Shown here: positions 1 through 64,000 of the stretch, one piece after another
How positions within the stretch are numbered: the first letter of the stretch is position 1
Layout: the number at the start of each line of letters is the position of its first letter
NCBI GenBank assembly: GCA_032718475.1
Contig: JAUCBJ010009057.1
Span: forward strand, 62,001-126,000
DNA length: 64,000 nt
Reading direction: 5' to 3'
Source: Nemertoderma westbladi
Lineage: Eukaryota > Animalia > Xenacoelomorpha
The notes under the pieces: generated by a model
Told to the model about the DNA's origin: nothing
The model's database searches: none
What the model saw: the letters and a program-made list of their open reading frames with translations, nothing else
Program-made: the position numbers and the translations under genes

Positions 1-3000
1 ATGTAAGTACCGCAAGTATTGGTGTATCATGTAAGTACCGCAAGTATTGGTGTATCATGTAAGTACCGCAAGTATTGGTGTATCATGTAAGTACCGCAAG
101 TATTGGTGTATCATGTAAGTACCGCAAGTATTGGTGTATCATGTAAGTACCGCAAGTATTGGTGTATCATGTAAGTACCGCAAGTATTGGTGTATCATGT
201 AAGTACCGCAAGTATTGGTGTATCATGTAAGTACCGCAAGTATTGGTGTATCATGTAAGTACCGCAAGTATTGGTGTATCATGTAAGTACCGCAAGTATT
301 GTGTATCATGTAAGTACCGCAAGTATTGTGTATCATGTAAGTACCGCAAGTATTGTGTATCATGTAAGTACCGCAAGTATTGGTGTATCATGTAAGTACC
401 GCAAGTATTGGTGTATCATGTAAGTACCGCAAGTATTGGTGTATCATGTAAGTACCGCAAGTATTGGTGTATCATGTAAGTACCGCAAGTATTGGTGTAT
501 CATGTAAGTACCGCAAGTATTGGTGTATCATGTAAGTACCGCAAGTATTGGTGTATCATGTAAGTACCGCAAGTATTGGTGTATCATGTAAGTACCGCAA
601 GTATTGGTGTATCATGTAAGTACCGCAAGTGAGTACCTCAAGTATTGGTGTATCATGTAAGTACCGCAAGTATTGGTGTATCATGTAAGTACCGCAAGTA
701 TTGGTGTATCATGTAAGTACCGCAAGTATTGGTGTATCATGTAAGTACCGCAAGTGAGTACCTCAAGTATTGGTGTATCATGTAAGTACCGCAAGTATTG
801 GTGTATCATGTAAGTACCGCAAGTATTGGTGTACCATGTAAGTACCGCAAGTATTGGTGTATCATGTAAGTACCGCAAGTATTGGTGTACCATGTAGGTA
901 CCGCAAGTATTGGTGTATCATGTAAGTACCGCAAGTATTGGTGTACCATGTAAGTACCGCAAGTATTGGTGTACCATGTAAGTACTGCAAGTATTGGTGT
1001 ATCATGTAAGTACCTCAAGTATTGGTGTACCATGTAAGTACTGCAAGTATTGGTGTATCATGTAAGTACCGCAAGTATTGGTGTACCATGTAGGTACTGC
1101 AAGTATTGGTGTATCATGTAAGTACCGCAAGTATTGGTGTATCATGTAAGTACCGCAAGTATTGGTGTATCATGTAAGTACCGCAAGTATTGGTGTACCA
1201 TGTAAGTACTGCAAGTATTGGTGTACCATGTAAGTACCGCAAGTATTGGTGTATCATGTAAGTACCGCAAGTATTGGTGTATCATGTAAGTACCGCAAGT
1301 ATTGGTGTATCATGTAAGTACCGCAAGTATTGTGTATCATGTAAGTACCGCAAGTGAGTACCTCAAGTATTGGTGTATCATGTAGGTACTGCAAGTATTG
1401 GTGTATCATGTAAGTACCGCAAGTATTGGTGTATCATGTAAGTACCGCAAGTATTGTGTATCATGTAAGTACCGCAAGTGAGTACCTCAAGTATTGGTGT
1501 ATCATGTAGGTACTGCAAGTATTGGTGTATCATGTAAGTACCGCAAGTATTGGTGTATCATGTAAGTACCGCAAGTATTGTGTATCATGTAAGTACCGCA
1601 AGTGAGTACCTCAAGTATTGGTGTATCATGTATGTACCGCAAGTATTGTGTATCATGTAAGTACCGCAAGTATTGGTGTACCATGTAGGTACTGCAAGTA
1701 TTGGTGTATCATGTAAGTACCGCAAGTATTGGTGTACCATGTAAGTACTGCAAGTATTGGTGTATCATGTAAGTACCGCAAGTATTGGTGTATCATGTAA
1801 GTACCGCAAGTATTGGTGTATCATGTAAGTACCGCAAGTATTGGTGTACCATGTAGGTACTGCAAGTATTGGTGTATCATGTAAGTACCGCAAGTATTGG
1901 TGTATCATGTAAGTACCGCAAGTATTGTGTATCATGTAAGTACCGCAAGTATTGGTGTATCATGTAAGTACCGCAAGTATTGGTGTATCATGTAAGTACC
2001 GCAAGTATTGTGTATCATGTAAGTACCGCAAGTGAGTACCTCAAGTATTGGTGTATCATGTAGGTACTGCAAGTATTGGTGTATCATGTAAGTACCGCAT
2101 GTATTGGTGTACCATGTAGGTACTGCAAGTATTGGTGTATCATGTAAGTACCGCAAGTATTGGTGTATCATGTAAGTACTGCAAGTATTGTGTATCATGT
2201 AAGTACCGCAAGTATTGGTGTATCATGTAAGTACCGCAAGTATTGGTGTATCATGTAAGTACCGCAAGTATTGTGTATCATGTAAGTACCGCAAGTGAGT
2301 ACCTCAAGTATTGGTGTATCATGTAGGTACTGCAAGTATTGGTGTATCATGTAAGTACCGCAAGTATTGTGTATCATGTAAGTACCCCAAGTATTGGTGT
2401 ACCATGTAGGTACTGCAAGTATTGGTGTATCATGTAAGTACCGCAAGTATTGGTGTACCATGTAGGTACTGCAAGTATTGGTGTATCATGTAAGTACCGC
2501 AAGTATTGGTGTACCATGTAGGTACTGCAAGTATTGGTGTATCATGTAAGTACCGCAAGTATTGGTGTATCTTTTAAGTACCGCAAGTATTGGTGTATCA
2601 TGTAAGTACCGCAAGTATTGTGTATCATGTAAGTACCGCAAGTGAGTACCTCAAGTATTGGTGTATCATGTAAGTACCGCAAGTATTGGTGTACCATGTA
2701 AGTACCGCAAGTATTGGTGTATCATGTAAGTACCTCAAGTATTGGTGTACCATGTAAGTACCGCAAGTATTGGTGTATCATGTAAGTACCTCAAGTATTG
2801 GTGTATCATGTAAGTACCGCAAGTATTGGTGTACCATGTAAGTACCTCAAGTATTGGTGTATCATGTATGTACGGCAAGTATTGGTGTACCATGTAAGTA
2901 CCTCAAGTATTGGTGTACCATGTAAGTACCGCAAGTATTGGTGCATCATGTAAGTACCGCAAGTATTGGTGTACCATGTAAGTACCTCAAGTATTGGTGT

Positions 3001-3075
3001 ATCATGTAAGTACCTCAAGTATTGGTGTATCATGTATGTACCGCAAGTATTGGTGTATCATGTATGTACCGCAAG
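1..3075. repeat. 28-bp tandem satellite, left array (~110 units), continues beyond window start
   Basis: Unit ATGTAAGTACCGCAAGTATTGGTGTATC repeated head-to-tail. Nearly invariant over the first ~600 bp, then variants appear: GTACC, ACCTC, TAGGTACTGC, a 27-bp form (TATTGTGT) and a 41-bp form (+GAGTACCTCAAGT). Confidence 0.99.
3071..3075 (+). other. 5-bp target-site duplication GCAAG (left copy; also at 13638-13642; right copy at 27847-27851)
   Basis: GCAAG|TGTAAAGG at the start of the 5' LTR and CGAACA|GCAAG after the 3' LTR. The satellite register resumes correctly after the element. Confidence 0.95.
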
Positions 3076-4246
3076 TGTAAAGGCTTTTGCGGAATTAGCC
3101 GGTTATTTTCCCCGTAAAGTACTCTGTAGTTGGTTTAACAGGCATAAAAGGCCGTGTCCTTACTGTACTGGTGTTTTAGAGGACATAAAAGCCATTTCTT
3201 CTGTATGTGTACTTTAGCGGACATAATTAGCAATTCTATGACGCAATACGCCAGATCCTCTTGAAACAGTGTAGCTACCATGACGACGGCTAACAGCTGA
3301 GGCTGTACACGTGGAGCTTTTTCTTTGTTCTCTGTTCCTTCTTTGTTCGGTCGACCAATCAGAGCGTTTTTTGACTCTGTGTTGGAGATTGTATACAGAA
3401 ACTCGTGGAGTTGAGTCAGTATGTGTTTTTATCCACTGCCTAGAACACCGGCTTTGGAACCTCCGTGTTTCAGTCTTTAGCACAACATTAGTAGGCTTAA
3501 TTATAGAACGTATATCTGTTATCATAACTTAACTCACAAACCATACCAATTCGCATCTCATTAAACATATCAATCAAACTTAACTTAACATTTTACTGCT
3601 ATTTACTGTCGGTTATTCATTATATTTGTTAATGGAATATTATATTTGGAATACTGATAAATAATCAGACACCCCAATCTTCTTGATATACTAAAGGTTA
3701 GAGAGACCGGTTACATATAACGATTGCGACTTACATTAAAGTGGTTTGAAGTGAATCTAATGCTATTTCATAGGCCCTACATGTATTGTCTGTTGTTCTC
3801 TTTATATGTGACTAAAATTAGTGAAGGTCGGCAGATCAGTGTGCAGTATTGTGTATGATTGTGACTGATAACAAAGCATCTCCTAAAGAATGCGCCATAT
3901 ACGTGAATCTATAGCCATCCCGTTGTGTCTAGTTTAAGTCATAACTCTGTTTACATATTTAGAGCGCCACGTCCTAAAGGAACTGTTAATATTTCCCGAA
4001 AGTGAATAATATTTGTCAGAGATTATATATTACGATCAGTCGAATAATACAGTAGGCTTACACCGCAATACGGTTAGGCTTCCGAATCCAGTCTCCCGGG
4101 TATATCCAGCGGGTGAATGATCGCGCATAGACTGGCTTCGGCTAATGTAGTGTATCAAATACTTGTCATAGGCTAAAGACGATCTATTATCTAGAAGACA
4201 TCCCAATTTGGCAGGTTAAACTGCTAAAGGTCTGAAAGCGCGAACA
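3076..4246 (+). repeat. 5' LTR of A1 (1171 bp, TGT...ACA)
   Basis: Near-identical to 13643-14823 and 26666-27846, but lacks one copy of the 10-bp GTGCAGTATT duplication. Confidence 0.97.
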
Positions 4247-4257
4247 ATAACAGATAT
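4247..4257 (+). promoter_or_regulatory. Non-tRNA primer-binding-site candidate ATAACAGATAT (complementary to LTR 3512-3522)
   Basis: Occupies the PBS position directly after the LTR and has no TGG. Exact reverse complement of ATATCTGTTAT at 3512-3522. Same arrangement in A2 (14824-14834 vs 14079-14089). Confidence 0.7.
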
Positions 4258-4527
4258 TGCTTCTGTATTGCAGTAGGCAATAAAGCTGAAGTACCGGTTA
4301 ACTGGTACCTAGTAGGCCTGACTACCTAACCACCCGGACCGGTACCTACAGCAGTACAGGTACAGCAGTATTATTCGATTGTGATATTGTATACCGGTAG
4401 GCTGTTTAAGAGATTAGGGACTGTACACCCCTTGTTTCTTTTGGAGCTTACTTATTTCTGTCAGTTTTATTTATTTGTAGGCCAGTATTGAGCAGAAGGC
4501 GTGTAAGCCTGCTCAGATTGTACAGAC

Positions 4528-5105
4528 AATTTGTAGGCTGGACTGTTGTCTGACTGTTGTTAAGTCTGAAGGGACTGTAGTGTGTGTAGAGCGTATGTCC
4601 AAAAAAGTACTAGTTAGGAAAGTAGGGGCTGCCAGTGCTGTGAGGTGAACCCCATCGAAAGAATAAGTCGTACTACTCGGTTAGAACGCATACTAACTAA
4701 CCATTTCGGAGTCTGCATATACTGTAGTGTATTTAGGCTTGATAGCAGTCTGCCAGCGTTTGGTCTGTACTTTGTTTGTGTAGTCTGTACGGGTAGCATA
4801 ATATTCTTATTTAGATAATTTGTAGGCTGGATTTTGCCTGGCTGTTATTAGGTCTGAAGGGATTTCGGTGTGTGTAGAGTGTATGTCCGATAAAGTGCCA
4901 GTTGGGAACGTAGGGGCTTCCAGAGCTGTGAGGTAAACCCCCTCGAAAGAATAAGTCGTACTTCTCGGTTAGAACGCATACTAACTAACCATTTCGGAGT
5001 CTGCATATACCGTAGTTTGTTTAGGCTTGATAGTAGTCTGTCAGTATTTGGTCTGCATTTTGTTTGAGTAGTCTGTACTCGTAGCGTAATATTTATTATT
5101 CAGAG
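4528..5105 (+). repeat. Diverged ~289-bp tandem duplication in the 5' leader
   Basis: AATTTGTAGGCTGGA...GAAAGAATAAGTCGTAC...GCATACTAACTAACCATTTCGGAGTCTGCATATAC recurs, starting at ~4528 and ~4817. Confidence 0.9.
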
Positions 5106-6039
5106 TTTATGCGATTATTCGCAACATTCATATCCCCAAGTTTATTCCTACAGTAATTGTGCTTGTTATATATACCGTTATAGTTAAACTAACCCCGGTA
5201 CTACATCAGGGCTGCTTGGCGTAGGTAAAGACTGGTGATTTTGTGCCCCGGTCACTCCATCAGATACCGTGGTTCTTTTAGCTGTTCAAGTATTTTTAAC
5301 TACTGATTATTGTTGTATAAGTACTTGAACCTAATTTAGGGTTTAGTGTACAGTACTTTCCGAAGGTGATTAGTGTGTAGGCAGTATATTTGTGTTGTAA
5401 AGTGGTTAATAGGCACGTTGGTTCTGGTAGACCGCGGTAATTAACTTCTAGGTAGGAACACTCCGTGATACATAACGTAGTACTTATAGCGATACGGCTA
5501 TAAGTCGTCAGACGGTGGTATTTTCCTATCTGGACAACGCAGTATATTTACTACTACTTATTATTTTCAAATACCGTAGTAACCTGTCCGTTGTAATAAC
5601 CAGATATTCTAACCCTTTGTTAGACTGGTTTGTAGACTTCTTGTAAAATTACCCTAAAAATTCGTACTTGTAATTTTTGTGTTTATTTAGAGATTGTAAT
5701 CTCACCCAGAATTGTACGTAATTTGTAGTATTAAGTAACTTAGGTAAATTAGAATTATTTGTTTTAGTGTCCAACAAGTAGCACTCCACTGAGAGCGCAC
5801 AGCTTCTGTGTAGTGACTCCCCCCAGAAATAATAACATTTATTTCAAATATTGACAAAAACCCATTTTAACGGGTATATATATTATAAATCAACTCAAAC
5901 AATTTATAAATAGTAGGCCTGCCATACAACAATTAGGTCTCGATATCAGTTGGACTACTGCTCAAATAACGGTAATAAAGTAAGTTGAAGTAACAAAGTA
6001 ACCCTAAATTTCAGAAATTCAGTTATTCTAAAATAATTG

Positions 6040-6410
6040 ACATACCGGTATTTACCATAGGCTTATTATATTTATTTCTATAAATTTAGGCTGAAATCAT
6101 ACCGGTATTCTGTGACAAATCTAGTCTGTAATTATACTTATATATATACTATAAGTGTAAGCTGTATACCGGTATTCACGATAGGCCTATTATATATTTA
6201 TAAATTTAGGCTGAAATTATACCGGTATTCTGTAATTAGTTCTAGTCCATAATTATACTTATATATACTATAAGTGTAAGCTGTATACCGGTATTCACAA
6301 TAGGCCTTTTATATATTTATATATACTTGTGCTGGAATTACATACCGGTATTCTGTGACAAACCTAGTCTGTAATAATACTTATATATACTATAAGCATA
6401 CCGGTATCCT
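6040..6410 (+). repeat. ~120-bp AT-rich tandem repeat (3 copies), each containing two TACCGGTA palindromes, upstream of the gag start
   Basis: TACCGGTATT recurs about every 55-65 bp with alternating flanks (…TAGGC…TTATATATTTAT…; …CTAGTC…TATACTTATATATACTATAAG). Confidence 0.88.
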
Positions 6411-6543
6411 AATATATTATATATATATCACGCTACACTGAGTAGCAGTATCGGTAATTAATTACTAGGCTAACGGTGATACTGAATTACTAGACTCGCT
6501 TAAACTGTAATATAGCAGTAGGCATTCAACTGTACAAACCAAC

Positions 6544-9500
6544 ATGTCTGACACAAAGGAAAACCTGTCAGACAGTCTCCTAGATACAACCATATGTGAC
6601 CCAGACAGGAGTGTGGAACGTGTAGGACCGAAGTTCAACTCACCTCCTACTGTAAGAAAGATCATCCCTCTCGTAGTAATATCAGACCCTAGGCTAGTCC
6701 AACATCGTAGGTCTATCATAGGCACTCGAGCTCAGGTCAAGCGGGACCAAGAAGCAGCGGAACAGCAACAACCCGCGAGCCGAGAACTTATTTCCCAGCG
6801 GCCCGGCAGCTCCAGTAGTGAGGATACTGTGGAGCTGACACCCGAGCGCGGAGCAAAGATGACGGATGCGGTTTATTCGGATCCCCTTCTCATCCTTCCT
6901 GCAGCCGTACTCACTAGGGTATTGATTGCAGTGGAAGAACACCAGATTGATTGGGCGAGAAGTAAGCGATCGACCAAGGATAGTTATGCGGGATACACAA
7001 GGGAAGAACTGAAGTCTATTGTCGAGTCGCAATGGAACTTCCCCGGACCCGGACTCCCGTTTGACTTATCGGAAGCTGCCTGGGAAGACATACACAGGAT
7101 GGGAGTAACAAAAGAAACCATCGATCCAGCTGTGTGGAAGAGGTCAGCAGCAGGATACGTACAGGGATTCTTCAGCTCTATGGAGCGATTAAAGGAACAA
7201 CTGTTTCAACAACCCCAAGGACCTCAAGAGCAGGGACAGCTGCTTTATAGAAAGAATTCTGTGAATCAGGCTAATCTTATCGGCCTTTGAGGAGGCTTCT
7301 AAAAGAAGACAAGACACGTCGTTGCAAGTTGCCGTAAAGACTTGGTTTCAACGGGTGAGTCTCCAGGTTCAAGGAACGGCTCAGTGGAAAGCTCAACTGG
7401 ATGAGCGCTCAACCCATGGAGAATCAACAGACGCTACATTTTCCCAAGTGGAAAGTGAAGCGACAGCAGAGAAACCGCATAAGAGGGATGCTATTGACAT
7501 CTATCTGTCGGACTATCAACGTTTTGTAGGAGATGAAGAGTTGAGGAGAAGACTAGAGGGACTTAGCCCTAATAGTGAAGGAGCCAAGCTTGTGTTGGAC
7601 GCAATCGATGTGGATAGGTTAGCTGCAAACCAAGCTAAATTCAATGAAAGCATCCGCATCGCTAAGGTTCAAGAAGAACAAGTAAAGAAAAAACGTATAG
7701 ATGATAGAAAGACAGCAGCAGCGGCAGTGGCAGCGGCAGAAGCGGAAAGAAAAGCGGCCGAAGCGGAAAGAAAGCTAGCAGCGGCAGAAGCGGAAAGAAA
7801 AGCGGCCGAAGCGGAAAGAAAGCTAGCAGCGGCAGAAGCGGAAAGAAAAGTGGCCGAAGTGGAAAGAAAGCTAGCAGTGGCAGAAGCAGAACGGAGGGCA
7901 TCTGAAGAGACAACCCAACTAGAGTTGGAAAATCTTCAAGAGAGGCAAGACAACTTCAATAAACAGTTAACAGCTAGTAATATGCAGATGATGAGTCGAT
8001 CTACTCCCAAAAGACAGGGATATACATCATCTGAGGAAGGCGATACCACCGATACTGAAGGTGGAGGAAATAGATCTCGTCTCAGCAGACGTAGAAGAAT
8101 GTCCCACCGTCAGAAATTGCCTGATTTGCCCCCAGCTGTTCGAAAACAACTAGTTAGCACAGACTTAGGCAGTACAGAACCCCTAGACCAAATTATTAAA
8201 ATAGACAGACTCCCTACTATAGTAGATGAGCCTGAAATAATTAGGCCTGTTCTCGAAGCCACCACTTTGGTGATAGAGACACCTGTACTCCCAAAACCTA
8301 CCTCTAGATTCCCTTTGCATAGCACTAAGCTACCTGTGCCCAGCAGAACAGCCCAAGAGACAGTTCATGTCCTGGACTCCGAGCGAAATATTAATGATTT
8401 GTCGCCCGTTGTCCCTCGTCCGCCCGCTACAACGTTGGCGGCTCCCGCTTCGGCGGTCGTGTGGGTGGATGAGAGACGGCGGGGGATGGATCTCCTGCTC
8501 GGGCAGATGCAGGAGACTGTTAAGCAGTTCAAGGGCACAGTAAGGGAAAGTAGGTTAGAGTTGCAAGAAGTGCAGCAAAGTATCGCATTAGAACGCGATA
8601 AATTAGTAAATACACAAAAGGGTATACCACCACCCCCGGTAACAATGTGTCAACCTGTTAGGTCTGAAGTATTTCATGCGCAAGGTGTGGAGCCTACACG
8701 CATCTATACTGCTAGCGAAGTAGAAACTCCTATAGTGAACCCTATTAAGGGTAATTATAAACCTGTTGATAATGATATTCCCTATAGACCTGATCATAAT
8801 CCTAGAAATTTATATACCGATAACTCGATATTAAATAACACGATGGCCCAAGAAAGTTTTACGCGTCAAATGGCTAGAACCGAAGCCCGTCAAGCGGTAA
8901 AGGTGGGAGAGATAGTCAAGTTCAATGGAGATGAGATGAAATGGTTACCTTTTAATGAATATTATAAAGATAACATACAGAACTCTGTACTATCTAATGG
9001 AGAGAAACTTAGATTCCTCATCGAGTGCTTGGAAGGATCTCCCAAGTTAATGGCGTTAAAGTTTATTGGACATCCAGACGGATTAAGACAAGTTTGGGAT
9101 ACACTAAACATCAGGTATGGTAATAGGAATAACATAGCTAAATATTTGTATGCAAAATTAGTAGCGCCCCGAAAGTTCATTAGCAGTGGGATAATAGAGT
9201 TTTCCGATGAGATTCAAGAGATCTGTAGACAATTAGATTGGTTAGGTAAGTCTCATGAATATCAGAGTTCTATGGTCATTGGAGCCGTGGCTTCTACTTT
9301 ACCGAAGGGTGGAGTAGGTACACGCTGGGATAAGAAAGTGTTATATATGATGGAACAACAACGACGAGACCCTACCATGGCTGATCTCATGTCATTCTTA
9401 GATGGAGAAGTGAAATTACAGCTCCTAAAACAGTCCAGAGAGAAGACACCGGAAAACAAGGTAAGTGAGAAACCCGTTTCTAGGAGAAAGGTAACACCAG

Positions 9501-12500
9501 TGTGTTATACAGACGACGGCGAAAGCCAGACTTCTCAAGGAGAGGATAGTGGGAAAGACACTGAAAGATCTTATTATGTAAATAAAATGCCTAAAGAACA
9601 GGTAAGTAAATTCAAGTCTCGAACCAATGACAGGAGAGAACAGATAAGAAAAACTCCTCCTACGTCTCCTAAGAGAATTCAGGTGAGAAAGCCCGAAGAA
9701 AGAACGAGTGTGCACAATGTTATTCAAAATAAGGTAAGTAAAATCAAACCGAAATGTGCGCTATGTGACGGGACCCACCGTTTGAATATGTGTGATGAAT
9801 TCCTGAAGAAATCATTAACGGAGAGACGGGAAGTCATGTGGGATAAGCGGTTGTGTTATAATTGCCTCAGACAAGGACACCAACGGCGAACCTGTTACTC
9901 CGACACAAGGTGTGCAAAGTGCGGTGCGAAACATCATATCTTGTTGCACACTGAATTTGAGCGAAACAGCCAGAGTCAGGTAAGTGATTCCGAACTACAT
10001 GTCCAATTCAGTGATGTGAACGACACTGACCAAAGTTCTGAGATGGAAGGATTCTATACAGATGAATTCTCCGACGAAAATGAATTCTGTTACATGATAA
10101 ATACCGCAGTGTATCGAGCACTTACGTATGAAAAAGACACAGACAGCGACCTCACCCTAACTACTTCTGATCGACAACCATCTTGGAAAGCGCCACCTTC
10201 CAATGTAGGAATCCGAGAATTTCCTGTAGTACAGTTAAGGGTCCACGGACCTAAAAGGAGTTATGTAGTGAACGCCCTCCTTGACTCCGGTAGTACAGGA
10301 ACATTCATCGACAAAGAACTAGCCGAAGACATCTTTGCTGGACAACCCAAGTACCGAACTAAGCTAAACATGTCAGGAATTATGCAGGTTTGGAAATCTA
10401 CAGTAATAGCGGATTATTATGTAGGTGCGTTGTCCACCCCCCAGGATGAACTAGGAGAACATAGTATAAGGTCAGTGTGGCGATAAAGAACTTCGCTACC
10501 ACCCAAGTGGAACCTTATAACTGGGATGAGGACGATTTCACCCAGCAGCTGGAAATACCTAGATTCAACACCGATTACCCTGGAGTGCAAATACTCATCG
10601 GTCAAAACACGCATGAAGCGCTCGAGACATTGGAGAAACGGCCTGCTCAACCGCAACCACTACAAGCTTATGCGGGAAGAACTAGAGTGGGTTGGTACTT
10701 TACTGGCCCTTCCCGTAGAACTCTCATGGAAAGATTACCGAAAGACCAGGTATATCAGGTAAGAGAATGGGAAGTCGAGAGCAGTGAGTTAGACGATCCA
10801 ACTGAGGGAACACCATACTCCTCAGATAATGACGATGTCCACCAACTTTTCAATGAGGAGAATACCATTGATCTCCTTAAGGAAAACGAGACTTGGCAAA
10901 ACCAAGTGAACTTATGTCAGCTCCTTCTTCCATCAGAACGAGACGACTATAACGACGAACTTAATGACGTCATTGAACGTTATAATGCCAAGACTCGGGA
11001 TGAACACGCCGTACGATTCTTTACTCAAGAGGCTGTAGAGCCCAATTCCTACGATAAGGCCCTATCGGTAGAGGAAGAAAGAGCCAAGCAGATCCAAGAG
11101 ACAACTACACGTTTTCTTAAAGATCAAGGTAGATATGAGATCGGTCTACCTTTCCGAAAGCGAGAACCAAAGTTCATAAACAACAGACCCTTGGCAGAGA
11201 AAAGAATTGCTCAACTACATCGACGCCTTGCGGCAAATTCTTCAGCTAAAGAAATGTATCAAACGCAGTTGAAGAAATTTATTAGCAAGGGATATGCGGA
11301 GCGAGTACCGGAAGAAACACCTATAACTGAGAGAACGTATTATTTAACTCACCATTACGTTCCCAAACCCGGTAAACCCCATGAAGTATGAGTGGTGTTT
11401 GACGGCTCCGCCCTCTATATGGGCCAATCCCTTAATTCCGAATTGTTACCCGGACCCAACTTACTCCAATCCTTGTTGGGAATACTCTTAAGATTAAGAC
11501 AATATTCAATCGCTTTCGCCTCAGATATAGAAGGCATGTTCTTACAAGTTAAGGCGCTGGATAGGGATCGAGATAGCCTACGATTTCTGTGGTGGCCTGA
11601 AGGAGACCTCAACCAGAAACCAGTGGAGTACTGGATGACCATCCAGGCTTTTGGGATAATCTCAAGCCCTTCAAACGCCTGTTCAGTGGTGCGCACCACT
11701 GCGGATGACAACCGAGAAGCCTTCTCTAAAGAGGTGATTGACAACATCAAACGGGATATATACATGGACGATAATCTAAAGTCCCTTCCATCAGTCGAAG
11801 AAGCCATTGATGTCGCTAAAGGAATGGTAGAGTGCTTAAAAAGAGGTGGATTTCGATTAACTAAATTCACCAGCAACTCCCGTGAGTTTCTGGAGTCGAT
11901 CCCAGTAGAAGATAGAGGAGCGAAAGACCTGGATCTAATCAAAGATGATCTTCCAGAAACCAAGACACTTGGTTTGAAATGGGACACAGAGAGAGATGTC
12001 CTGTTCTTCCAGCTAAAACAGCGAGATAATCCAGTTCGTACTAAACGGATTTGTTTAAGTATCCTGAGCACTTATTTCGATCCATTGGGATTTATTAGCC
12101 CAGTTATATTGATTGCTCGGAGTTTAGTACAACAAATGTGGCTTGAAAACCACTCATGGGACGATCCACTTAAGGGAGAATTATTAAAGAAGTGGATGAA
12201 ATGGGAAGATTCTCTACCAGCCATCGAGAACTTTATAATTTCCCGTTCATATTTTGGTCATGTTCTCCCTACGTATTCCTATCAACTCCATGTGTTTGGA
12301 GACGCCTGCGATATGGGAATAGGTATAGTAGCCTACCTAAGGGTGGAAACTCTGGACGGAATCAAAGTCGCCTTGGTTACCTCTAAGGCATTGATAAACA
12401 ATAAGTTGAAAGTTCCTCGAGCGGAGTTAAAAGCGGCTCTATACGCTACAGCCATCGGCCGGAATGTAACAGAACAGATCGACTATCCACTGGAGAAAAC

Positions 12501-13415
12501 TGTCTATTGGACCGACGCTTTACTCGTGTTGGAGTATATAACTAATGAAGTCTGTCAGTTCAGCGTCTTCGTTACCAACAGAGTAGCCATTATACTCAGT
12601 CGCACAACGATGGATCAATGGAGACATTGCCCCGGAACGATTAATCCAGCAGACATCGCCTCCAGGGGAGCAACTCCACAAGAACTGGTAGATACTCCAG
12701 ACTGGCTAGGTGGACCCGACTTCCTCTACAAAGAAGAAGAAGAATGGCCTCCTCATCTTACTACCACAGAGATTAGACAGGCCAAGGGAGCGGAGAAAGT
12801 CAAACCTAAAACTCGGGCGAGTAAATCGAAGTTATTCAAACCTATGGTAGATCTGTCTGTACTACATACTTCTGGAGACGACGCTTTGGATCACAAACCC
12901 ACAGCCACAAACAAGTTTGTTGTGGAAATCCATGAGAAGGATTGGAAATCTGGAATACCAGACGTCTCGCAAGGACTCTCACCTCTTCTGCAGAGAGCGA
13001 TACATCACTACAGTTCCTGGAATCGGCTCTGTAAGGCCGTTACATATTTAAAGAGATGTTTTCACCATCACTACTCCGGGATGAAGACCAAAAGTGATAC
13101 CGCTCCAATAACATCGGTGCAGGTCCATGTTATTAAAGATCTTCCCAAATATAAGATATCCGACAGGTTTCTGAAGGAGAAGATCAGTTATCAGGAGCAT
13201 GAAGAAACCAACAAACAGATGCTGAGACTCCTGCAATGCTATGAGGATTCCGATAAGTATTTCCTGTTGTTGAGAAATCCGCAGATGCGCTTAAGGGATC
13301 GTTTCTCTAGCACAATGATAGATGGGTTGATACGTGTTGGAGGAAGATTAACGAACGCTCCATTATCCTTTGACACTAAGTTTCCCATACTCATTAGAAA
13401 TCTTGAAATACAAGT
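6544..13415 (+). pseudogene. gag-pol: Disrupted gag-pol of A1 (ORF pieces 6544-7290, 7322-10486, 10477-11391, 11392-13415)
   Basis: Gag core KFNGDEMKWLPF…EKLRFLIECLEG (DUF1759-like). Knuckles CALCDGTHRLNMC, CYNCLRQGHQRRTC, CAKCGAKHH. PR LLDSGS; RT SDIEGMFLQV…YMDD; RNase H LHVFGDA, VPRAEL, WTDA, NPADIASRG. Lesions: frameshift near 7265-7290, 7-bp deletion near 10476 relative to A2, in-frame TGA at 11389-11391, 3' truncation. Confidence 0.95.
7725..7895 (+). repeat. Coding minisatellite in gag (48-bp unit, AAEAERKAAEAERKLA), predicted charged alpha-helix
   Basis: GCGGCAGAAGCGGAAAGAAAAGCGGCCGAAGCGGAAAGAAAGCTAGCA repeated about 3 times in frame. Confidence 0.92.
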
Positions 13416-13417
13416 TT

Positions 13418-13642
13418 GTATTGGTGTATCATGTATGTACGGCAAGTATTGGTGTACCATGTAAGTACCTCAAGTATTGGTGTACCATGTAAGTACCGCA
13501 AGTATTGGTGTATCATGTAAGTACCGCAAGTATTGGTGTACCATGTAAGTACCTCAAGTATTGGTGTATCATGTAAGTACCTCAAGTATTGGTGTATCAT
13601 GTATGTACCGCAAGTATTGGTGTATCATGTATGTACCGCAAG
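13418..13642. repeat. 8-unit satellite block, duplicate of 2851-3075
   Basis: Same order of variant units as the block before LTR A1 (one SNP), at an offset of 10,567 bp. Confidence 0.95.
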
Positions 13643-14823
13643 TGTAAAGGCTTTTGCGGAATTAGCCGGTTATTTTCCCCGTAAAGTACTCTGTAGTTGG
13701 TTTAACAGGCATAAAAGGCCGTGTCCTTACTGTACTGGTGTTTTAGAGGACATAAAAGCCATTTCTTCTGTATGTGTACTTTAGCGGACATAATTAGCAA
13801 TTCTATGACGCAATACGCCAGATCCTCTTGAAACAGTGTAGCTACCATGACGACGGCTAACAGCTGAGGCTGTACACGTGGAGCTTTTTCTTTGTTCTCT
13901 GTTCCTTCTTTGTTCGGTCGACCAATCAGAGCGTTTTTTGACTCTGTGTTGGAGATTGTATACAGAAACTCGTGGAGTTGAGTCAGTATGTGTTTTTATC
14001 CACTGCCTAGAACACCGGCTTTGGAACCTCCGTGTTTCAGTCTTTAGCACAACATTAGTAGGCTTAATTATAGAACGTATATCTGTTATCATAACTTAAC
14101 TCACAAACCATACCAATTCGCATCTCATTAAACATATCAATCAAACTTAACTTAACATTTTACTGCTATTTACTGTCGGTTATTCATTATATTTGTTGAT
14201 GGAATATTATATTTGGAATACTGATAAATAATCAGACACCCCAATCTTCTTGATATACTAAAGGTTAGAGAGACCGGTTACATATAACGATTGCGACTTA
14301 CATTAAAGTGGTTTGAAGTCAATCTAATGCTATTTCATAGGCCCTACATGTATTGTCTGTTGTTCTCTTTATATGTGACTAAAATTAGTGAAGGTCGGCA
14401 GATCAGTGTGCAGTATTGTGCAGTATTGTGTATGATTGTGACTGATAACAAAGCATCTCCTAAAGAATGCGCCATATATGTAAATCTATAGCCATCCCGT
14501 TGTGTCTAGTTTAAGTCATAACTCTGTTTACATATTTAGAGCGCCACGTCCTAAAGGAACTGTTAATATTTCCCGAAAGTGAATAATATTTGTCAGAGAT
14601 TATATATTACGATCAGTCGAATAATACAGTAGGCTTACACCGCAATACGGTTAGGCTTCCGAATCCAGTCTCCCGGGTATATCCAGCGGGTGAATGATCG
14701 CGCATAGACTGGCTTCGGCTAATGTAGTGTATCAAATACTTGTCATAGGCTAAAGACGATCTACTATCTAGAAGACATCCCAATTTGGCAGGTTAAACTG
14801 CTAAAGGTCTGAAAGCGCAAACA
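13643..14823 (+). repeat. 5' LTR of A2 (1181 bp)
   Basis: TGTAAAGG...GCGCAAACA; matches the other two LTRs. Confidence 0.97.
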
Positions 14824-15434
14824 ATAACAGATATTGCTTCTGTATTGCAGTAGGCAATAAAGCTGAAGTACCGGTTAACCGGTACCTAGTAGGCCTGACT
14901 ACCTAACCACCCGGACCGGTACCTACAGCAGTACAGGTACAGCAGTATTATTCGATTGTGATATTGTATACCGGTAGGCTGTTTAAGAGATTAGGGACTG
15001 TACACCCCTTGTTTCTTTTGGAGCTTACTTATTTCTGTCAGTTTTATTTATTTGTAGGCCAGTATTGAGCAGAAGGCGTGTAAGCCTGCTCAGATTGTAC
15101 AGACAATTTGTAGGCTGGACTGTTGTCTGACTGTTGTTAAGTCTGAAGGAACTGTAGTGTGTGTAGAGCGTATGTCCGAAAAAGTACTAGTTAGGAAAGT
15201 AGGGGCTGCCAGTACTGTGAGGTGAACCCCCTCGAAAGAATAAGTCGTACTACTCGGTTAGAACGCATACTAACTAACCATTTCGGAGTCTGCATATACT
15301 GTAGTGTATTTAGGCTTGATAGTAGTCGCCAGCGTTTGGTCTGTACTTTGTTTGTGTAGTCTGTACGGGTAGCATAATATTCTTATTTAGATAATTTGTA
15401 GGCTGGATTTTGCCTGGCTGTTATTAGGTCTGAA

Positions 15435-18400
15435 TTACAGCTCCTAAAACAGTCCAGAGAGAAGACACCGGAAAACAAGGTAAGTGAGAAACCCGTTTCT
15501 AGGAGAAAGGTAACACCAGTGTGTTATACAGACGACGGCGAAAGCCAGACTTCTCAAGGAGAGGATAGCGGGAAAGACACTGAAAGATCTTATTATGTCA
15601 ATAAAATGCCTAAAGAACAGGTAAGTAAATTCAAGTCTCGAACCAATGACAGGAGAGAACAGATAAGAAAAACTCCTCCTACGTCTCCTAAGAGAATTCA
15701 GGTGAGAAAGCCCGAAGAAAGAACGAGTGTGCACAATGTTATTCAAAATAAGGTAAGTAACATCAAACCGAAATGTGCGCTATGTGACGGGACCCACCGT
15801 TTGAATATGTGTGATGAATTCCTGAAGAAATCATTAACGGAGAGACGTGAAGTCATGTGGGATAAGCGGTTGTGTTATAATTGCCTCAGACAAGGACACC
15901 AACGGCGAACCTGTTACTCCGACACAAGGTGTGCAAAGTGCGGTGCGAAACATCATATCTTGTTGCACACTGAATTTGAGCGAAACAGCCAGAGTCAGGT
16001 AAGTGATTCCGAACTACATGTCCAATTCAGTGATGTGAACGACACTGACCAAAGTTCTGAGATGGAAGGATTCTATACAGATGAATTCTCCGACGAAAAT
16101 GAATCCTGTTACATGATAAATACCGCAGTGTATCGAGCACTTACGTATGAAAAAGAAACAGACAGCGACCTCACCCTAACTACTTCTGATCGACAACCAT
16201 CTTGGAAAGCGCCACCTTCCAATGTAGGAATCCGAGAATTTCCTGTAGTACAGTTAAGGGTCCACGGACCTAAAAGGAGTTATGTAGTGAACGCCCTCCT
16301 TGACTCCGGTAGTACAGGAACATTCATCGACAAAGAACTAGCCGAAGACATCTTTGCTGGACAACCCAAGTTCCGAACTAAGCTAAACATATCAGGAATT
16401 ATGCAGGTTTGGAAATCTACAGTAATAGCGGATTATTATGTAGGTGCGTTGTCCACCCCCCAGGATGAACTAGGAGAACATAGTATAAGGTCAGTAAAAA
16501 TGGTGGCGATAAAGAACTTCGCTACCACCCAAGTGGAACCTTATAACTGGGATGAGGACGATTTCACCCAGCAGCTGGAAATACCTAGATTCAACACCGA
16601 TTACCCTGGAGTGCAAATACTCATCGGTCAAAACGCGCATGAAGCGCTCGAGACATTGGAGAAACGGCCTGCTCAACCGCAACCACTACAAGCTCATGCG
16701 GGAAGAACTAGAGTGGGTTGGTACTTTACTGGCCCTTCCCGTAGAACTCTCATGGAAAGATTACCGAAAGACCAGGTATATCAGGTAAGAGAATGGGAAG
16801 TCGAGAGCAGTGAGTTAGACGATCCAACTGAGGGAACACCATACTCCTCAGATAATGACGATGTCCACCAACTTTTCGATGAGGAGAATACCATTGATCT
16901 CCTTAAGGAAAACGAGACTTGGCAAAACCAAGTGAACTTATGTCAGCTCCTTCTTCCATCAGAACGAGACGACTATAACAATTATAACAACTATAACAAT
17001 ACTATAACGACGAACTTAATGACGTCATTGAACGTTATAATGCCAAGACTCGGGATGAACACGCCGTACGATTCTTTACTCAAGAGGCTGTAGAGCCCAA
17101 TTCCTACGATAAGGCCCTATCGGTAGAGGAAGAAAGAGCCAAGCAGATCCAAGAGACAACTACACGTTTTCTTAAAGATCAAGGTAGATATGAGATCGGT
17201 CTACCTTTCCGAAAGCGAGAACCAAAGTTCATAAACAACAGACCCTTGGCAGAGAAAAGAATTGCTCAACTACATCGACGCCTTGCGGCAAATTCTTCAG
17301 CTAAAGAAATGTATCAAACGCAGTTGAAGAAATTTATTAGCAAGGGATATGCGGAGCGAGTACCGGAAGAAACACCTATAACTGAGAGAACGTATTATTT
17401 AACTCACCATTACGTTCCCAAACCCGGTAAACCCCATGAAGTATGAGTGGTGTTTGACGGCTCCGCCCTCTATATGGGCCAATCCCTTAATTCCGAATTG
17501 TTACCCGGACCCAACTTACTCCAATCCTTGTTGGGAATACTCTTAAGATTAAGACAATATTCAATCGCTTTCGCCTCAGATATAGAAGGCATGTTCTTAC
17601 AAGTTAAGGCGCTGGATAGGGATCGAGATAGCCTACGATTTCTGTGGTGGCCTGAAGGAGACCTCAACCAGAAACCAGTGGAGTACTGGATGACCATCCA
17701 GGCTTTTGGGATAATCTCAAGCCCTTCAAACGCCTGTTCAGTGGTGCGCACCACTGCGGATGACAACCGAGAAGCCTTCTCTAAAGAGGTGATTGACAAC
17801 ATCAAACGGGATATATACATGGACGATAATCTAAAGTCCCTTCCATCAGTCGAAGAAGCCATTGATGTCGCTAAAGGAATGGTAGAGTGCTTAAAAAGAG
17901 GTGGATTTCGATTAACTAAATTCACCAGCAACTCCCGTGAGTTTCTGGAGTCGATCCCAGTAGAAGATAGAGGAGCGAAAGACCTGGATCTAATCAAAGA
18001 TGATCTTCCAGAAACCAAGACACTTGGTTTGAAATGGGACACAGAGAGAGATGTCCTGTTCTTCCAGCTAAAACAGCGAGATAATCCAGTTCGTACTAAA
18101 CGGATTTGTTTAAGTATCCTGAGCACTTATTTCGATCCATTGGGATTTATTAGCCCAGTTATATTGATTGCTCGGAGTTTAGTACAACAAATGTGGCTTG
18201 AAAACCACTCATGGGACGATCCACTTAAGGGAGAATTATTAAAGAAGTGGATGAAATGGGAAGATTCTCTACCAGCCATCGAGAACTTTATAATTTCCCG
18301 TTCATATTTTGGTCATGTTCTCCCTACGTATTCCTATCAACTCCATGTGTTTGGAGACGCCAGCGATATGGGAATAGGTATAGTAGCCTACCTAAGGGTG

Positions 18401-20701
18401 GAAACTCCGGACGGAATCAAAGTCGCCTTGGTTACCTCTAAGGCATTGATAAACAATAAGTTGAAAGTTCCTCGAGCGGAGTTAAAAGCGGCTCTATACG
18501 CTACAGCCATCGGCCGGAATGTAACAGAACAGATCGACTATCCACTGGAGAAAACTGTCTATTGGACCGACGCTTTACTCGTGTTGGAGTATATAACTAA
18601 TGAAGTCTGTCAGTTCAGCGTCTTCGTTACCAACAGAGTAGCCATTATACTCAGTCGCACAACGATGGATCAATGGAGACATTGTCCCGGAATGATTAAT
18701 CCAGCAGACATCGCCTCCAGGGGAGCAACTCCGCAAGAACTGGTAGATACTCCAGACTGGCTAGGTGGACCCGACTTCCTCTACAAAGAAGAAGAAGAAT
18801 GGCCTCCTCATCTTACTACCACAGAGATTAGACAGGCCAAGGGAGCGGAGAAAGTCAAACCTATAACTCGGGCGAGTAAATCGAAGTTATTCAAACCTAT
18901 GGTAGATCTGTCTGTACTACATACTTCCGGAGACGATGCTTTGGATCAGAAACCCACAGCCACAAACAAGTTTGTTGTGGAAATCCGTGAGAAGGATTGG
19001 AAATCTGGAATACCAGACGTCTCGCAAGGACTCTCACCTCTTCTGCAGAGAGCGATACATCACTACAGTTCCTGGAATCGGCTCTGTAAGGCCGTTACAT
19101 ATTTAAAATGATGTTTCCACCATCACTACTCCGGGATGAAGACCAAAAGTGATACCGCTCCAATAACATCGGTGCAGGTCCATGTTATTAAAGATCTTCC
19201 CAAATATAAGATATCCGACAGGTTTCTGAAGGAGAAGATCAGTTATCAGGAGCATGAAGAAACCAACAAACAGATGCTGAGACTCCTGCAATGCTATGAG
19301 GATTCCGATAAGTATTTCCTGTTGTTGAGAAATCCGCAGATGCGCTTAAGGGATCGTTTCTCTAGCACAATGATAGATGGGTTGATACGTGTTGGAGGAA
19401 GATTAACGAACGCTCCATTATCCTTTGACACTAAGTTTCCCATACTCATTAGAAATCTTGAAATACAAGTCAAGATGATTGTAGACGTTCACAGCAAACT
19501 TTATCATGCTGGTAGAGAACGAGTTCTTAGCGAAATTCAAACTCGCTATTATTTTTATAAACCCCGTAGAGCTCTGAACCAAGTTCTTAGGAACTGCATA
19601 CCCTGTAGGAAAGCATTCAGTAGGCCTTTAACACAGCGAGAGGCAGAATTACCTAGGGAACGAGTAAGCTTCTATGAACCACCCTTTACTAATACCGGTG
19701 TGGATTTATTTGGCCCTATTGAAGTATATCGTGCTAGGACTATAGTCAAGAGATGGTGTGTCATCTTTGTTTGTATGACTTGTAGAGCTATCCATCTCGA
19801 TATGGTGAACGATTTATCTACCAACAGCTTTCTACTAAGCTTACGACGACAGATCGCTCGCTTTGGCACTAGTAACACGATGAGATCTGATAAGGGAACA
19901 AACTTCATTGGTGCCAACAATGAAATCAAAGCTTACGTCAAAGATTGGAACCAAAGACAGGTGGACGATCAGCTACGAGTAACAGCGTCTAGCTGGACCT
20001 TCAATGCCGCCTACGCCCCTTGGTGGGGAGGAAGTTGGGAGAGATTAATAAGAAGTGTGAAGACAGCATTTCACTTCATAGTGCCTTGCCGCGCGTATCT
20101 CACCGACGAACTTTTGCGGACGTTAATGGAGGAAATCGCCGCCTATCTCAACGAGAGACCGCTTATGCCAGTCTCATCGAGTCCCGATTCCCTGGAAGCG
20201 CTAACACCCGCGCACTTCCTACTGAAGAAACCTGTAGCCATGCTCCCACAATCGGAAATCACAGACGGAGACGAATACTGCCGGCAAACTTGGCAACTCA
20301 TGCAATTGTTATCCCGTCGTTTCTCTGACCATTTCGAGAAACATTACTTGCCCACTCTACAACTTCGAACTAAGTGGTTTGCGCAGCAAGAGAACGTCAG
20401 CGCTGGAGACATGGTTCTTATTGTGGATGTAGATCTTCCACGTAAGCGGTGGCAGACAGGTCGTATCATCGAGACTCACATCTCGGATGACGGTTTGGTG
20501 CGATCGGTAGAACTCGTCGTCATGCGACGTAACTTCAAGAAACCGGGAATTGTCTTCGAGACACAGCAGCTCAATCGCCCAGTTGGTCGCTTATGTTTAC
20601 TGGAAAGAGACAGAGAACTCTCCGGAAACTATGGAAGGCAAGATACTCTTCCCACGACCACCTCCCTAATCCAACAAACATCTAGGGACTCCCCCACTTA
20701 A
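15435..20701 (+). pseudogene. gag-pol: Disrupted gag(3' part)-pol of A2, including a complete integrase (ORF 19136-20701)
   Basis: Same domains as A1. Integrase has HHCC (HSKLYH…CIPC), DDE (VDLFGP, SDKGTNF, WERLIRS) and a BEL-type C-terminal region (RTKW…GDMVLI…DGLVRSV…RPVGRLCLLE). Lesions: loss of 5' gag, frameshifting insertion at ~16980, TGA at 17444-17446 and TGA at 19109-19111. Confidence 0.95.
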
Positions 20702-21249
20702 CAACGGCTGGAGTGGGTGTATGACTATATTTTATATTTGTTTTTATTCTTTTATATTTATGTATGTATTATTATGTAATTTTATTATAATCGTTTTCTT
20801 TAATTTTATTTAGTAGAATGTTATTTTAGCGATTATTTAGTAGATTAGTGCAATATATATTAGCGTTTATTACTTAATTACTTATATATTATATTTAGTG
20901 CGACGGCGAGAAATAATTCTTTTTCTCCTTCCTTACTGTCCGTATTACATTACAAATACGTAACTACAGTAAGATGAAATGTCCGTACTTATTAAAGTAG
21001 AATAAAGCTCCTACTATATTTAAGTATTATTGGTAAGCAGAGTAAAAGGAATACAAAATTCAGATCCTCGTGTCTCGGCTAAACCAAGCTCTGGGTAGAC
21101 CTTGGAAACGACTTGCCTCTTCTCACTGACATTGCTTCGTGCGATATTGCTCTCATACTGTATATTAAATAATACATATAGTAGCGTGATGTCCCTTTAA
21201 CAGTAGCGTATAACGCAAAATAAATCTGTTAAACCCTTTGACCATCTGC

Positions 21250-21525
21250 AATTCTAGTCGATTAAGATATCGCGGCACCCACTGATATACTTGAAAGACA
21301 AAATTCTAGAATCAGTGGTTAACGTCCCCAGACAAGTTCTGGAATAAACTGGTGCCCATCCTAAATATTAATTATTAATATTTACAAATTCTGTCAAATT
21401 TTAGATCCTTTAAAATTCTAGTCTATTAAGATATCGTAGCACTTACCGATACTCTTAAAAGGACAAAATTCCTAGAATCAAGGATCCCAGTCCCCAGACA
21501 TGTTCTGGAATAAAATTGTGTCTAT
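21250..21525 (+). repeat. Diverged ~110-bp direct repeat (spacing ~164 bp) in the spacer between pol and the extra ORF
   Basis: AATTCTAGTC-ATTAAGATATCG…ACAAAATTC…GTCCCCAGACA-GTTCTGGAATAAA occurs at ~21250 and ~21414. Confidence 0.85.
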
Positions 21526-22334
21526 TTAACATTAAATAATAAAATTTACGGGAATAAATTTAAATTCATATATTTAATGAATTTAATAAATTGTCATTTT
21601 TATACAATTTATAATATTCCCAAAATTCCTTTAATTAATAGATCATGGGAGCGGAGATTCACTCTATTAAGTGTATTAGTGTGCGAGAATCTCCAATATA
21701 TAGTCAATAGCCGATAAAATTCATAAAATCATGTATAAAGGGGATATTGACCATTAAAGAATTACTATTAAATAGCATCCCAGATCTGTATGCATGAGAA
21801 TTACCCTAATTCTACCGCTAGCTTTCCATAATGTCACCATGGCAACAACCACGCTAGAATTAGAAGTGAGTTAAAAGAACAATAGAAAGCTTGCCCCATT
21901 GAATAGCATAGGGAATAAATAGCGCACTGCTAGTATCCAAGGATACATAATAAATAAAGTGACATTCTGGAAGGTACTGACTAACGGACAAATGGCCCGA
22001 ATGTGTACAGTTTGTGGCAGTTGTGTTGAATTTGTGCGTTCATAGGTGAATGTTACTGCTAAAGTGTGTTTACAGTAGCTAGTCGCAATTGTGAAAGTAG
22101 CCCTAACTCTCCAGAAAGAACCTGAAGTACATCTAAGCCTTTGGGACGGACAGTGGAGTGACTTGCGCCGGTTATCGTTGTCATTGTGTAGCTACATCGT
22201 TGGCGAAAGCACAGCGACGACGGTACATCGGCGCTGAGGATCTTGCACTGTCCGGGGGCAAAAGAGGGGTAGGCAGCGACGCCCGCTAGCCTAATATATA
22301 AACTCATTATAATATTGATAAACTCATAGCAGAT

Positions 22335-24851
22335 ATGACTGAGTTGATAGAAGATGATCTTGGTATCAGGGAGCGATATACTCTACCTTTACAAGCGTTT
22401 GTCGATAGCTTGATACGCGGCGACGCTGGTCCAACTACTACGGAGGATGATGGTCGTTATATCGAACCGCCAATGTCCCCGGAGCAACTTACGCGTGAAT
22501 TGGATTATAGAAAGTTCACCGCTCGCTATACGCATCGTAATGGTACGTATATGGACTTCTTAACTACCGGCCATCCTATCGATTTACACGATACGGACGA
22601 TGTAGATACCGAAAGGGAAATGGTTTTATTTAAATATCATACCCAGCGGAGTCGGAACGATAAACCGAGAATAGAACACGAGAACTCTATTCGAAACAGA
22701 CTCGAAAGGGAAGACGTTGAAGAGCCGGATAAACGCAGCGACTTCAACGATTATCTGCAATTCCTGAGAGAGACATATCTCAATATTGCCAGCCAACAAA
22801 ATCTCGAAACTCGATATCCTCAAGGTATACATCATGATCCTATGATAGAACTCAAACGACTCTATTTCACTATGATGTATCTTACCGCCGATCGACCGCT
22901 ACCTGTCGTCCCAGATAGCTTCGAACAGATGGAGGAATATTGTACAACTGGAGAACGATCACCCGCGTTTCCCCTGCAGGACGTGCGTCTTTGGTATTAC
23001 TGCGACGAATGCCCTAGACCCAATCAGCAAACGGAAAGACATAAACATCCGCGGAGATGTTGCGCTAAACACAGTTTTACACGATATACTTATGGGAGTT
23101 TCGAGCGAAACCTATTCGACATATCACCTACGGTCGCTCGGCTCAAACGATCCTTGAATAAACCAATGATCAGAGTTCCGGAATACTCGGTCAGACCTCC
23201 TCATTCCTCAGTTAGACCTCAGACTCTTGATCCTAATAGTATCACTGATCCTCCCGAACTGTACTCACTGTTCAAAGATCTAGTGTTACCCGAACAGTTG
23301 ATCGGTGGTACCCCGGTGGTGGGCTCGCTAGATATTCGCCAACCCTACCTAGCCGGATTAGGACGCGGTCATATGATATCGCCGTTTAACCCGTACAACC
23401 ATCCCGGCTTCACCCCAATACAACCTGTTACGGAAGTCGAAGAGAGCGTCGTACGAAACGCGTTAGACTCTATTCGGCAGAAAATCGGAAAGGGAACTTA
23501 CGATTGTTTGGAGAAACGTAAATTGCAGCAACAAGTCCAAGCGGTGAAGGAATTAGTTTTACCCCAGTTCGATAGAGAAATACAAAATCTCGAGGAGGAC
23601 ATCGAACGTGGACGAACCTACTCTTTACAAGAGTTCCTAGATGAGCGTCTACAACTACAAGCGGAGGAAAATCAGCTCGAGGAAAGACATATAGAACTAG
23701 ATGAGAGAGAAGAAGCAGCTTTAGCCCAACCCGAAGCTCAAATCCTTATGACGGATCTCTACTCCAAAACCATCCTTCATCCCTCGATGGTTCCCCATTT
23801 CGGAGACAAACTCTTTGCGACGGTACAACCCCAACCGGTTGATATCAACCTAAGATCTCGAGATCTTATCGCTGACGCTCCCATGTTGCAACGTCCGCCC
23901 ATCGAAGCCGCTCGTGTCGATGGTATACTCGTTGAACCTCCGGACAATAGAGCGGATCTTGTCCGTCGCATGGTACACGATGTAAACATACGCGCTAGAC
24001 CTTTACCGGACTCGTTTTATGGGATCAAAGATCACCCTTATTACGTCAATCTAACACAATATTACATGGTAAAACCAGAAGATCCTACACATAGTCTGAG
24101 GTTTCTACCACTCATAAATCCTCTCGATCTTGTCGAACTCGAACAACTGCAGAAACATCTGGATCAGTTAGTTAAAATAAACTCATTTCGAAAACCATAT
24201 AATGTTTCCAGAATAGAGAAAGAAACAATACCTCCGTATAATCTTGATGGATTCATCAAAACTCGATTAGTACACTGGAATCTTGACGTGTTATTCGAGG
24301 AGGAAAGAATACAACGATATGGAGATGTGGAAACATATACCACACAATATTTAAAGTATAGAGACCTACCTAATGCTAGCGAATGCGCTACCTTGTGGCA
24401 TCCAGTGGGAATGACCCTCGAAAACGCCACTAAAGAGTGGAACGAAACTCTTAACGTTATCGAGATGTATGGAGTTGTCACTTACGATAACGAAGGTAGC
24501 GTTCCGGTTGGAGAACTGGGAACTACGCGGATGATACACATACGAGGACTCGCTGGTTCTACCCACGTATTTACTCGAGCGTGTTCCGATGTGATTGATT
24601 ATTCTTTTGAAACTCTTACTGAGACACAAAAGAAACTCCGACATGGACAATTCGAACTCGCGCAGCGTTACGTCACCGACACCGAGCGCAAACCGGCCAT
24701 GGGTATTGATGGATCGATGTTACCCCAGCCCGTGCTTGAGATGTTGTTAACGAAAGAATCCTTAAAATCGGCTCAGCTGTTTATGGAGATCTACAAAACG
24801 ACTTTCGGAATATGGAGAACATTCCATACCCTTTCGTTGATACTCAGCTGA
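22335..24851 (+). CDS. Extra ORF of element A, N-terminal part (838 aa; unknown function; Cys/His cluster and coiled-coil-like segment)
   Basis: Long open frame between pol and the 3' LTR. Contains CDEC…HKHPRRCCAKH and an E/Q/L-rich helical stretch. No evident signal peptide. Homologous sequence is present in element B. Confidence 0.8.
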   Translation: MTELIEDDLGIRERYTLPLQAFVDSLIRGDAGPTTTEDDGRYIEPPMSPEQLTRELDYRKFTARYTHRNGTYMDFLTTGHPIDLHDTDDVDTEREMVLFKYHTQRSRNDKPRIEHENSIRNRLEREDVEEPDKRSDFNDYLQFLRETYLNIASQQNLETRYPQGIHHDPMIELKRLYFTMMYLTADRPLPVVPDSFEQMEEYCTTGERSPAFPLQDVRLWYYCDECPRPNQQTERHKHPRRCCAKHSFTRYTYGSFERNLFDISPTVARLKRSLNKPMIRVPEYSVRPPHSSVRPQTLDPNSITDPPELYSLFKDLVLPEQLIGGTPVVGSLDIRQPYLAGLGRGHMISPFNPYNHPGFTPIQPVTEVEESVVRNALDSIRQKIGKGTYDCLEKRKLQQQVQAVKELVLPQFDREIQNLEEDIERGRTYSLQEFLDERLQLQAEENQLEERHIELDEREEAALAQPEAQILMTDLYSKTILHPSMVPHFGDKLFATVQPQPVDINLRSRDLIADAPMLQRPPIEAARVDGILVEPPDNRADLVRRMVHDVNIRARPLPDSFYGIKDHPYYVNLTQYYMVKPEDPTHSLRFLPLINPLDLVELEQLQKHLDQLVKINSFRKPYNVSRIEKETIPPYNLDGFIKTRLVHWNLDVLFEEERIQRYGDVETYTTQYLKYRDLPNASECATLWHPVGMTLENATKEWNETLNVIEMYGVVTYDNEGSVPVGELGTTRMIHIRGLAGSTHVFTRACSDVIDYSFETLTETQKKLRHGQFELAQRYVTDTERKPAMGIDGSMLPQPVLEMLLTKESLKSAQLFMEIYKTTFGIWRTFHTLSLILS

Positions 24852-26587
24852 TTGCTCCCTGGGCAGAAGGCCGATGTTTCTTCCGCACCATGTATGCCAA
24901 TACACCCAGCGGCATTACTAAAGTACAACGAACCTCCATCGGACATCTTGCCTTTCAAGAATACGGATGGAATTTCAAGGTTGGAAATCCTATCAATTAC
25001 CAACAAGTATATGGAGACCATTATTCTCGTTTATACTTTGATGGACCATTGACCGCACCTGGCGCCGTGTATAGCTTTATGAGTGTTCCACTTCGTCCCT
25101 CCTTAGCTATATACACGATCTTTGAAAACGCAGCACTTGCCGGTTGGCTAGCCGATGTGTGCAGTCGTACCATACGCGCCCATCCCTTAATACTTGGAAC
25201 CAAACTCGCCAAGTTAGATGAACACAATAAATTCATCCGCTTCGAATGTTTCAGGCGCTTTCTGACTCCGTTCCGTAACGTTGATAGTCAGTTCAAGGAC
25301 CGCGCTCTGACCAAACTCAGCCTAAGAGACTCAGCTGCGGAGAAGCTAAACAGCGCGGGATTTGCCCTCTTTCAGGACGTTTGTATACAGAACTTACATT
25401 CATCTGTTATACAAAGACCCCGAATACCCACGGGTTATTCTGTCGTGGAAGTTCAGACAGTGGGTCCGCTTGCGGAGACAGCCGCACCTACCTCAGCTAT
25501 GCAATTGGAAGACGAACCAATATGCTTAGAATCTGAAGCGATCCAGCCTACAGCACCCCGGAGCAGCGATAACGATTACGTCTTGGAGTGGTATCAAGGT
25601 CCACAATGTCTCACTGCATACGATTATCGACACGCCAACTATGTTTCTCGAAAACGTTGTCGATTATGCGCATCGAGAGACCATGTCACCCCTATGGACT
25701 CAGACGTACCCTGCTCCTATTTCCACGAACAACCGATGATGGAGATCTATTGTGCGTATTGCAGACTTAATAACTCGCATATTTTTGCAGTCTGCCCCCA
25801 ATTTATGACCCAATGCCACCACTGTCAACTTAAAGGACATGCCAGTTATAATTGCCCCTTTAACCGCGATTTAGAAAGCGTAGATGAGATGATTACCCTG
25901 CGCTACATCCGAGCTTGGGAAGCGAACGCGGATTTACATTGTGAGTCCTGCCATCGCTACTACCCTGGACGCTCTTACGAGGGAGTTTACGCGTTCCATC
26001 CTTATTTATTCGCGTCTGTGGAACAAAAAACACGCACACCGAGTTATGAACTAATGAAGCGTGTTGGTGAGTGTATTTCCACCAAATTTGTTCGAAAATA
26101 TCTTAGGAACGTCAATCCTAACGATATTACTTCATACCATTTGATCAATTTCATCCGTCAAGACCCTGAGTATGGCGATTTATTTATCAACTCGCACCCT
26201 GAGTTACAGGAAGTATCTCGACGGCCCTACGAATATCGAGCCCGAGAACGCGAGCTGGAAAGAACCATTAAACCGAGGAAGTTTCTCACCACTCACGGTC
26301 CACCTACCGCCATTGTCCAGACGACCCGTCAAGGACCCGTCGGAGCTGCTGTCCTAAGACGCACCCTAAAGGCCGTTAGACCTCGCTCCACTGAAGTTGA
26401 TATCGATCAACCAGGTACCTCGACCGGCGGATACACCGATCGTAATCCTAAACCTTCTGATGCAATTGTATTGCACCCTTCACCCAGGAGTTATAGCCCT
26501 CCTAGTAAAGTGGCTTGCCCCAAAGAGAAAAGGACTCTTGCTAGCCTCAAAAAACTGCGTAAACGCCGTCCGCGTAAGAAAGACTAA
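24812..26587 (+). CDS. Extra ORF of element A, C-terminal part (591 aa; CCHC zinc knuckles, basic NLS-like tail); probably one ~1,417-aa ORF with the preceding frame
   Basis: CRLCASRDH…C, CAYCRLNNSHIFAVC and canonical CX2CX4HX4C CHHCQLKGHASYNC; ends KKLRKRRPRKKD. One added base (e.g. in the A4 run at 24795-24798) would fuse the two frames. Confidence 0.8.
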   Translation: MENIPYPFVDTQLIAPWAEGRCFFRTMYANTPSGITKVQRTSIGHLAFQEYGWNFKVGNPINYQQVYGDHYSRLYFDGPLTAPGAVYSFMSVPLRPSLAIYTIFENAALAGWLADVCSRTIRAHPLILGTKLAKLDEHNKFIRFECFRRFLTPFRNVDSQFKDRALTKLSLRDSAAEKLNSAGFALFQDVCIQNLHSSVIQRPRIPTGYSVVEVQTVGPLAETAAPTSAMQLEDEPICLESEAIQPTAPRSSDNDYVLEWYQGPQCLTAYDYRHANYVSRKRCRLCASRDHVTPMDSDVPCSYFHEQPMMEIYCAYCRLNNSHIFAVCPQFMTQCHHCQLKGHASYNCPFNRDLESVDEMITLRYIRAWEANADLHCESCHRYYPGRSYEGVYAFHPYLFASVEQKTRTPSYELMKRVGECISTKFVRKYLRNVNPNDITSYHLINFIRQDPEYGDLFINSHPELQEVSRRPYEYRARERELERTIKPRKFLTTHGPPTAIVQTTRQGPVGAAVLRRTLKAVRPRSTEVDIDQPGTSTGGYTDRNPKPSDAIVLHPSPRSYSPPSKVACPKEKRTLASLKKLRKRRPRKKD

Positions 26588-26657
26588 CTGTTTAGAGTAT
26601 TTTTATATTTTAGAAACTGTGATTTGTTATATTTTATAGACTTAAATCCCATTTTCT

Positions 26658-26665
26658 GGGAGCGG
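26658..26665 (+). promoter_or_regulatory. Polypurine tract (GGGAGCGG) abutting the 3' LTR
   Basis: Directly precedes TGT of the 3' LTR. Identical in diverged element B (56230-56237, minus strand). Confidence 0.85.
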
Positions 26666-27846
26666 TGTAAAGGCTTTCGCGGAATTAGCCGGTTATTTTC
26701 CCCGTAAAGTACTCTGTAGTTGGTTTAACAGGCATAAAAGGCCGTGTCCTTACTGTACTGGTGTTTTAGAGGACATAAAAGCCATTTCTTCTGTATGTGT
26801 ACTTTAGCGGACATAATTAGCAATTCTATGACGCAATACGCCTGATCCTCTTGAAACAGTGTAGCTACCATGACGACGGCTAACAGCTGAGGCTGTACAC
26901 GTGGAGCTTTTTCTTTGTTCTCTGTTCCTTCTTTGTTCGGTCGACCAATCAGAGCGTTTTTTGACTCTGTGTTGGAGATTGTATACAGAAACTCGTGGAG
27001 TTGAGTCAGTATGTGTTTTTATCCACTGCCTAGAACACCGGCTTTGGAACCTTCGTGTTTCAGTCTTTAGCACAACAGTAGTAGGCTTAATTATAGAATG
27101 TATATCTGTTATCATAACTTAACTCACAAACCATACCAATTCGCATCTCATTAAACATATCAATCAAACTTAACTTAACATTTTACTGCTATTTACTGTC
27201 GGTTATTCATTATATTTGTTGATGGAATATTATATTTGGAATACTGATAAATAATCAGACACCCCAATCTTCTTGATATACTAAAGGTTAGGGAGACCGG
27301 TTACATATAACGATTGCGACTTACATTAAAGTGGTTTGAAGTGAATCTAATGCTATTTCATAGGCCCTACATGTATTGTCTGTTGTTCTCTTTATATGTG
27401 ACTAAAATTAGTGAAGGTCGGCAGATCAGTGTGCAGTATTGTGCAGTATTGTGTATGATTGTGACTGATAACAAAGCATCTCCTAAAGAATGCGCCATAT
27501 CCGTGAATCTATAGCCATCCCGTTGTGTCTAGTTTAAGTCATAACTCTGTTTACATATTTAGAGCGCCACGTCCTAAAGGAACTGTTAATATTTCCCGAA
27601 AGTGAATAATATTTGTCAGAGATTATATATTACGATCAGTCGAATAATACAGTAGGCTTACACCGCAATACGGTTAGGCTTCCGAATCCAGTCTCCCGGG
27701 TATATCCAGCGGGTGAATGATCGCGCATAGACTGGCTTCGGCTAATGTAGTGTATCAAATACTTGTCATAGGCTAAAGACGATCTATTATCTAGAAGACA
27801 TCCCAATTTGGCAGGTTAAACTGCTAAAGGTCTGAAAGCGCGAACA
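26666..27846 (+). repeat. 3' LTR of element A (1181 bp)
   Basis: TGTAAAGG...GCGCGAACA followed by the GCAAG TSD and satellite. Confidence 0.98.
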
Positions 27847-30800
27847 GCAAGTATTGATGTATCATGTAAGTACTGCAAGTATTGGTGTACCATGTAAGTA
27901 CCTCAAGTATTGGTGTATCATGTAAGTACCTCAAGTATTGGTGTACCATGTAAGTACCTCAAGTATTGGTGTATCATGTATGTACGGCAAGTATTGGTGT
28001 ACCATGTAAGTACCTCAAGTATTGGTGTACCATGTAAGTACCGCAAGTATTGGTGTATCATGTAAGTACCGCAAGTATTGGTGTACCATGTAAGTACCGC
28101 AAGTATTGGTGTATCATGTAAGTACCGCAAGTATTGCTGTACCATGTAAGTACCTCAAGTATTGGTGTATCATGTAAGTACCTCAAGTATTGGTGTATCA
28201 TGTAAGTACCTCAAGTATTGGTGTATCATGTAAGTACCGCAAGTATTGCTGTACCATGTAAGTACCTCAAGTATTGGTGTATCATGTAAGTACCTCAATT
28301 ATTGGTGTATCATGTAAGTACCTCAAGTATTGGTGTATCATGTATGTACCGCAAGTATTGATGTATCATGTAAGTACTGCAAGTATTGGTGTACCATGTA
28401 AGTACCGCAAGTATTGGTGTACCATGTAAGTACCGCAAGTATTGGTGTACCATGTAAGTACCGCAAGTATTGGTGTACCATGTAAGTACCGCAAGTATTG
28501 GTGTATCATGTAAGTACCGCAAGTATTGGTGTACCATGTAAGTACCTCAAGTATTGGTGTATCATGTAAGTACCTCAAGTATTGGTGTATCATGTAAGTA
28601 CCTCAAGTATTGGTGTATCATGTATGTACCGCAAGTATTGATGTATCATGTAAGTACTGCAAGTATTGGTGTACCATGTAAGTACCTCAAGTATTGGTGT
28701 ATCATGTATGTACGGCAAGTATTGGTGTACCATGTAAGTACCGCAAGTATTGGTGTACCATGTAAGTACTGCAAGTATTGGTGTACCATGTAAGTACTGC
28801 AAGTATTGGTGTACCATGTAAGTACCTCAAGTATTGGTGTATCATGTAAGTACCGCAAGTATTGGTGTACCATGTAAGTACCTCAAGTATTGGTGTATCA
28901 TGTAAGTACCGCAAGTATTGGTGAACCATGTAAGTACCGCAAGTATTGGTGTATCATGTAAGTACCGCAAGTATTGGTGTATCATGTAAGTACCGCAAGT
29001 ATTGGTATACCATGTAAGTACCGCAAGTATTGGTGTACCATGTAAGTACCGCAAGTATTGGTGTACCATGTAAGTACCGCAAGTATTGGTGTATCATGTA
29101 AGTACCGCAAGTATTGGTGTATCATGTAAGTACCGCAAGTATTGGTGTATCATGTAAGTACCGCAAGTATTGGTGTACCATGTAAGTACCGCAAGTATTG
29201 GTGTACCATGTAAGTACCGCAAGTATTGGTGTATCATGTAAGTACCGCAAGTATTGGTGTACCATGTAAGTACCGCAAGTATTGGTGTACCATGTAAGTA
29301 CCGCAAGTATTGGTGTATCATGTAAGTACCGCAAGTATTGGTGTATCATGTAAGTACCGCAAGTATTGGTGTACCATGTAAGTACCGCAAGTATTGGTGT
29401 ACCATGTAAGTACCTCAAGTATTGGTGTACCATGTAAGTACCGCAAGTGAGTACCTCAAGTATTGGTGTATCATGTAAGTACCGCAAGTATTGTTGTACC
29501 ATGTAAGTACCGCAAGTGAGTACATCAAGTATTGGTGTACCATGTAAGTACCGCAAGTGAGTACATCAAGTATTGGTGTACCATGTAATTACCGCAAGTA
29601 TTGGTGTACCATGTAAGTACCGCAACTATTGGTGTACCATGTAAGTACCGCAAGTGAGTACATCAAGTATTGGTGTACCATGTAAGTACCGCAAGTATTG
29701 GTGTACCATGTAAGTACCGCAAGTATTGGTGTTCCATGTAAGTACCGCAAGTATTGGTGTACCATGTAAGTACCGCAAGTGAGTACATCAAGTATTGGTG
29801 TACCATGTAAGTATCGCAAGTATTGGTGTATCATGTAAGTACCGCAAGTATTGGTGTATCATGTAAGTACCGCAAGTGAGTACATCAAGTATTGGTGTAC
29901 CATGTAAGTACCGCAAGTATTGGTGTATCATGTAAGTACCGCAAGTATTGGTGTACCATGTAAGTACCGCAAGTGAGTACATCAAGTATTGGTGTACCAT
30001 GTAAGTACCGCAAGTATTTGTGTATCATGTAAGTACCGCAAGTATTGGTGTATCATGTAAGTACCGCAAGTGAGTACATCAAGTATTGGTGTCCCATGTA
30101 AGTACCGCAAGTATTGGTGTACCATGTAAGTACCGCAACTATTGGTGTATCATGTAAGTACCGCAAGTATTGGTGTACCATGTAAGTACCGCAAGTATTG
30201 GTGTATCATTTAAGTACCGCAAGTATTGGTGTACCATGTAAGTACCGCAAGTGAGTACATCAAGTATTGGTGTACCATGTAAGTACCGCAAGTATTGGTG
30301 TATCATGTATGTACGGCAAGTATTGGTGTACCATGTAAGTACCGCAAGTATTGGTGTATCATGTAAGTACCGCAAGTATTGGTGTACCATGTAAGTACCG
30401 CAAGTGAGTACATCAAGTATTGGTGTACCATGTAAGTACCGCAAGTATTGGTGTATCATGTAAGTACCGCAAGTATTGGTGTATCATTTAAGTACCGCAA
30501 GTGAGTACATCAAGTATTGGTGTACCATGTAAGTACCGCAAGTATTGGTGTACCATGTAAGTACCGCAACTATTGGTGTATCATGTAAGTACCGCAAGTA
30601 TTGGTGTACCATGTAAGTACCGCAAGAGAGTACATCAAGTATTGGTGTACCATGTAAGTACCGCAAGTATTGGTGTATCATGTAAGTACCGCAAGTATTG
30701 GTGTATCATGTAAGTACCGCAAGTATTGGTGTATCATGTAAGTACCGCAAGTATTGGTGTACCATGTAAGTACCGCAAGTGAGTACATCAAGTATTGGTG

Positions 30801-33800
30801 TACCATGTAAGTACCGCAAGTATTGGTGTATCATGTAAGTACCGCAAGTATTGGTGTATCATGTAAGTACCGCAAGTATTGGTGTATCATGTAAGTACCG
30901 CAAGTATTGGTGTATCATGTAAGTACCGCAAGTATTGGTGTACCATGTAAGTACCTCAAGTATTGGTTTATCATGTAAGTACCGCAAGTATTGGTGTATC
31001 ATGTAAGTACCGCAAGTATTGGTGTACCATGTAAGTACCGCAAGAGAGTACATCAAGTATTGGTGTACCATGTAAGTACCGCAAGTATTGGTGTATCATG
31101 TAAGTACCGCAAGTATTGGTGTATCATGTAAGTACCGCAAGTATTGGTGTATCATGTAAGTACCGCAAGTATTGGTGTACCATGTAAGTACCGCAAGTGA
31201 GTACATCAAGTATTGGTGTACCATGTAAGTACCGCAAGTATTGGTGTATCATGTAAGTACCGCAAGTATTGGTGTATCATGTAAGTACCGCAAGTATTGG
31301 TGTATCATGTAAGTACCGCAAGTATTGGTGTATCATGTAAGTACCGCAAGTATTGGTGTACCATGTAAGTACCTCAAGTATTGGTTTATCATGTAAGTAC
31401 CGCAAGTATTGGTGTATCATGTAAGTACCGCAAGTATTGGTGTACCATGTAAGTACCGCAAGTATTGGTGTATCATGTAAGTACCGCAAGTATTGGTGTA
31501 TCATGTAAGTACCGCAAGTATTGGTGTATCATGTAAGTACCGCAAGTATTGGTGTACCATGTAAGTACCGCAAGTGAGTACATCAAGTATTGGTGTACCA
31601 TGTAAGTACCGCAAGTATTGGTGTATCATGTAAGTACCGCAAGTATTGGTGTATCATGTAAGTACCGCAAGTATTGGTGTATCATGTAAGTACCGCAAGT
31701 ATTGGTGTATCATGTAAGTACCGCAAGTATTGGTGTACCATGTAAGTACCTCAAGTATTGGTTTATCATGTAAGTACCGCAAGTATTGGTGTATCATGTA
31801 AGTACCGCAAGTATTGGTGTACCATGTAAGTACCTCAAGTATTGGTGTATCATGTAAGTACCGCAAGTATTGGTGTATCATGTAAGTACCGCAAGTATTG
31901 GTGTATCATGTAAGTACCGCAAGTGAGTACATCAAGTATTGGTGTACCATGTAAGTACCGCAAGTATTGGTGTACCATGTAAGTACCGCAAGTGAGTACA
32001 TCAAGTATTGGTGTACCATGTAAGTATCGCAAGTATTGGTGTATCATGTAAGTACCGCAAGTATTGGTGTATCATGTAAGTACCGCAAGTGAGTACATCA
32101 AGTATTGGTGTACCATGTAAGTACCGCAAGTATTGGTGTATCATGTAAGTACCGCAAGTATTGGTGTACCATGTAAGTACCGCAAGTGAGTACATCAAGT
32201 ATTGGTGTACCATGTAAGTACCGCAAGTATTGGTGTATCATGTAAGTACCGCAAGTATTGGTGTATCATGTAAGTACCGCAAGTGAGTACATCAAGTATT
32301 GGTGTACCATGTAAGTACCGCAAGTATTGGTGTACCATGTAAGTACCGCAACTATTGGTGTATCATGTAAGTACCGCAAGTATTGGTGTACCATGTAAGT
32401 ACCGCAAGTATTGGTGTATCATTTAAGTACCGCAAGTATTGGTGTACCATGTAAGTACCGCAAGTGAGTACATCAAGTATTGGTGTACCATGTAAGTACC
32501 GCAAGTATTGGTGTATCATGTATGTACGGCAAGTATTGGTGTACCATGTAAGTACCGCAAGTATTGGTGTATCATGTAAGTACCGCAAGTATTGGTGTAC
32601 CATGTAAGTACCTCAAGTATTGGTGTATCATGTAAGTACCTCAAGTATTGGTGTACCATGTAAGTACCTCAAGTATTGGTGTATCATGTATGTACGGCAA
32701 GTATTGGTGTACCATGTAAGTACCTCAAGTATTGGTGTACCATGTAAGTACCGCAAGTATTGGTGTATCATGTAAGTACCGCAAGTATTGGTGTACCATG
32801 TAAGTACCGCAAGTATTGGTGTATCATGTAAGTACCGCAAGTATTGCTGTACCATGTAAGTACCTCAAGTATTGGTGTATCATGTAAGTACCTCAAGTAT
32901 TGGTGTATCATGTAAGTACCTCAAGTATTGGTGTATCATGTAAGTACCGCAAGTATTGCTGTACCATGTAAGTACCTCAAGTATTGGTGTATCATGTAAG
33001 TACCTCAATTATTGGTGTATCATGTAAGTACCTCAAGTATTGGTGTATCATGTATGTACCGCAAGTATTGATGTATCATGTAAGTACTGCAAGTATTGGT
33101 GTACCATGTAAGTACCGCAAGTATTGGTGTACCATGTAAGTACCGCAAGTATTGGTGTACCATGTAAGTACCGCAAGTATTGGTGTACCATGTAAGTACC
33201 GCAAGTATTGGTGTATCATGTAAGTACCGCAAGTATTGGTGTACCATGTAAGTACCTCAAGTATTGGTGTATCATGTAAGTACCTCAAGTATTGGTGTAT
33301 CATGTAAGTACCTCAAGTATTGGTGTATCATGTATGTACCGCAAGTATTGATGTATCATGTAAGTACTGCAAGTATTGGTGTACCATGTAAGTACCTCAA
33401 GTATTGGTGTATCATGTATGTACGGCAAGTATTGGTGTACCATGTAAGTACCGCAAGTATTGGTGTACCATGTAAGTACTGCAAGTATTGGTGTACCATG
33501 TAAGTACTGCAAGTATTGGTGTACCATGTAAGTACCTCAAGTATTGGTGTATCATGTAAGTACCGCAAGTATTGGTGTACCATGTAAGTACCTCAAGTAT
33601 TGGTGTATCATGTAAGTACCGCAAGTATTGGTGTACCATGTAAGTACCGCAAGTATTGGTGTATCATGTAAGTACCGCAAGTATTGGTGTATCATGTAAG
33701 TACCGCAAGTATTGGTATACCATGTAAGTACCGCAAGTATTGGTGTACCATGTAAGTACCGCAAGTATTGGTGTACCATGTAAGTACCGCAAGTATTGGT

Positions 33801-36800
33801 GTATCATGTAAGTACCGCAAGTATTGGTGTATCATGTAAGTACCGCAAGTATTGGTGTATCATGTAAGTACCGCAAGTATTGGTGTACCATGTAAGTACC
33901 GCAAGTATTGGTGTACCATGTAAGTACCGCAAGTATTGGTGTATCATGTAAGTACCGCAAGTATTGGTGTACCATGTAAGTACCGCAAGTATTGGTGTAC
34001 CATGTAAGTACCGCAAGTATTGGTGTATCATGTAAGTACCGCAAGTATTGCTGTACCATGTAAGTACCTCAAGTATTGGTGTATCATGTAAGTACCTCAA
34101 GTATTGGTGTATCATGTAAGTACCTCAAGTATTGGTGTATCATGTAAGTACCGCAAGTATTGCTGTACCATGTAAGTACCTCAAGTATTGGTGTATCATG
34201 TAAGTACCTCAATTATTGGTGTATCATGTAAGTACCTCAAGTATTGGTGTATCATGTATGTACCGCAAGTATTGATGTATCATGTAAGTACTGCAAGTAT
34301 TGGTGTACCATGTAAGTACCGCAAGTATTGGTGTACCATGTAAGTACCGCAAGTATTGGTGTACCATGTAAGTACCGCAAGTATTGGTGTACCATGTAAG
34401 TACCGCAAGTATTGGTGTATCATGTAAGTACCGCAAGTATTGGTGTACCATGTAAGTACCGCAAGTATTGGTGTACCATGTAAGTACCGCAAGTATTGGT
34501 GTATCATGTAAGTACCGNNNNNNNNNNNNNNNNNNNNNNNNNNNNNNNNNNNNNNNNNNNNNNNNNNNNNNNNNNNNNNNNNNNNNNNNNNNNNNNNNNN
34601 NNNNNNNNNNNNNNNNNTAAGTACCTCAAGTATTGGTGTACCATGTAAGTACCGCAAGTGAGTACCTCAAGTATTGGTGTATCATGTAAGTACCGCAAGT
34701 ATTGTTGTACCATGTAAGTACCGCAAGTGAGTACATCAAGTATTGGTGTACCATGTAAGTACCGCAAGTGAGTACATCAAGTATTGGTGTACCATGTAAT
34801 TACCGCAAGTATTGGTGTACCATGTAAGTACCGCAACTATTGGTGTACCATGTAAGTACCGCAAGTGAGTACATCAAGTATTGGTGTACCATGTAAGTAC
34901 CGCAAGTATTGGTGTACCATGTAAGTACCGCAAGTATTGGTGTTCCATGTAAGTACCGCAAGTATTGGTGTACCATGTAAGTACCGCAAGTGAGTACATC
35001 AAGTATTGGTGTACCATGTAAGTATCGCAAGTATTGGTGTATCATGTAAGTACCGCAAGTATTGGTGTATCATGTAAGTACCGCAAGTGAGTACATCAAG
35101 TATTGGTGTACCATGTAAGTACCGCAAGTATTGGTGTATCATGTAAGTACCGCAAGTATTGGTGTACCATGTAAGTACCGCAAGTGAGTACATCAAGTAT
35201 TGGTGTACCATGTAAGTACCGCAAGTATTTGTGTATCATGTAAGTACCGCAAGTATTGGTGTATCATGTAAGTACCGCAAGTGAGTACATCAAGTATTGG
35301 TGTCCCATGTAAGTACCGCAAGTATTGGTGTACCATGTAAGTACCGCAACTATTGGTGTATCATGTAAGTACCGCAAGTATTGGTGTACCATGTAAGTAC
35401 CGCAAGTATTGGTGTATCATTTAAGTACCGCAAGTATTGGTGTACCATGTAAGTACCGCAAGTGAGTACATCAAGTATTGGTGTACCATGTAAGTACCGC
35501 AAGTATTGGTGTATCATGTATGTACGGCAAGTATTGGTGTACCATGTAAGTACCGCAAGTATTGGTGTATCATGTAAGTACCGCAAGTATTGGTGTACCA
35601 TGTAAGTACCGCAAGTGAGTACATCAAGTATTGGTGTACCATGTAAGTACCGCAAGTATTGGTGTATCATGTAAGTACCGCAAGTATTGGTGTATCATTT
35701 AAGTACCGCAAGTGAGTACATCAAGTATTGGTGTACCATGTAAGTACCGCAAGTATTGGTGTACCATGTAAGTACCGCAACTATTGGTGTATCATGTAAG
35801 TACCGCAAGTATTGGTGTACCATGTAAGTACCGCAAGAGAGTACATCAAGTATTGGTGTACCATGTAAGTACCGCAAGTATTGGTGTATCATGTAAGTAC
35901 CGCAAGTATTGGTGTATCATGTAAGTACCGCAAGTATTGGTGTATCATGTAAGTACCGCAAGTATTGGTGTACCATGTAAGTACCGCAAGTGAGTACATC
36001 AAGTATTGGTGTACCATGTAAGTACCGCAAGTATTGGTGTATCATGTAAGTACCGCAAGTATTGGTGTATCATGTAAGTACCGCAAGTATTGGTGTATCA
36101 TGTAAGTACCGCAAGTATTGGTGTATCATGTAAGTACCGCAAGTATTGGTGTACCATGTAAGTACCTCAAGTATTGGTTTATCATGTAAGTACCGCAAGT
36201 ATTGGTGTATCATGTAAGTACCGCAAGTATTGGTGTACCATGTAAGTACCGCAAGTATTGGTGTATCATGTAAGTACCGCAAGTATTGGTGTATCATGTA
36301 AGTACCGCAAGTATTGGTGTATCATGTAAGTACCGCAAGTATTGGTGTACCATGTAAGTACCGCAAGTGAGTACATCAAGTATTGGTGTACCATGTAAGT
36401 ACCGCAAGTATTGGTGTATCATGTAAGTACCGCAAGTATTGGTGTATCATGTAAGTACCGCAAGTATTGGTGTATCATGTAAGTACCGCAAGTATTGGTG
36501 TATCATGTAAGTACCGCAAGTATTGGTGTACCATGTAAGTACCTCAAGTATTGGTTTATCATGTAAGTACCGCAAGTATTGGTGTATCATGTAAGTACCG
36601 CAAGTATTGGTGTACCATGTAAGTACCTCAAGTATTGGTGTATCATGTAAGTACCGCAAGTATTGGTGTATCATGTAAGTACCGCAAGTATTGGTGTATC
36701 ATGTAAGTACCGCAAGTGAGTACATCAAGTATTGGTGTACCATGTAAGTACCGCAAGTATTGGTGTACCATGTAAGTACCGCAAGTGAGTACATCAAGTA

Positions 36801-39800
36801 TTGGTGTACCATGTAAGTATCGCAAGTATTGGTGTATCATGTAAGTACCGCAAGTATTGGTGTATCATGTAAGTACCGCAAGTGAGTACATCAAGTATTG
36901 GTGTACCATGTAAGTACCGCAAGTATTGGTGTATCATGTAAGTACCGCAAGTATTGGTGTACCATGTAAGTACCGCAAGTGAGTACATCAAGTATTGGTG
37001 TACCATGTAAGTACCGCAAGTATTGGTGTATCATGTAAGTACCGCAAGTATTGGTGTATCATGTAAGTACCGCAAGTGAGTACATCAAGTATTGGTGTAC
37101 CATGTAAGTACCGCAAGTATTGGTGTACCATGTAAGTACCGCAACTATTGGTGTATCATGTAAGTACCGCAAGTATTGGTGTACCATGTAAGTACCGCAA
37201 GTATTGGTGTATCATTTAAGTACCGCAAGTATTGGTGTACCATGTAAGTACCGCAAGTGAGTACATCAAGTATTGGTGTACCATGTAAGTACCGCAAGTA
37301 TTGGTGTATCATGTATGTACGGCAAGTATTGGTGTACCATGTAAGTACCGCAAGTATTGGTGTATCATGTAAGTACCGCAAGTATTGGTGTACCATGTAA
37401 GTACCTCAAGTATTGGTGTATCATGTAAGTACCTCAAGTATTGGTGTACCATGTAAGTACCTCAAGTATTGGTGTATCATGTATGTACGGCAAGTATTGG
37501 TGTACCATGTAAGTACCTCAAGTATTGGTGTACCATGTAAGTACCGCAAGTATTGGTGTATCATGTAAGTACCGCAAGTATTGGTGTACCATGTAAGTAC
37601 CGCAAGTATTGGTGTATCATGTAAGTACCGCAAGTATTGCTGTACCATGTAAGTACCTCAAGTATTGGTGTATCATGTAAGTACCTCAAGTATTGGTGTA
37701 TCATGTAAGTACCTCAAGTATTGGTGTATCATGTAAGTACCGCAAGTATTGCTGTACCATGTAAGTACCTCAAGTATTGGTGTATCATGTAAGTACCTCA
37801 ATTATTGGTGTATCATGTAAGTACCTCAAGTATTGGTGTATCATGTATGTACCGCAAGTATTGATGTATCATGTAAGTACTGCAAGTATTGGTGTACCAT
37901 GTAAGTACCGCAAGTATTGGTGTACCATGTAAGTACCGCAAGTATTGGTGTACCATGTAAGTACCGCAAGTATTGGTGTACCATGTAAGTACCGCAAGTA
38001 TTGGTGTATCATGTAAGTACCGCAAGTATTGGTGTACCATGTAAGTACCTCAAGTATTGGTGTATCATGTAAGTACCTCAAGTATTGGTGTATCATGTAA
38101 GTACCTCAAGTATTGGTGTATCATGTATGTACCGCAAGTATTGATGTATCATGTAAGTACTGCAAGTATTGGTGTACCATGTAAGTACCTCAAGTATTGG
38201 TGTATCATGTATGTACGGCAAGTATTGGTGTACCATGTAAGTACCGCAAGTATTGGTGTACCATGTAAGTACTGCAAGTATTGGTGTACCATGTAAGTAC
38301 TGCAAGTATTGGTGTACCATGTAAGTACCTCAAGTATTGGTGTATCATGTAAGTACCGCAAGTATTGGTGTACCATGTAAGTACCTCAAGTATTGGTGTA
38401 TCATGTAAGTACCGCAAGTATTGGTGTACCATGTAAGTACCGCAAGTATTGGTGTATCATGTAAGTACCGCAAGTATTGGTGTATCATGTAAGTACCGCA
38501 AGTATTGGTATACCATGTAAGTACCGCAAGTATTGGTGTACCATGTAAGTACCGCAAGTATTGGTGTACCATGTAAGTACCGCAAGTATTGGTGTATCAT
38601 GTAAGTACCGCAAGTATTGGTGTATCATGTAAGTACCGCAAGTATTGGTGTATCATGTAAGTACCGCAAGTATTGGTGTACCATGTAAGTACCGCAAGTA
38701 TTGGTGTACCATGTAAGTACCGCAAGTATTGGTGTATCATGTAAGTACCGCAAGTATTGGTGTACCATGTAAGTACCGCAAGTATTGGTGTACCATGTAA
38801 GTACCGCAAGTATTGGTGTATCATGTAAGTACCGCAAGTATTGCTGTACCATGTAAGTACCTCAAGTATTGGTGTATCATGTAAGTACCTCAAGTATTGG
38901 TGTATCATGTAAGTACCTCAAGTATTGGTGTATCATGTAAGTACCGCAAGTATTGCTGTACCATGTAAGTACCTCAAGTATTGGTGTATCATGTAAGTAC
39001 CTCAATTATTGGTGTATCATGTAAGTACCTCAAGTATTGGTGTATCATGTATGTACCGCAAGTATTGATGTATCATGTAAGTACTGCAAGTATTGGTGTA
39101 CCATGTAAGTACCGCAAGTATTGGTGTACCATGTAAGTACCGCAAGTATTGGTGTACCATGTAAGTACCGCAAGTATTGGTGTACCATGTAAGTACCGCA
39201 AGTATTGGTGTATCATGTAAGTACCGCAAGTATTGGTGTACCATGTAAGTACCGCAAGTATTGGTGTACCATGTAAGTACCGCAAGTATTGGTGTATCAT
39301 GTAAGTACCGCAAGTATTGGTGTACCATGTAAGTACCGCAAGTATTGGTGTACCATGTAAGTACCGCAAGTATTGGTGTATCATGTAAGTACCGCAAGTA
39401 TTGGTGTACCATGTAAGTACCGCAAGTATTGGTGTACCATGTAAGTACCTCAAGTATTGTGTATCATGTAAGTACCTCAAGTATTGGTGTATCATGTAAG
39501 TACCTCAAGTATTGGTGTATCATGTAAGTACCTCAAGTATTGGTGTATCATGTATGTACCGCAAGTATTGATGTATCATGTAAGTACTGCAAGTATTGGT
39601 GTACCATGTAAGTACCTCAAGTATTGGTGTATCATGTATGTACGGCAAGTATTGGTGTACCATGTAAGTACCGCAAGTATTGGTGTACCATGTAAGTACT
39701 GCAAGTATTGGTGTACCATGTAAGTACTGCAAGTATTGGTGTACCATGTAAGTACCTCAAGTATTGGTGTATCATGTAAGTACCGCAAGTATTGGTGTAC

Positions 39801-42800
39801 CATGTAAGTACCTCAAGTATTGGTGTATCATGTAAGTACCGCAAGTATTGGTGTACCATGTAAGTACCGCAAGTATTGGTGTATCATGTAAGTACCGCAA
39901 GTATTGGTGTATCATGTAAGTACCGCAAGTATTGGTATACCATGTAAGTACCGCAAGTATTGGTGTACCATGTAAGTACCGCAAGTATTGGTGTACCATG
40001 TAAGTACCGCAAGTATTGGTGTATCATGTAAGTACCGCAAGTATTGGTGTATCATGTAAGTACCGCAAGTATTGGTGTATCATGTAAGTACCGCAAGTAT
40101 TGGTGTACCATGTAAGTACCGCAAGTATTGGTGTACCATGTAAGTACCGCAAGTATTGGTGTATCATGTAAGTACCGCAAGTATTGGTGTACCATGTAAG
40201 TACCGCAAGTATTGGTGTACCATGTAAGTACCGCAAGTATTGGTGTATCATGTAAGTACCGCAAGTATTGGTGTATCATGTAAGTACCGCAAGTATTGGT
40301 GTACCATGTAAGTACCGCAAGTATTGGTGTACCATGTAAGTACCTCAAGTATTGGTGTACCATGTAAGTACCGCAAGTGAGTACCTCAAGTATTGGTGTA
40401 TCATGTAAGTACCGCAAGTATTGTTGTACCATGTAAGTACCGCAAGTGAGTACATCAAGTATTGGTGTACCATGTAAGTACCGCAAGTGAGTACATCAAG
40501 TATTGGTGTACCATGTAATTACCGCAAGTATTGGTGTACCATGTAAGTACCGCAACTATTGGTGTACCATGTAAGTACCGCAAGTGAGTACATCAAGTAT
40601 TGGTGTACCATGTAAGTACCGCAAGTATTGGTGTACCATGTAAGTACCGCAAGTATTGGTGTTCCATGTAAGTACCGCAAGTATTGGTGTACCATGTAAG
40701 TACCGCAAGTGAGTACATCAAGTATTGGTGTACCATGTAAGTATCGCAAGTATTGGTGTATCATGTAAGTACCGCAAGTATTGGTGTATCATGTAAGTAC
40801 CGCAAGTGAGTACATCAAGTATTGGTGTACCATGTAAGTACCGCAAGTATTGGTGTATCATGTAAGTACCGCAAGTATTGGTGTACCATGTAAGTACCGC
40901 AAGTGAGTACATCAAGTATTGGTGTACCATGTAAGTACCGCAAGTATTTGTGTATCATGTAAGTACCGCAAGTATTGGTGTATCATGTAAGTACCGCAAG
41001 TGAGTACATCAAGTATTGGTGTACCATGTAAGTACCGCAAGTATTGGTGTACCATGTAAGTACCGCAACTATTGGTGTATCATGTAAGTACCGCAAGTAT
41101 TGGTGTACCATGTAAGTACCGCAAGTATTGGTGTATCATTTAAGTACCGCAAGTATTGGTGTACCATGTAAGTACCGCAAGTGAGTACATCAAGTATTGG
41201 TGTACCATGTAAGTACCGCAAGTATTGGTGTATCATGTATGTACGGCAAGTATTGGTGTACCATGTAAGTACCGCAAGTATTGGTGTATCATGTAAGTAC
41301 CGCAAGTATTGGTGTACCATGTAAGTACCGCAAGTGAGTACATCAAGTATTGGTGTACCATGTAAGTACCGCAAGTATTGGTGTATCATGTAAGTACCGC
41401 AAGTATTGGTGTATCATTTAAGTACCGCAAGTGAGTACATCAAGTATTGGTGTACCATGTAAGTACCGCAAGTATTGGTGTACCATGTAAGTACCGCAAC
41501 TATTGGTGTATCATGTAAGCACCGCAAGTATTGGTGTACCATGTAAGTACCGCAAGTGAGTACATCAAGTATTGGTGTACCATGTAAGTACCGCAAGTAT
41601 TGGTGTATCATGTAAGTACCGCAAGTATTGGTGTATCATGTAAGTACCGCAAGTATTGGTGTATCATGTAAGTACCGCAAGTATTGGTGTACCATGTAAG
41701 TACCGCAAGTGAGTACATCAAGTATTGGTGTACCATGTAAGTACCGCAAGTATTGGTGTATCATGTAAGTACCGCAAGTATTGGTGTATCATGTAAGTAC
41801 CGCAAGTATTGGTGTATCATGTAAGTACCGCAAGTATTGGTGTATCATGTAAGTACCGCAAGTATTGGTGTACCATGTAAGTACCTCAAGTATTGGTTTA
41901 TCATGTAAGTACCGCAAGTATTGGTGTATCATGTAAGTACCGCAAGTATTGGTGTACCATGTAAGTACCGCAAGTATTGGTGTATCATGTAAGTACCGCA
42001 AGTATTGGTGTATCATGTAAGTACCGCAAGTATTGGTGTATCATGTAAGTACCGCAAGTATTGGTGTACCATGTAAGTACCGCAAGTGAGTACATCAAGT
42101 ATTGGTGTACCATGTAAGTACCGCAAGTATTGGTGTATCATGTAAGTACCGCAAGTATTGGTGTATCATGTAAGTACCGCAAGTATTGGTGTATCATGTA
42201 AGTACCGCAAGTATTGGTGTATCATGTAAGTACCGCAAGTATTGGTGTATCATGTAAGTACCGCAAGTATTGGTGTATCATGTAAGTACCGCAAGTATTG
42301 GTGTACCATGTAAGTACCTCAAGTATTGGTGTATCATGTAAGTACCGCAAGTATTGGTGTATCATGTAAGTACCGCAAGTATTGGTGTATCATGTAAGTA
42401 CCGCAAGTGAGTACATCAAGTATTGGTGTACCATGTAAGTACCGCAAGTATTGGTGTACCATGTAAGTACCGCAAGTGAGTACATCAAGTATTGGTGTAC
42501 CATGTAAGTATCGCAAGTATTGGTGTATCATGTAAGTACCGCAAGTATTGGTGTATCATGTAAGTACCGCAAGTGAGTACATCAAGTATTGGTGTACCAT
42601 GTAAGTACCGCAAGTATTGGTGTATCATGTAAGTACCGCAAGTATTGGTGTACCATGTAAGTACCGCAAGTGAGTACATCAAGTATTGGTGTACCATGTA
42701 AGTACCGCAAGTATTGGTGTATCATGTAAGTACCGCAAGTATTGGTGTATCATGTAAGTACCGCAAGTGAGTACATCAAGTATTGGTGTACCATGTAAGT

Positions 42801-45800
42801 ACCGCAAGTATTGGTGTACCATGTAAGTACCGCAACTATTGGTGTATCATGTAAGTACCGCAAGTATTGGTGTACCATGTAAGTACCGCAAGTATTGGTG
42901 TATCATTTAAGTACCGCAAGTATTGGTGTACCATGTAAGTACCGCAAGTGAGTACATCAAGTATTGGTGTACCATGTAAGTACCGCAAGTATTGGTGTAT
43001 CATGTATGTACGGCAAGTATTGGTGTACCATGTAAGTACCGCAAGTATTGGTGTATCATGTAAGTACCGCAAGTATTGGTGTACCATGTAAGTACCTCAA
43101 GTATTGGTGTATCATGTAAGTACCTCAAGTATTGGTGTACCATGTAAGTACCTCAAGTATTGGTGTATCATGTATGTACGGCAAGTATTGGTGTACCATG
43201 TAAGTACCTCAAGTATTGGTGTACCATGTAAGTACCGCAAGTATTGGTGTATCATGTAAGTACCGCAAGTATTGGTGTACCATGTAAGTACCGCAAGTAT
43301 TGGTGTATCATGTAAGTACCGCAAGTATTGCTGTACCATGTAAGTACCTCAAGTATTGGTGTATCATGTAAGTACCTCAAGTATTGGTGTATCATGTAAG
43401 TACCTCAAGTATTGGTGTATCATGTAAGTACCGCAAGTATTGCTGTACCATGTAAGTACCTCAAGTATTGGTGTATCATGTAAGTACCTCAATTATTGGT
43501 GTATCATGTAAGTACCTCAAGTATTGGTGTATCATGTATGTACCGCAAGTATTGATGTATCATGTAAGTACTGCAAGTATTGGTGTACCATGTAAGTACC
43601 GCAAGTATTGTTGTACCATGTAAGTACCGCAAGTGAGTACATCAAGTATTGGTGTACCATGTAAGTACCGCAAGTGAGTACATCAAGTATTGGTGTACCA
43701 TGTAATTACCGCAAGTATTGGTGTACCATGTAAGTACCGCAACTATTGGTGTACCATGTAAGTACCGCAAGTGAGTACATCAAGTATTGGTGTACCATGT
43801 AAGTACCGCAAGTATTGGTGTACCATGTAAGTACCGCAAGTATTGGTGTTCCATGTAAGTACCGCAAGTATTGGTGTACCATGTAAGTACCGCAAGTGAG
43901 TACATCAAGTATTGGTGTACCATGTAAGTATCGCAAGTATTGGTGTATCATGTAAGTACCGCAAGTATTGGTGTATCATGTAAGTACCGCAAGTGAGTAC
44001 ATCAAGTATTGGTGTACCATGTAAGTACCGCAAGTATTGGTGTATCATGTAAGTACCGCAAGTATTGGTGTACCATGTAAGTACCGCAAGTGAGTACATC
44101 AAGTATTGGTGTACCATGTAAGTACCGCAAGTATTTGTGTATCATGTAAGTACCGCAAGTATTGGTGTATCATGTAAGTACCGCAAGTGAGTACATCAAG
44201 TATTGGTGTACCATGTAAGTACCGCAAGTATTGGTGTACCATGTAAGTACCGCAACTATTGGTGTATCATGTAAGTACCGCAAGTATTGGTGTACCATGT
44301 AAGTACCGCAAGTATTGGTGTATCATTTAAGTACCGCAAGTATTGGTGTACCATGTAAGTACCGCAAGTGAGTACATCAAGTATTGGTGTACCATGTAAG
44401 TACCGCAAGTATTGGTGTATCATGTATGTACGGCAAGTATTGGTGTACCATGTAAGTACCGCAAGTATTGGTGTATCATGTAAGTACCGCAAGTATTGGT
44501 GTACCATGTAAGTACCGCAAGTGAGTACATCAAGTATTGGTGTACCATGTAAGTACCGCAAGTATTGGTGTATCATGTAAGTACCGCAAGTATTGGTGTA
44601 TCATTTAAGTACCGCAAGTGAGTACATCAAGTATTGGTGTACCATGTAAGTACCGCAAGTATTGGTGTACCATGTAAGTACCGCAACTATTGGTGTATCA
44701 TGTAAGTACCGCAAGTATTGGTGTACCATGTAAGTACCGCAAGTGAGTACATCAAGTATTGGTGTACCATGTAAGTACCGCAAGTATTGGTGTATCATGT
44801 AAGTACCGCAAGTATTGGTGTATCATGTAAGTACCGCAAGTATTGGTGTATCATGTAAGTACCGCAAGTATTGGTGTACCATGTAAGTACCGCAAGTGAG
44901 TACATCAAGTATTGGTGTACCATGTAAGTACCGCAAGTATTGGTGTATCATGTAAGTACCGCAAGTATTGGTGTATCATGTAAGTACCGCAAGTATTGGT
45001 GTATCATGTAAGTACCGCAAGTATTGGTGTATCATGTAAGTACCGCAAGTATTGGTGTACCATGTAAGTACCTCAAGTATTGGTTTATCATGTAAGTACC
45101 GCAAGTATTGGTGTATCATGTAAGTACCGCAAGTATTGGTGTACCATGTAAGTACCGCAAGTATTGGTGTATCATGTAAGTACCGCAAGTATTGGTGTAT
45201 CATGTAAGTACCGCAAGTATTGGTGTATCATGTAAGTACCGCAAGTATTGGTGTACCATGTAAGTACCGCAAGTGAGTACATCAAGTATTGGTGTACCAT
45301 GTAAGTACCGCAAGTATTGGTGTATCATGTAAGTACCGCAAGTATTGGTGTATCATGTAAGTACCGCAAGTATTGGTGTATCATGTAAGTACCGCAAGTA
45401 TTGGTGTATCATGTAAGTACCGCAAGTATTGGTGTATCATGTAAGTACCGCAAGTATTGGTGTATCATGTAAGTACCGCAAGTATTGGTGTACCATGTAA
45501 GTACCTCAAGTATTGGTGTATCATGTAAGTACCGCAAGTATTGGTGTATCATGTAAGTACCGCAAGTATTGGTGTATCATGTAAGTACCGCAAGTGAGTA
45601 CATCAAGTATTGGTGTACCATGTAAGTACCGCAAGTATTGGTGTACCATGTAAGTACCGCAAGTGAGTACATCAAGTATTGGTGTACCATGTAAGTATCG
45701 CAAGTATTGGTGTATCATGTAAGTACCGCAAGTATTGGTGTATCATGTAAGTACCGCAAGTGAGTACATCAAGTATTGGTGTACCATGTAAGTACCGCAA

Positions 45801-48800
45801 GTATTGGTGTATCATGTAAGTACCGCAAGTATTGGTGTACCATGTAAGTACCGCAAGTGAGTACATCAAGTATTGGTGTACCATGTAAGTACCGCAAGTA
45901 TTGGTGTATCATGTAAGTACCGCAAGTATTGGTGTATCATGTAAGTACCGCAAGTGAGTACATCAAGTATTGGTGTACCATGTAAGTACCGCAAGTATTG
46001 GTGTACCATGTAAGTACCGCAACTATTGGTGTATCATGTAAGTACCGCAAGTATTGGTGTACCATGTAAGTACCGCAAGTATTGGTGTATCATTTAAGTA
46101 CCGCAAGTATTGGTGTACCATGTAAGTACCTCAAGTATTGGTGTATCATGTAAGTACCTCAAGTATTGGTGTACCATGTAAGTACCTCAAGTATTGGTGT
46201 ATCATGTATGTACGGCAAGTATTGGTGTACCATGTAAGTACCGCAAGTGAGTACATCAAGTATTGGTGTACCATGTAAGTACCGCAAGTATTGGTGTATC
46301 ATGTATGTACGGCAAGTATTGGTGTACCATGTAAGTACCGCAAGTATTGGTGTATCATGTAAGTACCGCAAGTATTGGTGTACCATGTAAGTACCTCAAG
46401 TATTGGTGTATCATGTAAGTACCTCAAGTATTGGTGTACCATGTAAGTACCTCAAGTATTGGTGTATCATGTATGTACGGCAAGTATTGGTGTACCATGT
46501 AAGTACCTCAAGTATTGGTGTACCATGTAAGTACCGCAAGTATTGGTGTATCATGTAAGTACCGCAAGTATTGGTGTACCATGTAAGTACCGCAAGTATT
46601 GGTGTATCATGTAAGTACCGCAAGTATTGCTGTACCATGTAAGTACCTCAAGTATTGGTGTATCATGTAAGTACCTCAAGTATTGGTGTATCATGTAAGT
46701 ACCTCAAGTATTGGTGTATCATGTAAGTACCGCAAGTATTGCTGTACCATGTAAGTACCTCAAGTATTGGTGTATCATGTAAGTACCTCAATTATTGGTG
46801 TATCATGTAAGTACCTCAAGTATTGGTGTATCATGTATGTACCGCAAGTATTGATGTATCATGTAAGTACTGCAAGTATTGGTGTACCATGTAAGTACCG
46901 CAAGTATTGGTGTACCATGTAAGTACCGCAAGTATTGGTGTACCATGTAAGTACCGCAAGTATTGGTGTACCATGTAAGTACCGCAAGTATTGGTGTATC
47001 ATGTAAGTACCGCAAGTATTGGTGTACCATGTAAGTACCTCAAGTATTGGTGTATCATGTAAGTACCGCAAGTATTGGTGTACCATGTAAGTACCGCAAG
47101 TGAGTACATCAAGTATTGGTGTACCATGTAAGTACCGCAAGTATTTGTGTATCATGTAAGTACCGCAAGTATTGGTGTATCATGTAAGTACCGCAAGTGA
47201 GTACATCAAGTATTGGTGTACCATGTAAGTACCGCAAGTATTGGTGTACCATGTAAGTACCGCAACTATTGGTGTATCATGTAAGTACCGCAAGTATTGG
47301 TGTACCATGTAAGTACCGCAAGTATTGGTGTATCATTTAAGTACCGCAAGTATTGGTGTACCATGTAAGTACCGCAAGTGAGTACATCAAGTATTGGTGT
47401 ACCATGTAAGTACCGCAAGTATTGGTGTATCATGTATGTACGGCAAGTATTGGTGTACCATGTAAGTACCGCAAGTATTGGTGTATCATGTAAGTACCGC
47501 AAGTATTGGTGTACCATGTAAGTACCGCAAGTGAGTACATCAAGTATTGGTGTACCATGTAAGTACCGCAAGTATTGGTGTATCATGTAAGTACCGCAAG
47601 TATTGGTGTATCATTTAAGTACCGCAAGTGAGTACATCAAGTATTGGTGTACCATGTAAGTACCGCAAGTATTGGTGTACCATGTAAGTACCGCAACTAT
47701 TGGTGTATCATGTAAGTACCGCAAGTATTGGTGTACCATGTAAGTACCGCAAGTGAGTACATCAAGTATTGGTGTACCATGTAAGTACCGCAAGTATTGG
47801 TGTATCATGTAAGTACCGCAAGTATTGGTGTATCATGTAAGTACCGCAAGTATTGGTGTATCATGTAAGTACCGCAAGTATTGGTGTACCATGTAAGTAC
47901 CGCAAGTGAGTACATCAAGTATTGGTGTACCATGTAAGTACCGCAAGTATTGGTGTATCATGTAAGTACCGCAAGTATTGGTGTATCATGTAAGTACCGC
48001 AAGTATTGGTGTATCATGTAAGTACCGCAAGTATTGGTGTATCATGTAAGTACCGCAAGTATTGGTGTACCATGTAAGTACCTCAAGTATTGGTTTATCA
48101 TGTAAGTACCGCAAGTATTGGTGTATCATGTAAGTACCGCAAGTATTGGTGTACCATGTAAGTACCGCAAGTATTGGTGTATCATGTAAGTACCGCAAGT
48201 ATTGGTGTATCATGTAAGTACCGCAAGTATTGGTGTATCATGTAAGTACCGCAAGTATTGGTGTACCATGTAAGTACCGCAAGTGAGTACATCAAGTATT
48301 GGTGTACCATGTAAGTACCGCAAGTATTGGTGTATCATGTAAGTACCGCAAGTATTGGTGTATCATGTAAGTACCGCAAGTATTGGTGTATCATGTAAGT
48401 ACCGCAAGTATTGGTGTATCATGTAAGTACCGCAAGTATTGGTGTATCATGTAAGTACCGCAAGTATTGGTGTATCATGTAAGTACCGCAAGTATTGGTG
48501 TACCATGTAAGTACCTCAAGTATTGGTGTATCATGTAAGTACCGCAAGTATTGGTGTATCATGTAAGTACCGCAAGTATTGGTGTATCATGTAAGTACCG
48601 CAAGTGAGTACATCAAGTATTGGTGTACCATGTAAGTACCGCAAGTATTGGTGTACCATGTAAGTACCGCAAGTGAGTACATCAAGTATTGGTGTACCAT
48701 GTAAGTATCGCAAGTATTGGTGTATCATGTAAGTACCGCAAGTATTGGTGTATCATGTAAGTACCGCAAGTGAGTACATCAAGTATTGGTGTACCATGTA

Positions 48801-51800
48801 AGTACCGCAAGTATTGGTGTATCATGTAAGTACCGCAAGTATTGGTGTACCATGTAAGTACCGCAAGTGAGTACATCAAGTATTGGTGTACCATGTAAGT
48901 ACCGCAAGTATTGGTGTATCATGTAAGTACCGCAAGTATTGGTGTATCATGTAAGTACCGCAAGTGAGTACATCAAGTATTGGTGTACCATGTAAGTACC
49001 GCAAGTATTGGTGTACCATGTAAGTACCGCAACTATTGGTGTATCATGTAAGTACCGCAAGTATTGGTGTACCATGTAAGTACCGCAAGTATTGGTGTAT
49101 CATTTAAGTACCGCAAGTATTGGTGTACCATGTAAGTACCTCAAGTATTGGTGTATCATGTAAGTACCTCAAGTATTGGTGTACCATGTAAGTACCTCAA
49201 GTATTGGTGTATCATGTATGTACGGCAAGTATTGGTGTACCATGTAAGTACCGCAAGTGAGTACATCAAGTATTGGTGTACCATGTAAGTACCGCAAGTA
49301 TTGGTGTATCATGTATGTACGGCAAGTATTGGTGTACCATGTAAGTACCGCAAGTATTGGTGTATCATGTAAGTACCGCAAGTATTGGTGTACCATGTAA
49401 GTACCTCAAGTATTGGTGTATCATGTAAGTACCTCAAGTATTGGTGTACCATGTAAGTACCTCAAGTATTGGTGTATCATGTATGTACGGCAAGTATTGG
49501 TGTACCATGTAAGTACCTCAAGTATTGGTGTACCATGTAAGTACCGCAAGTATTGGTGTATCATGTAAGTACCGCAAGTATTGGTGTACCATGTAAGTAC
49601 CGCAAGTATTGGTGTATCATGTAAGTACCGCAAGTATTGCTGTACCATGTAAGTACCTCAAGTATTGGTGTATCATGTAAGTACCTCAAGTATTGGTGTA
49701 TCATGTAAGTACCTCAAGTATTGGTGTATCATGTAAGTACCGCAAGTATTGCTGTACCATGTAAGTACCTCAAGTATTGGTGTATCATGTAAGTACCTCA
49801 ATTATTGGTGTATCATGTAAGTACCTCAAGTATTGGTGTATCATGTATGTACCGCAAGTATTGATGTATCATGTAAGTACTGCAAGTATTGGTGTACCAT
49901 GTAAGTACCGCAAGTATTGGTGTACCATGTAAGTACCGCAAGTATTGGTGTACCATGTAAGTACCGCAAGTATTGGTGTACCATGTAAGTACCGCAAGTA
50001 TTGGTGTATCATGTAAGTACCGCAAGTATTGGTGTACCATGTAAGTACCTCAAGTATTGGTGTATCATGTAAGTACCTCAAGTATTGGTGTATCATGTAA
50101 GTACCTCAAGTATTGGTGTATCATGTATGTACCGCAAGTATTGATGTATCATGTAAGTACTGCAAGTATTGGTGTACCATGTAAGTACCTCAAGTATTGG
50201 TGTATCATGTATGTACGGCAAGTATTGGTGTACCATGTAAGTACCGCAAGTATTGGTGTACCATGTAAGTACTGCAAGTATTGGTGTACCATGTAAGTAC
50301 TGCAAGTATTGGTGTACCATGTAAGTACCTCAAGTATTGGTGTATCATGTAAGTACCGCAAGTATTGGTGTACCATGTAAGTACCTCAAGTATTGGTGTA
50401 TCATGTAAGTACCGCAAGTATTGGTGTACCATGTAAGTACCGCAAGTATTGGTGTATCATGTAAGTACCGCAAGTATTGGTGTATCATGTAAGTACCGCA
50501 AGTATTGGTATACCATGTAAGTACCGCAAGTATTGGTGTACCATGTAAGTACCGCAAGTATTGGTGTACCATGTAAGTACCGCAAGTATTGGTGTATCAT
50601 GTAAGTACCGCAAGTATTGGTGTATCATGTAAGTACCGCAAGTATTGGTGTATCATGTAAGTACCGCAAGTATTGGTGTACCATGTAAGTACCGCAAGTA
50701 TTGGTGTACCATGTAAGTACCGCAAGTATTGGTGTATCATGTAAGTACCGCAAGTATTGGTGTACCATGTAAGTACCGCAAGTATTGGTGTACCATGTAA
50801 GTACCGCAAGTATTGGTGTATCATGTAAGTACCGCAAGTATTGGTGTATCATGTAAGTACCGCAAGTATTGGTGTACCATGTAAGTACCGCAAGTATTGG
50901 TGTACCATGTAAGTACCTCAAGTATTGGTGTACCATGTAAGTACCGCAAGTGAGTACCTCAAGTATTGGTGTATCATGTAAGTACCGCAAGTATTGTTGT
51001 ACCATGTAAGTACCGCAAGTGAGTACATCAAGTATTGGTGTACCATGTAAGTACCGCAAGTGAGTACATCAAGTATTGGTGTACCATGTAATTACCGCAA
51101 GTATTGGTGTACCATGTAAGTACCGCAACTATTGGTGTACCATGTAAGTACCGCAAGTGAGTACATCAAGTATTGGTGTACCATGTAAGTACCGCAAGTA
51201 TTGGTGTACCATGTAAGTACCGCAAGTATTGGTGTTCCATGTAAGTACCGCAAGTATTGGTGTACCATGTAAGTACCGCAAGTGAGTACATCAAGTATTG
51301 GTGTACCATGTAAGTATCGCAAGTATTGGTGTATCATGTAAGTACCGCAAGTATTGGTGTATCATGTAAGTACCGCAAGTGAGTACATCAAGTATTGGTG
51401 TACCATGTAAGTACCGCAAGTATTGGTGTATCATGTAAGTACCGCAAGTATTGGTGTACCATGTAAGTACCGCAAGTGAGTACATCAAGTATTGGTGTAC
51501 CATGTAAGTACCGCAAGTATTTGTGTATCATGTAAGTACCGCAAGTATTGGTGTATCATGTAAGTACCGCAAGTGAGTACATCAAGTATTGGTGTACCAT
51601 GTAAGTACCGCAAGTATTGGTGTACCATGTAAGTACCGCAACTATTGGTGTATCATGTAAGTACCGCAAGTATTGGTGTACCATGTAAGTACCGCAAGTA
51701 TTGGTGTATCATTTAAGTACCGCAAGTATTGGTGTACCATGTAAGTACCGCAAGTGAGTACATCAAGTATTGGTGTACCATGTAAGTACCGCAAGTATTG

Positions 51801-54800
51801 GTGTATCATGTATGTACGGCAAGTATTGGTGTACCATGTAAGTACCGCAAGTATTGGTGTATCATGTAAGTACCGCAAGTATTGGTGTACCATGTAAGTA
51901 CCGCAAGTGAGTACATCAAGTATTGGTGTACCATGTAAGTACCGCAAGTATTGGTGTATCATGTAAGTACCGCAAGTATTGGTGTATCATTTAAGTACCG
52001 CAAGTGAGTACATCAAGTATTGGTGTACCATGTAAGTACCGCAAGTATTGGTGTACCATGTAAGTACCGCAACTATTGGTGTATCATGTAAGTACCGCAA
52101 GTATTGGTGTACCATGTAAGTACCGCAAGTGAGTACATCAAGTATTGGTGTACCATGTAAGTACCGCAAGTATTGGTGTATCATGTAAGTACCGCAAGTA
52201 TTGGTGTATCATGTAAGTACCGCAAGTATTGGTGTATCATGTAAGTACCGCAAGTATTGGTGTACCATGTAAGTACCGCAAGTGAGTACATCAAGTATTG
52301 GTGTACCATGTAAGTACCGCAAGTATTGGTGTATCATGTAAGTACCGCAAGTATTGGTGTATCATGTAAGTACCGCAAGTATTGGTGTATCATGTAAGTA
52401 CCGCAAGTATTGGTGTATCATGTAAGTACCGCAAGTATTGGTGTACCATGTAAGTACCTCAAGTATTGGTTTATCATGTAAGTACCGCAAGTATTGGTGT
52501 ATCATGTAAGTACCGCAAGTATTGGTGTACCATGTAAGTACCGCAAGTATTGGTGTATCATGTAAGTACCGCAAGTATTGGTGTATCATGTAAGTACCGC
52601 AAGTATTGGTGTATCATGTAAGTACCGCAAGTATTGGTGTACCATGTAAGTACCGCAAGTGAGTACATCAAGTATTGGTGTACCATGTAAGTACCGCAAG
52701 TATTGGTGTATCATGTAAGTACCGCAAGTATTGGTGTATCATGTAAGTACCGCAAGTATTGGTGTATCATGTAAGTACCGCAAGTATTGGTGTATCATGT
52801 AAGTACCGCAAGTATTGGTGTACCATGTAAGTACCTCAAGTATTGGTTTATCATGTAAGTACCGCAAGTATTGGTGTATCATGTAAGTACCGCAAGTATT
52901 GGTGTACCATGTAAGTACCTCAAGTATTGGTGTATCATGTAAGTACCGCAAGTATTGGTGTATCATGTAAGTACCGCAAGTATTGGTGTATCATGTAAGT
53001 ACCGCAAGTGAGTACATCAAGTATTGGTGTACCATGTAAGTACCGCAAGTATTGGTGTACCATGTAAGTACCGCAAGTGAGTACATCAAGTATTGGTGTA
53101 CCATGTAAGTATCGCAAGTATTGGTGTATCATGTAAGTACCGCAAGTATTGGTGTATCATGTAAGTACCGCAAGTGAGTACATCAAGTATTGGTGTACCA
53201 TGTAAGTACCGCAAGTATTGGTGTATCATGTAAGTACCGCAAGTATTGGTGTACCATGTAAGTACCGCAAGTGAGTACATCAAGTATTGGTGTACCATGT
53301 AAGTACCGCAAGTATTGGTGTATCATGTAAGTACCGCAAGTATTGGTGTATCATGTAAGTACCGCAAGTGAGTACATCAAGTATTGGTGTACCATGTAAG
53401 TACCGCAAGTATTGGTGTACCATGTAAGTACCGCAACTATTGGTGTATCATGTAAGTACCGCAAGTATTGGTGTACCATGTAAGTACCGCAAGTATTGGT
53501 GTATCATTTAAGTACCGCAAGTATTGGTGTACCATGTAAGTACCGCAAGTGAGTACATCAAGTATTGGTGTACCATGTAAGTACCGCAAGTATTGGTGTA
53601 TCATGTATGTACGGCAAGTATTGGTGTACCATGTAAGTACCGCAAGTATTGGTGTATCATGTAAGTACCGCAAGTATTGGTGTACCATGTAAGTACCGCA
53701 AGTGAGTACATCAAGTATTGGTGTACCATGTAAGTACCGCAAGTATTGGTGTATCATGTAAGTACCGCAAGTATTGGTGTATCATTTAAGTACCGCAAGT
53801 GAGTACATCAAGTATTGGTGTACCATGTAAGTACCGCAAGTATTGGTGTACCATGTAAGTACCGCAACTATTGGTGTATCATGTAAGTACCGCAAGTATT
53901 GGTGTACCATGTAAGTACCGCAAGTGAGTACATCAAGTATTGGTGTACCATGTAAGTACCGCAAGTATTGGTGTATCATGTAAGTACCGCAAGTATTGGT
54001 GTATCATGTAAGTACCGCAAGTATTGGTGTATCATGTAAGTACCGCAAGTATTGGTCTACCATGTAAGTACCGCAAGTGAGTACATCAAGTATTGGTGTA
54101 CCATGTAAGTACCGCAAGTATTGGTGTATCATGTAAGTACCGCAAGTATTGGTGTATCATGTAAGTACCGCAAGTATTGGTGTATCATGTAAGTACCGCA
54201 AGTATTGGTGTATCATGTAAGTACCGCAAGTATTGGTGTACCATGTAAGTACCTCAAGTATTGGTTTATCATGTAAGTACCGCAAGTATTGGTGTATCAT
54301 GTAAGTACCGCAAGTATTGGTGTACCATGTAAGTACCGCAAGTATTGGTGTATCATGTAAGTACCGCAAGTATTGGTGTATCATGTAAGTACCGCAAGTA
54401 TTGGTGTATCATGTAAGTACCGCAAGTATTGGTGTACCATGTAAGTACCGCAAGTGAGTACATCAAGTATTGGTGTACCATGTAAGTACCGCAAGTATTG
54501 GTGTATCATGTAAGTACCGCAAGTATTGGTGTACCATGTAAGTACCGCAAGTATTGGTGTATCATGTAAGTACCGCAAGTATTGGTGTATCATGTAAGTA
54601 CCGCAAGTATTGGTGTATCATGTAAGTACCGCAAGTATTGGTGTATCATGTAAGTACCGCAAGTATTGGTGTACCATGTAAGTACCTCAAGTATTGGTTT
54701 ATCATGTAAGTACCGCAAGTATTGGTGTATCATGTAAGTACCGCAAGTATTGGTGTACCATGTAAGTACCGCAAGTATTGGTGTATCATGTAAGTACCGC

Positions 54801-55029
54801 AAGTATTGGTGTATCATGTAAGTACCGCAAGTATTGGTGTATCATGTAAGTACCGCAAGTATTGGTGTACCATGTAAGTACCGCAAGTGAGTACATCAAG
54901 TATTGGTGTACCATGTAAGTACCGCAAGTATTGGTGTATCATGTAAGTACCGCAAGTATTGGTGTACCATGTAAGTACCGCAAGTATTGGTGTATCATGT
55001 AAGTACCGCAAGTATTGGTGTATCATGTA
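27847..55029. repeat. 28-bp satellite, main array (~27 kb, over 900 units) with 41-bp variant units and kb-scale higher-order duplications
   Basis: Same unit and orientation as the left array. Diagnostic variants (GAGTACATC, AATTACC, TGTTCC, CAACTATT, GGTTTATC, TGCTGT, TGATGT) recur in conserved order. Confidence 0.99.
34518..34617. other. Assembly gap (100 N)
   Basis: Run of exactly 100 N, typical of a scaffolding gap of unknown size. Confidence 0.99.
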
Positions 55030-56229
55030 TGTTCTCGCTTTTAAGACCTTTGGCAGTTTAACCCGCCAAATCTATATGTCTTCTAGGTTATAAATCGACT
55101 TTAGCCTATGACAAGTATTTGACACAAATAAATCCAACATTAGCCGAAGCCAGTCTATGCGCGACCATTCACCCGCTGGATATACCCGGGAGACTGGATT
55201 CGGATGCTTTAATTTGATTGCGGTGCAGGTCTACCGTACTATTCGATTGATCGTTAATATATAATCTCTGACAAATATTATTCACTTTCGGGAAATATTA
55301 GCAGTTCCTTTAGGACGTGGCGCTCTATCTATATAAACAGAGCTATGGCTTACACTAAACACAACGAATGGATTATAAGTTACACATAAGGCGCATTCTT
55401 TAGGAGATGCTTTGTTACGCGGACAAGCACATACAGACTATTGCACACCGCTGCACACTGAATTGCCGATAGTCACTGATTTTAATCATATATAAAGAGA
55501 ATAGCAACCGGCATTTGTAGAGCCTATAAAATAGCATTCAATTCACTACACACTACAAACCACGATAATATAAGCCGCAATTGCTATATGTTGCCGGTCT
55601 CTCTAACCTTAGTGTATCAAGAAGATCGGGGTTTCTGATCGTTTATAGTTATTCTCCAAATAACAATATGCAAACGAATGATACATTTAATAACAAACAG
55701 CAAATAGCAGTAAATAATGTGCAATACAGCAGCAGGTACCGTACCGGTCCTCACGCTGTCCAGTGCTGGTCATGTACCGGTAACAGTTATGTGATCTTAT
55801 AATTAAAGACGTTCTAATGTTGGAATAATTCAGAATAATTCCATGGCCGATGTTCATGGCATCAGGAAAACCAACACACTGAACCCTGTGAGCTGCTGCA
55901 GGTAGATTTCAACACAGAAAGGAAAAGCTCTCATTGGCAGAGTTCCATATTCCACAGGTTCCAAATCGTCTAAAATGCCAAACCACCCTAGCCTTTGCAG
56001 CCAATTACATTGATTTAGCCAACATAAGGCTGAATCGCTCTGCTTGGTTGACCTTGCTCTGGTTGGTTGATCGAACCCAACAAAGAGGCCGTCGCTAGGC
56101 AAATCAGCCAATCAGCCGGTAGCTTTCATCCTTTGAGTTAGGGAGTTTTTCTTTAGAGTATTTGAGCGCATTAAGGGAAACTGGATGGCGAAGCAAAAGG
56201 GCCAGTTATATCCCGCAAAAGCTTTTACA
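55030..56229 (-). repeat. 3' LTR of element B (1200 bp)
   Basis: Minus strand reads TGTAAAAGCTTTTGCGG…GCGAGAACA. The U5-side half is clearly homologous to the A LTR; the U3-side ~400 bp is largely divergent. Confidence 0.92.
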
Positions 56230-56307
56230 CCGCTCCCAGAAAATGGGATTTAATACTATAAAATATAAAAAATCACAGTTTCTAAAATATAAAAATACTC
56301 TAAACAG

Positions 56308-56652
56308 TTAGTCTGTCTTGCATGGACGGCGTTTATGCAGTTTTTTAAAGCTAGCAAGAGTCCTTTTCTCTTTGGGGGGAGCCACTTTACTAGGAGGGCC
56401 ATAACTCCTGGGTGCAATGTGATTGCATCATAAGGTGTAGGATTATGGTCGGGGTATCCGCCGTTTCGATATGCTTCTCCTCGAGCTGATTTTCCTCCGC
56501 TCATCGTTGGATACGTTCGTCCAAACTCTCGCCGAGAATAGGGTCATCCAAGCTCAATATCGTCTTAGAGATTCGGGATTTCCCAATCGAACTGGGATAA
56601 AGCCAATCTGTTTACCGCTTGGACTTGCCGTTATAATTTAAGTTTATCTGAA
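56308..56652 (-). pseudogene. Remnant of the extra ORF in element B (internal deletion of ~2.7 kb, stops and frameshifts)
   Basis: Minus strand encodes …GGYPDHNPTPYDAITLHP/PRSYGPPSKVAPPKEKRTLASFKKLHKRRPCKTD*, joined directly to a segment matching QVQAV…AEENQLEE of ORF 22335-24851. Confidence 0.85.
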
Positions 56653-57194
56653 TGTTAGCTTATTCAATCCCGCCAACACCCCATAAAGTTATAAGCCGAT
56701 AAGCAATATTGGGAGCCACGAGGTTGGGCAATTAACCAACTCGTGCCATCCCAATAAGAGTGGGAAGGAAGCACACAATAGAGGGTCAGGGGCCAAACCC
56801 CTAACCCAGAGAGAACAGGTGGAGTGAACGGGAATACTCCACGGGGCGCCAACAAGGGTATTAACCAATCAGAGGGGGGGAATGGCATCGATTGAGTAGC
56901 AGTAAGGCCACCGTGCAATATAACCAATAACCTATTAATCAGTGATTCAGTTATCTCAGTGCAGCAGTGCTAGCGTAGGGTACAGTCAATTAGTTTAGTT
57001 AGGGGATCACGGGACTTTAGTTACCGTATCCCGCCTTGTACACAATATACCTATATCTATATCCTATGCCCTGTTATTATTATACACCGAACTTCAGAAC
57101 TCAGTTACCTTTATTTCACCCTTATACACGGCGGGGACGCGTGGACTAAATTACCACATCGGATAAATCGGGATCCCTCCTGGATCCCGTCACA
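56653..57194 (+). repeat. Probable 5' LTR of element C (~542 bp, TGT…ACA)
   Basis: The start is fixed by the nesting junction. The end is inferred from GTCACA, preceded by a perfect hairpin (57169-57189) and followed by a PBS-like GTAACTAAA. The second LTR is not in the window, so the end is unconfirmed. Confidence 0.6.
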
Positions 57195-57274
57195 GTAACT
57201 AAATCCGAGCTGCCGCCCCAGTTAAACTCTGAGAACTATACTGCTAGCTAGTCGAACTCCACCGAGCAGACGAG

Positions 57275-60200
57275 ATGAGTGAATCGGGCGAGACACCGCC
57301 GCGGACCCCGGACGAAGATCAAACGATCCGCGAGGCCGCGACCAAGCGATACAGGCCCACGACGCCGGAGCCATCGATAACGGGCGAACCGGAAGTTGAG
57401 GATGAGGGGGGCCTGGAACCCGAAGTTGAGCTAAGAGAGAAAGAGAGCGAGATGGAGGGAGAAGGAGATGAGTCGACACGGGACGGAGAACGGCGCGCCG
57501 ATGTCGCCGGCCAGCTACCGGCCGAGGGCGACGAGCGGCCCACCGAAACGGTGGGGCCGACGGTGCGACGCCGGACGCGAAGAGACGGAGGAGAGATTGG
57601 TACCGATGTCGCCGGCCAGCTACAGGCCGAGGGCGACGGACGGCCCACCGGAACGGCGACGGTGGAGCCGCCGGTACGACGACGAACCCGGAGGAACGGA
57701 GGAGAGGTCGGCGACGAGGACGTCGGGGTTTCAGAGCGACTTCGACGGGCCTACAACGCGACCCGAAAGCTGATGAAGGACACCAAGAAGGAAGGGGCGA
57801 AGGTAGACGAGGTGAGACTGAGAAAGCGACTAGGTGAGTCGGATAGACACTTAAATTACCTAATACGTTTTGGGCAGAGAGAACTAGCCGAGGAGAGGGC
57901 ACAGGGAATTGCAGGCGAACTGTTTGAACTATGGGAGTGTGGGAGTATGGAACCTAGCGTAGCGCCAGTGTACATAGGGCCATACTTGGTCGATGCCCGG
58001 GGAGTGAAACCAGTGGGTTGGAGGGGACCTGAGGGGGGCGAATCCGAGGTTAACCCCGAGGATTCGGCCTCGTCGGTCGGAGAAAGCTCCGGGAAACGGG
58101 AGAAAGTTAGTAGGTCGGGAAGGCGGGGGAAGTCCGTCGTAACCGATAAGTCTGTTACATCCTCCGCGAAAGGAAGAGCGGTGAGAGAGATAGGTGCCGA
58201 ATATCGTTTCAGCATGGCAGCGAAAGATCATAGAGAAATGAAGGAACGGCTAGAGGAAGGGAGACTGCGGTTAGAGAGGGAAACGGCATTGCTTAAAGAA
58301 ACAGGAGAGAGGGCCGAAAGGGCTTTGAAAAGCCTAAGGGAGTATGATGAGATAGAGGAAAGGGAGTGTAGGGAGCGTGAGGCGAGAGGGGAAAAAGAAC
58401 GCAAGGAGCGTGAGGCGGAACGCAAGGAGCGTGAGGCGAGAGGGGAAAAGGAACGCAAGGAGCGTGAGGCGGAACGCAAGGAGCGTGAGGCGAGAGAGGA
58501 AAGGGAACGGAAGGAGCGTGAGGCAAGGGAGGAAAGGGAACGCAAGGAGCGTGAGGCGGAACGCAAGGAGCGTGAGGCGAGAGAGGAAAAGGAACGCAAG
58601 GAGCGCGAAGTGAGACGAAGGGAGAGTATTAAGAGTGCTGCAGAGTCGGCCATTAGGGACACCCAGGAGCGTAAGAGGAGAGTGGCAGAGACTGAGGGAG
58701 AAAACAAGAAAATAGAGAGACTACAGAGTGAGTCTGCGGGAGATGAGATTAAACGGGCGCACGAGTTGCAACTCGTGCGAAAAGCGCCGTCTGAAAGCGG
58801 GACCGGCTCGAGTATTTTTAGGGAGCCGGAGGCCGTAGAAACATTTATTAATACCCCACTGACAGGGACCGCACGACAGACTCAAGACTGGTGCGACCGT
58901 ACGAGCGGGGGGGGGGGGTAATAATAATATTGGTACAGTAGACGTTGTTAATATTGATAATACCGTATGGGACAACACTAATCAAACCTTTATTACAGGT
59001 AATGCTTTACATAGTGGTAGTAATTTAAATTTAAATCAGAACGCCCCTAGTATTAATGTAGGAAATAACTCTAATATTAATGTAGCTACGCAAAATAATT
59101 CAAATAATCAAAATAATAACCCAGATTCGAATCTACAAAATAATTTAAATAACGCAATTACGCAAAACAATTTGAATAATTTAAATAATGACCTATGCCC
59201 GAATTTACAAAATAATTCAGATAACGTAGTCGTACAGAATAATACAAATAACTTTGTTCCAAACGAACAAAATAATTCCGTTTCCAATATGGGTGCTATT
59301 AATGTAAACACGTCGGGCCTACATAACCAGGCCGAAGAGGGCCTGGTAGGTCACATAGTCGATAGCCAGACGGATGAGGGCCTGGTAGGCCACGTAGTTA
59401 GTAGACAGGGAATAGAGGGCCTGGTAGGCCACGTAGTTAGTAGACAGGGAGCAGAGGGCCTGGTAGGCCACGTAGTTGGTAGGCAGGGAGTAGAGGGCCT
59501 GGTAGGCCACGCAATAGCAGAGGGAGAGGCGGGGGTGAATGGACCCGACCGCAGTAGGGTTGATGTGTCGACTAGAGAGGTATATAATAGCGGGGAGAGA
59601 GGTAGCGAAGTTAGATGTAGCGAGTGGGGGGGGGGGGGGCTACGAGGACCCCACAACAGAGAGTTAGCGGCGAGAGGGGGGGGGGGGGCAGGGAGTGTCC
59701 CACAGCCGTCAGCGGATAATGCGAGGGCCGAGATAGGTAAACCGCAACGACCGGCGACGGAAAGTAATAGGGGGATCGCGAGTATCCCCAGCGACGTGCG
59801 ACCGAGCAGAGAGAGACAGGTTGACGTCGCGAGAGGGCAGACGGAGCGTCGAGCCCGATCAGAGGAGGGAAGAAGAACAGTGGGGTTTAACCGGGAGGTC
59901 GACGAGAGATCTCGCGAGCGGGAATATTCCACTGATAGGAGAAGAAAGGAAGACAGTAGTAGAAGTATCGCCGCAAACGATGGAAGAGCGAGGACGGACA
60001 GCGAGCCGTCGGTAGTCGAGATGAGAACGGAGAGTCAGTGGGGTCGGACTCCGGGAGATTGCCGTCGCCCCGGAGGGATGCAACCCGGTGAGATGCATTA
60101 CACGACGAGAGAGGGGTACATGATGTACCGGTACGAAGATGAGAACAGTAGAGGGGGGGGGTCGAAGAGAAACTTTCCGACGGGATATACTTACCGAACG

Positions 60201-60602
60201 AGAATACGGTAGCCACGGGGAGGATTATTCGAGAAGAATAAACTTCGATCCCGAGCAACACATGCAGACTGTAGGGCATACTGTAGGCCTTACTGCACAT
60301 ACCGTAGGCCATACTGAGAGAGGCAATGTAGGCGATAGGATAGCGCGGACGACGGAATTAAACCCCGAAGTCGCGGAGTACATACCGGCGGGTAGGCCAG
60401 AAGCTGATAGGCCTATACCGGTACCAGCACAGCAGTATGACTACAGCATGCGAGGACATAACATATACCCAGGGGAGGGGGGAATTATTGCGGATAGGTG
60501 CATGGGCCCCAACATATTAACATCAACCCCATTCCCAAACATACCGGTGGGGGGGGGGGACAGGGTGACATTCCCCCATCACAATATCAACAATATACCC
60601 CG
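57275..60602 (+). CDS. gag: Long low-complexity N-terminal Gag extension of element C, split by frameshifts at poly-G runs
   Basis: Frames 57275-58921, ~58920-60212 and 60139-60609 switch at G12 (58907-58918), G9 (60153-60161) and G11 (60549-60559). Contains ERKEREA repeats, an Asn-rich island and EGLVGHVVSRQG repeats. Confidence 0.7.
58370..58610 (+). repeat. Coding minisatellite (ERKEREA; 21/33-bp units) in element C gag
   Basis: GAACGCAAGGAGCGTGAGGCG repeated in frame. Confidence 0.92.
59335..59515 (+). repeat. 39-bp coding repeat x5 (EGLVGHVVSRQG) in element C gag
   Basis: GAGGGCCTGGTAGG(C/T)CAC recurs every 39 bp. Confidence 0.92.
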
Positions 60603-63600
60603 ATGGTAGCAAGAACAACGAGACCCTTGGACGAAAACAGATCGTGTGACACAGATATATGGAGGGGGCCGCTACCCCCAATGACATACCCAAGCCAGAG
60701 AAGGTCAAGAAGTAGGACAGACGGAACGCACCAAACAGGGGAAACTATACAGCACCCGTCGAATCCATTGGAAGCGCAGGCGATAGGGATGGCCACGTTG
60801 ATCGATGCTTTGAAAACGAGGATCGAGTTACCACCCGTGGAACCATTCAAGTTCGACGGGAGTAGGCCGGAAGAATATTTACAATTTCGGCGAATGTATA
60901 GTAACGAAATACTAACAAAAAACTTGACGCAGGCGGGCCTAAAGTATCTACAAGTGTATACGGGAGGCCCAGCATACGATATCGTGAGGCAATACCAAGG
61001 AATAGAGGGCGGCTTCACGACAGCATGGCGGGCACTGGATAGGGAATACGGGCACCCGGCCAAGATCATCAGGCAGACCCTGAGAGGCATAACATCGGGT
61101 GGCCTACAGGATAACCCCGTTAGCATTAAGACGTTTGCTAACAAAGTCGAAAAGGCGCTAATCGTACTGAAGACGCTAGACGCGCCGTACGAGCTCAATG
61201 CGTCCAACAACATCACCACGATAGCGCAGGCACTACCGAACTGGCTGCGCAACAAGTGGAGAAAAATCGCCTTCTCCACTCGAGATAAGAAGGGTGCGGA
61301 ACCAGGTTTAGAAGAAATGTCAAACTTCTTAAATTACGAGGCTGAACTAATAACGGACCCAGTCTATAGTGAAGATAGCCTGGGAAAGGGACCAAAGACA
61401 GATCACTACAGGCCGAAACCAGAGCACAATACATCAAACGCATTGCCGAGGCTCAGGCAATCATTGCCATACGCAGCGACGCAGGGGACTGCAAGTCCAC
61501 AGGCAAACGAAGATAAGACAACATCATGGAACGGACAGGGGAACAATAACAACATGAATAAACATAACCCCAGTACGTCCAGTAGGCCAAATCCAGTCAA
61601 TAAGAATAGTAGGGACTTTGGTACGAACATAGCTGCGATACGCAATGCATTGTATAAAGAGGGCTACGACCCAAAGAGCAAATGCCAGTTACACGCAAAT
61701 GCGCTTCATAAAACCATGAACTGCAGGTACTGGCAGGCGCTACCAAGGCAAGACCAGATAGATTACGCGTCGAGCAATAAGATATGCTCGCGATGTGTGA
61801 AGAGTGGACACAAGGCCAGAGAGTGCCAAGAGAAGCCTGTCAAGTTTGGCCAAAGGAGAGGCCAAACGATGGCAACGAGCACGGTAGGGGCGAAGAAGAG
61901 AGGCACGGTGTTACTTGGAGTAGTACCGGTGCGAGTGATCGGGGAAGGCAATCGATCAGTAACAACACTAATGCTGGTTGATAGTGGAGCTGCCTTCACA
62001 TTAGTAGAGGAATGGGTAGCCGAAGAAATAGGATTGAGAACAAGGCCAAGAAGGATGGCGGTAACAACCATCTCTAGCAAAGATGAGATCCTAGAGATGA
62101 GGACAGGACGGTGCGCAATTGCAGCAGTAGCACCAGGATGCGATTATGGGGCAACCATCGACCCCATCCAAGTAATAGAGTCAATTAACATCAATGCCAG
62201 GCGGCCAACCAACATCGAGGTCGAGCAATACAAATTCCTGGACAACATTGACTTCTCGATCCCAGACATGGACGTTAGGAAGGTATCCATCATAGTAGGA
62301 ATGGACTGCCCGACGGCCCACGAAAGAATGCAAACGGTCTTCGGCAAAGACAAGCAGAGCGACCCGGTGGCCATATTAACACCATTCGGGTGGACGCTGA
62401 GTGGTCCAATAAAGAGTAAGATACCATTTAGGATGTCGGAGACATCAGGATGCATGTTCGCGGGAACAATGCAGGAAATGGGTGATGAGGGAGCAGAGGA
62501 GCAGCTTAAAAGACTGCTCAGACAAGACTTTGAGGGACTGAAAGAGACCGGGGTCGGGACCTCGGTAGAAGACAAGCAGGCTCTACAAAGCGTGGAGGAA
62601 TCGATGACGTGTGATGAGGGGCGGTATACAATAGGAATGGTATGGAAACTACCGAAGATACCGCTACCCGATAATAGGGGGATGGTACTCACGAGACTCC
62701 GCAAGCTGAAACAAACACTACAACGGAGCCCCGAGAAGAACGAGTACATTCACAAAACCATTAAGAAGTACGTCGAGAAAGGATGGGCCGTGGAGTTACC
62801 GGTCGACGAGCCGAACACGGACAGGACATACTACCTGCCACTCCACGTAACATTAGACCCAAAGAAAGGTAAACTTAGGATGGTAGTCGATGCATCGGCA
62901 AAGACCGACGGAAAATGCTTAAACGATTACCTGTTGGAAGGCCCAAATATTTACAATTCGGGCATAGAAGTACTACTTAGATTTAGGAATGGGAAACACG
63001 CCTTCACGTGTGACATAGAAGGCATGTTCAACCAGGTCCGTGTAACGGAAGAAGACAGTGACAGTCAACGCTTCTTATGGTATAACGGCGAAGAAGAACC
63101 GCCGATAATACCAGCGTATAAGATGGTAGTACAAAAAATGGGGGCCAAGTCGTCCTCATTTACGACGACTATGGCAGTGAGAGACACGGTAAAGGGCAAG
63201 GAAGATAGATACAGCAGTAGGGCCGTCGATATGATCCGACGCGGCTTCTACGTAGACGACGGTATGGAGTCTGGAAATACGGTTGAGGAGATACTGGAAA
63301 CAGGGCGCGAGGTTCGCGACATCCTGAAAGGATCCGGCTTCAACCTGACCAAATTCCAATCCAGTTCAGAAGAATTTATCAAGGCAATAGAGGATAAGAA
63401 ACCAGAATCGACCATGGACAACCCTACAACAGCCAAAGGACAGGACATGGCGAATAAGAGAACACAATCGCAGCAAAAGGCATTGGGAATCGTGTGGGAT
63501 AGAGGAACAGACGAACTGAAGTACCAGCTGAGCCAAGAGGGCGCAGACACCCATACGAAGAGGGGTTATGTATCGTATATAGCAAGGATATACGATCCCC

Positions 63601-64000
63601 TAGGCCTAGCATCCCCATTACTAGTCACGGGGAAACAGATACTCAAGAGAGTATATAAATTGAAGGATGAGTGGGACATAGAGGTACCAGAGGACATCAA
63701 GAAACAGTGGAGAAAATGGACAGGAGACTTGGAAAGAATGGGAACATACAACATGCCGCGAGTGTATTTTCCGGACGGGGACATGACGAGTCTGGACCTA
63801 CATATGTTCTCCGACGCGTCGTTAGAGGCATACGGAGCGGCACTCTATTTAGTACAACGAGAGGGGGCTCACAAGCCCAGACTAGCCTTTAGCAAAGCTA
63901 AGTCAACGCCGCCAGATTCAGCATCTGTTCCCAAGTTAGAATTGACAGCTGCGAGACTAGGAGTTAGAGCCACAGCCTACCTAGTGGATACTATTCCCAA
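60603..64000 (+). CDS. gag-pol: Gag core-PR-RT-RNase H of element C, open to the window end (absent from the ORF track, which lists only ORFs that end in the window)
   Basis: Manual translation in one frame: LPPVEPFKFDGSRPEEYLQF (DUF1759-like), CSRCVKSGHKAREC, LVDSGA (GAT at 61980), KLRMVVDAS, CDIEGMFNQV, FYVDD (TAC at 63249), LHMFSDAS (63801), VPKLEL. Confidence 0.93.
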   Translation, partial: MVARTTRPLDENRSCDTDIWRGPLPPMTYPSQRRSRSRTDGTHQTGETIQHPSNPLEAQAIGMATLIDALKTRIELPPVEPFKFDGSRPEEYLQFRRMYSNEILTKNLTQAGLKYLQVYTGGPAYDIVRQYQGIEGGFTTAWRALDREYGHPAKIIRQTLRGITSGGLQDNPVSIKTFANKVEKALIVLKTLDAPYELNASNNITTIAQALPNWLRNKWRKIAFSTRDKKGAEPGLEEMSNFLNYEAELITDPVYSEDSLGKGPKTDHYRPKPEHNTSNALPRLRQSLPYAATQGTASPQANEDKTTSWNGQGNNNNMNKHNPSTSSRPNPVNKNSRDFGTNIAAIRNALYKEGYDPKSKCQLHANALHKTMNCRYWQALPRQDQIDYASSNKICSRCVKSGHKARECQEKPVKFGQRRGQTMATSTVGAKKRGTVLLGVVPVRVIGEGNRSVTTLMLVDSGAAFTLVEEWVAEEIGLRTRPRRMAVTTISSKDEILEMRTGRCAIAAVAPGCDYGATIDPIQVIESININARRPTNIEVEQYKFLDNIDFSIPDMDVRKVSIIVGMDCPTAHERMQTVFGKDKQSDPVAILTPFGWTLSGPIKSKIPFRMSETSGCMFAGTMQEMGDEGAEEQLKRLLRQDFEGLKETGVGTSVEDKQALQSVEESMTCDEGRYTIGMVWKLPKIPLPDNRGMVLTRLRKLKQTLQRSPEKNEYIHKTIKKYVEKGWAVELPVDEPNTDRTYYLPLHVTLDPKKGKLRMVVDASAKTDGKCLNDYLLEGPNIYNSGIEVLLRFRNGKHAFTCDIEGMFNQVRVTEEDSDSQRFLWYNGEEEPPIIPAYKMVVQKMGAKSSSFTTTMAVRDTVKGKEDRYSSRAVDMIRRGFYVDDGMESGNTVEEILETGREVRDILKGSGFNLTKFQSSSEEFIKAIEDKKPESTMDNPTTAKGQDMANKRTQSQQKALGIVWDRGTDELKYQLSQEGADTHTKRGYVSYIARIYDPLGLASPLLVTGKQILKRVYKLKDEWDIEVPEDIKKQWRKWTGDLERMGTYNMPRVYFPDGDMTSLDLHMFSDASLEAYGAALYLVQREGAHKPRLAFSKAKSTPPDSASVPKLELTAARLGVRATAYLVDTIP

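Follow-up and report, generated by a model that had tools for sequence, protein, structure and literature searches.

Element A, a BEL/Pao retrotransposon of Nemertoderma westbladi, carries at the position of its primer-binding site (PBS) a sequence that matches its own long terminal repeat (LTR) and not a tRNA. The most probable reading, to which we give about two chances in three, is that a cut 5′ piece of the element's own transcript would prime reverse transcription in cis. In its way of working A likely resembles Tf1, without being a member of the Tf1 group. The feature itself is real: A is BEL/Pao by its proteins and lacks the tRNA-type PBS that is a criterion of the family.

The window analysed, a stretch of 64,000 nucleotides, is a 28-bp satellite array housing three BEL/Pao elements named A, B and C (Table 1). 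The three LTRs of A are 99.0–99.5% identical, have TG...CA termini and measure 1171–1181 nt. The pentanucleotide GCAAG flanks LTR1 and LTR2 on the left and LTR3 on the right, as a 5-bp target site duplication (TSD). Since LTR1 and LTR2 share this left flank and TSD, A is a single insertion that was partly duplicated in tandem; its frames are interrupted. The TSD is derived from the satellite unit sequence. Unit 1 ends within the integrase region and continues as satellite, while unit 2 lacks the part corresponding to ~4859–9413.

The domains of A above the Pfam cut-off were PF03564, PF05380, PF17921 and PF18701; DUF1759, Pao peptidase A17, an integrase zinc domain and DUF5641 were recognized, and the domain order is PR-RT-RH-IN. 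The protein homologs are BEL elements, with at most 42% identity across most of the query. All matches were to BEL-type families and none to the Ty3/gypsy chromovirus Pol of the Tf1/sushi group. A is thus assigned to BEL/Pao by its Pol, as a variant in priming. A Pfam search with the two extra ORFs of 849 and 615 aa gave no match, and an ESM Atlas search with the 849-aa ORF no usable one. The second extra ORF contains Cys/His knuckle-like motifs, and homologous pieces of it are retained in B. The viral contig collection yielded no relative. Rfam models run over 3000–6600 returned a single chance match and no ribozyme. The U5 stretch 3960–4140, which has no Rfam match, hardly varies between A and B and shows the deepest coverage in three DNA runs.

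Table 1. Coordinates of the repeats, elements and candidate priming features within the window.
Feature	Position	Strand	Remarks
28-bp satellite array, ~1,000 copies	1–3075, 13417–13642, 27847–55029		surrounds elements A and B
Left TSD GCAAG of A	3071–3075, again 13638–13642; right copy 27847–27851	+	within satellite array
Element A	3076–27846	+	
LTR1, 5′ LTR of A	3076–4246	+	1171 nt
CCAAT-box-like motif	3355–3364	+	present in B and C LTRs too; putative function
Candidate self-primer segment	3512–3522	+	exact PBS complement; possible further pairing up to 3502
ATTAAA, first poly(A)-type hexamer	3560–3565	+	38 nt downstream of primer end
U5 hairpin, 8 bp	4207–4228	+	retained in B with changed letters; weak alone
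PBS position of A	4247–4257	+	no TGG; self-complementary to LTR; extended pairing reaches 4267
Unit 1 gag (DUF1759, zinc knuckles), protease, RT/RNase H	7265–13464	+	interrupted frames; truncated in integrase region at ~13415
LTR2, duplicate 5′ LTR of A	13643–14823	+	primer segment 14079–14089
Second PBS copy	14824–14834	+	
Unit 2 RT/RNase H (PF05380) and integrase (PF17921, PF18701)	17447–20701	+	separated by an in-frame stop
Two extra ORFs, 849 and 615 aa	22302–26587	+	between integrase and 3′ LTR
Polypurine tract	26658–26665	+	8-nt purine run preceding LTR3
LTR3, 3′ LTR of A	26666–27846	+	primer segment 27102–27112
3′ LTR of sister element B	55030–56229	-	~81% identical to A in U5 half
5′ LTR of distant BEL element C, nested in B	56653–57194	+	3′ end predicted
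C, 9-nt complement of 57195–57203	57016–57024	+	57195–57203 follows predicted LTR end; no TGG
C, 8-bp hairpin	57169–57189		

A first-pass annotation of this DNA had taken the 5′ LTR end of A as fixed, and the other LTRs together with the 5-bp TSD GCAAG confirm it. TGG is absent from the first 12 nt past this end, as had been said of the 11 nt that follow the LTR. Sequence search located ATAACAGATAT at 4247–4257 and at 14824–14834, and its reverse complement at 3512, 14079 and 27102. The exact complementarity claimed between the PBS position and 3512–3522 (LTR nt 437–447) is therefore correct. The motif does occur in all three A LTRs, but these belong to one partly duplicated insertion and are not the independent copies that the count of three would imply. 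The chance of such a match had been put at ~3e-4, which proved too favourable: matches of at least 11 nt arose at offset 0 in 36 of 20,000 dinucleotide shuffles of the A LTR (0.0018) and at offsets 0–5 in 82 of 20,000, a figure ~6–14 times weaker though still beyond chance. None of 1,500 interior decoys gave a match as long as that of A. With the boundary withheld, a blind scan of A reached 11 nt in 23 of 300 shuffles, which is not significant; the significance of the match stems from the LTR boundary being known, and this boundary is firmly fixed. The pairing can be extended to 20 bp, between 3502–3522 and 4247–4267 with two single bulges. The free energy of the extended duplex is unexceptional, 35 of 150 unanchored decoys binding equally well. 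A splice-made primer in A was also considered with any GT donor allowed and was rejected, the best junction match (10 nt) being shorter than the contiguous 11 nt.

The position of the pairing segment within the transcript was examined through promoter-like motifs, poly(A) signals and RNA folding. A TATA-like motif at 3392 and an initiator-like motif at 3416–3421 (plus strand), both putative promoter parts, would mark a possible start near 3418, upstream of 3512. The spacing of CCAAT and initiator-like motifs is similar in A, B and C. These promoter-like motifs, ~95 nt upstream of 3512, suggest a start at ~3418 in A. The sequence TTAATTATAGAA was discarded as a TATA box for a start at 3512: it lies directly before 3512, which is too close, and inside the extended pairing. 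AATAAA/ATTAAA hexamers occur in 10 of 12 LTRs, and all 13 of them are downstream of the primer end, the first at a distance of 7–98 nt. The pairing segment would consequently open the R region, which the model requires. For an A transcript starting at 3512, RNA folding gave helix probabilities of 0.86–0.98 over the first 8 pairs, and for starts at 3418, 3472 and 3500 probabilities of at most 0.02, bearing in mind that long-range folding is unreliable; the corresponding helix of C has a probability of ~0.7. Predicted folding thus favours a start at 3512, whereas the promoter-like motifs favour ~3418. A start far from 3512 would be compatible with self-priming, because the primer of the splice-junction relatives described below needs splicing, unlike the first 11 nt of Tf1. 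In U5, the hairpins, candidates for a U5-IR-like stem-loop beside the PBS as in Tf1/sushi-type self-priming, are inconsistent between families: the number of shuffles folding equally well, out of 200, was 4 for B and C, 27 for A, 8–157 for five self-matching relatives and 31 for the TGG control.

The upstream starts bring in an LTR-derived primer acting in trans, whereby the RNA annealing to the PBS would be either a short (possibly spliced) transcript of a solo or 3′ LTR or the particle's second genome copy. No cis helix is predicted for such starts in A, 725 nt separate primer and PBS, and three DNA runs, from two studies, contain the family in great abundance, so that LTR transcripts could be plentiful. 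Nevertheless, a cis helix is predicted for C and for the 3512 start in A, and Tf1 operates in cis according to the accessible part of PMC7175516. We regard priming in trans as rather unlikely.

To place A among its relatives, metagenome contigs were scanned for BEL loci with a cluster of A homologs, not A itself, as the query; 549 loci were confirmed, and the best 80 of them were taken further. For 19 of these 80, which represent 10 families, two copies allowed the LTR end to be set; in F10 the 3′ copy stops with the contig, and the F4 and F7 ends were judged by eye from the point of divergence between copies. Within this set drawn from the best 80 of 549 loci, nine of the 10 families have no TGG and carry, 0–5 nt past the LTR end, a perfect 10–13-nt complement to their own LTR, which decoys equalled in 0–4 of 1,500 cases. 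The tenth, L077, is the sole TGG family and has an own-LTR match of 4 nt only. Self-match and TGG are mutually exclusive within the 10-family set. F2, F3 and F5 have one PBS core in common, and the nine self-matching families therefore hold seven distinct words. The match is kept with different letters. That the lineage self-primes, as the first-pass annotation had proposed, is upheld to this extent: A has no tRNA-type PBS and matches its own LTR, and nine of 10 distant BEL families keep the match.

The diversity of these words also bears on a primer derived from a cleaved (half) tRNA or from a tRNA-like RNA encoded by the element. Such priming exists in some copia lineages (PMC6317226, accessible part). 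ARAGORN found no tRNA in the window, however, and seven different PBS words, each matching its own LTR, make a tRNA-derived primer extremely improbable.

Scanning without a given LTR end was more variable. L047 reached 15 nt and L065 11 nt (0 of 300 shuffles each) and L002 14 nt (0 of 60 shuffles); L012 reached 10 nt (6 of 300), L070 11 nt (8 of 300) and L044 9 nt (77 of 300). A scan of 15 regions gave at least 11 nt in seven and at most 9 nt in eight, the latter mostly from miscalled LTR starts. Two of the longer matches were set aside: the 13-nt match of L015 sits in an inverted-repeat insertion (L015:6240–6460) and is a false self-complement in the LTR, and the top match of L005 is the product of a wrong LTR start. 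After correction of the starts by eye, with any GT donor allowed and no null, the top match in 12 of 14 regions was a 9–15-nt site beginning with GT, a count that is purely descriptive; of these 14, L027 gave no match and L013 an ambiguous one. Formal testing took in all but 36 of the 80 loci, and five further loci were read for context.

The complement is contiguous, as in A, in three of the nine self-matching families. The other six have it only as a sequence spanning a GT(A/G)AG...YAG junction, and their introns measure 71–366 nt. A 168-nt GT-AG interval is present in L011 and missing, to its exact limits, from the related L009, which may be either a spliced transcript or an intron-less copy. 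L042 is spliced at a primer position at which L005, L034 and L038, all from its clade, have a contiguous complement. From these two comparisons the LTR intron looks real. AC forms the end of the pairing segment in each of the nine self-matching families, in C and in the B homolog. A has AT opposite a PBS that starts with A, a double change relative to the AC pattern. In a quick tree from which L026 was left out, the self-matching families are scattered over a large group including fish, mollusc, cnidarian and echinoderm proteins. A, C and L077 lie near its base without a firm placement, A and C on long branches, and A and C may belong to the clade of the self-matching relatives.

The same families help in weighing a structural role, in which the pairing would be a selected RNA structure (for packaging, dimerisation or as a spliced-RNA switch) and another host RNA or mechanism would prime at the same place. 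A primer and a structural helix are indistinguishable by sequence alone, and the length that the pairing may reach in A, 20 bp, would suit a structure. But the helix begins where priming has to begin, 0–5 nt away from the LTR end, and TGG is absent there. The PBS words vary among families, which one host RNA does not explain, and the helix is missing from the TGG family L077. A purely structural role is therefore unlikely in our judgement.

Only the 3′ end of B is inside the window, its PBS being outside. Compared with A, the B homolog of the primer segment (55790->55780) has 2 of its 11 positions changed. Contigs from two studies match the B variant exactly. The promoter and primer region of B is without coverage in a run that was guessed to be RNA. 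Directly past the predicted primer end, the A and B LTRs are unalignable for ~60 nt (B 55779–55720, minus strand), and contig joints in other copies coincide at 55780/55781. This B segment bears a weak likeness to the A leader (E 0.08–0.3). The divergence of B 55779–55720 at the putative cut site could be a strand-transfer scar.

C, which has 34% RT identity with A, gave a 9-nt match and no TGG at the best of 34 candidate CA ends; given that predicted end, 77 of 20,000 shuffles did as well. In a blind scan 37 of 300 shuffles were as good, which is not significant. The self-match of C, resting on a predicted LTR end, lends the pattern weak support. A splice-made primer for C (11 nt, offset 1), the best with any GT donor allowed, was rejected, its donor being poor and upstream of the CCAAT motif. 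The C LTR holds four related copies of a segment resembling the PBS complement, and an open Gag-Pol frame runs from 60498 to the window end.

B and the spliced relatives bear on whether the match in A is a product of chance, or of an inversion or template switch at the DNA level, unrelated to the pattern in the relatives. The 1171-nt LTR is AT-rich, the blind scan of A was not significant (23 of 300), A is defective and its position in the tree is uncertain, all of which could be taken in favour of an accident. Against it stand the anchored probability of 0.002 and the retention in B of a homologous segment ending in AC. Moreover, a complement to a splice junction, as found in six families, should not be able to arise by DNA inversion. 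An accidental origin therefore appears very unlikely.

The preferred reading, self-priming in cis, can be laid out as follows. Pol II would initiate within the LTR, at 3512 or upstream. In many relatives the removal of a GT-AG intron would then build the pairing segment, A representing an unspliced form. The segment would fold back on the PBS, and the RNA would be cleaved immediately 3′ of the helix (3522/3523 in A, behind the AC in the relatives), probably by the RNase H of the element as in Tf1. Reverse transcriptase would extend from the cut end through U5 and then jump to the 3′ copy of R, which would extend beyond the cut because the poly(A) signal is downstream of it. The 3′ end of the RNA would pass on the part of the LTR upstream of the cut, including the intron. 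Should the primer be copied during plus-strand synthesis, the PBS would follow the spliced primer automatically. We lean slightly towards a broader scenario, in which a wide aquatic branch of BEL/Pao abandoned tRNA priming and takes its primer from its own RNA, mostly from halves joined by the spliceosome; the PBS would be the reverse-transcribed spliced primer, and intron loss would have led to contiguous forms like A. If so, splicing would gate replication.

Self-priming in A would constitute a further, independent origin of tRNA-free priming, beyond gypsy and copia. The elements would be freed from the tRNA supply and possibly from silencing by tRNA fragments. A primer completed by splicing would couple reverse transcription to RNA processing. 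The self-primer model predicts exact RNA ends, and a self-made primer would explain why PBS annotation based on tRNAs would overlook such elements. The first-pass annotation knew of no description of self-priming in BEL/Pao, and our search of the openly accessible full-text literature, main texts only, likewise turned up no report either of it or of primers made by splicing; records in Repbase and GyDB may mention the pairing. The terms 'PBS' and 'tRNA' are both absent from a BEL/Pao survey (PMC3118150) and from the Sinbad paper (PMC554778), as is 'self-prim' from PMC13524379 and PMC2774666.

Members of BEL/Pao (Belpaoviridae, genus Semotivirus) have an 18-nt PBS for the 3′ end of tRNA-Arg or tRNA-Gly and a genome of 4.2–10 kb, and the ICTV defines them as primed by host tRNA, their replication being poorly understood (PMC8742986). 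A resembles them in its Gag DUF1759, PR-RT-RH-IN order, Pao peptidase A17, DUF5641, TG...CA LTRs of 1.2 kb, short polypurine tract and 5-bp TSD. Its LTRs of 1171–1181 nt and its 8-nt purine run agree with the LTR range of 0.2–1.2 kb and the tract of ~10 nt of the family. In contrast, A has no TGG within 12 nt of the LTR end where a tRNA-Arg or tRNA-Gly PBS would stand, its unit 2 alone (13643–27846) measures 14.2 kb, and it carries two extra ORFs with no Pfam match.

The closest parallels in priming lie outside the family. In Tf1 of Schizosaccharomyces pombe the primer is the first 11 bases of its own RNA, released by an RNase H cut (PMC7175516, accessible part), and the same self-priming has been proposed for Tj1 of S. 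japonicus (PMC4600332, accessible part). It is also predicted for Tcn1 and for the TAR clade of Ty1/copia (PMC6317226, accessible part). In the accessible parts of these three papers, Tf1/Tf2, Tj1 and the Tf1/sushi and Tcn1 chromoviruses of Ty3/gypsy have, like A, no tRNA PBS but ~11 nt by the 5′ LTR that are complementary to their own LTR; the Tf1/sushi hallmark of an own-LTR complement with no tRNA match is thus present in A. However, the Pol is of gypsy type there and of BEL/Pao type in A. The primer of Tf1 is formed by the first 11 nt of its RNA, whereas in many relatives of A the pairing segment would be made by splicing, and unlike Tf1/sushi elements these relatives have an offset of 0–5 nt from the LTR end. 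Self-priming of Tf1 is experimentally proven, while for A it is a likely reading of the sequence. The TAR clade (Houba, Osr-1) differs from A in consisting of plant copia elements, and the accessible part of PMC6317226 mentions no splice-made primer for it; as in A, self-priming is predicted there from PBS-LTR complementarity, outside the Tf1/sushi group.

Follow-up and report, generated by a model that had tools for sequence, protein, structure and literature searches.

The window analysed here, a stretch of 64,000 nucleotides from Nemertoderma westbladi, contains an LTR retrotransposon with a long coding region, ORF3, between pol and the 3' LTR, and this raises the question of what the element encodes at the env position and what use the product may have. 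The element belongs to BEL/Pao (Belpaoviridae): domain searches found gag/pol domains of the Pao type, arranged PR-RT-RH-IN, with matches to DUF1759 (4.5e-11), Peptidase_A17 (1e-36), Integrase_H2C2 (2.7e-7) and DUF5641 (4.4e-20), and TG...CA LTRs, a purine tract and a target-site duplication are all present. The three LTRs show a mutual identity of 98.5-99%, and a 5-bp target duplication borders the starts of LTR1 and LTR2 and the end of LTR3. The first gag-pol copy is truncated by satellite and LTR2. The element spans about 18.7 kb, beyond the 4.2-10 kb of the ICTV profile of Belpaoviridae, and represents a young, recently active, oversized, high-copy family. ORF3 starts 1.6 kb past the integrase stop (20701) and is followed by the purine tract and LTR3. 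Immediately 5' of its ATG, the spacer shows a TATA-like run and AG dinucleotides. Introns starting at GT joints near 22362-22428 were rejected, since such joints occur in DNA-type runs.

Table 1. Features of the element and of ORF3, numbered from the first nucleotide of the window.
Feature	Position	Strand	Details
5' LTR (LTR1)	3076..4246	+	TG...CA; insertion site is the 28-bp satellite
Candidate self-primer, 11 nt	3512..3522	+	LTR position 437-447; also 14079-14089 and 27102-27112
Primer-binding-site position	4247..4257	+	Directly 3' of LTR1; also 14824-14834; start not TGG
gag-pol copy 1	6544..13415	+	DUF1759, protease, RT, Peptidase_A17; frameshifts and one stop
LTR2	13643..14823	+	Belongs to a partial tandem duplication
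gag-pol copy 2	15433..20701	+	5'-deleted; integrase (H2C2, DUF5641) at end; also with lesions
AT-rich non-coding spacer	20702..22334	+	Many indels among copies
ORF3 frame A	22335..24851	+	838 aa from ATG
Cys/His cluster	23001..23063	+	CX2C...H...CC; motif scan of frame A
Helical bundle and coiled coil	23442..23720	+	Frame A aa 370-462
Candidate Exo I	24486..24494	+	Putative D718-x-E720 of frame A; rank 1 of 23 D-x-E sites
ORF3 frame B	24740..26587	+	615 aa stop to stop; 591 aa from ATG at 24812
Exo II region	24749..24856	+	Frame B residues 4-39, aligned with RNase D; Asp at 24788-24790
Exo III	25112..25126	+	Y-x3-E; rank 1 of 30 Y-x3-[DE] sites
Three tandem zinc knuckles	25658..25855	+	Motif scan; zf-CCHC_3 E=6e-4, below cut-off; 25658-25714 CX2CX4HX9C, 25751-25795 CX2CX5HX4C, 25814-25855 CX2CX4HX4C (canonical CCHC)
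Basic NLS-like C-terminus	26549..26584	+	Motif only
Short purine tract	26658..26665	+	Before LTR3
3' LTR (LTR3)	26666..27846	+	
Element B	55030..56648	-	Diverged LTR and two broken ORF3 remnants joined across a 2.7-kb deletion

ORF3 consists of two overlapping frames, A and B, in different reading frames; in 500 shuffles of the ORF3 region, no stop-free frame exceeded 223 aa. The break falls in their overlap, and the fused length of about 1,417 aa is arithmetic from the two frames. Since the candidate Exo I of the exonuclease domain described below lies in frame A, and Exo II and Exo III in frame B, the two frames are likely a single accessory gene, broken inside that domain by a frameshift in this copy. 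A programmed -1 frameshift was rejected: the overlap contains a single slippery heptamer, at 24829, which does not keep the phase of frame A and comes only after Exo II.

An earlier note on this DNA had described ORF3 as a non-Env accessory protein with an N-terminal Cys/His cluster, a coiled-coil-like region, three tandem CX2C...H...C motifs and an NLS-like tail. The two long frames and all these motifs were located (Table 1), and AlphaFold was confident only at frame A residues ~370-462, as helices. The 19-residue Kyte-Doolittle mean peaks at 1.07 in frame A and 1.19 in frame B; therefore no membrane segment is predicted, as the note had held. The N-terminus is acidic and the C-terminus basic, in place of the signal peptide and C-terminal membrane anchor of an Env-like protein, and an Env reading was rejected for the absence of hydrophobic segments. 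For F, gB and Gc fusogens, neither frame had a Pfam or PDB match, and the models were too poor for fold comparison. A nuclear localisation of the protein is predicted from the basic motif. The proposed binding of nucleic acids gains support from the knuckles and from a predicted RNase D-like domain; thus the reading of a non-Env, family-borne, nucleic-acid-binding protein, likely from one gene, stands, although it had overlooked the central DEDDy domain.

ORF3 likely has as its core an RNase D-like DEDDy 3'-5' exonuclease domain, followed by the zinc knuckles. The sole relative found among 1.84 billion protein representatives (E=4.3e-5) is P0001, a 648-aa protein on one 9.4 kb ENA contig, which shows a DEDDy domain with a Y-x3-E Exo III, a linker and tandem knuckles. 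Over residues 2-140 of frame B, 30% of positions are identical in P0001 (pairwise E=5e-12, z=24, 0/1000 shuffles), and the match to the ORF3 knuckles reaches z=7.8, with the parts in the same order. Overall it shares 28-32% identity with frame B; it has no counterpart of the long N-terminal part of frame A, and frame A alone gives no significant match to it (z=-0.8). P0001 further aligns with RNase D of E. coli (pairwise E=7e-4) and has a weak match to PF01612 (E=0.2). Against a profile of 12 RNase D/Pol-exonuclease sequences, P0001 scored 11.0 bits and frame B, through its Exo II region, 4.2 bits, neither value being reached in 100 shuffles, while six gag/pol control frames gave -4.5 bits or less or no match. 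With hhalign, the Exo II region gave E=5.8e-4, and the pair of P0001 and frame B gave 81% and E=1.2e-5.

The Exo II Asp stands in the sequence context expected of DEDDy exonucleases. At Exo III, Glu replaces the Asp of Y-x3-D in both ORF3 and P0001, with the register and the Tyr retained. Frame A alone gave no HMM match to the DEDDy profile and 0.3% with hhalign, and the placement of the candidate Exo I requires an insertion of ~30 residues relative to P0001; the alternative D-x-E at A782 ranked fourth of 23 and is too near Exo II. The ranking of D718 and E129 as first among their 23 and 30 sites used reference motifs only. As judged from these motifs, the predicted domain is a variant of the DEDDy family with a D-E-D-E tetrad, not a canonical member.

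Other searches gave little. No exonuclease match was found in Pfam or PDB for either frame, and PHROGs and NCBIfam gave nothing useful for ORF3. The word-index protein search was empty for frame A among longer and near-length proteins and for frame B among longer proteins (at least 1,078 aa). Scans for related loci were empty in metagenome contigs (frame B and P0001), in viral contigs (frame A and P0001) and in phages (P0001). In the Atlas, frame A had no usable match and frame B only knuckle-type leads below 0.9, among them a cluster of 1,277 aa (score 0.77) with an AIR2-like ZnK4 in 28% of its members. Single-sequence models, between which the exonuclease domain is split, reached a pLDDT of 32.5 and 35.6, and in a fold search the frame A model drew nothing beyond generic helical bundles (best Z 8.5) and meaningless rows.

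Public contigs show that ORF3 belongs to a high-copy family with a mostly gap-free reading frame, together with common internal-deletion derivatives. ORF3-family depth was found in all 30 bins and in 4/4 sequencing runs, a second organism included; contig depth is not a copy number here. Among the pieces listed within ORF3, 19 of 24 are gap-free at a divergence of roughly 8-15%, and some run without gaps across 370-540 nt at 10-14% divergence. All 12 indels among those listed fall outside coding DNA (111 more exist besides these), and none is a gap in the frame A/B overlap; two of the 32 matches listed span this overlap, each with a single gap, and in both its size agrees with an unbroken frame. 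Element B is a decayed deletion derivative: it retains 184 and 156 aligned nt of the 4.25-kb ORF3, interrupted by four in-frame stops and by shifts of frame, and its junction is a deletion joint found in public contigs. It was thus rejected as an intact second allele. That ORF3 is a stable component of the family, as had been proposed from element B, is better supported by the spread in public contigs than by this broken derivative, which adds little. The suggested dN/dS comparison was mixed. Relative to element B, pN/pS was 0.27 in the coiled coil (184 nt) but 1.06 in the tail; synonymous changes made up 5/13 of the listed variants in ORF3 and 13/20 in pol (22-30% expected by chance), and the pooled selection test was weak (P=0.0005-0.054, by choice of null).

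The element also likely primes its own reverse transcription without a tRNA, as judged from a Tf1-type arrangement: the primer site adjoins the LTR, and an 11-nt stretch inside the LTR is exactly complementary to the first 11 nt past the 5' LTR (3/3000 shuffles). In both the minimum-energy and the centroid fold, 9 of the 11 nt are paired with the primer site. No TGG-type site follows the LTR, and no TATA box lies at -30. The ICTV profile of Belpaoviridae gives an 18-nt tRNA-Arg/Gly primer site, from which this signature departs.

On balance, we consider it probable that ORF3 is one gene for a soluble RNA-binding exonuclease-knuckle protein that may protect the element transcript. The predicted protein, with an upstream coiled coil, the RNase D-like DEDDy domain, the knuckles and a basic tail, would be expressed from a separate RNA, spliced or internally promoted, and would act in trans. 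Its knuckles would hold single-stranded RNA, while the DEDDy fold would take RNA 3' ends and trim or shield either the RNA of the element or small RNAs of the host, which may let the long transcript escape nuclear surveillance and piRNA silencing. If such an element-encoded trimmer with RNA-binding knuckles exists, it is a candidate animal counter-silencing factor. We are doubtful of a bolder form, a giant (~19 kb), tRNA-independent BEL/Pao lineage in which env was swapped for an active 1,400-aa D-E-D-E exonuclease-knuckle protein, an Rrp6/TRAMP or piRNA-trimming mimic acting in counter-silencing or self-primer processing, perhaps within a wider P0001-type mobile family.

It is unlikely that the same gene encodes a catalytically dead DEDDy fold, working as an adaptor or decoy that binds RNA and serves in transport, in RNP assembly or to titrate piRNA factors. 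Egalitarian contains such a dead fold serving as an RNA-binding adaptor. The available text of one source describes the dead folds of Maelstrom and EXD1 as adaptors or decoys of this kind (PMC5408684). The Asp to Glu change at Exo III in ORF3 and P0001, the divergent Exo I, and a coiled coil with knuckles that fit a scaffold agree with a dead fold; however, all four positions stay acidic and the Exo III Tyr is kept in two proteins of only ~30% identity, which is more typical of a retained metal site.

Less probable again is an exonuclease in the particle during reverse transcription, which would proofread or trim cDNA or the self-primer and aid an element of twice the usual size. The span and the self-priming signature agree with it, and giant Terminons likewise carry DEDDy ORFs, according to the accessible part of PMC5408684; but packaging finds no support, the NLS-like tail suggests another location, and the available account of Tf1, the first self-priming case, mentions no such ORF. 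We give still less credence to ORF3 being two separate ORFs, being read by programmed frameshifting or being a captured fragment that is carried along neutrally: the weak synonymous bias and the frequent internal deletions favour this, but the exonuclease motifs are divided between the frames, the heptamer is misplaced, and the long gap-free pieces at 10-14% divergence speak against neutrality. Least probable is a role of the protein in tethering integration to the 28-bp satellite or to satellite chromatin, for although the satellite hosts both this element and element B and metazoan satellite arrays often contain Bel-Pao elements (10.64898/2026.09.17.752431), this targeting, also raised in the earlier note, has nothing beyond location: domain searches found no DNA-targeting or chromatin-reader domain in ORF3, two insertions are uninformative where satellite makes up about half of the window, and the centrophilic targeting described so far maps to integrase (same source).

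Compared with known systems, the element shares with Belpaoviridae (Semotivirus; PMC8742986, PMC13524379) the DUF1759 Gag, PR-RT-RH-IN, Peptidase_A17, DUF5641, TG...CA LTRs of ~1.2 kb and a third ORF at the env position. It differs from env-carrying members such as roo, Tas and mosquito elements (same sources) in a third ORF that is not a glycoprotein, in its length (~18.7 against 4.2-10 kb) and in having no tRNA-type primer site directly after the LTR. As far as the available texts describe it (PMC4600332, PMC6317226), self-priming in Tf1, Tj1 and sushi likewise uses a primer site that abuts the 5' LTR, with its complement inside the LTR; these are Ty3/gypsy chromoviruses, and it is predicted for some plant copia elements, whereas the candidate here is in BEL/Pao. 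AIR1/AIR2 proteins (TRAMP) have four to five canonical knuckles and AIR-specific motifs, while ORF3 has three knuckles, one canonical, and matches AIR2 only at E=4.4 (E=0.04 with the pair profile). Knuckles like those of AIR1, coiled coils or DEDDy domains are found in other mobile elements as well: in the accessible parts of their descriptions, Burro giant gypsy elements carry AIR1 and Smc motifs (PMC6431247), plant gypsy elements AIR1 domains (PMC9289625) and Dada DNA transposons a DEDDy domain (PMC3706591). These belong to other superfamilies, with the domains within a polyprotein or transposase, and the same texts describe no exonuclease-knuckle ORF3.

We found no published description of a DEDDy ORF3 in BEL/Pao. 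Through the predicted DEDDy domain straddling the break, ORF3 is linked to a class of ORF3 cargo already known from the bdelloid rotifer LTR retrotransposons Juno and Vesta and from Terminons (Rodriguez et al. 2017, PMC5408684). As given in the available text of that study, and likened here by description only, the rotifer ORF3s are likewise ORFs of their own, non-Env and downstream of pol; they have a DEDDy domain of the RNase D type, an altered acidic tetrad, no membrane segment and a putative function. Their carriers are Ty3/gypsy-type or Penelope-like, the tetrad is DEED and there is no coiled coil, whereas the BEL/Pao protein, of ~1,400 aa, has a predicted D-E-D-E tetrad and combines it with a coiled coil, CCHC knuckles and a basic tail. 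The exonuclease ORF3 cargo would thus extend from rotifer gypsy-type elements to another LTR superfamily, in a high-copy family whose many natural copies and deletion derivatives make the question of 2017, what use these nucleases are to the element, testable.

On re-examination of ORF3, the reading frame between pol and LTR3 of the main BEL/Pao element, the two long frames, the motifs and the absence of hydrophobic segments described in an earlier note were borne out; the longest frame in 500 shuffles was 223 aa, far below frames A and B. The three tandem knuckles claimed there are present, but only one has the canonical form. Searches of Pfam, PDB, PHROGs, NCBIfam, the word index and the Atlas with ORF3 yielded nothing beyond weak knuckle signals, and single-sequence structure models of the frames were poor. 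An exhaustive search of 1.84 billion representatives with frame B found one match, P0001 (E=4.3e-5), which aligns with frame B 2-140 and with the knuckles, the order of parts being identical; this protein is a singleton on an ENA contig of 9.4 kb. P0001 is an unnamed 648-aa protein with a Y-x3-E DEDDy domain and CCHC knuckles; it is similar to E. coli RNase D, and its similarity to PF01612 is weak. A DEDDy profile was built from 12 exonuclease domains, of RNase D and of polymerases (two of 80 loci and ten of the 30 matches listed). Against it, P0001 obtained 11.0 bits and frame B, along the Exo II region, 4.2 bits, neither score being reached in 100 shuffles; frame A showed no match to this profile. 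hhalign of the P0001 and frame B pair gave 81% (E=1.2e-5), spanning Exo I through Exo II of P0001.

These sequence comparisons establish a predicted Exo II region in frame B. A putative Exo III, with Glu replacing Asp, is well placed in the same frame through P0001. Candidate motifs were ranked across eight frames of the window with a score derived from the references alone: Y125-x3-E129 of frame B was the top of 30 Exo III-like sites by a small margin (7.2 vs 5.9), and D718-x-E720 of frame A, which we infer to be Exo I, the top of 23 D-x-E sites, also by a small margin (8.2 vs 6.2). The exonuclease assignment is based on one relative and modest scores. The putative motifs lie on both sides of the break, the frame change in the overlap, which independently argues for frames A and B being one gene. 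A programmed frameshift was rejected, the sole slippery heptamer in the overlap being out of phase and too late. On balance, we slightly favor this identity and a general role of the product as an RNA 3'-end trimming or shielding factor. The specific role we infer is that of a soluble, trans-acting and probably nuclear protein which would trim or shield RNA 3' ends, and the element's long RNA would thereby be protected from surveillance or small-RNA silencing. Alternatively, the protein carrying these motifs and knuckles may be a dead RNA-binding adaptor.

Features of the main BEL/Pao element and neighboring DNA (window coordinates)
Feature	Position	Strand	Remark
ORF3	22335-26587	+	between pol and LTR3
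Frame A	22335-24851	+	838 aa
Frame B	24740-26587	+	615 aa
LTR1, LTR2, LTR3	3076-4246, 13643-14823, 26666-27846		
28-bp satellite array	1-3076, 13418-13643, 27847-55029		holds BEL/Pao element
Interrupted pol	13418-15434		eight satellite units and second LTR
Primer-site position	4247-4257, 14824-14834		exact 11-nt complementarity to LTR interior
LTR-interior complement	3512-3522, 14079-14089, 27102-27112		exact 11-nt complementarity to primer site
Hairpin	4255-4280		predicted fold, right after primer site
Internal tandem duplications	4524-5104, 6042-6396, 21250-21549		~288, ~119 and ~164 bp
Recurrent ORF3 deletion joints	22362-22572, 22702-25507		common to runs of two organisms
Element B	55030-56648	-	diverged element
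Third BEL/Pao-like element	56650-64000	+	adjoins element B

The gag-pol region was assigned to BEL/Pao according to Pfam, and both pol copies contain lesions. The three LTR copies are 1.17-1.18 kb each, with 98.5-99% identity. After LTR1 come the 5' region, a gag-pol interrupted within pol, a small piece of satellite and LTR2; the second unit then shows a 5'-deleted gag-pol copy, with integrase at its end, followed by a spacer of 1.6 kb, ORF3, a purine tract and LTR3. This doubled layout reflects either a partial tandem duplication or a join made in assembly. The second unit has the same 5-bp target flank as the first and is missing the greater part of the 5' region and of gag. The internal tandem duplications lie in the long non-coding regions.

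No TGG-type primer site was found after LTR1 or LTR2. Each of the three LTRs contains, at its positions 437-447, an exact complement to the 11 nt that directly follow the LTR (3 of 3000 shuffles), and such a complement exists for two of the 2,287 11-mers of the 5' region. In an RNA begun at the 437-447 stretch, a start chosen by the analyst, nine of the 11 bases are paired with the primer site, whether the minimum-energy or the centroid fold is taken, and z for the whole fold is only -0.93. The hairpin would compete for the last two bases of the site. In the element B LTR, the best match to the self-primer has two mismatches and lies at about the same place (position 441), with flanking identity of ~50%. 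The lack of a TATA box at -30 of the presumed start counts against self-priming. This anatomy is likely Tf1-like self-priming in a BEL/Pao element, with a half-tRNA primer as the alternative. Another, less probable, alternative for the ORF3 protein is that it acts in reverse transcription.

A further, unlikely explanation, satellite tethering by the ORF3 protein, recalls the satellite or chromatin targeting tentatively proposed earlier. The array at 27847-55029 shows 41- and 69-bp variants of the satellite, which recur in a higher-order pattern of ~3-6 kb; its GC skew is steady (~+0.2). The third element is GC- and purine-rich. Its gag is long and repetitive, and RT motifs and several G-run frameshifts are present; no self-complementary match of at least 10 nt was found in its 5' part.

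Family copies were surveyed in contigs of four out of seven sequencing runs, one from a second organism, and depth was found in 30 of 30 bins in all four. Among the pieces listed, 19 of 24 wholly inside ORF3 are gap-free at roughly 8-15% divergence, and all three wholly or mainly in non-coding DNA have gaps. Both pieces across the overlap, among 32 listed with 89,329 further ones, have one gap of a size compatible with an unbroken frame, which is absent from the top 12 indels. These 12, listed ahead of 111 further rows, all fall outside coding DNA, which accounts for 67% of the stretch; three of them are probably one event (naive P=1.7e-6 for the 12). Synonymous variants were five of 13 in ORF3 vs 13 of 20 in pol, counted in 33 of 40 listed variants (seven non-coding dropped; 1,787 further ones). 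Compared with element B, pooled pN/pS was 0.40, the coiled coil having 0.27 and the tail 1.06. The selection tests on ORF3 are mixed. The remaining, also unlikely, explanation would make ORF3 neutral cargo.

Element B retains 340 aligned nt of ORF3 with four stops, and its junction equals the 23696-to-26425 joint present in runs X1 and X3; therefore, it is a deletion derivative. Deletions of 2.7-2.8 kb within ORF3 were found in all four runs, so ORF3 is likely not needed in cis. The joints shared by two organisms point to old non-autonomous subfamilies.

The sum of non-redundant spans gives an element of ~18.7 kb, whereas the ICTV profile reports 4.2-10 kb for BEL/Pao (PMC8742986); the sequences and lengths of elements in the supplements of PMC3118150 may bear on this comparison. 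According to the portions available, self-priming is described in Tf1/Tj1/sushi and predicted in Tcn1 and TAR (PMC4600332, PMC6317226, PMC3601003). Neither self-priming nor an extra or exonuclease ORF in BEL/Pao was found described in the literature covered in part (including PMC6431247, PMC9289625, PMC3706591, PMC13524379, PMC3118150, PMC11952523, PMC3597677, PMC8556966, PMC6338049 and 10.64898/2026.09.17.752431), both weak negatives with most subscription papers and Repbase reports outside this scope. In the sections available of Rodriguez et al. (PMC5408684), RNA 3' processing and silencing-related roles are listed for rotifer DEDDy ORF3s, which have the tetrad DEED and whose activity was not assayed there; within-genome variation of the sequenced rotifer env-like and GDSL ORF3s is mostly neutral. 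The non-Env accessory ORF of the earlier note is real, with an identity now narrower than first read. The exonuclease-ORF3 theme is already known; what is new here is the superfamily and the domain arrangement, on an oversized, likely self-primed element.

Follow-up and report, generated by a model that had tools for sequence, protein, structure and literature searches.

Element C, a BEL/Pao retrotransposon of Nemertoderma westbladi, has a non-tRNA primer binding site complementary to its own LTR and is likely to be self-primed

The Locus and Its Elements

The window, i.e., the whole stretch of 64,000 nucleotides of Nemertoderma westbladi DNA analysed here (contig JAUCBJ010009057.1), is an array of a 28-bp satellite in which LTR elements are inserted. 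The satellite occupies positions 1-3076, 13418-13643 and 27847-55029, with higher-order variants and a gap of 100 N at 34518-34617, and the setting is possibly satellite-associated and centromere-like. In two copies of one element, A, the start follows GCAAG (at 3076 and 13643) and falls on an identical phase of the satellite; for the second copy, GCAAG forms a 5-bp target site duplication (TSD). A divergent A-like element (55030-56648, reverse strand; ~80% identity in the LTR part compared), which does not contain the stretch matching 23696-26425 of A, is the host of a further element, C, which starts at 56653, where similarity to the inverted A-like element ends, and extends past the end of the window. 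The features considered below are:

3512-3522 (+): contiguous 11-nt complement of A's primer binding site (PBS) within the LTR, reached in 4 of 2000 shuffles
4247-4257 (+): non-tRNA PBS of element A, the LTR end being fixed by the 3' LTR at 26667-27846
55780-55790 (-): apparently homologous pairing site in the divergent A-like host LTR, read by eye; it ends TTAC as in C, and the host's own PBS lies beyond the window
56648-56652 (+): CTGAA, candidate left TSD of C, directly 5' of the TG where the A-like host sequence stops
56653-57194 (+): 5' LTR of C (542 bp, TG...CA), delimited by steps in depth at either end and by loose ends in other-copy contigs
56917-56923 (+): TATA-like AATATAA of a putative promoter
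56944-56954 (+): initiator (Inr)-like segment with the predicted transcription start site (TSS); probably a promoter element, not a primer
57012-57024 (+): complement of the PBS and predicted self-primer, which would end 3' at C57024; based on complementarity, fold and shuffles
57025-57139 (+): stem of 57025-57040 with 57125-57139, stacked on the primer-PBS helix, as predicted by the minimum free energy fold only
57169-57189 (+): 8-bp U5 hairpin just 5' of the LTR end, a fold prediction
57195-57206 (+): non-tRNA PBS of C, adjoining the LTR end
57275-63998 (+): gag-pol of element C, running off the window

The gag-pol of C is divided over four reading frames, with frame changes near 58863-58921, 60124-60212 and 60498-60609. 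Its pol matches DUF1759, Peptidase_A17 (E 4e-38) and, below the Pfam cut-off, an aspartyl protease; the RT motif YVDD is present in the translation, and the integrase lies beyond the window. On these domain matches C belongs to BEL/Pao (Belpaoviridae), with the gag-PR-RT-RH order, and it resembles the Belpaoviridae as profiled by the ICTV in this order, in Peptidase_A17 and DUF1759, in an LTR length within 0.2-1.2 kb and in its presumed animal host (PMC8742986). The gag region (57248-60609), which gave no Pfam match, is unusually long and comprises a charged coiled-coil repeat, an Asn-rich stretch and a 39-bp repeat. Element A is likewise BEL/Pao by its domain matches. Between its integrase and 3' LTR, A carries two long overlapping ORFs on the forward strand (22302-24851 and 24740-26587; 849 and 615 aa), which match nothing in Pfam except for a zinc knuckle below threshold; a Cys/His-rich stretch is present in the second. 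ARAGORN detected no tRNA in the window, and an Rfam search returned a single chance match (E 0.18).

The LTR of Element C

The initial annotation cautioned that it had placed the LTR end of C partly by means of the PBS motif. This caveat is largely removed by contigs of other copies from public runs (labelled X1, X2, X4 and X6), which place the end at ~57194 when the motif is not used. Summed depth in X1, a coarse measure for an LTR end, falls from 125,131 (57185-57194) to 47,187 (57195-57204) and 10,633 (57205-57214), and the pattern in X2 is alike. Loose ends with mixed sequence occur behind 57196 in X1 (four contigs, agreement 0.54) and behind 57195 in X4 (one contig), and one X4 contig passes the terminal GTCACA and then continues into unrelated sequence. 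Together, the fall in depth, the loose ends and the read-through contig set the LTR end at 57194, give or take 1-2 bases. Depth further suggests that C LTRs greatly outnumber internal parts. The first 10 nt past the LTR are common to several contigs that diverge after 57204, which matches the expectation for a conserved PBS.

The sequence motifs lie where they had been annotated: AATATAA at 56917, GATTCAGTTAT at 56944, GGACTTTAGTTAC at 57012, GTCACA ending at 57194, GTAACTAAATCC at 57195 and the gag ATG at 57275. The T of the TATA-like word is located 30 nt upstream of A56949, which is therefore taken as the predicted TSS. A TATA-like word is likewise present upstream in two X4 contigs that derive from divergent copies, the DNA between this word and 56945 differs, and divergent copies join at 56945/6; a single X6 contig (X6 being RNA only by guess) spans 56935-56992 and is uninformative as to the TSS.

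A Non-tRNA Primer Binding Site and Its Complement in the LTR

As the initial annotation had noted, no PBS starting with TGG follows the LTR end: TGG occurs just twice between 57024 and the ATG, at 57142 and 57181, and both were discarded as PBS starts because they are inside the LTR. The pairing of the PBS with 57012-57024 also holds as described, with nine perfect pairs, a bulge and three more, and at -13.2 kcal/mol this is the best window of the LTR. The complementarity exceeds chance, modestly: the same anchored 9-nt perfect match is reached in 11 of 2000 dinucleotide shuffles of the C LTR, the duplex energy is equalled in 2 of 200, and the match with free offset in 8 of 300. Counting the 9-mer across the window is uninformative (2 matches, 1.24 expected).

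Folding of the C leader, which had been proposed as a check, favours the same helix: in the ensemble, the PBS pairs with 57016-57024 at ~0.7 and with 57012-57014 at ~0.5. The fold energy of the whole leader is ordinary (z -0.70). Among the variants listed for other-copy contigs, none falls within 57009-57036, and both flanks are variable; the commonest variant of the PBS, C57199T (~10% of depth), turns a G-C into a G-U pair, so that pairing is kept. The observation of a self-complementary, non-tRNA PBS in C is confirmed.

A search with canonical GTRAG...YAG junctions gave no spliced partner in C, and no intron-bearing variant of C is present among the contig matches listed. A looser splice search produced a match of 11 nt at offset 1, with a poor donor and an equally poor acceptor in U3, upstream of the predicted TSS, which was judged to be due to chance.

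A second complementary site, at 56944-56954, had been proposed as well, overlapping the Inr-like motif. It exists as written, but its significance did not hold up: at -7.1 kcal/mol it ranks fourth in a sliding scan, with two other LTR windows as well as 57012-57024 ahead of it, it is never within the top two partners of any PBS base in the fold ensemble, and as the main partner of the PBS it was rejected. This bears on the idea that priming in C follows Tf1 exactly, the primer being the initial 11 nt of the transcript (56944-56954). The site is indeed located at the predicted TSS, divergent copies are alike from 56945 on, and in one related family (L047) a TATA-like word precedes the pairing site by only 24 nt. 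However, the duplex in C contains one mismatch and one G-U pair at background energy, and with a TSS at A56949 within TCAGT, the transcript would include just 6 nt of the site. Priming with the very first nucleotides is therefore considered very improbable, and 57012-57024, which lies ~63 nt downstream of the predicted TSS, is retained as the partner site.

PBS-LTR Pairing in Related Elements

An alignment of C, A and 25 of 44 homologues was used to fetch the best 80 of 567 loci; viral contig collections were scanned as well, and no related loci were recovered from these. A first, unanchored inverted-repeat scan was noisy and overlooked spliced cases (see below). For 11 families, each represented by one of the 80 loci, the position of the LTR 3' end follows from a second LTR copy. 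In all 13 families (A, C and these 11), the first 12 nt after the LTR end are free of TGG. A perfect match of at least 10 nt between a PBS and its own LTR is found in 9 of the 13 (including A; C has 9 nt), compared to 3 of 156 swapped pairs and 1 of 11 in a 3'-flank control; when A and C are excluded, 8 of 11 families retain such a match. The C match is the weakest among the positives (nine perfect pairs plus bulge), and 9-nt matches also occur in 8 of the 156 swapped pairs. Besides C, the test is missed by L020 (7 nt), L041 (6 nt) and L071 (8 nt): the family of L041 does reach 11 nt with an LTR end set further upstream, and L071 is degenerate, with GG at its acceptor. The LTR of L020 (6150-7290) contains an internal tandem duplication of ~400 bp and has no PBS match by the rule, making it the single unexplained miss.

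In a blind scan of 32 loci, for most of which the LTR end had not been fixed independently, 12 gave spliced matches of 10-14 nt, L061 a contiguous PBS-like match and L050 a doubtful one; in 18 loci there was none, and many of these have too little upstream DNA. For the 23 loci that have more than 480 nt upstream, 12 of 23 match their own LTR over at least 10 nt; swapped combinations do so in 26 of 506 cases, many of them pairings of close relatives. A second set of 13 loci (L081-L093) was fetched after the rule had been fixed. The LTR end is fixed in six of them, and five of these six give 11-12 nt across GTRAG...YAG introns; the sixth, L088, has 8 nt, which by eye becomes 10 of 11 when one mismatch is allowed. 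Some families recur between the two sets (L093 resembles L033, and L090 resembles L010). The loci of the second set are contigs in prokaryote metagenome-assembled genomes that encode BEL/Pao RT-RH, several with both LTRs, and are likely animal-host contamination of the bins.

The loci of the relatives come from metagenome contigs, in each of which several copies may have been merged by assembly. Fold support for the pairing is strong in L047 and L025, weak in L068 (0.37) and ~0.1 in L061. L083 differs from L084 at two bases of the exon ends, and also at both of the PBS bases that face them. At the level of sequence, the comparison demonstrates that the pairing is kept in many relatives with family-specific co-variation, and it makes a strong case that selection acts on PBS-LTR pairing.

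The comparison also bears on what the pairing is for. That priming at the PBS is done by a host RNA without a CCA end, e.g., half of a tRNA or some other small RNA, the LTR match in C being due to chance, might be entertained: half-tRNA priming exists in Copia lineages, according to the accessible part of PMC6317226, and the match in C taken alone has a p of ~0.005-0.03. However, PBS sequences vary by family and track their own LTRs, which speaks against a small set of host primers, and this reading appears extremely improbable. Alternatively, the pairing could be a conserved leader structure, with a role in packaging, dimerisation or translation control, or a switch gated by splicing, and priming would be accomplished by something else. 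Co-variation reveals that a pairing is selected, not what its role is. Yet the paired arm starts 0-9 nt past the terminal CA, where a primer must end, it nearly always begins with GT, and an alternative PBS is absent from 13 of 13 families. A function other than priming is therefore regarded as unlikely, and the case that the pairing primes reverse transcription is, as a prediction from sequence, a good one.

Partner Sites That Span Predicted LTR Introns

The initial annotation overlooked that in most relatives the partner site spans an LTR intron: most PBS-LTR matches are present only across a predicted GT-AG intron within the LTR. In L013, L033, L045 and L068, for instance, the best PBS match crosses a GTAAGT...YAG intron. 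In the LTR of L013/L030, either of two acceptors (giving introns of 75 or 305 nt) restores the same 11-nt PBS match. Precise absence of an intron is seen between the 5' and 3' LTR of L068, one copy of which is without exactly the predicted intron (117 nt), and in the 3' LTR of L002 compared to L006 (536 nt). Such precisely intron-less copies are what reverse transcription of spliced RNA would leave behind, collapsed assemblies being an alternative.

Contiguous forms of the partner site are found in C, A, L025, L065, L046 and L061, and possibly arose via intron loss during reverse transcription. On a quick tree, the fewest changes between contiguous and spliced forms number three for 17 labelled rows, a count that gives no direction.

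Elements A and C as Distant Lineages

The initial annotation regarded self-priming as a trait at the level of the clade and the shared start RTAAC of the two PBSs as its mark in A and C. The latter is not supported: across families, the common feature is a PBS starting with GT (AT in A). The A-like host LTR site ends TTAC, and its counterpart in A ends TTAT. In A, the PBS-LTR pairing is not favoured by fold prediction. The RT tree that had been suggested was run as a quick search without named reference elements, and PBS types were surveyed in the relatives. A and C share 35% identity in RT-RH and are placed on long branches that are not joined, and their forced union is neither shown nor rejected (p-AU 0.17). 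Low identity and separate placement indicate that C is a distant additional lineage and do not amount to proof of a clade of A and C. As for the trait itself, the tests of own versus swapped pairs show that a non-tRNA, self-complementary PBS is shared across the lineage, but A and C are not shown to be sisters and priming is a prediction from the pairing. Overall, the initial interpretation is partly supported.

Proposed Priming Mechanism

Since C is without a tRNA-type PBS and its PBS pairs with 57012-57024 of its own LTR, the element likely primes reverse transcription with its own RNA. Transcription would begin near 56949, and the 5' part of the RNA would fold back such that 57012-57024 anneals to the PBS, with the predicted stem stacked on its 3' side. 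By analogy with Tf1, RNase H might then cut after C57024, which would yield a capped primer of ~76 nt, compared to the 11 nt of Tf1. Extension of this primer by RT through U5, from 57194 back to 57025, would generate a strong-stop DNA of ~170 nt, which would jump to the 3' R. In the majority of relatives, completion of the partner would require that the predicted LTR intron in the R region be spliced out, so that only spliced RNA would prime.

The same pairing might be used differently, with a primer that derives from the 3'-terminal R copy of the RNA or is provided in trans by short transcripts that consist of the LTR only. In relatives read by eye, the partner site lies upstream of poly(A)-like signals, which puts it in R and thus twice in each RNA, and the apparent excess of LTRs over internal parts would also suit such a primer. 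On the other side, the cis fold in C is local (~180 nt, p ~0.7), and Tf1 works in cis, according to the accessible part of PMC7175516. A primer from the 3' R or in trans therefore seems quite unlikely, and folding back of the 5' part of the same RNA is preferred for C. For the lineage as a whole, we lean somewhat towards the view that a large and old part of BEL/Pao primes with an internal piece of its own RNA, that in most families this primer is built by the spliceosome through the joining of two LTR exons, such that only spliced RNA is copied, and that C and A would represent deeply diverged, intron-less forms.

Comparison to Known Self-Priming Elements

Self-priming is described for the Tf1/Tf2/Tj1, Tf1/sushi and Tcn1 groups, which are Ty3/gypsy chromoviruses (PMC7175516; PMC4600332; bioRxiv 10.1101/2022.12.06.519325, as far as the accessible parts of these sources go). 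Like the Tf1/sushi group, as portrayed there, C has no tRNA PBS, its PBS just past the terminal CA pairs with its own R region (~11 nt in Tf1), and helices are predicted to flank the PBS duplex. In contrast, the pol of C is that of BEL/Pao, not of a Ty3/gypsy chromovirus. Moreover, the partner is predicted to be internal in C and L006 (~63 and ~95 nt below the predicted TSS, respectively), whereas in the accessible accounts Tf1 uses its first 11 nt, i.e., the 5' end of the RNA, and in most relatives of C the partner spans an LTR intron, unlike in Tf1. Those accounts outline a three-duplex "pretzel" around the PBS of Tf1; for C, fold prediction gives a central duplex, a stacked stem and a U5 hairpin, and not the two PBS-adjacent duplexes of Tf1 as such.

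According to the accessible portion of PMC6317226, self-priming is given for Tf1/sushi, Tcn1 and TAR only. The TAR lineage (Houba, Osr-1) of plant Ty1/copia is a case outside Tf1/sushi in which self-priming is predicted from sequence, as in C; it belongs to another superfamily and another kingdom, and a primer built across an intron is not mentioned in that portion. For BEL/Pao, the ICTV Belpaoviridae/Semotivirus profile gives, as a descriptive trait and not as the phylogenetic criterion, an 18-nt PBS for tRNA-Arg or tRNA-Gly and calls replication poorly understood (PMC8742986), as opposed to the lack of a tRNA PBS in C and the 12 other families tested here. The accessible parts of five BEL/Pao or LTR surveys (PMC554778; PMC3118150; PMC6238403; PMC8556966; PMC2774666) contain no wording on PBS, priming or tRNA, and those of PMC3601003, PMC13524379 and PMC3286476 nothing on self-priming in BEL/Pao. 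We found no report of BEL/Pao self-priming in the literature covered; most subscription journals, Repbase reports and supplements lie outside this scope, and a prior mention is possible.

Implications

If true, BEL/Pao would be a third LTR superfamily with self-priming, and would use a variant with an internal cut. In most families the primer would be assembled by splicing, tying host RNA processing to the start of reverse transcription. A PBS of this kind would also account for failed PBS calls in tRNA-based annotation. To this, the window itself adds one more very divergent, intron-less example.
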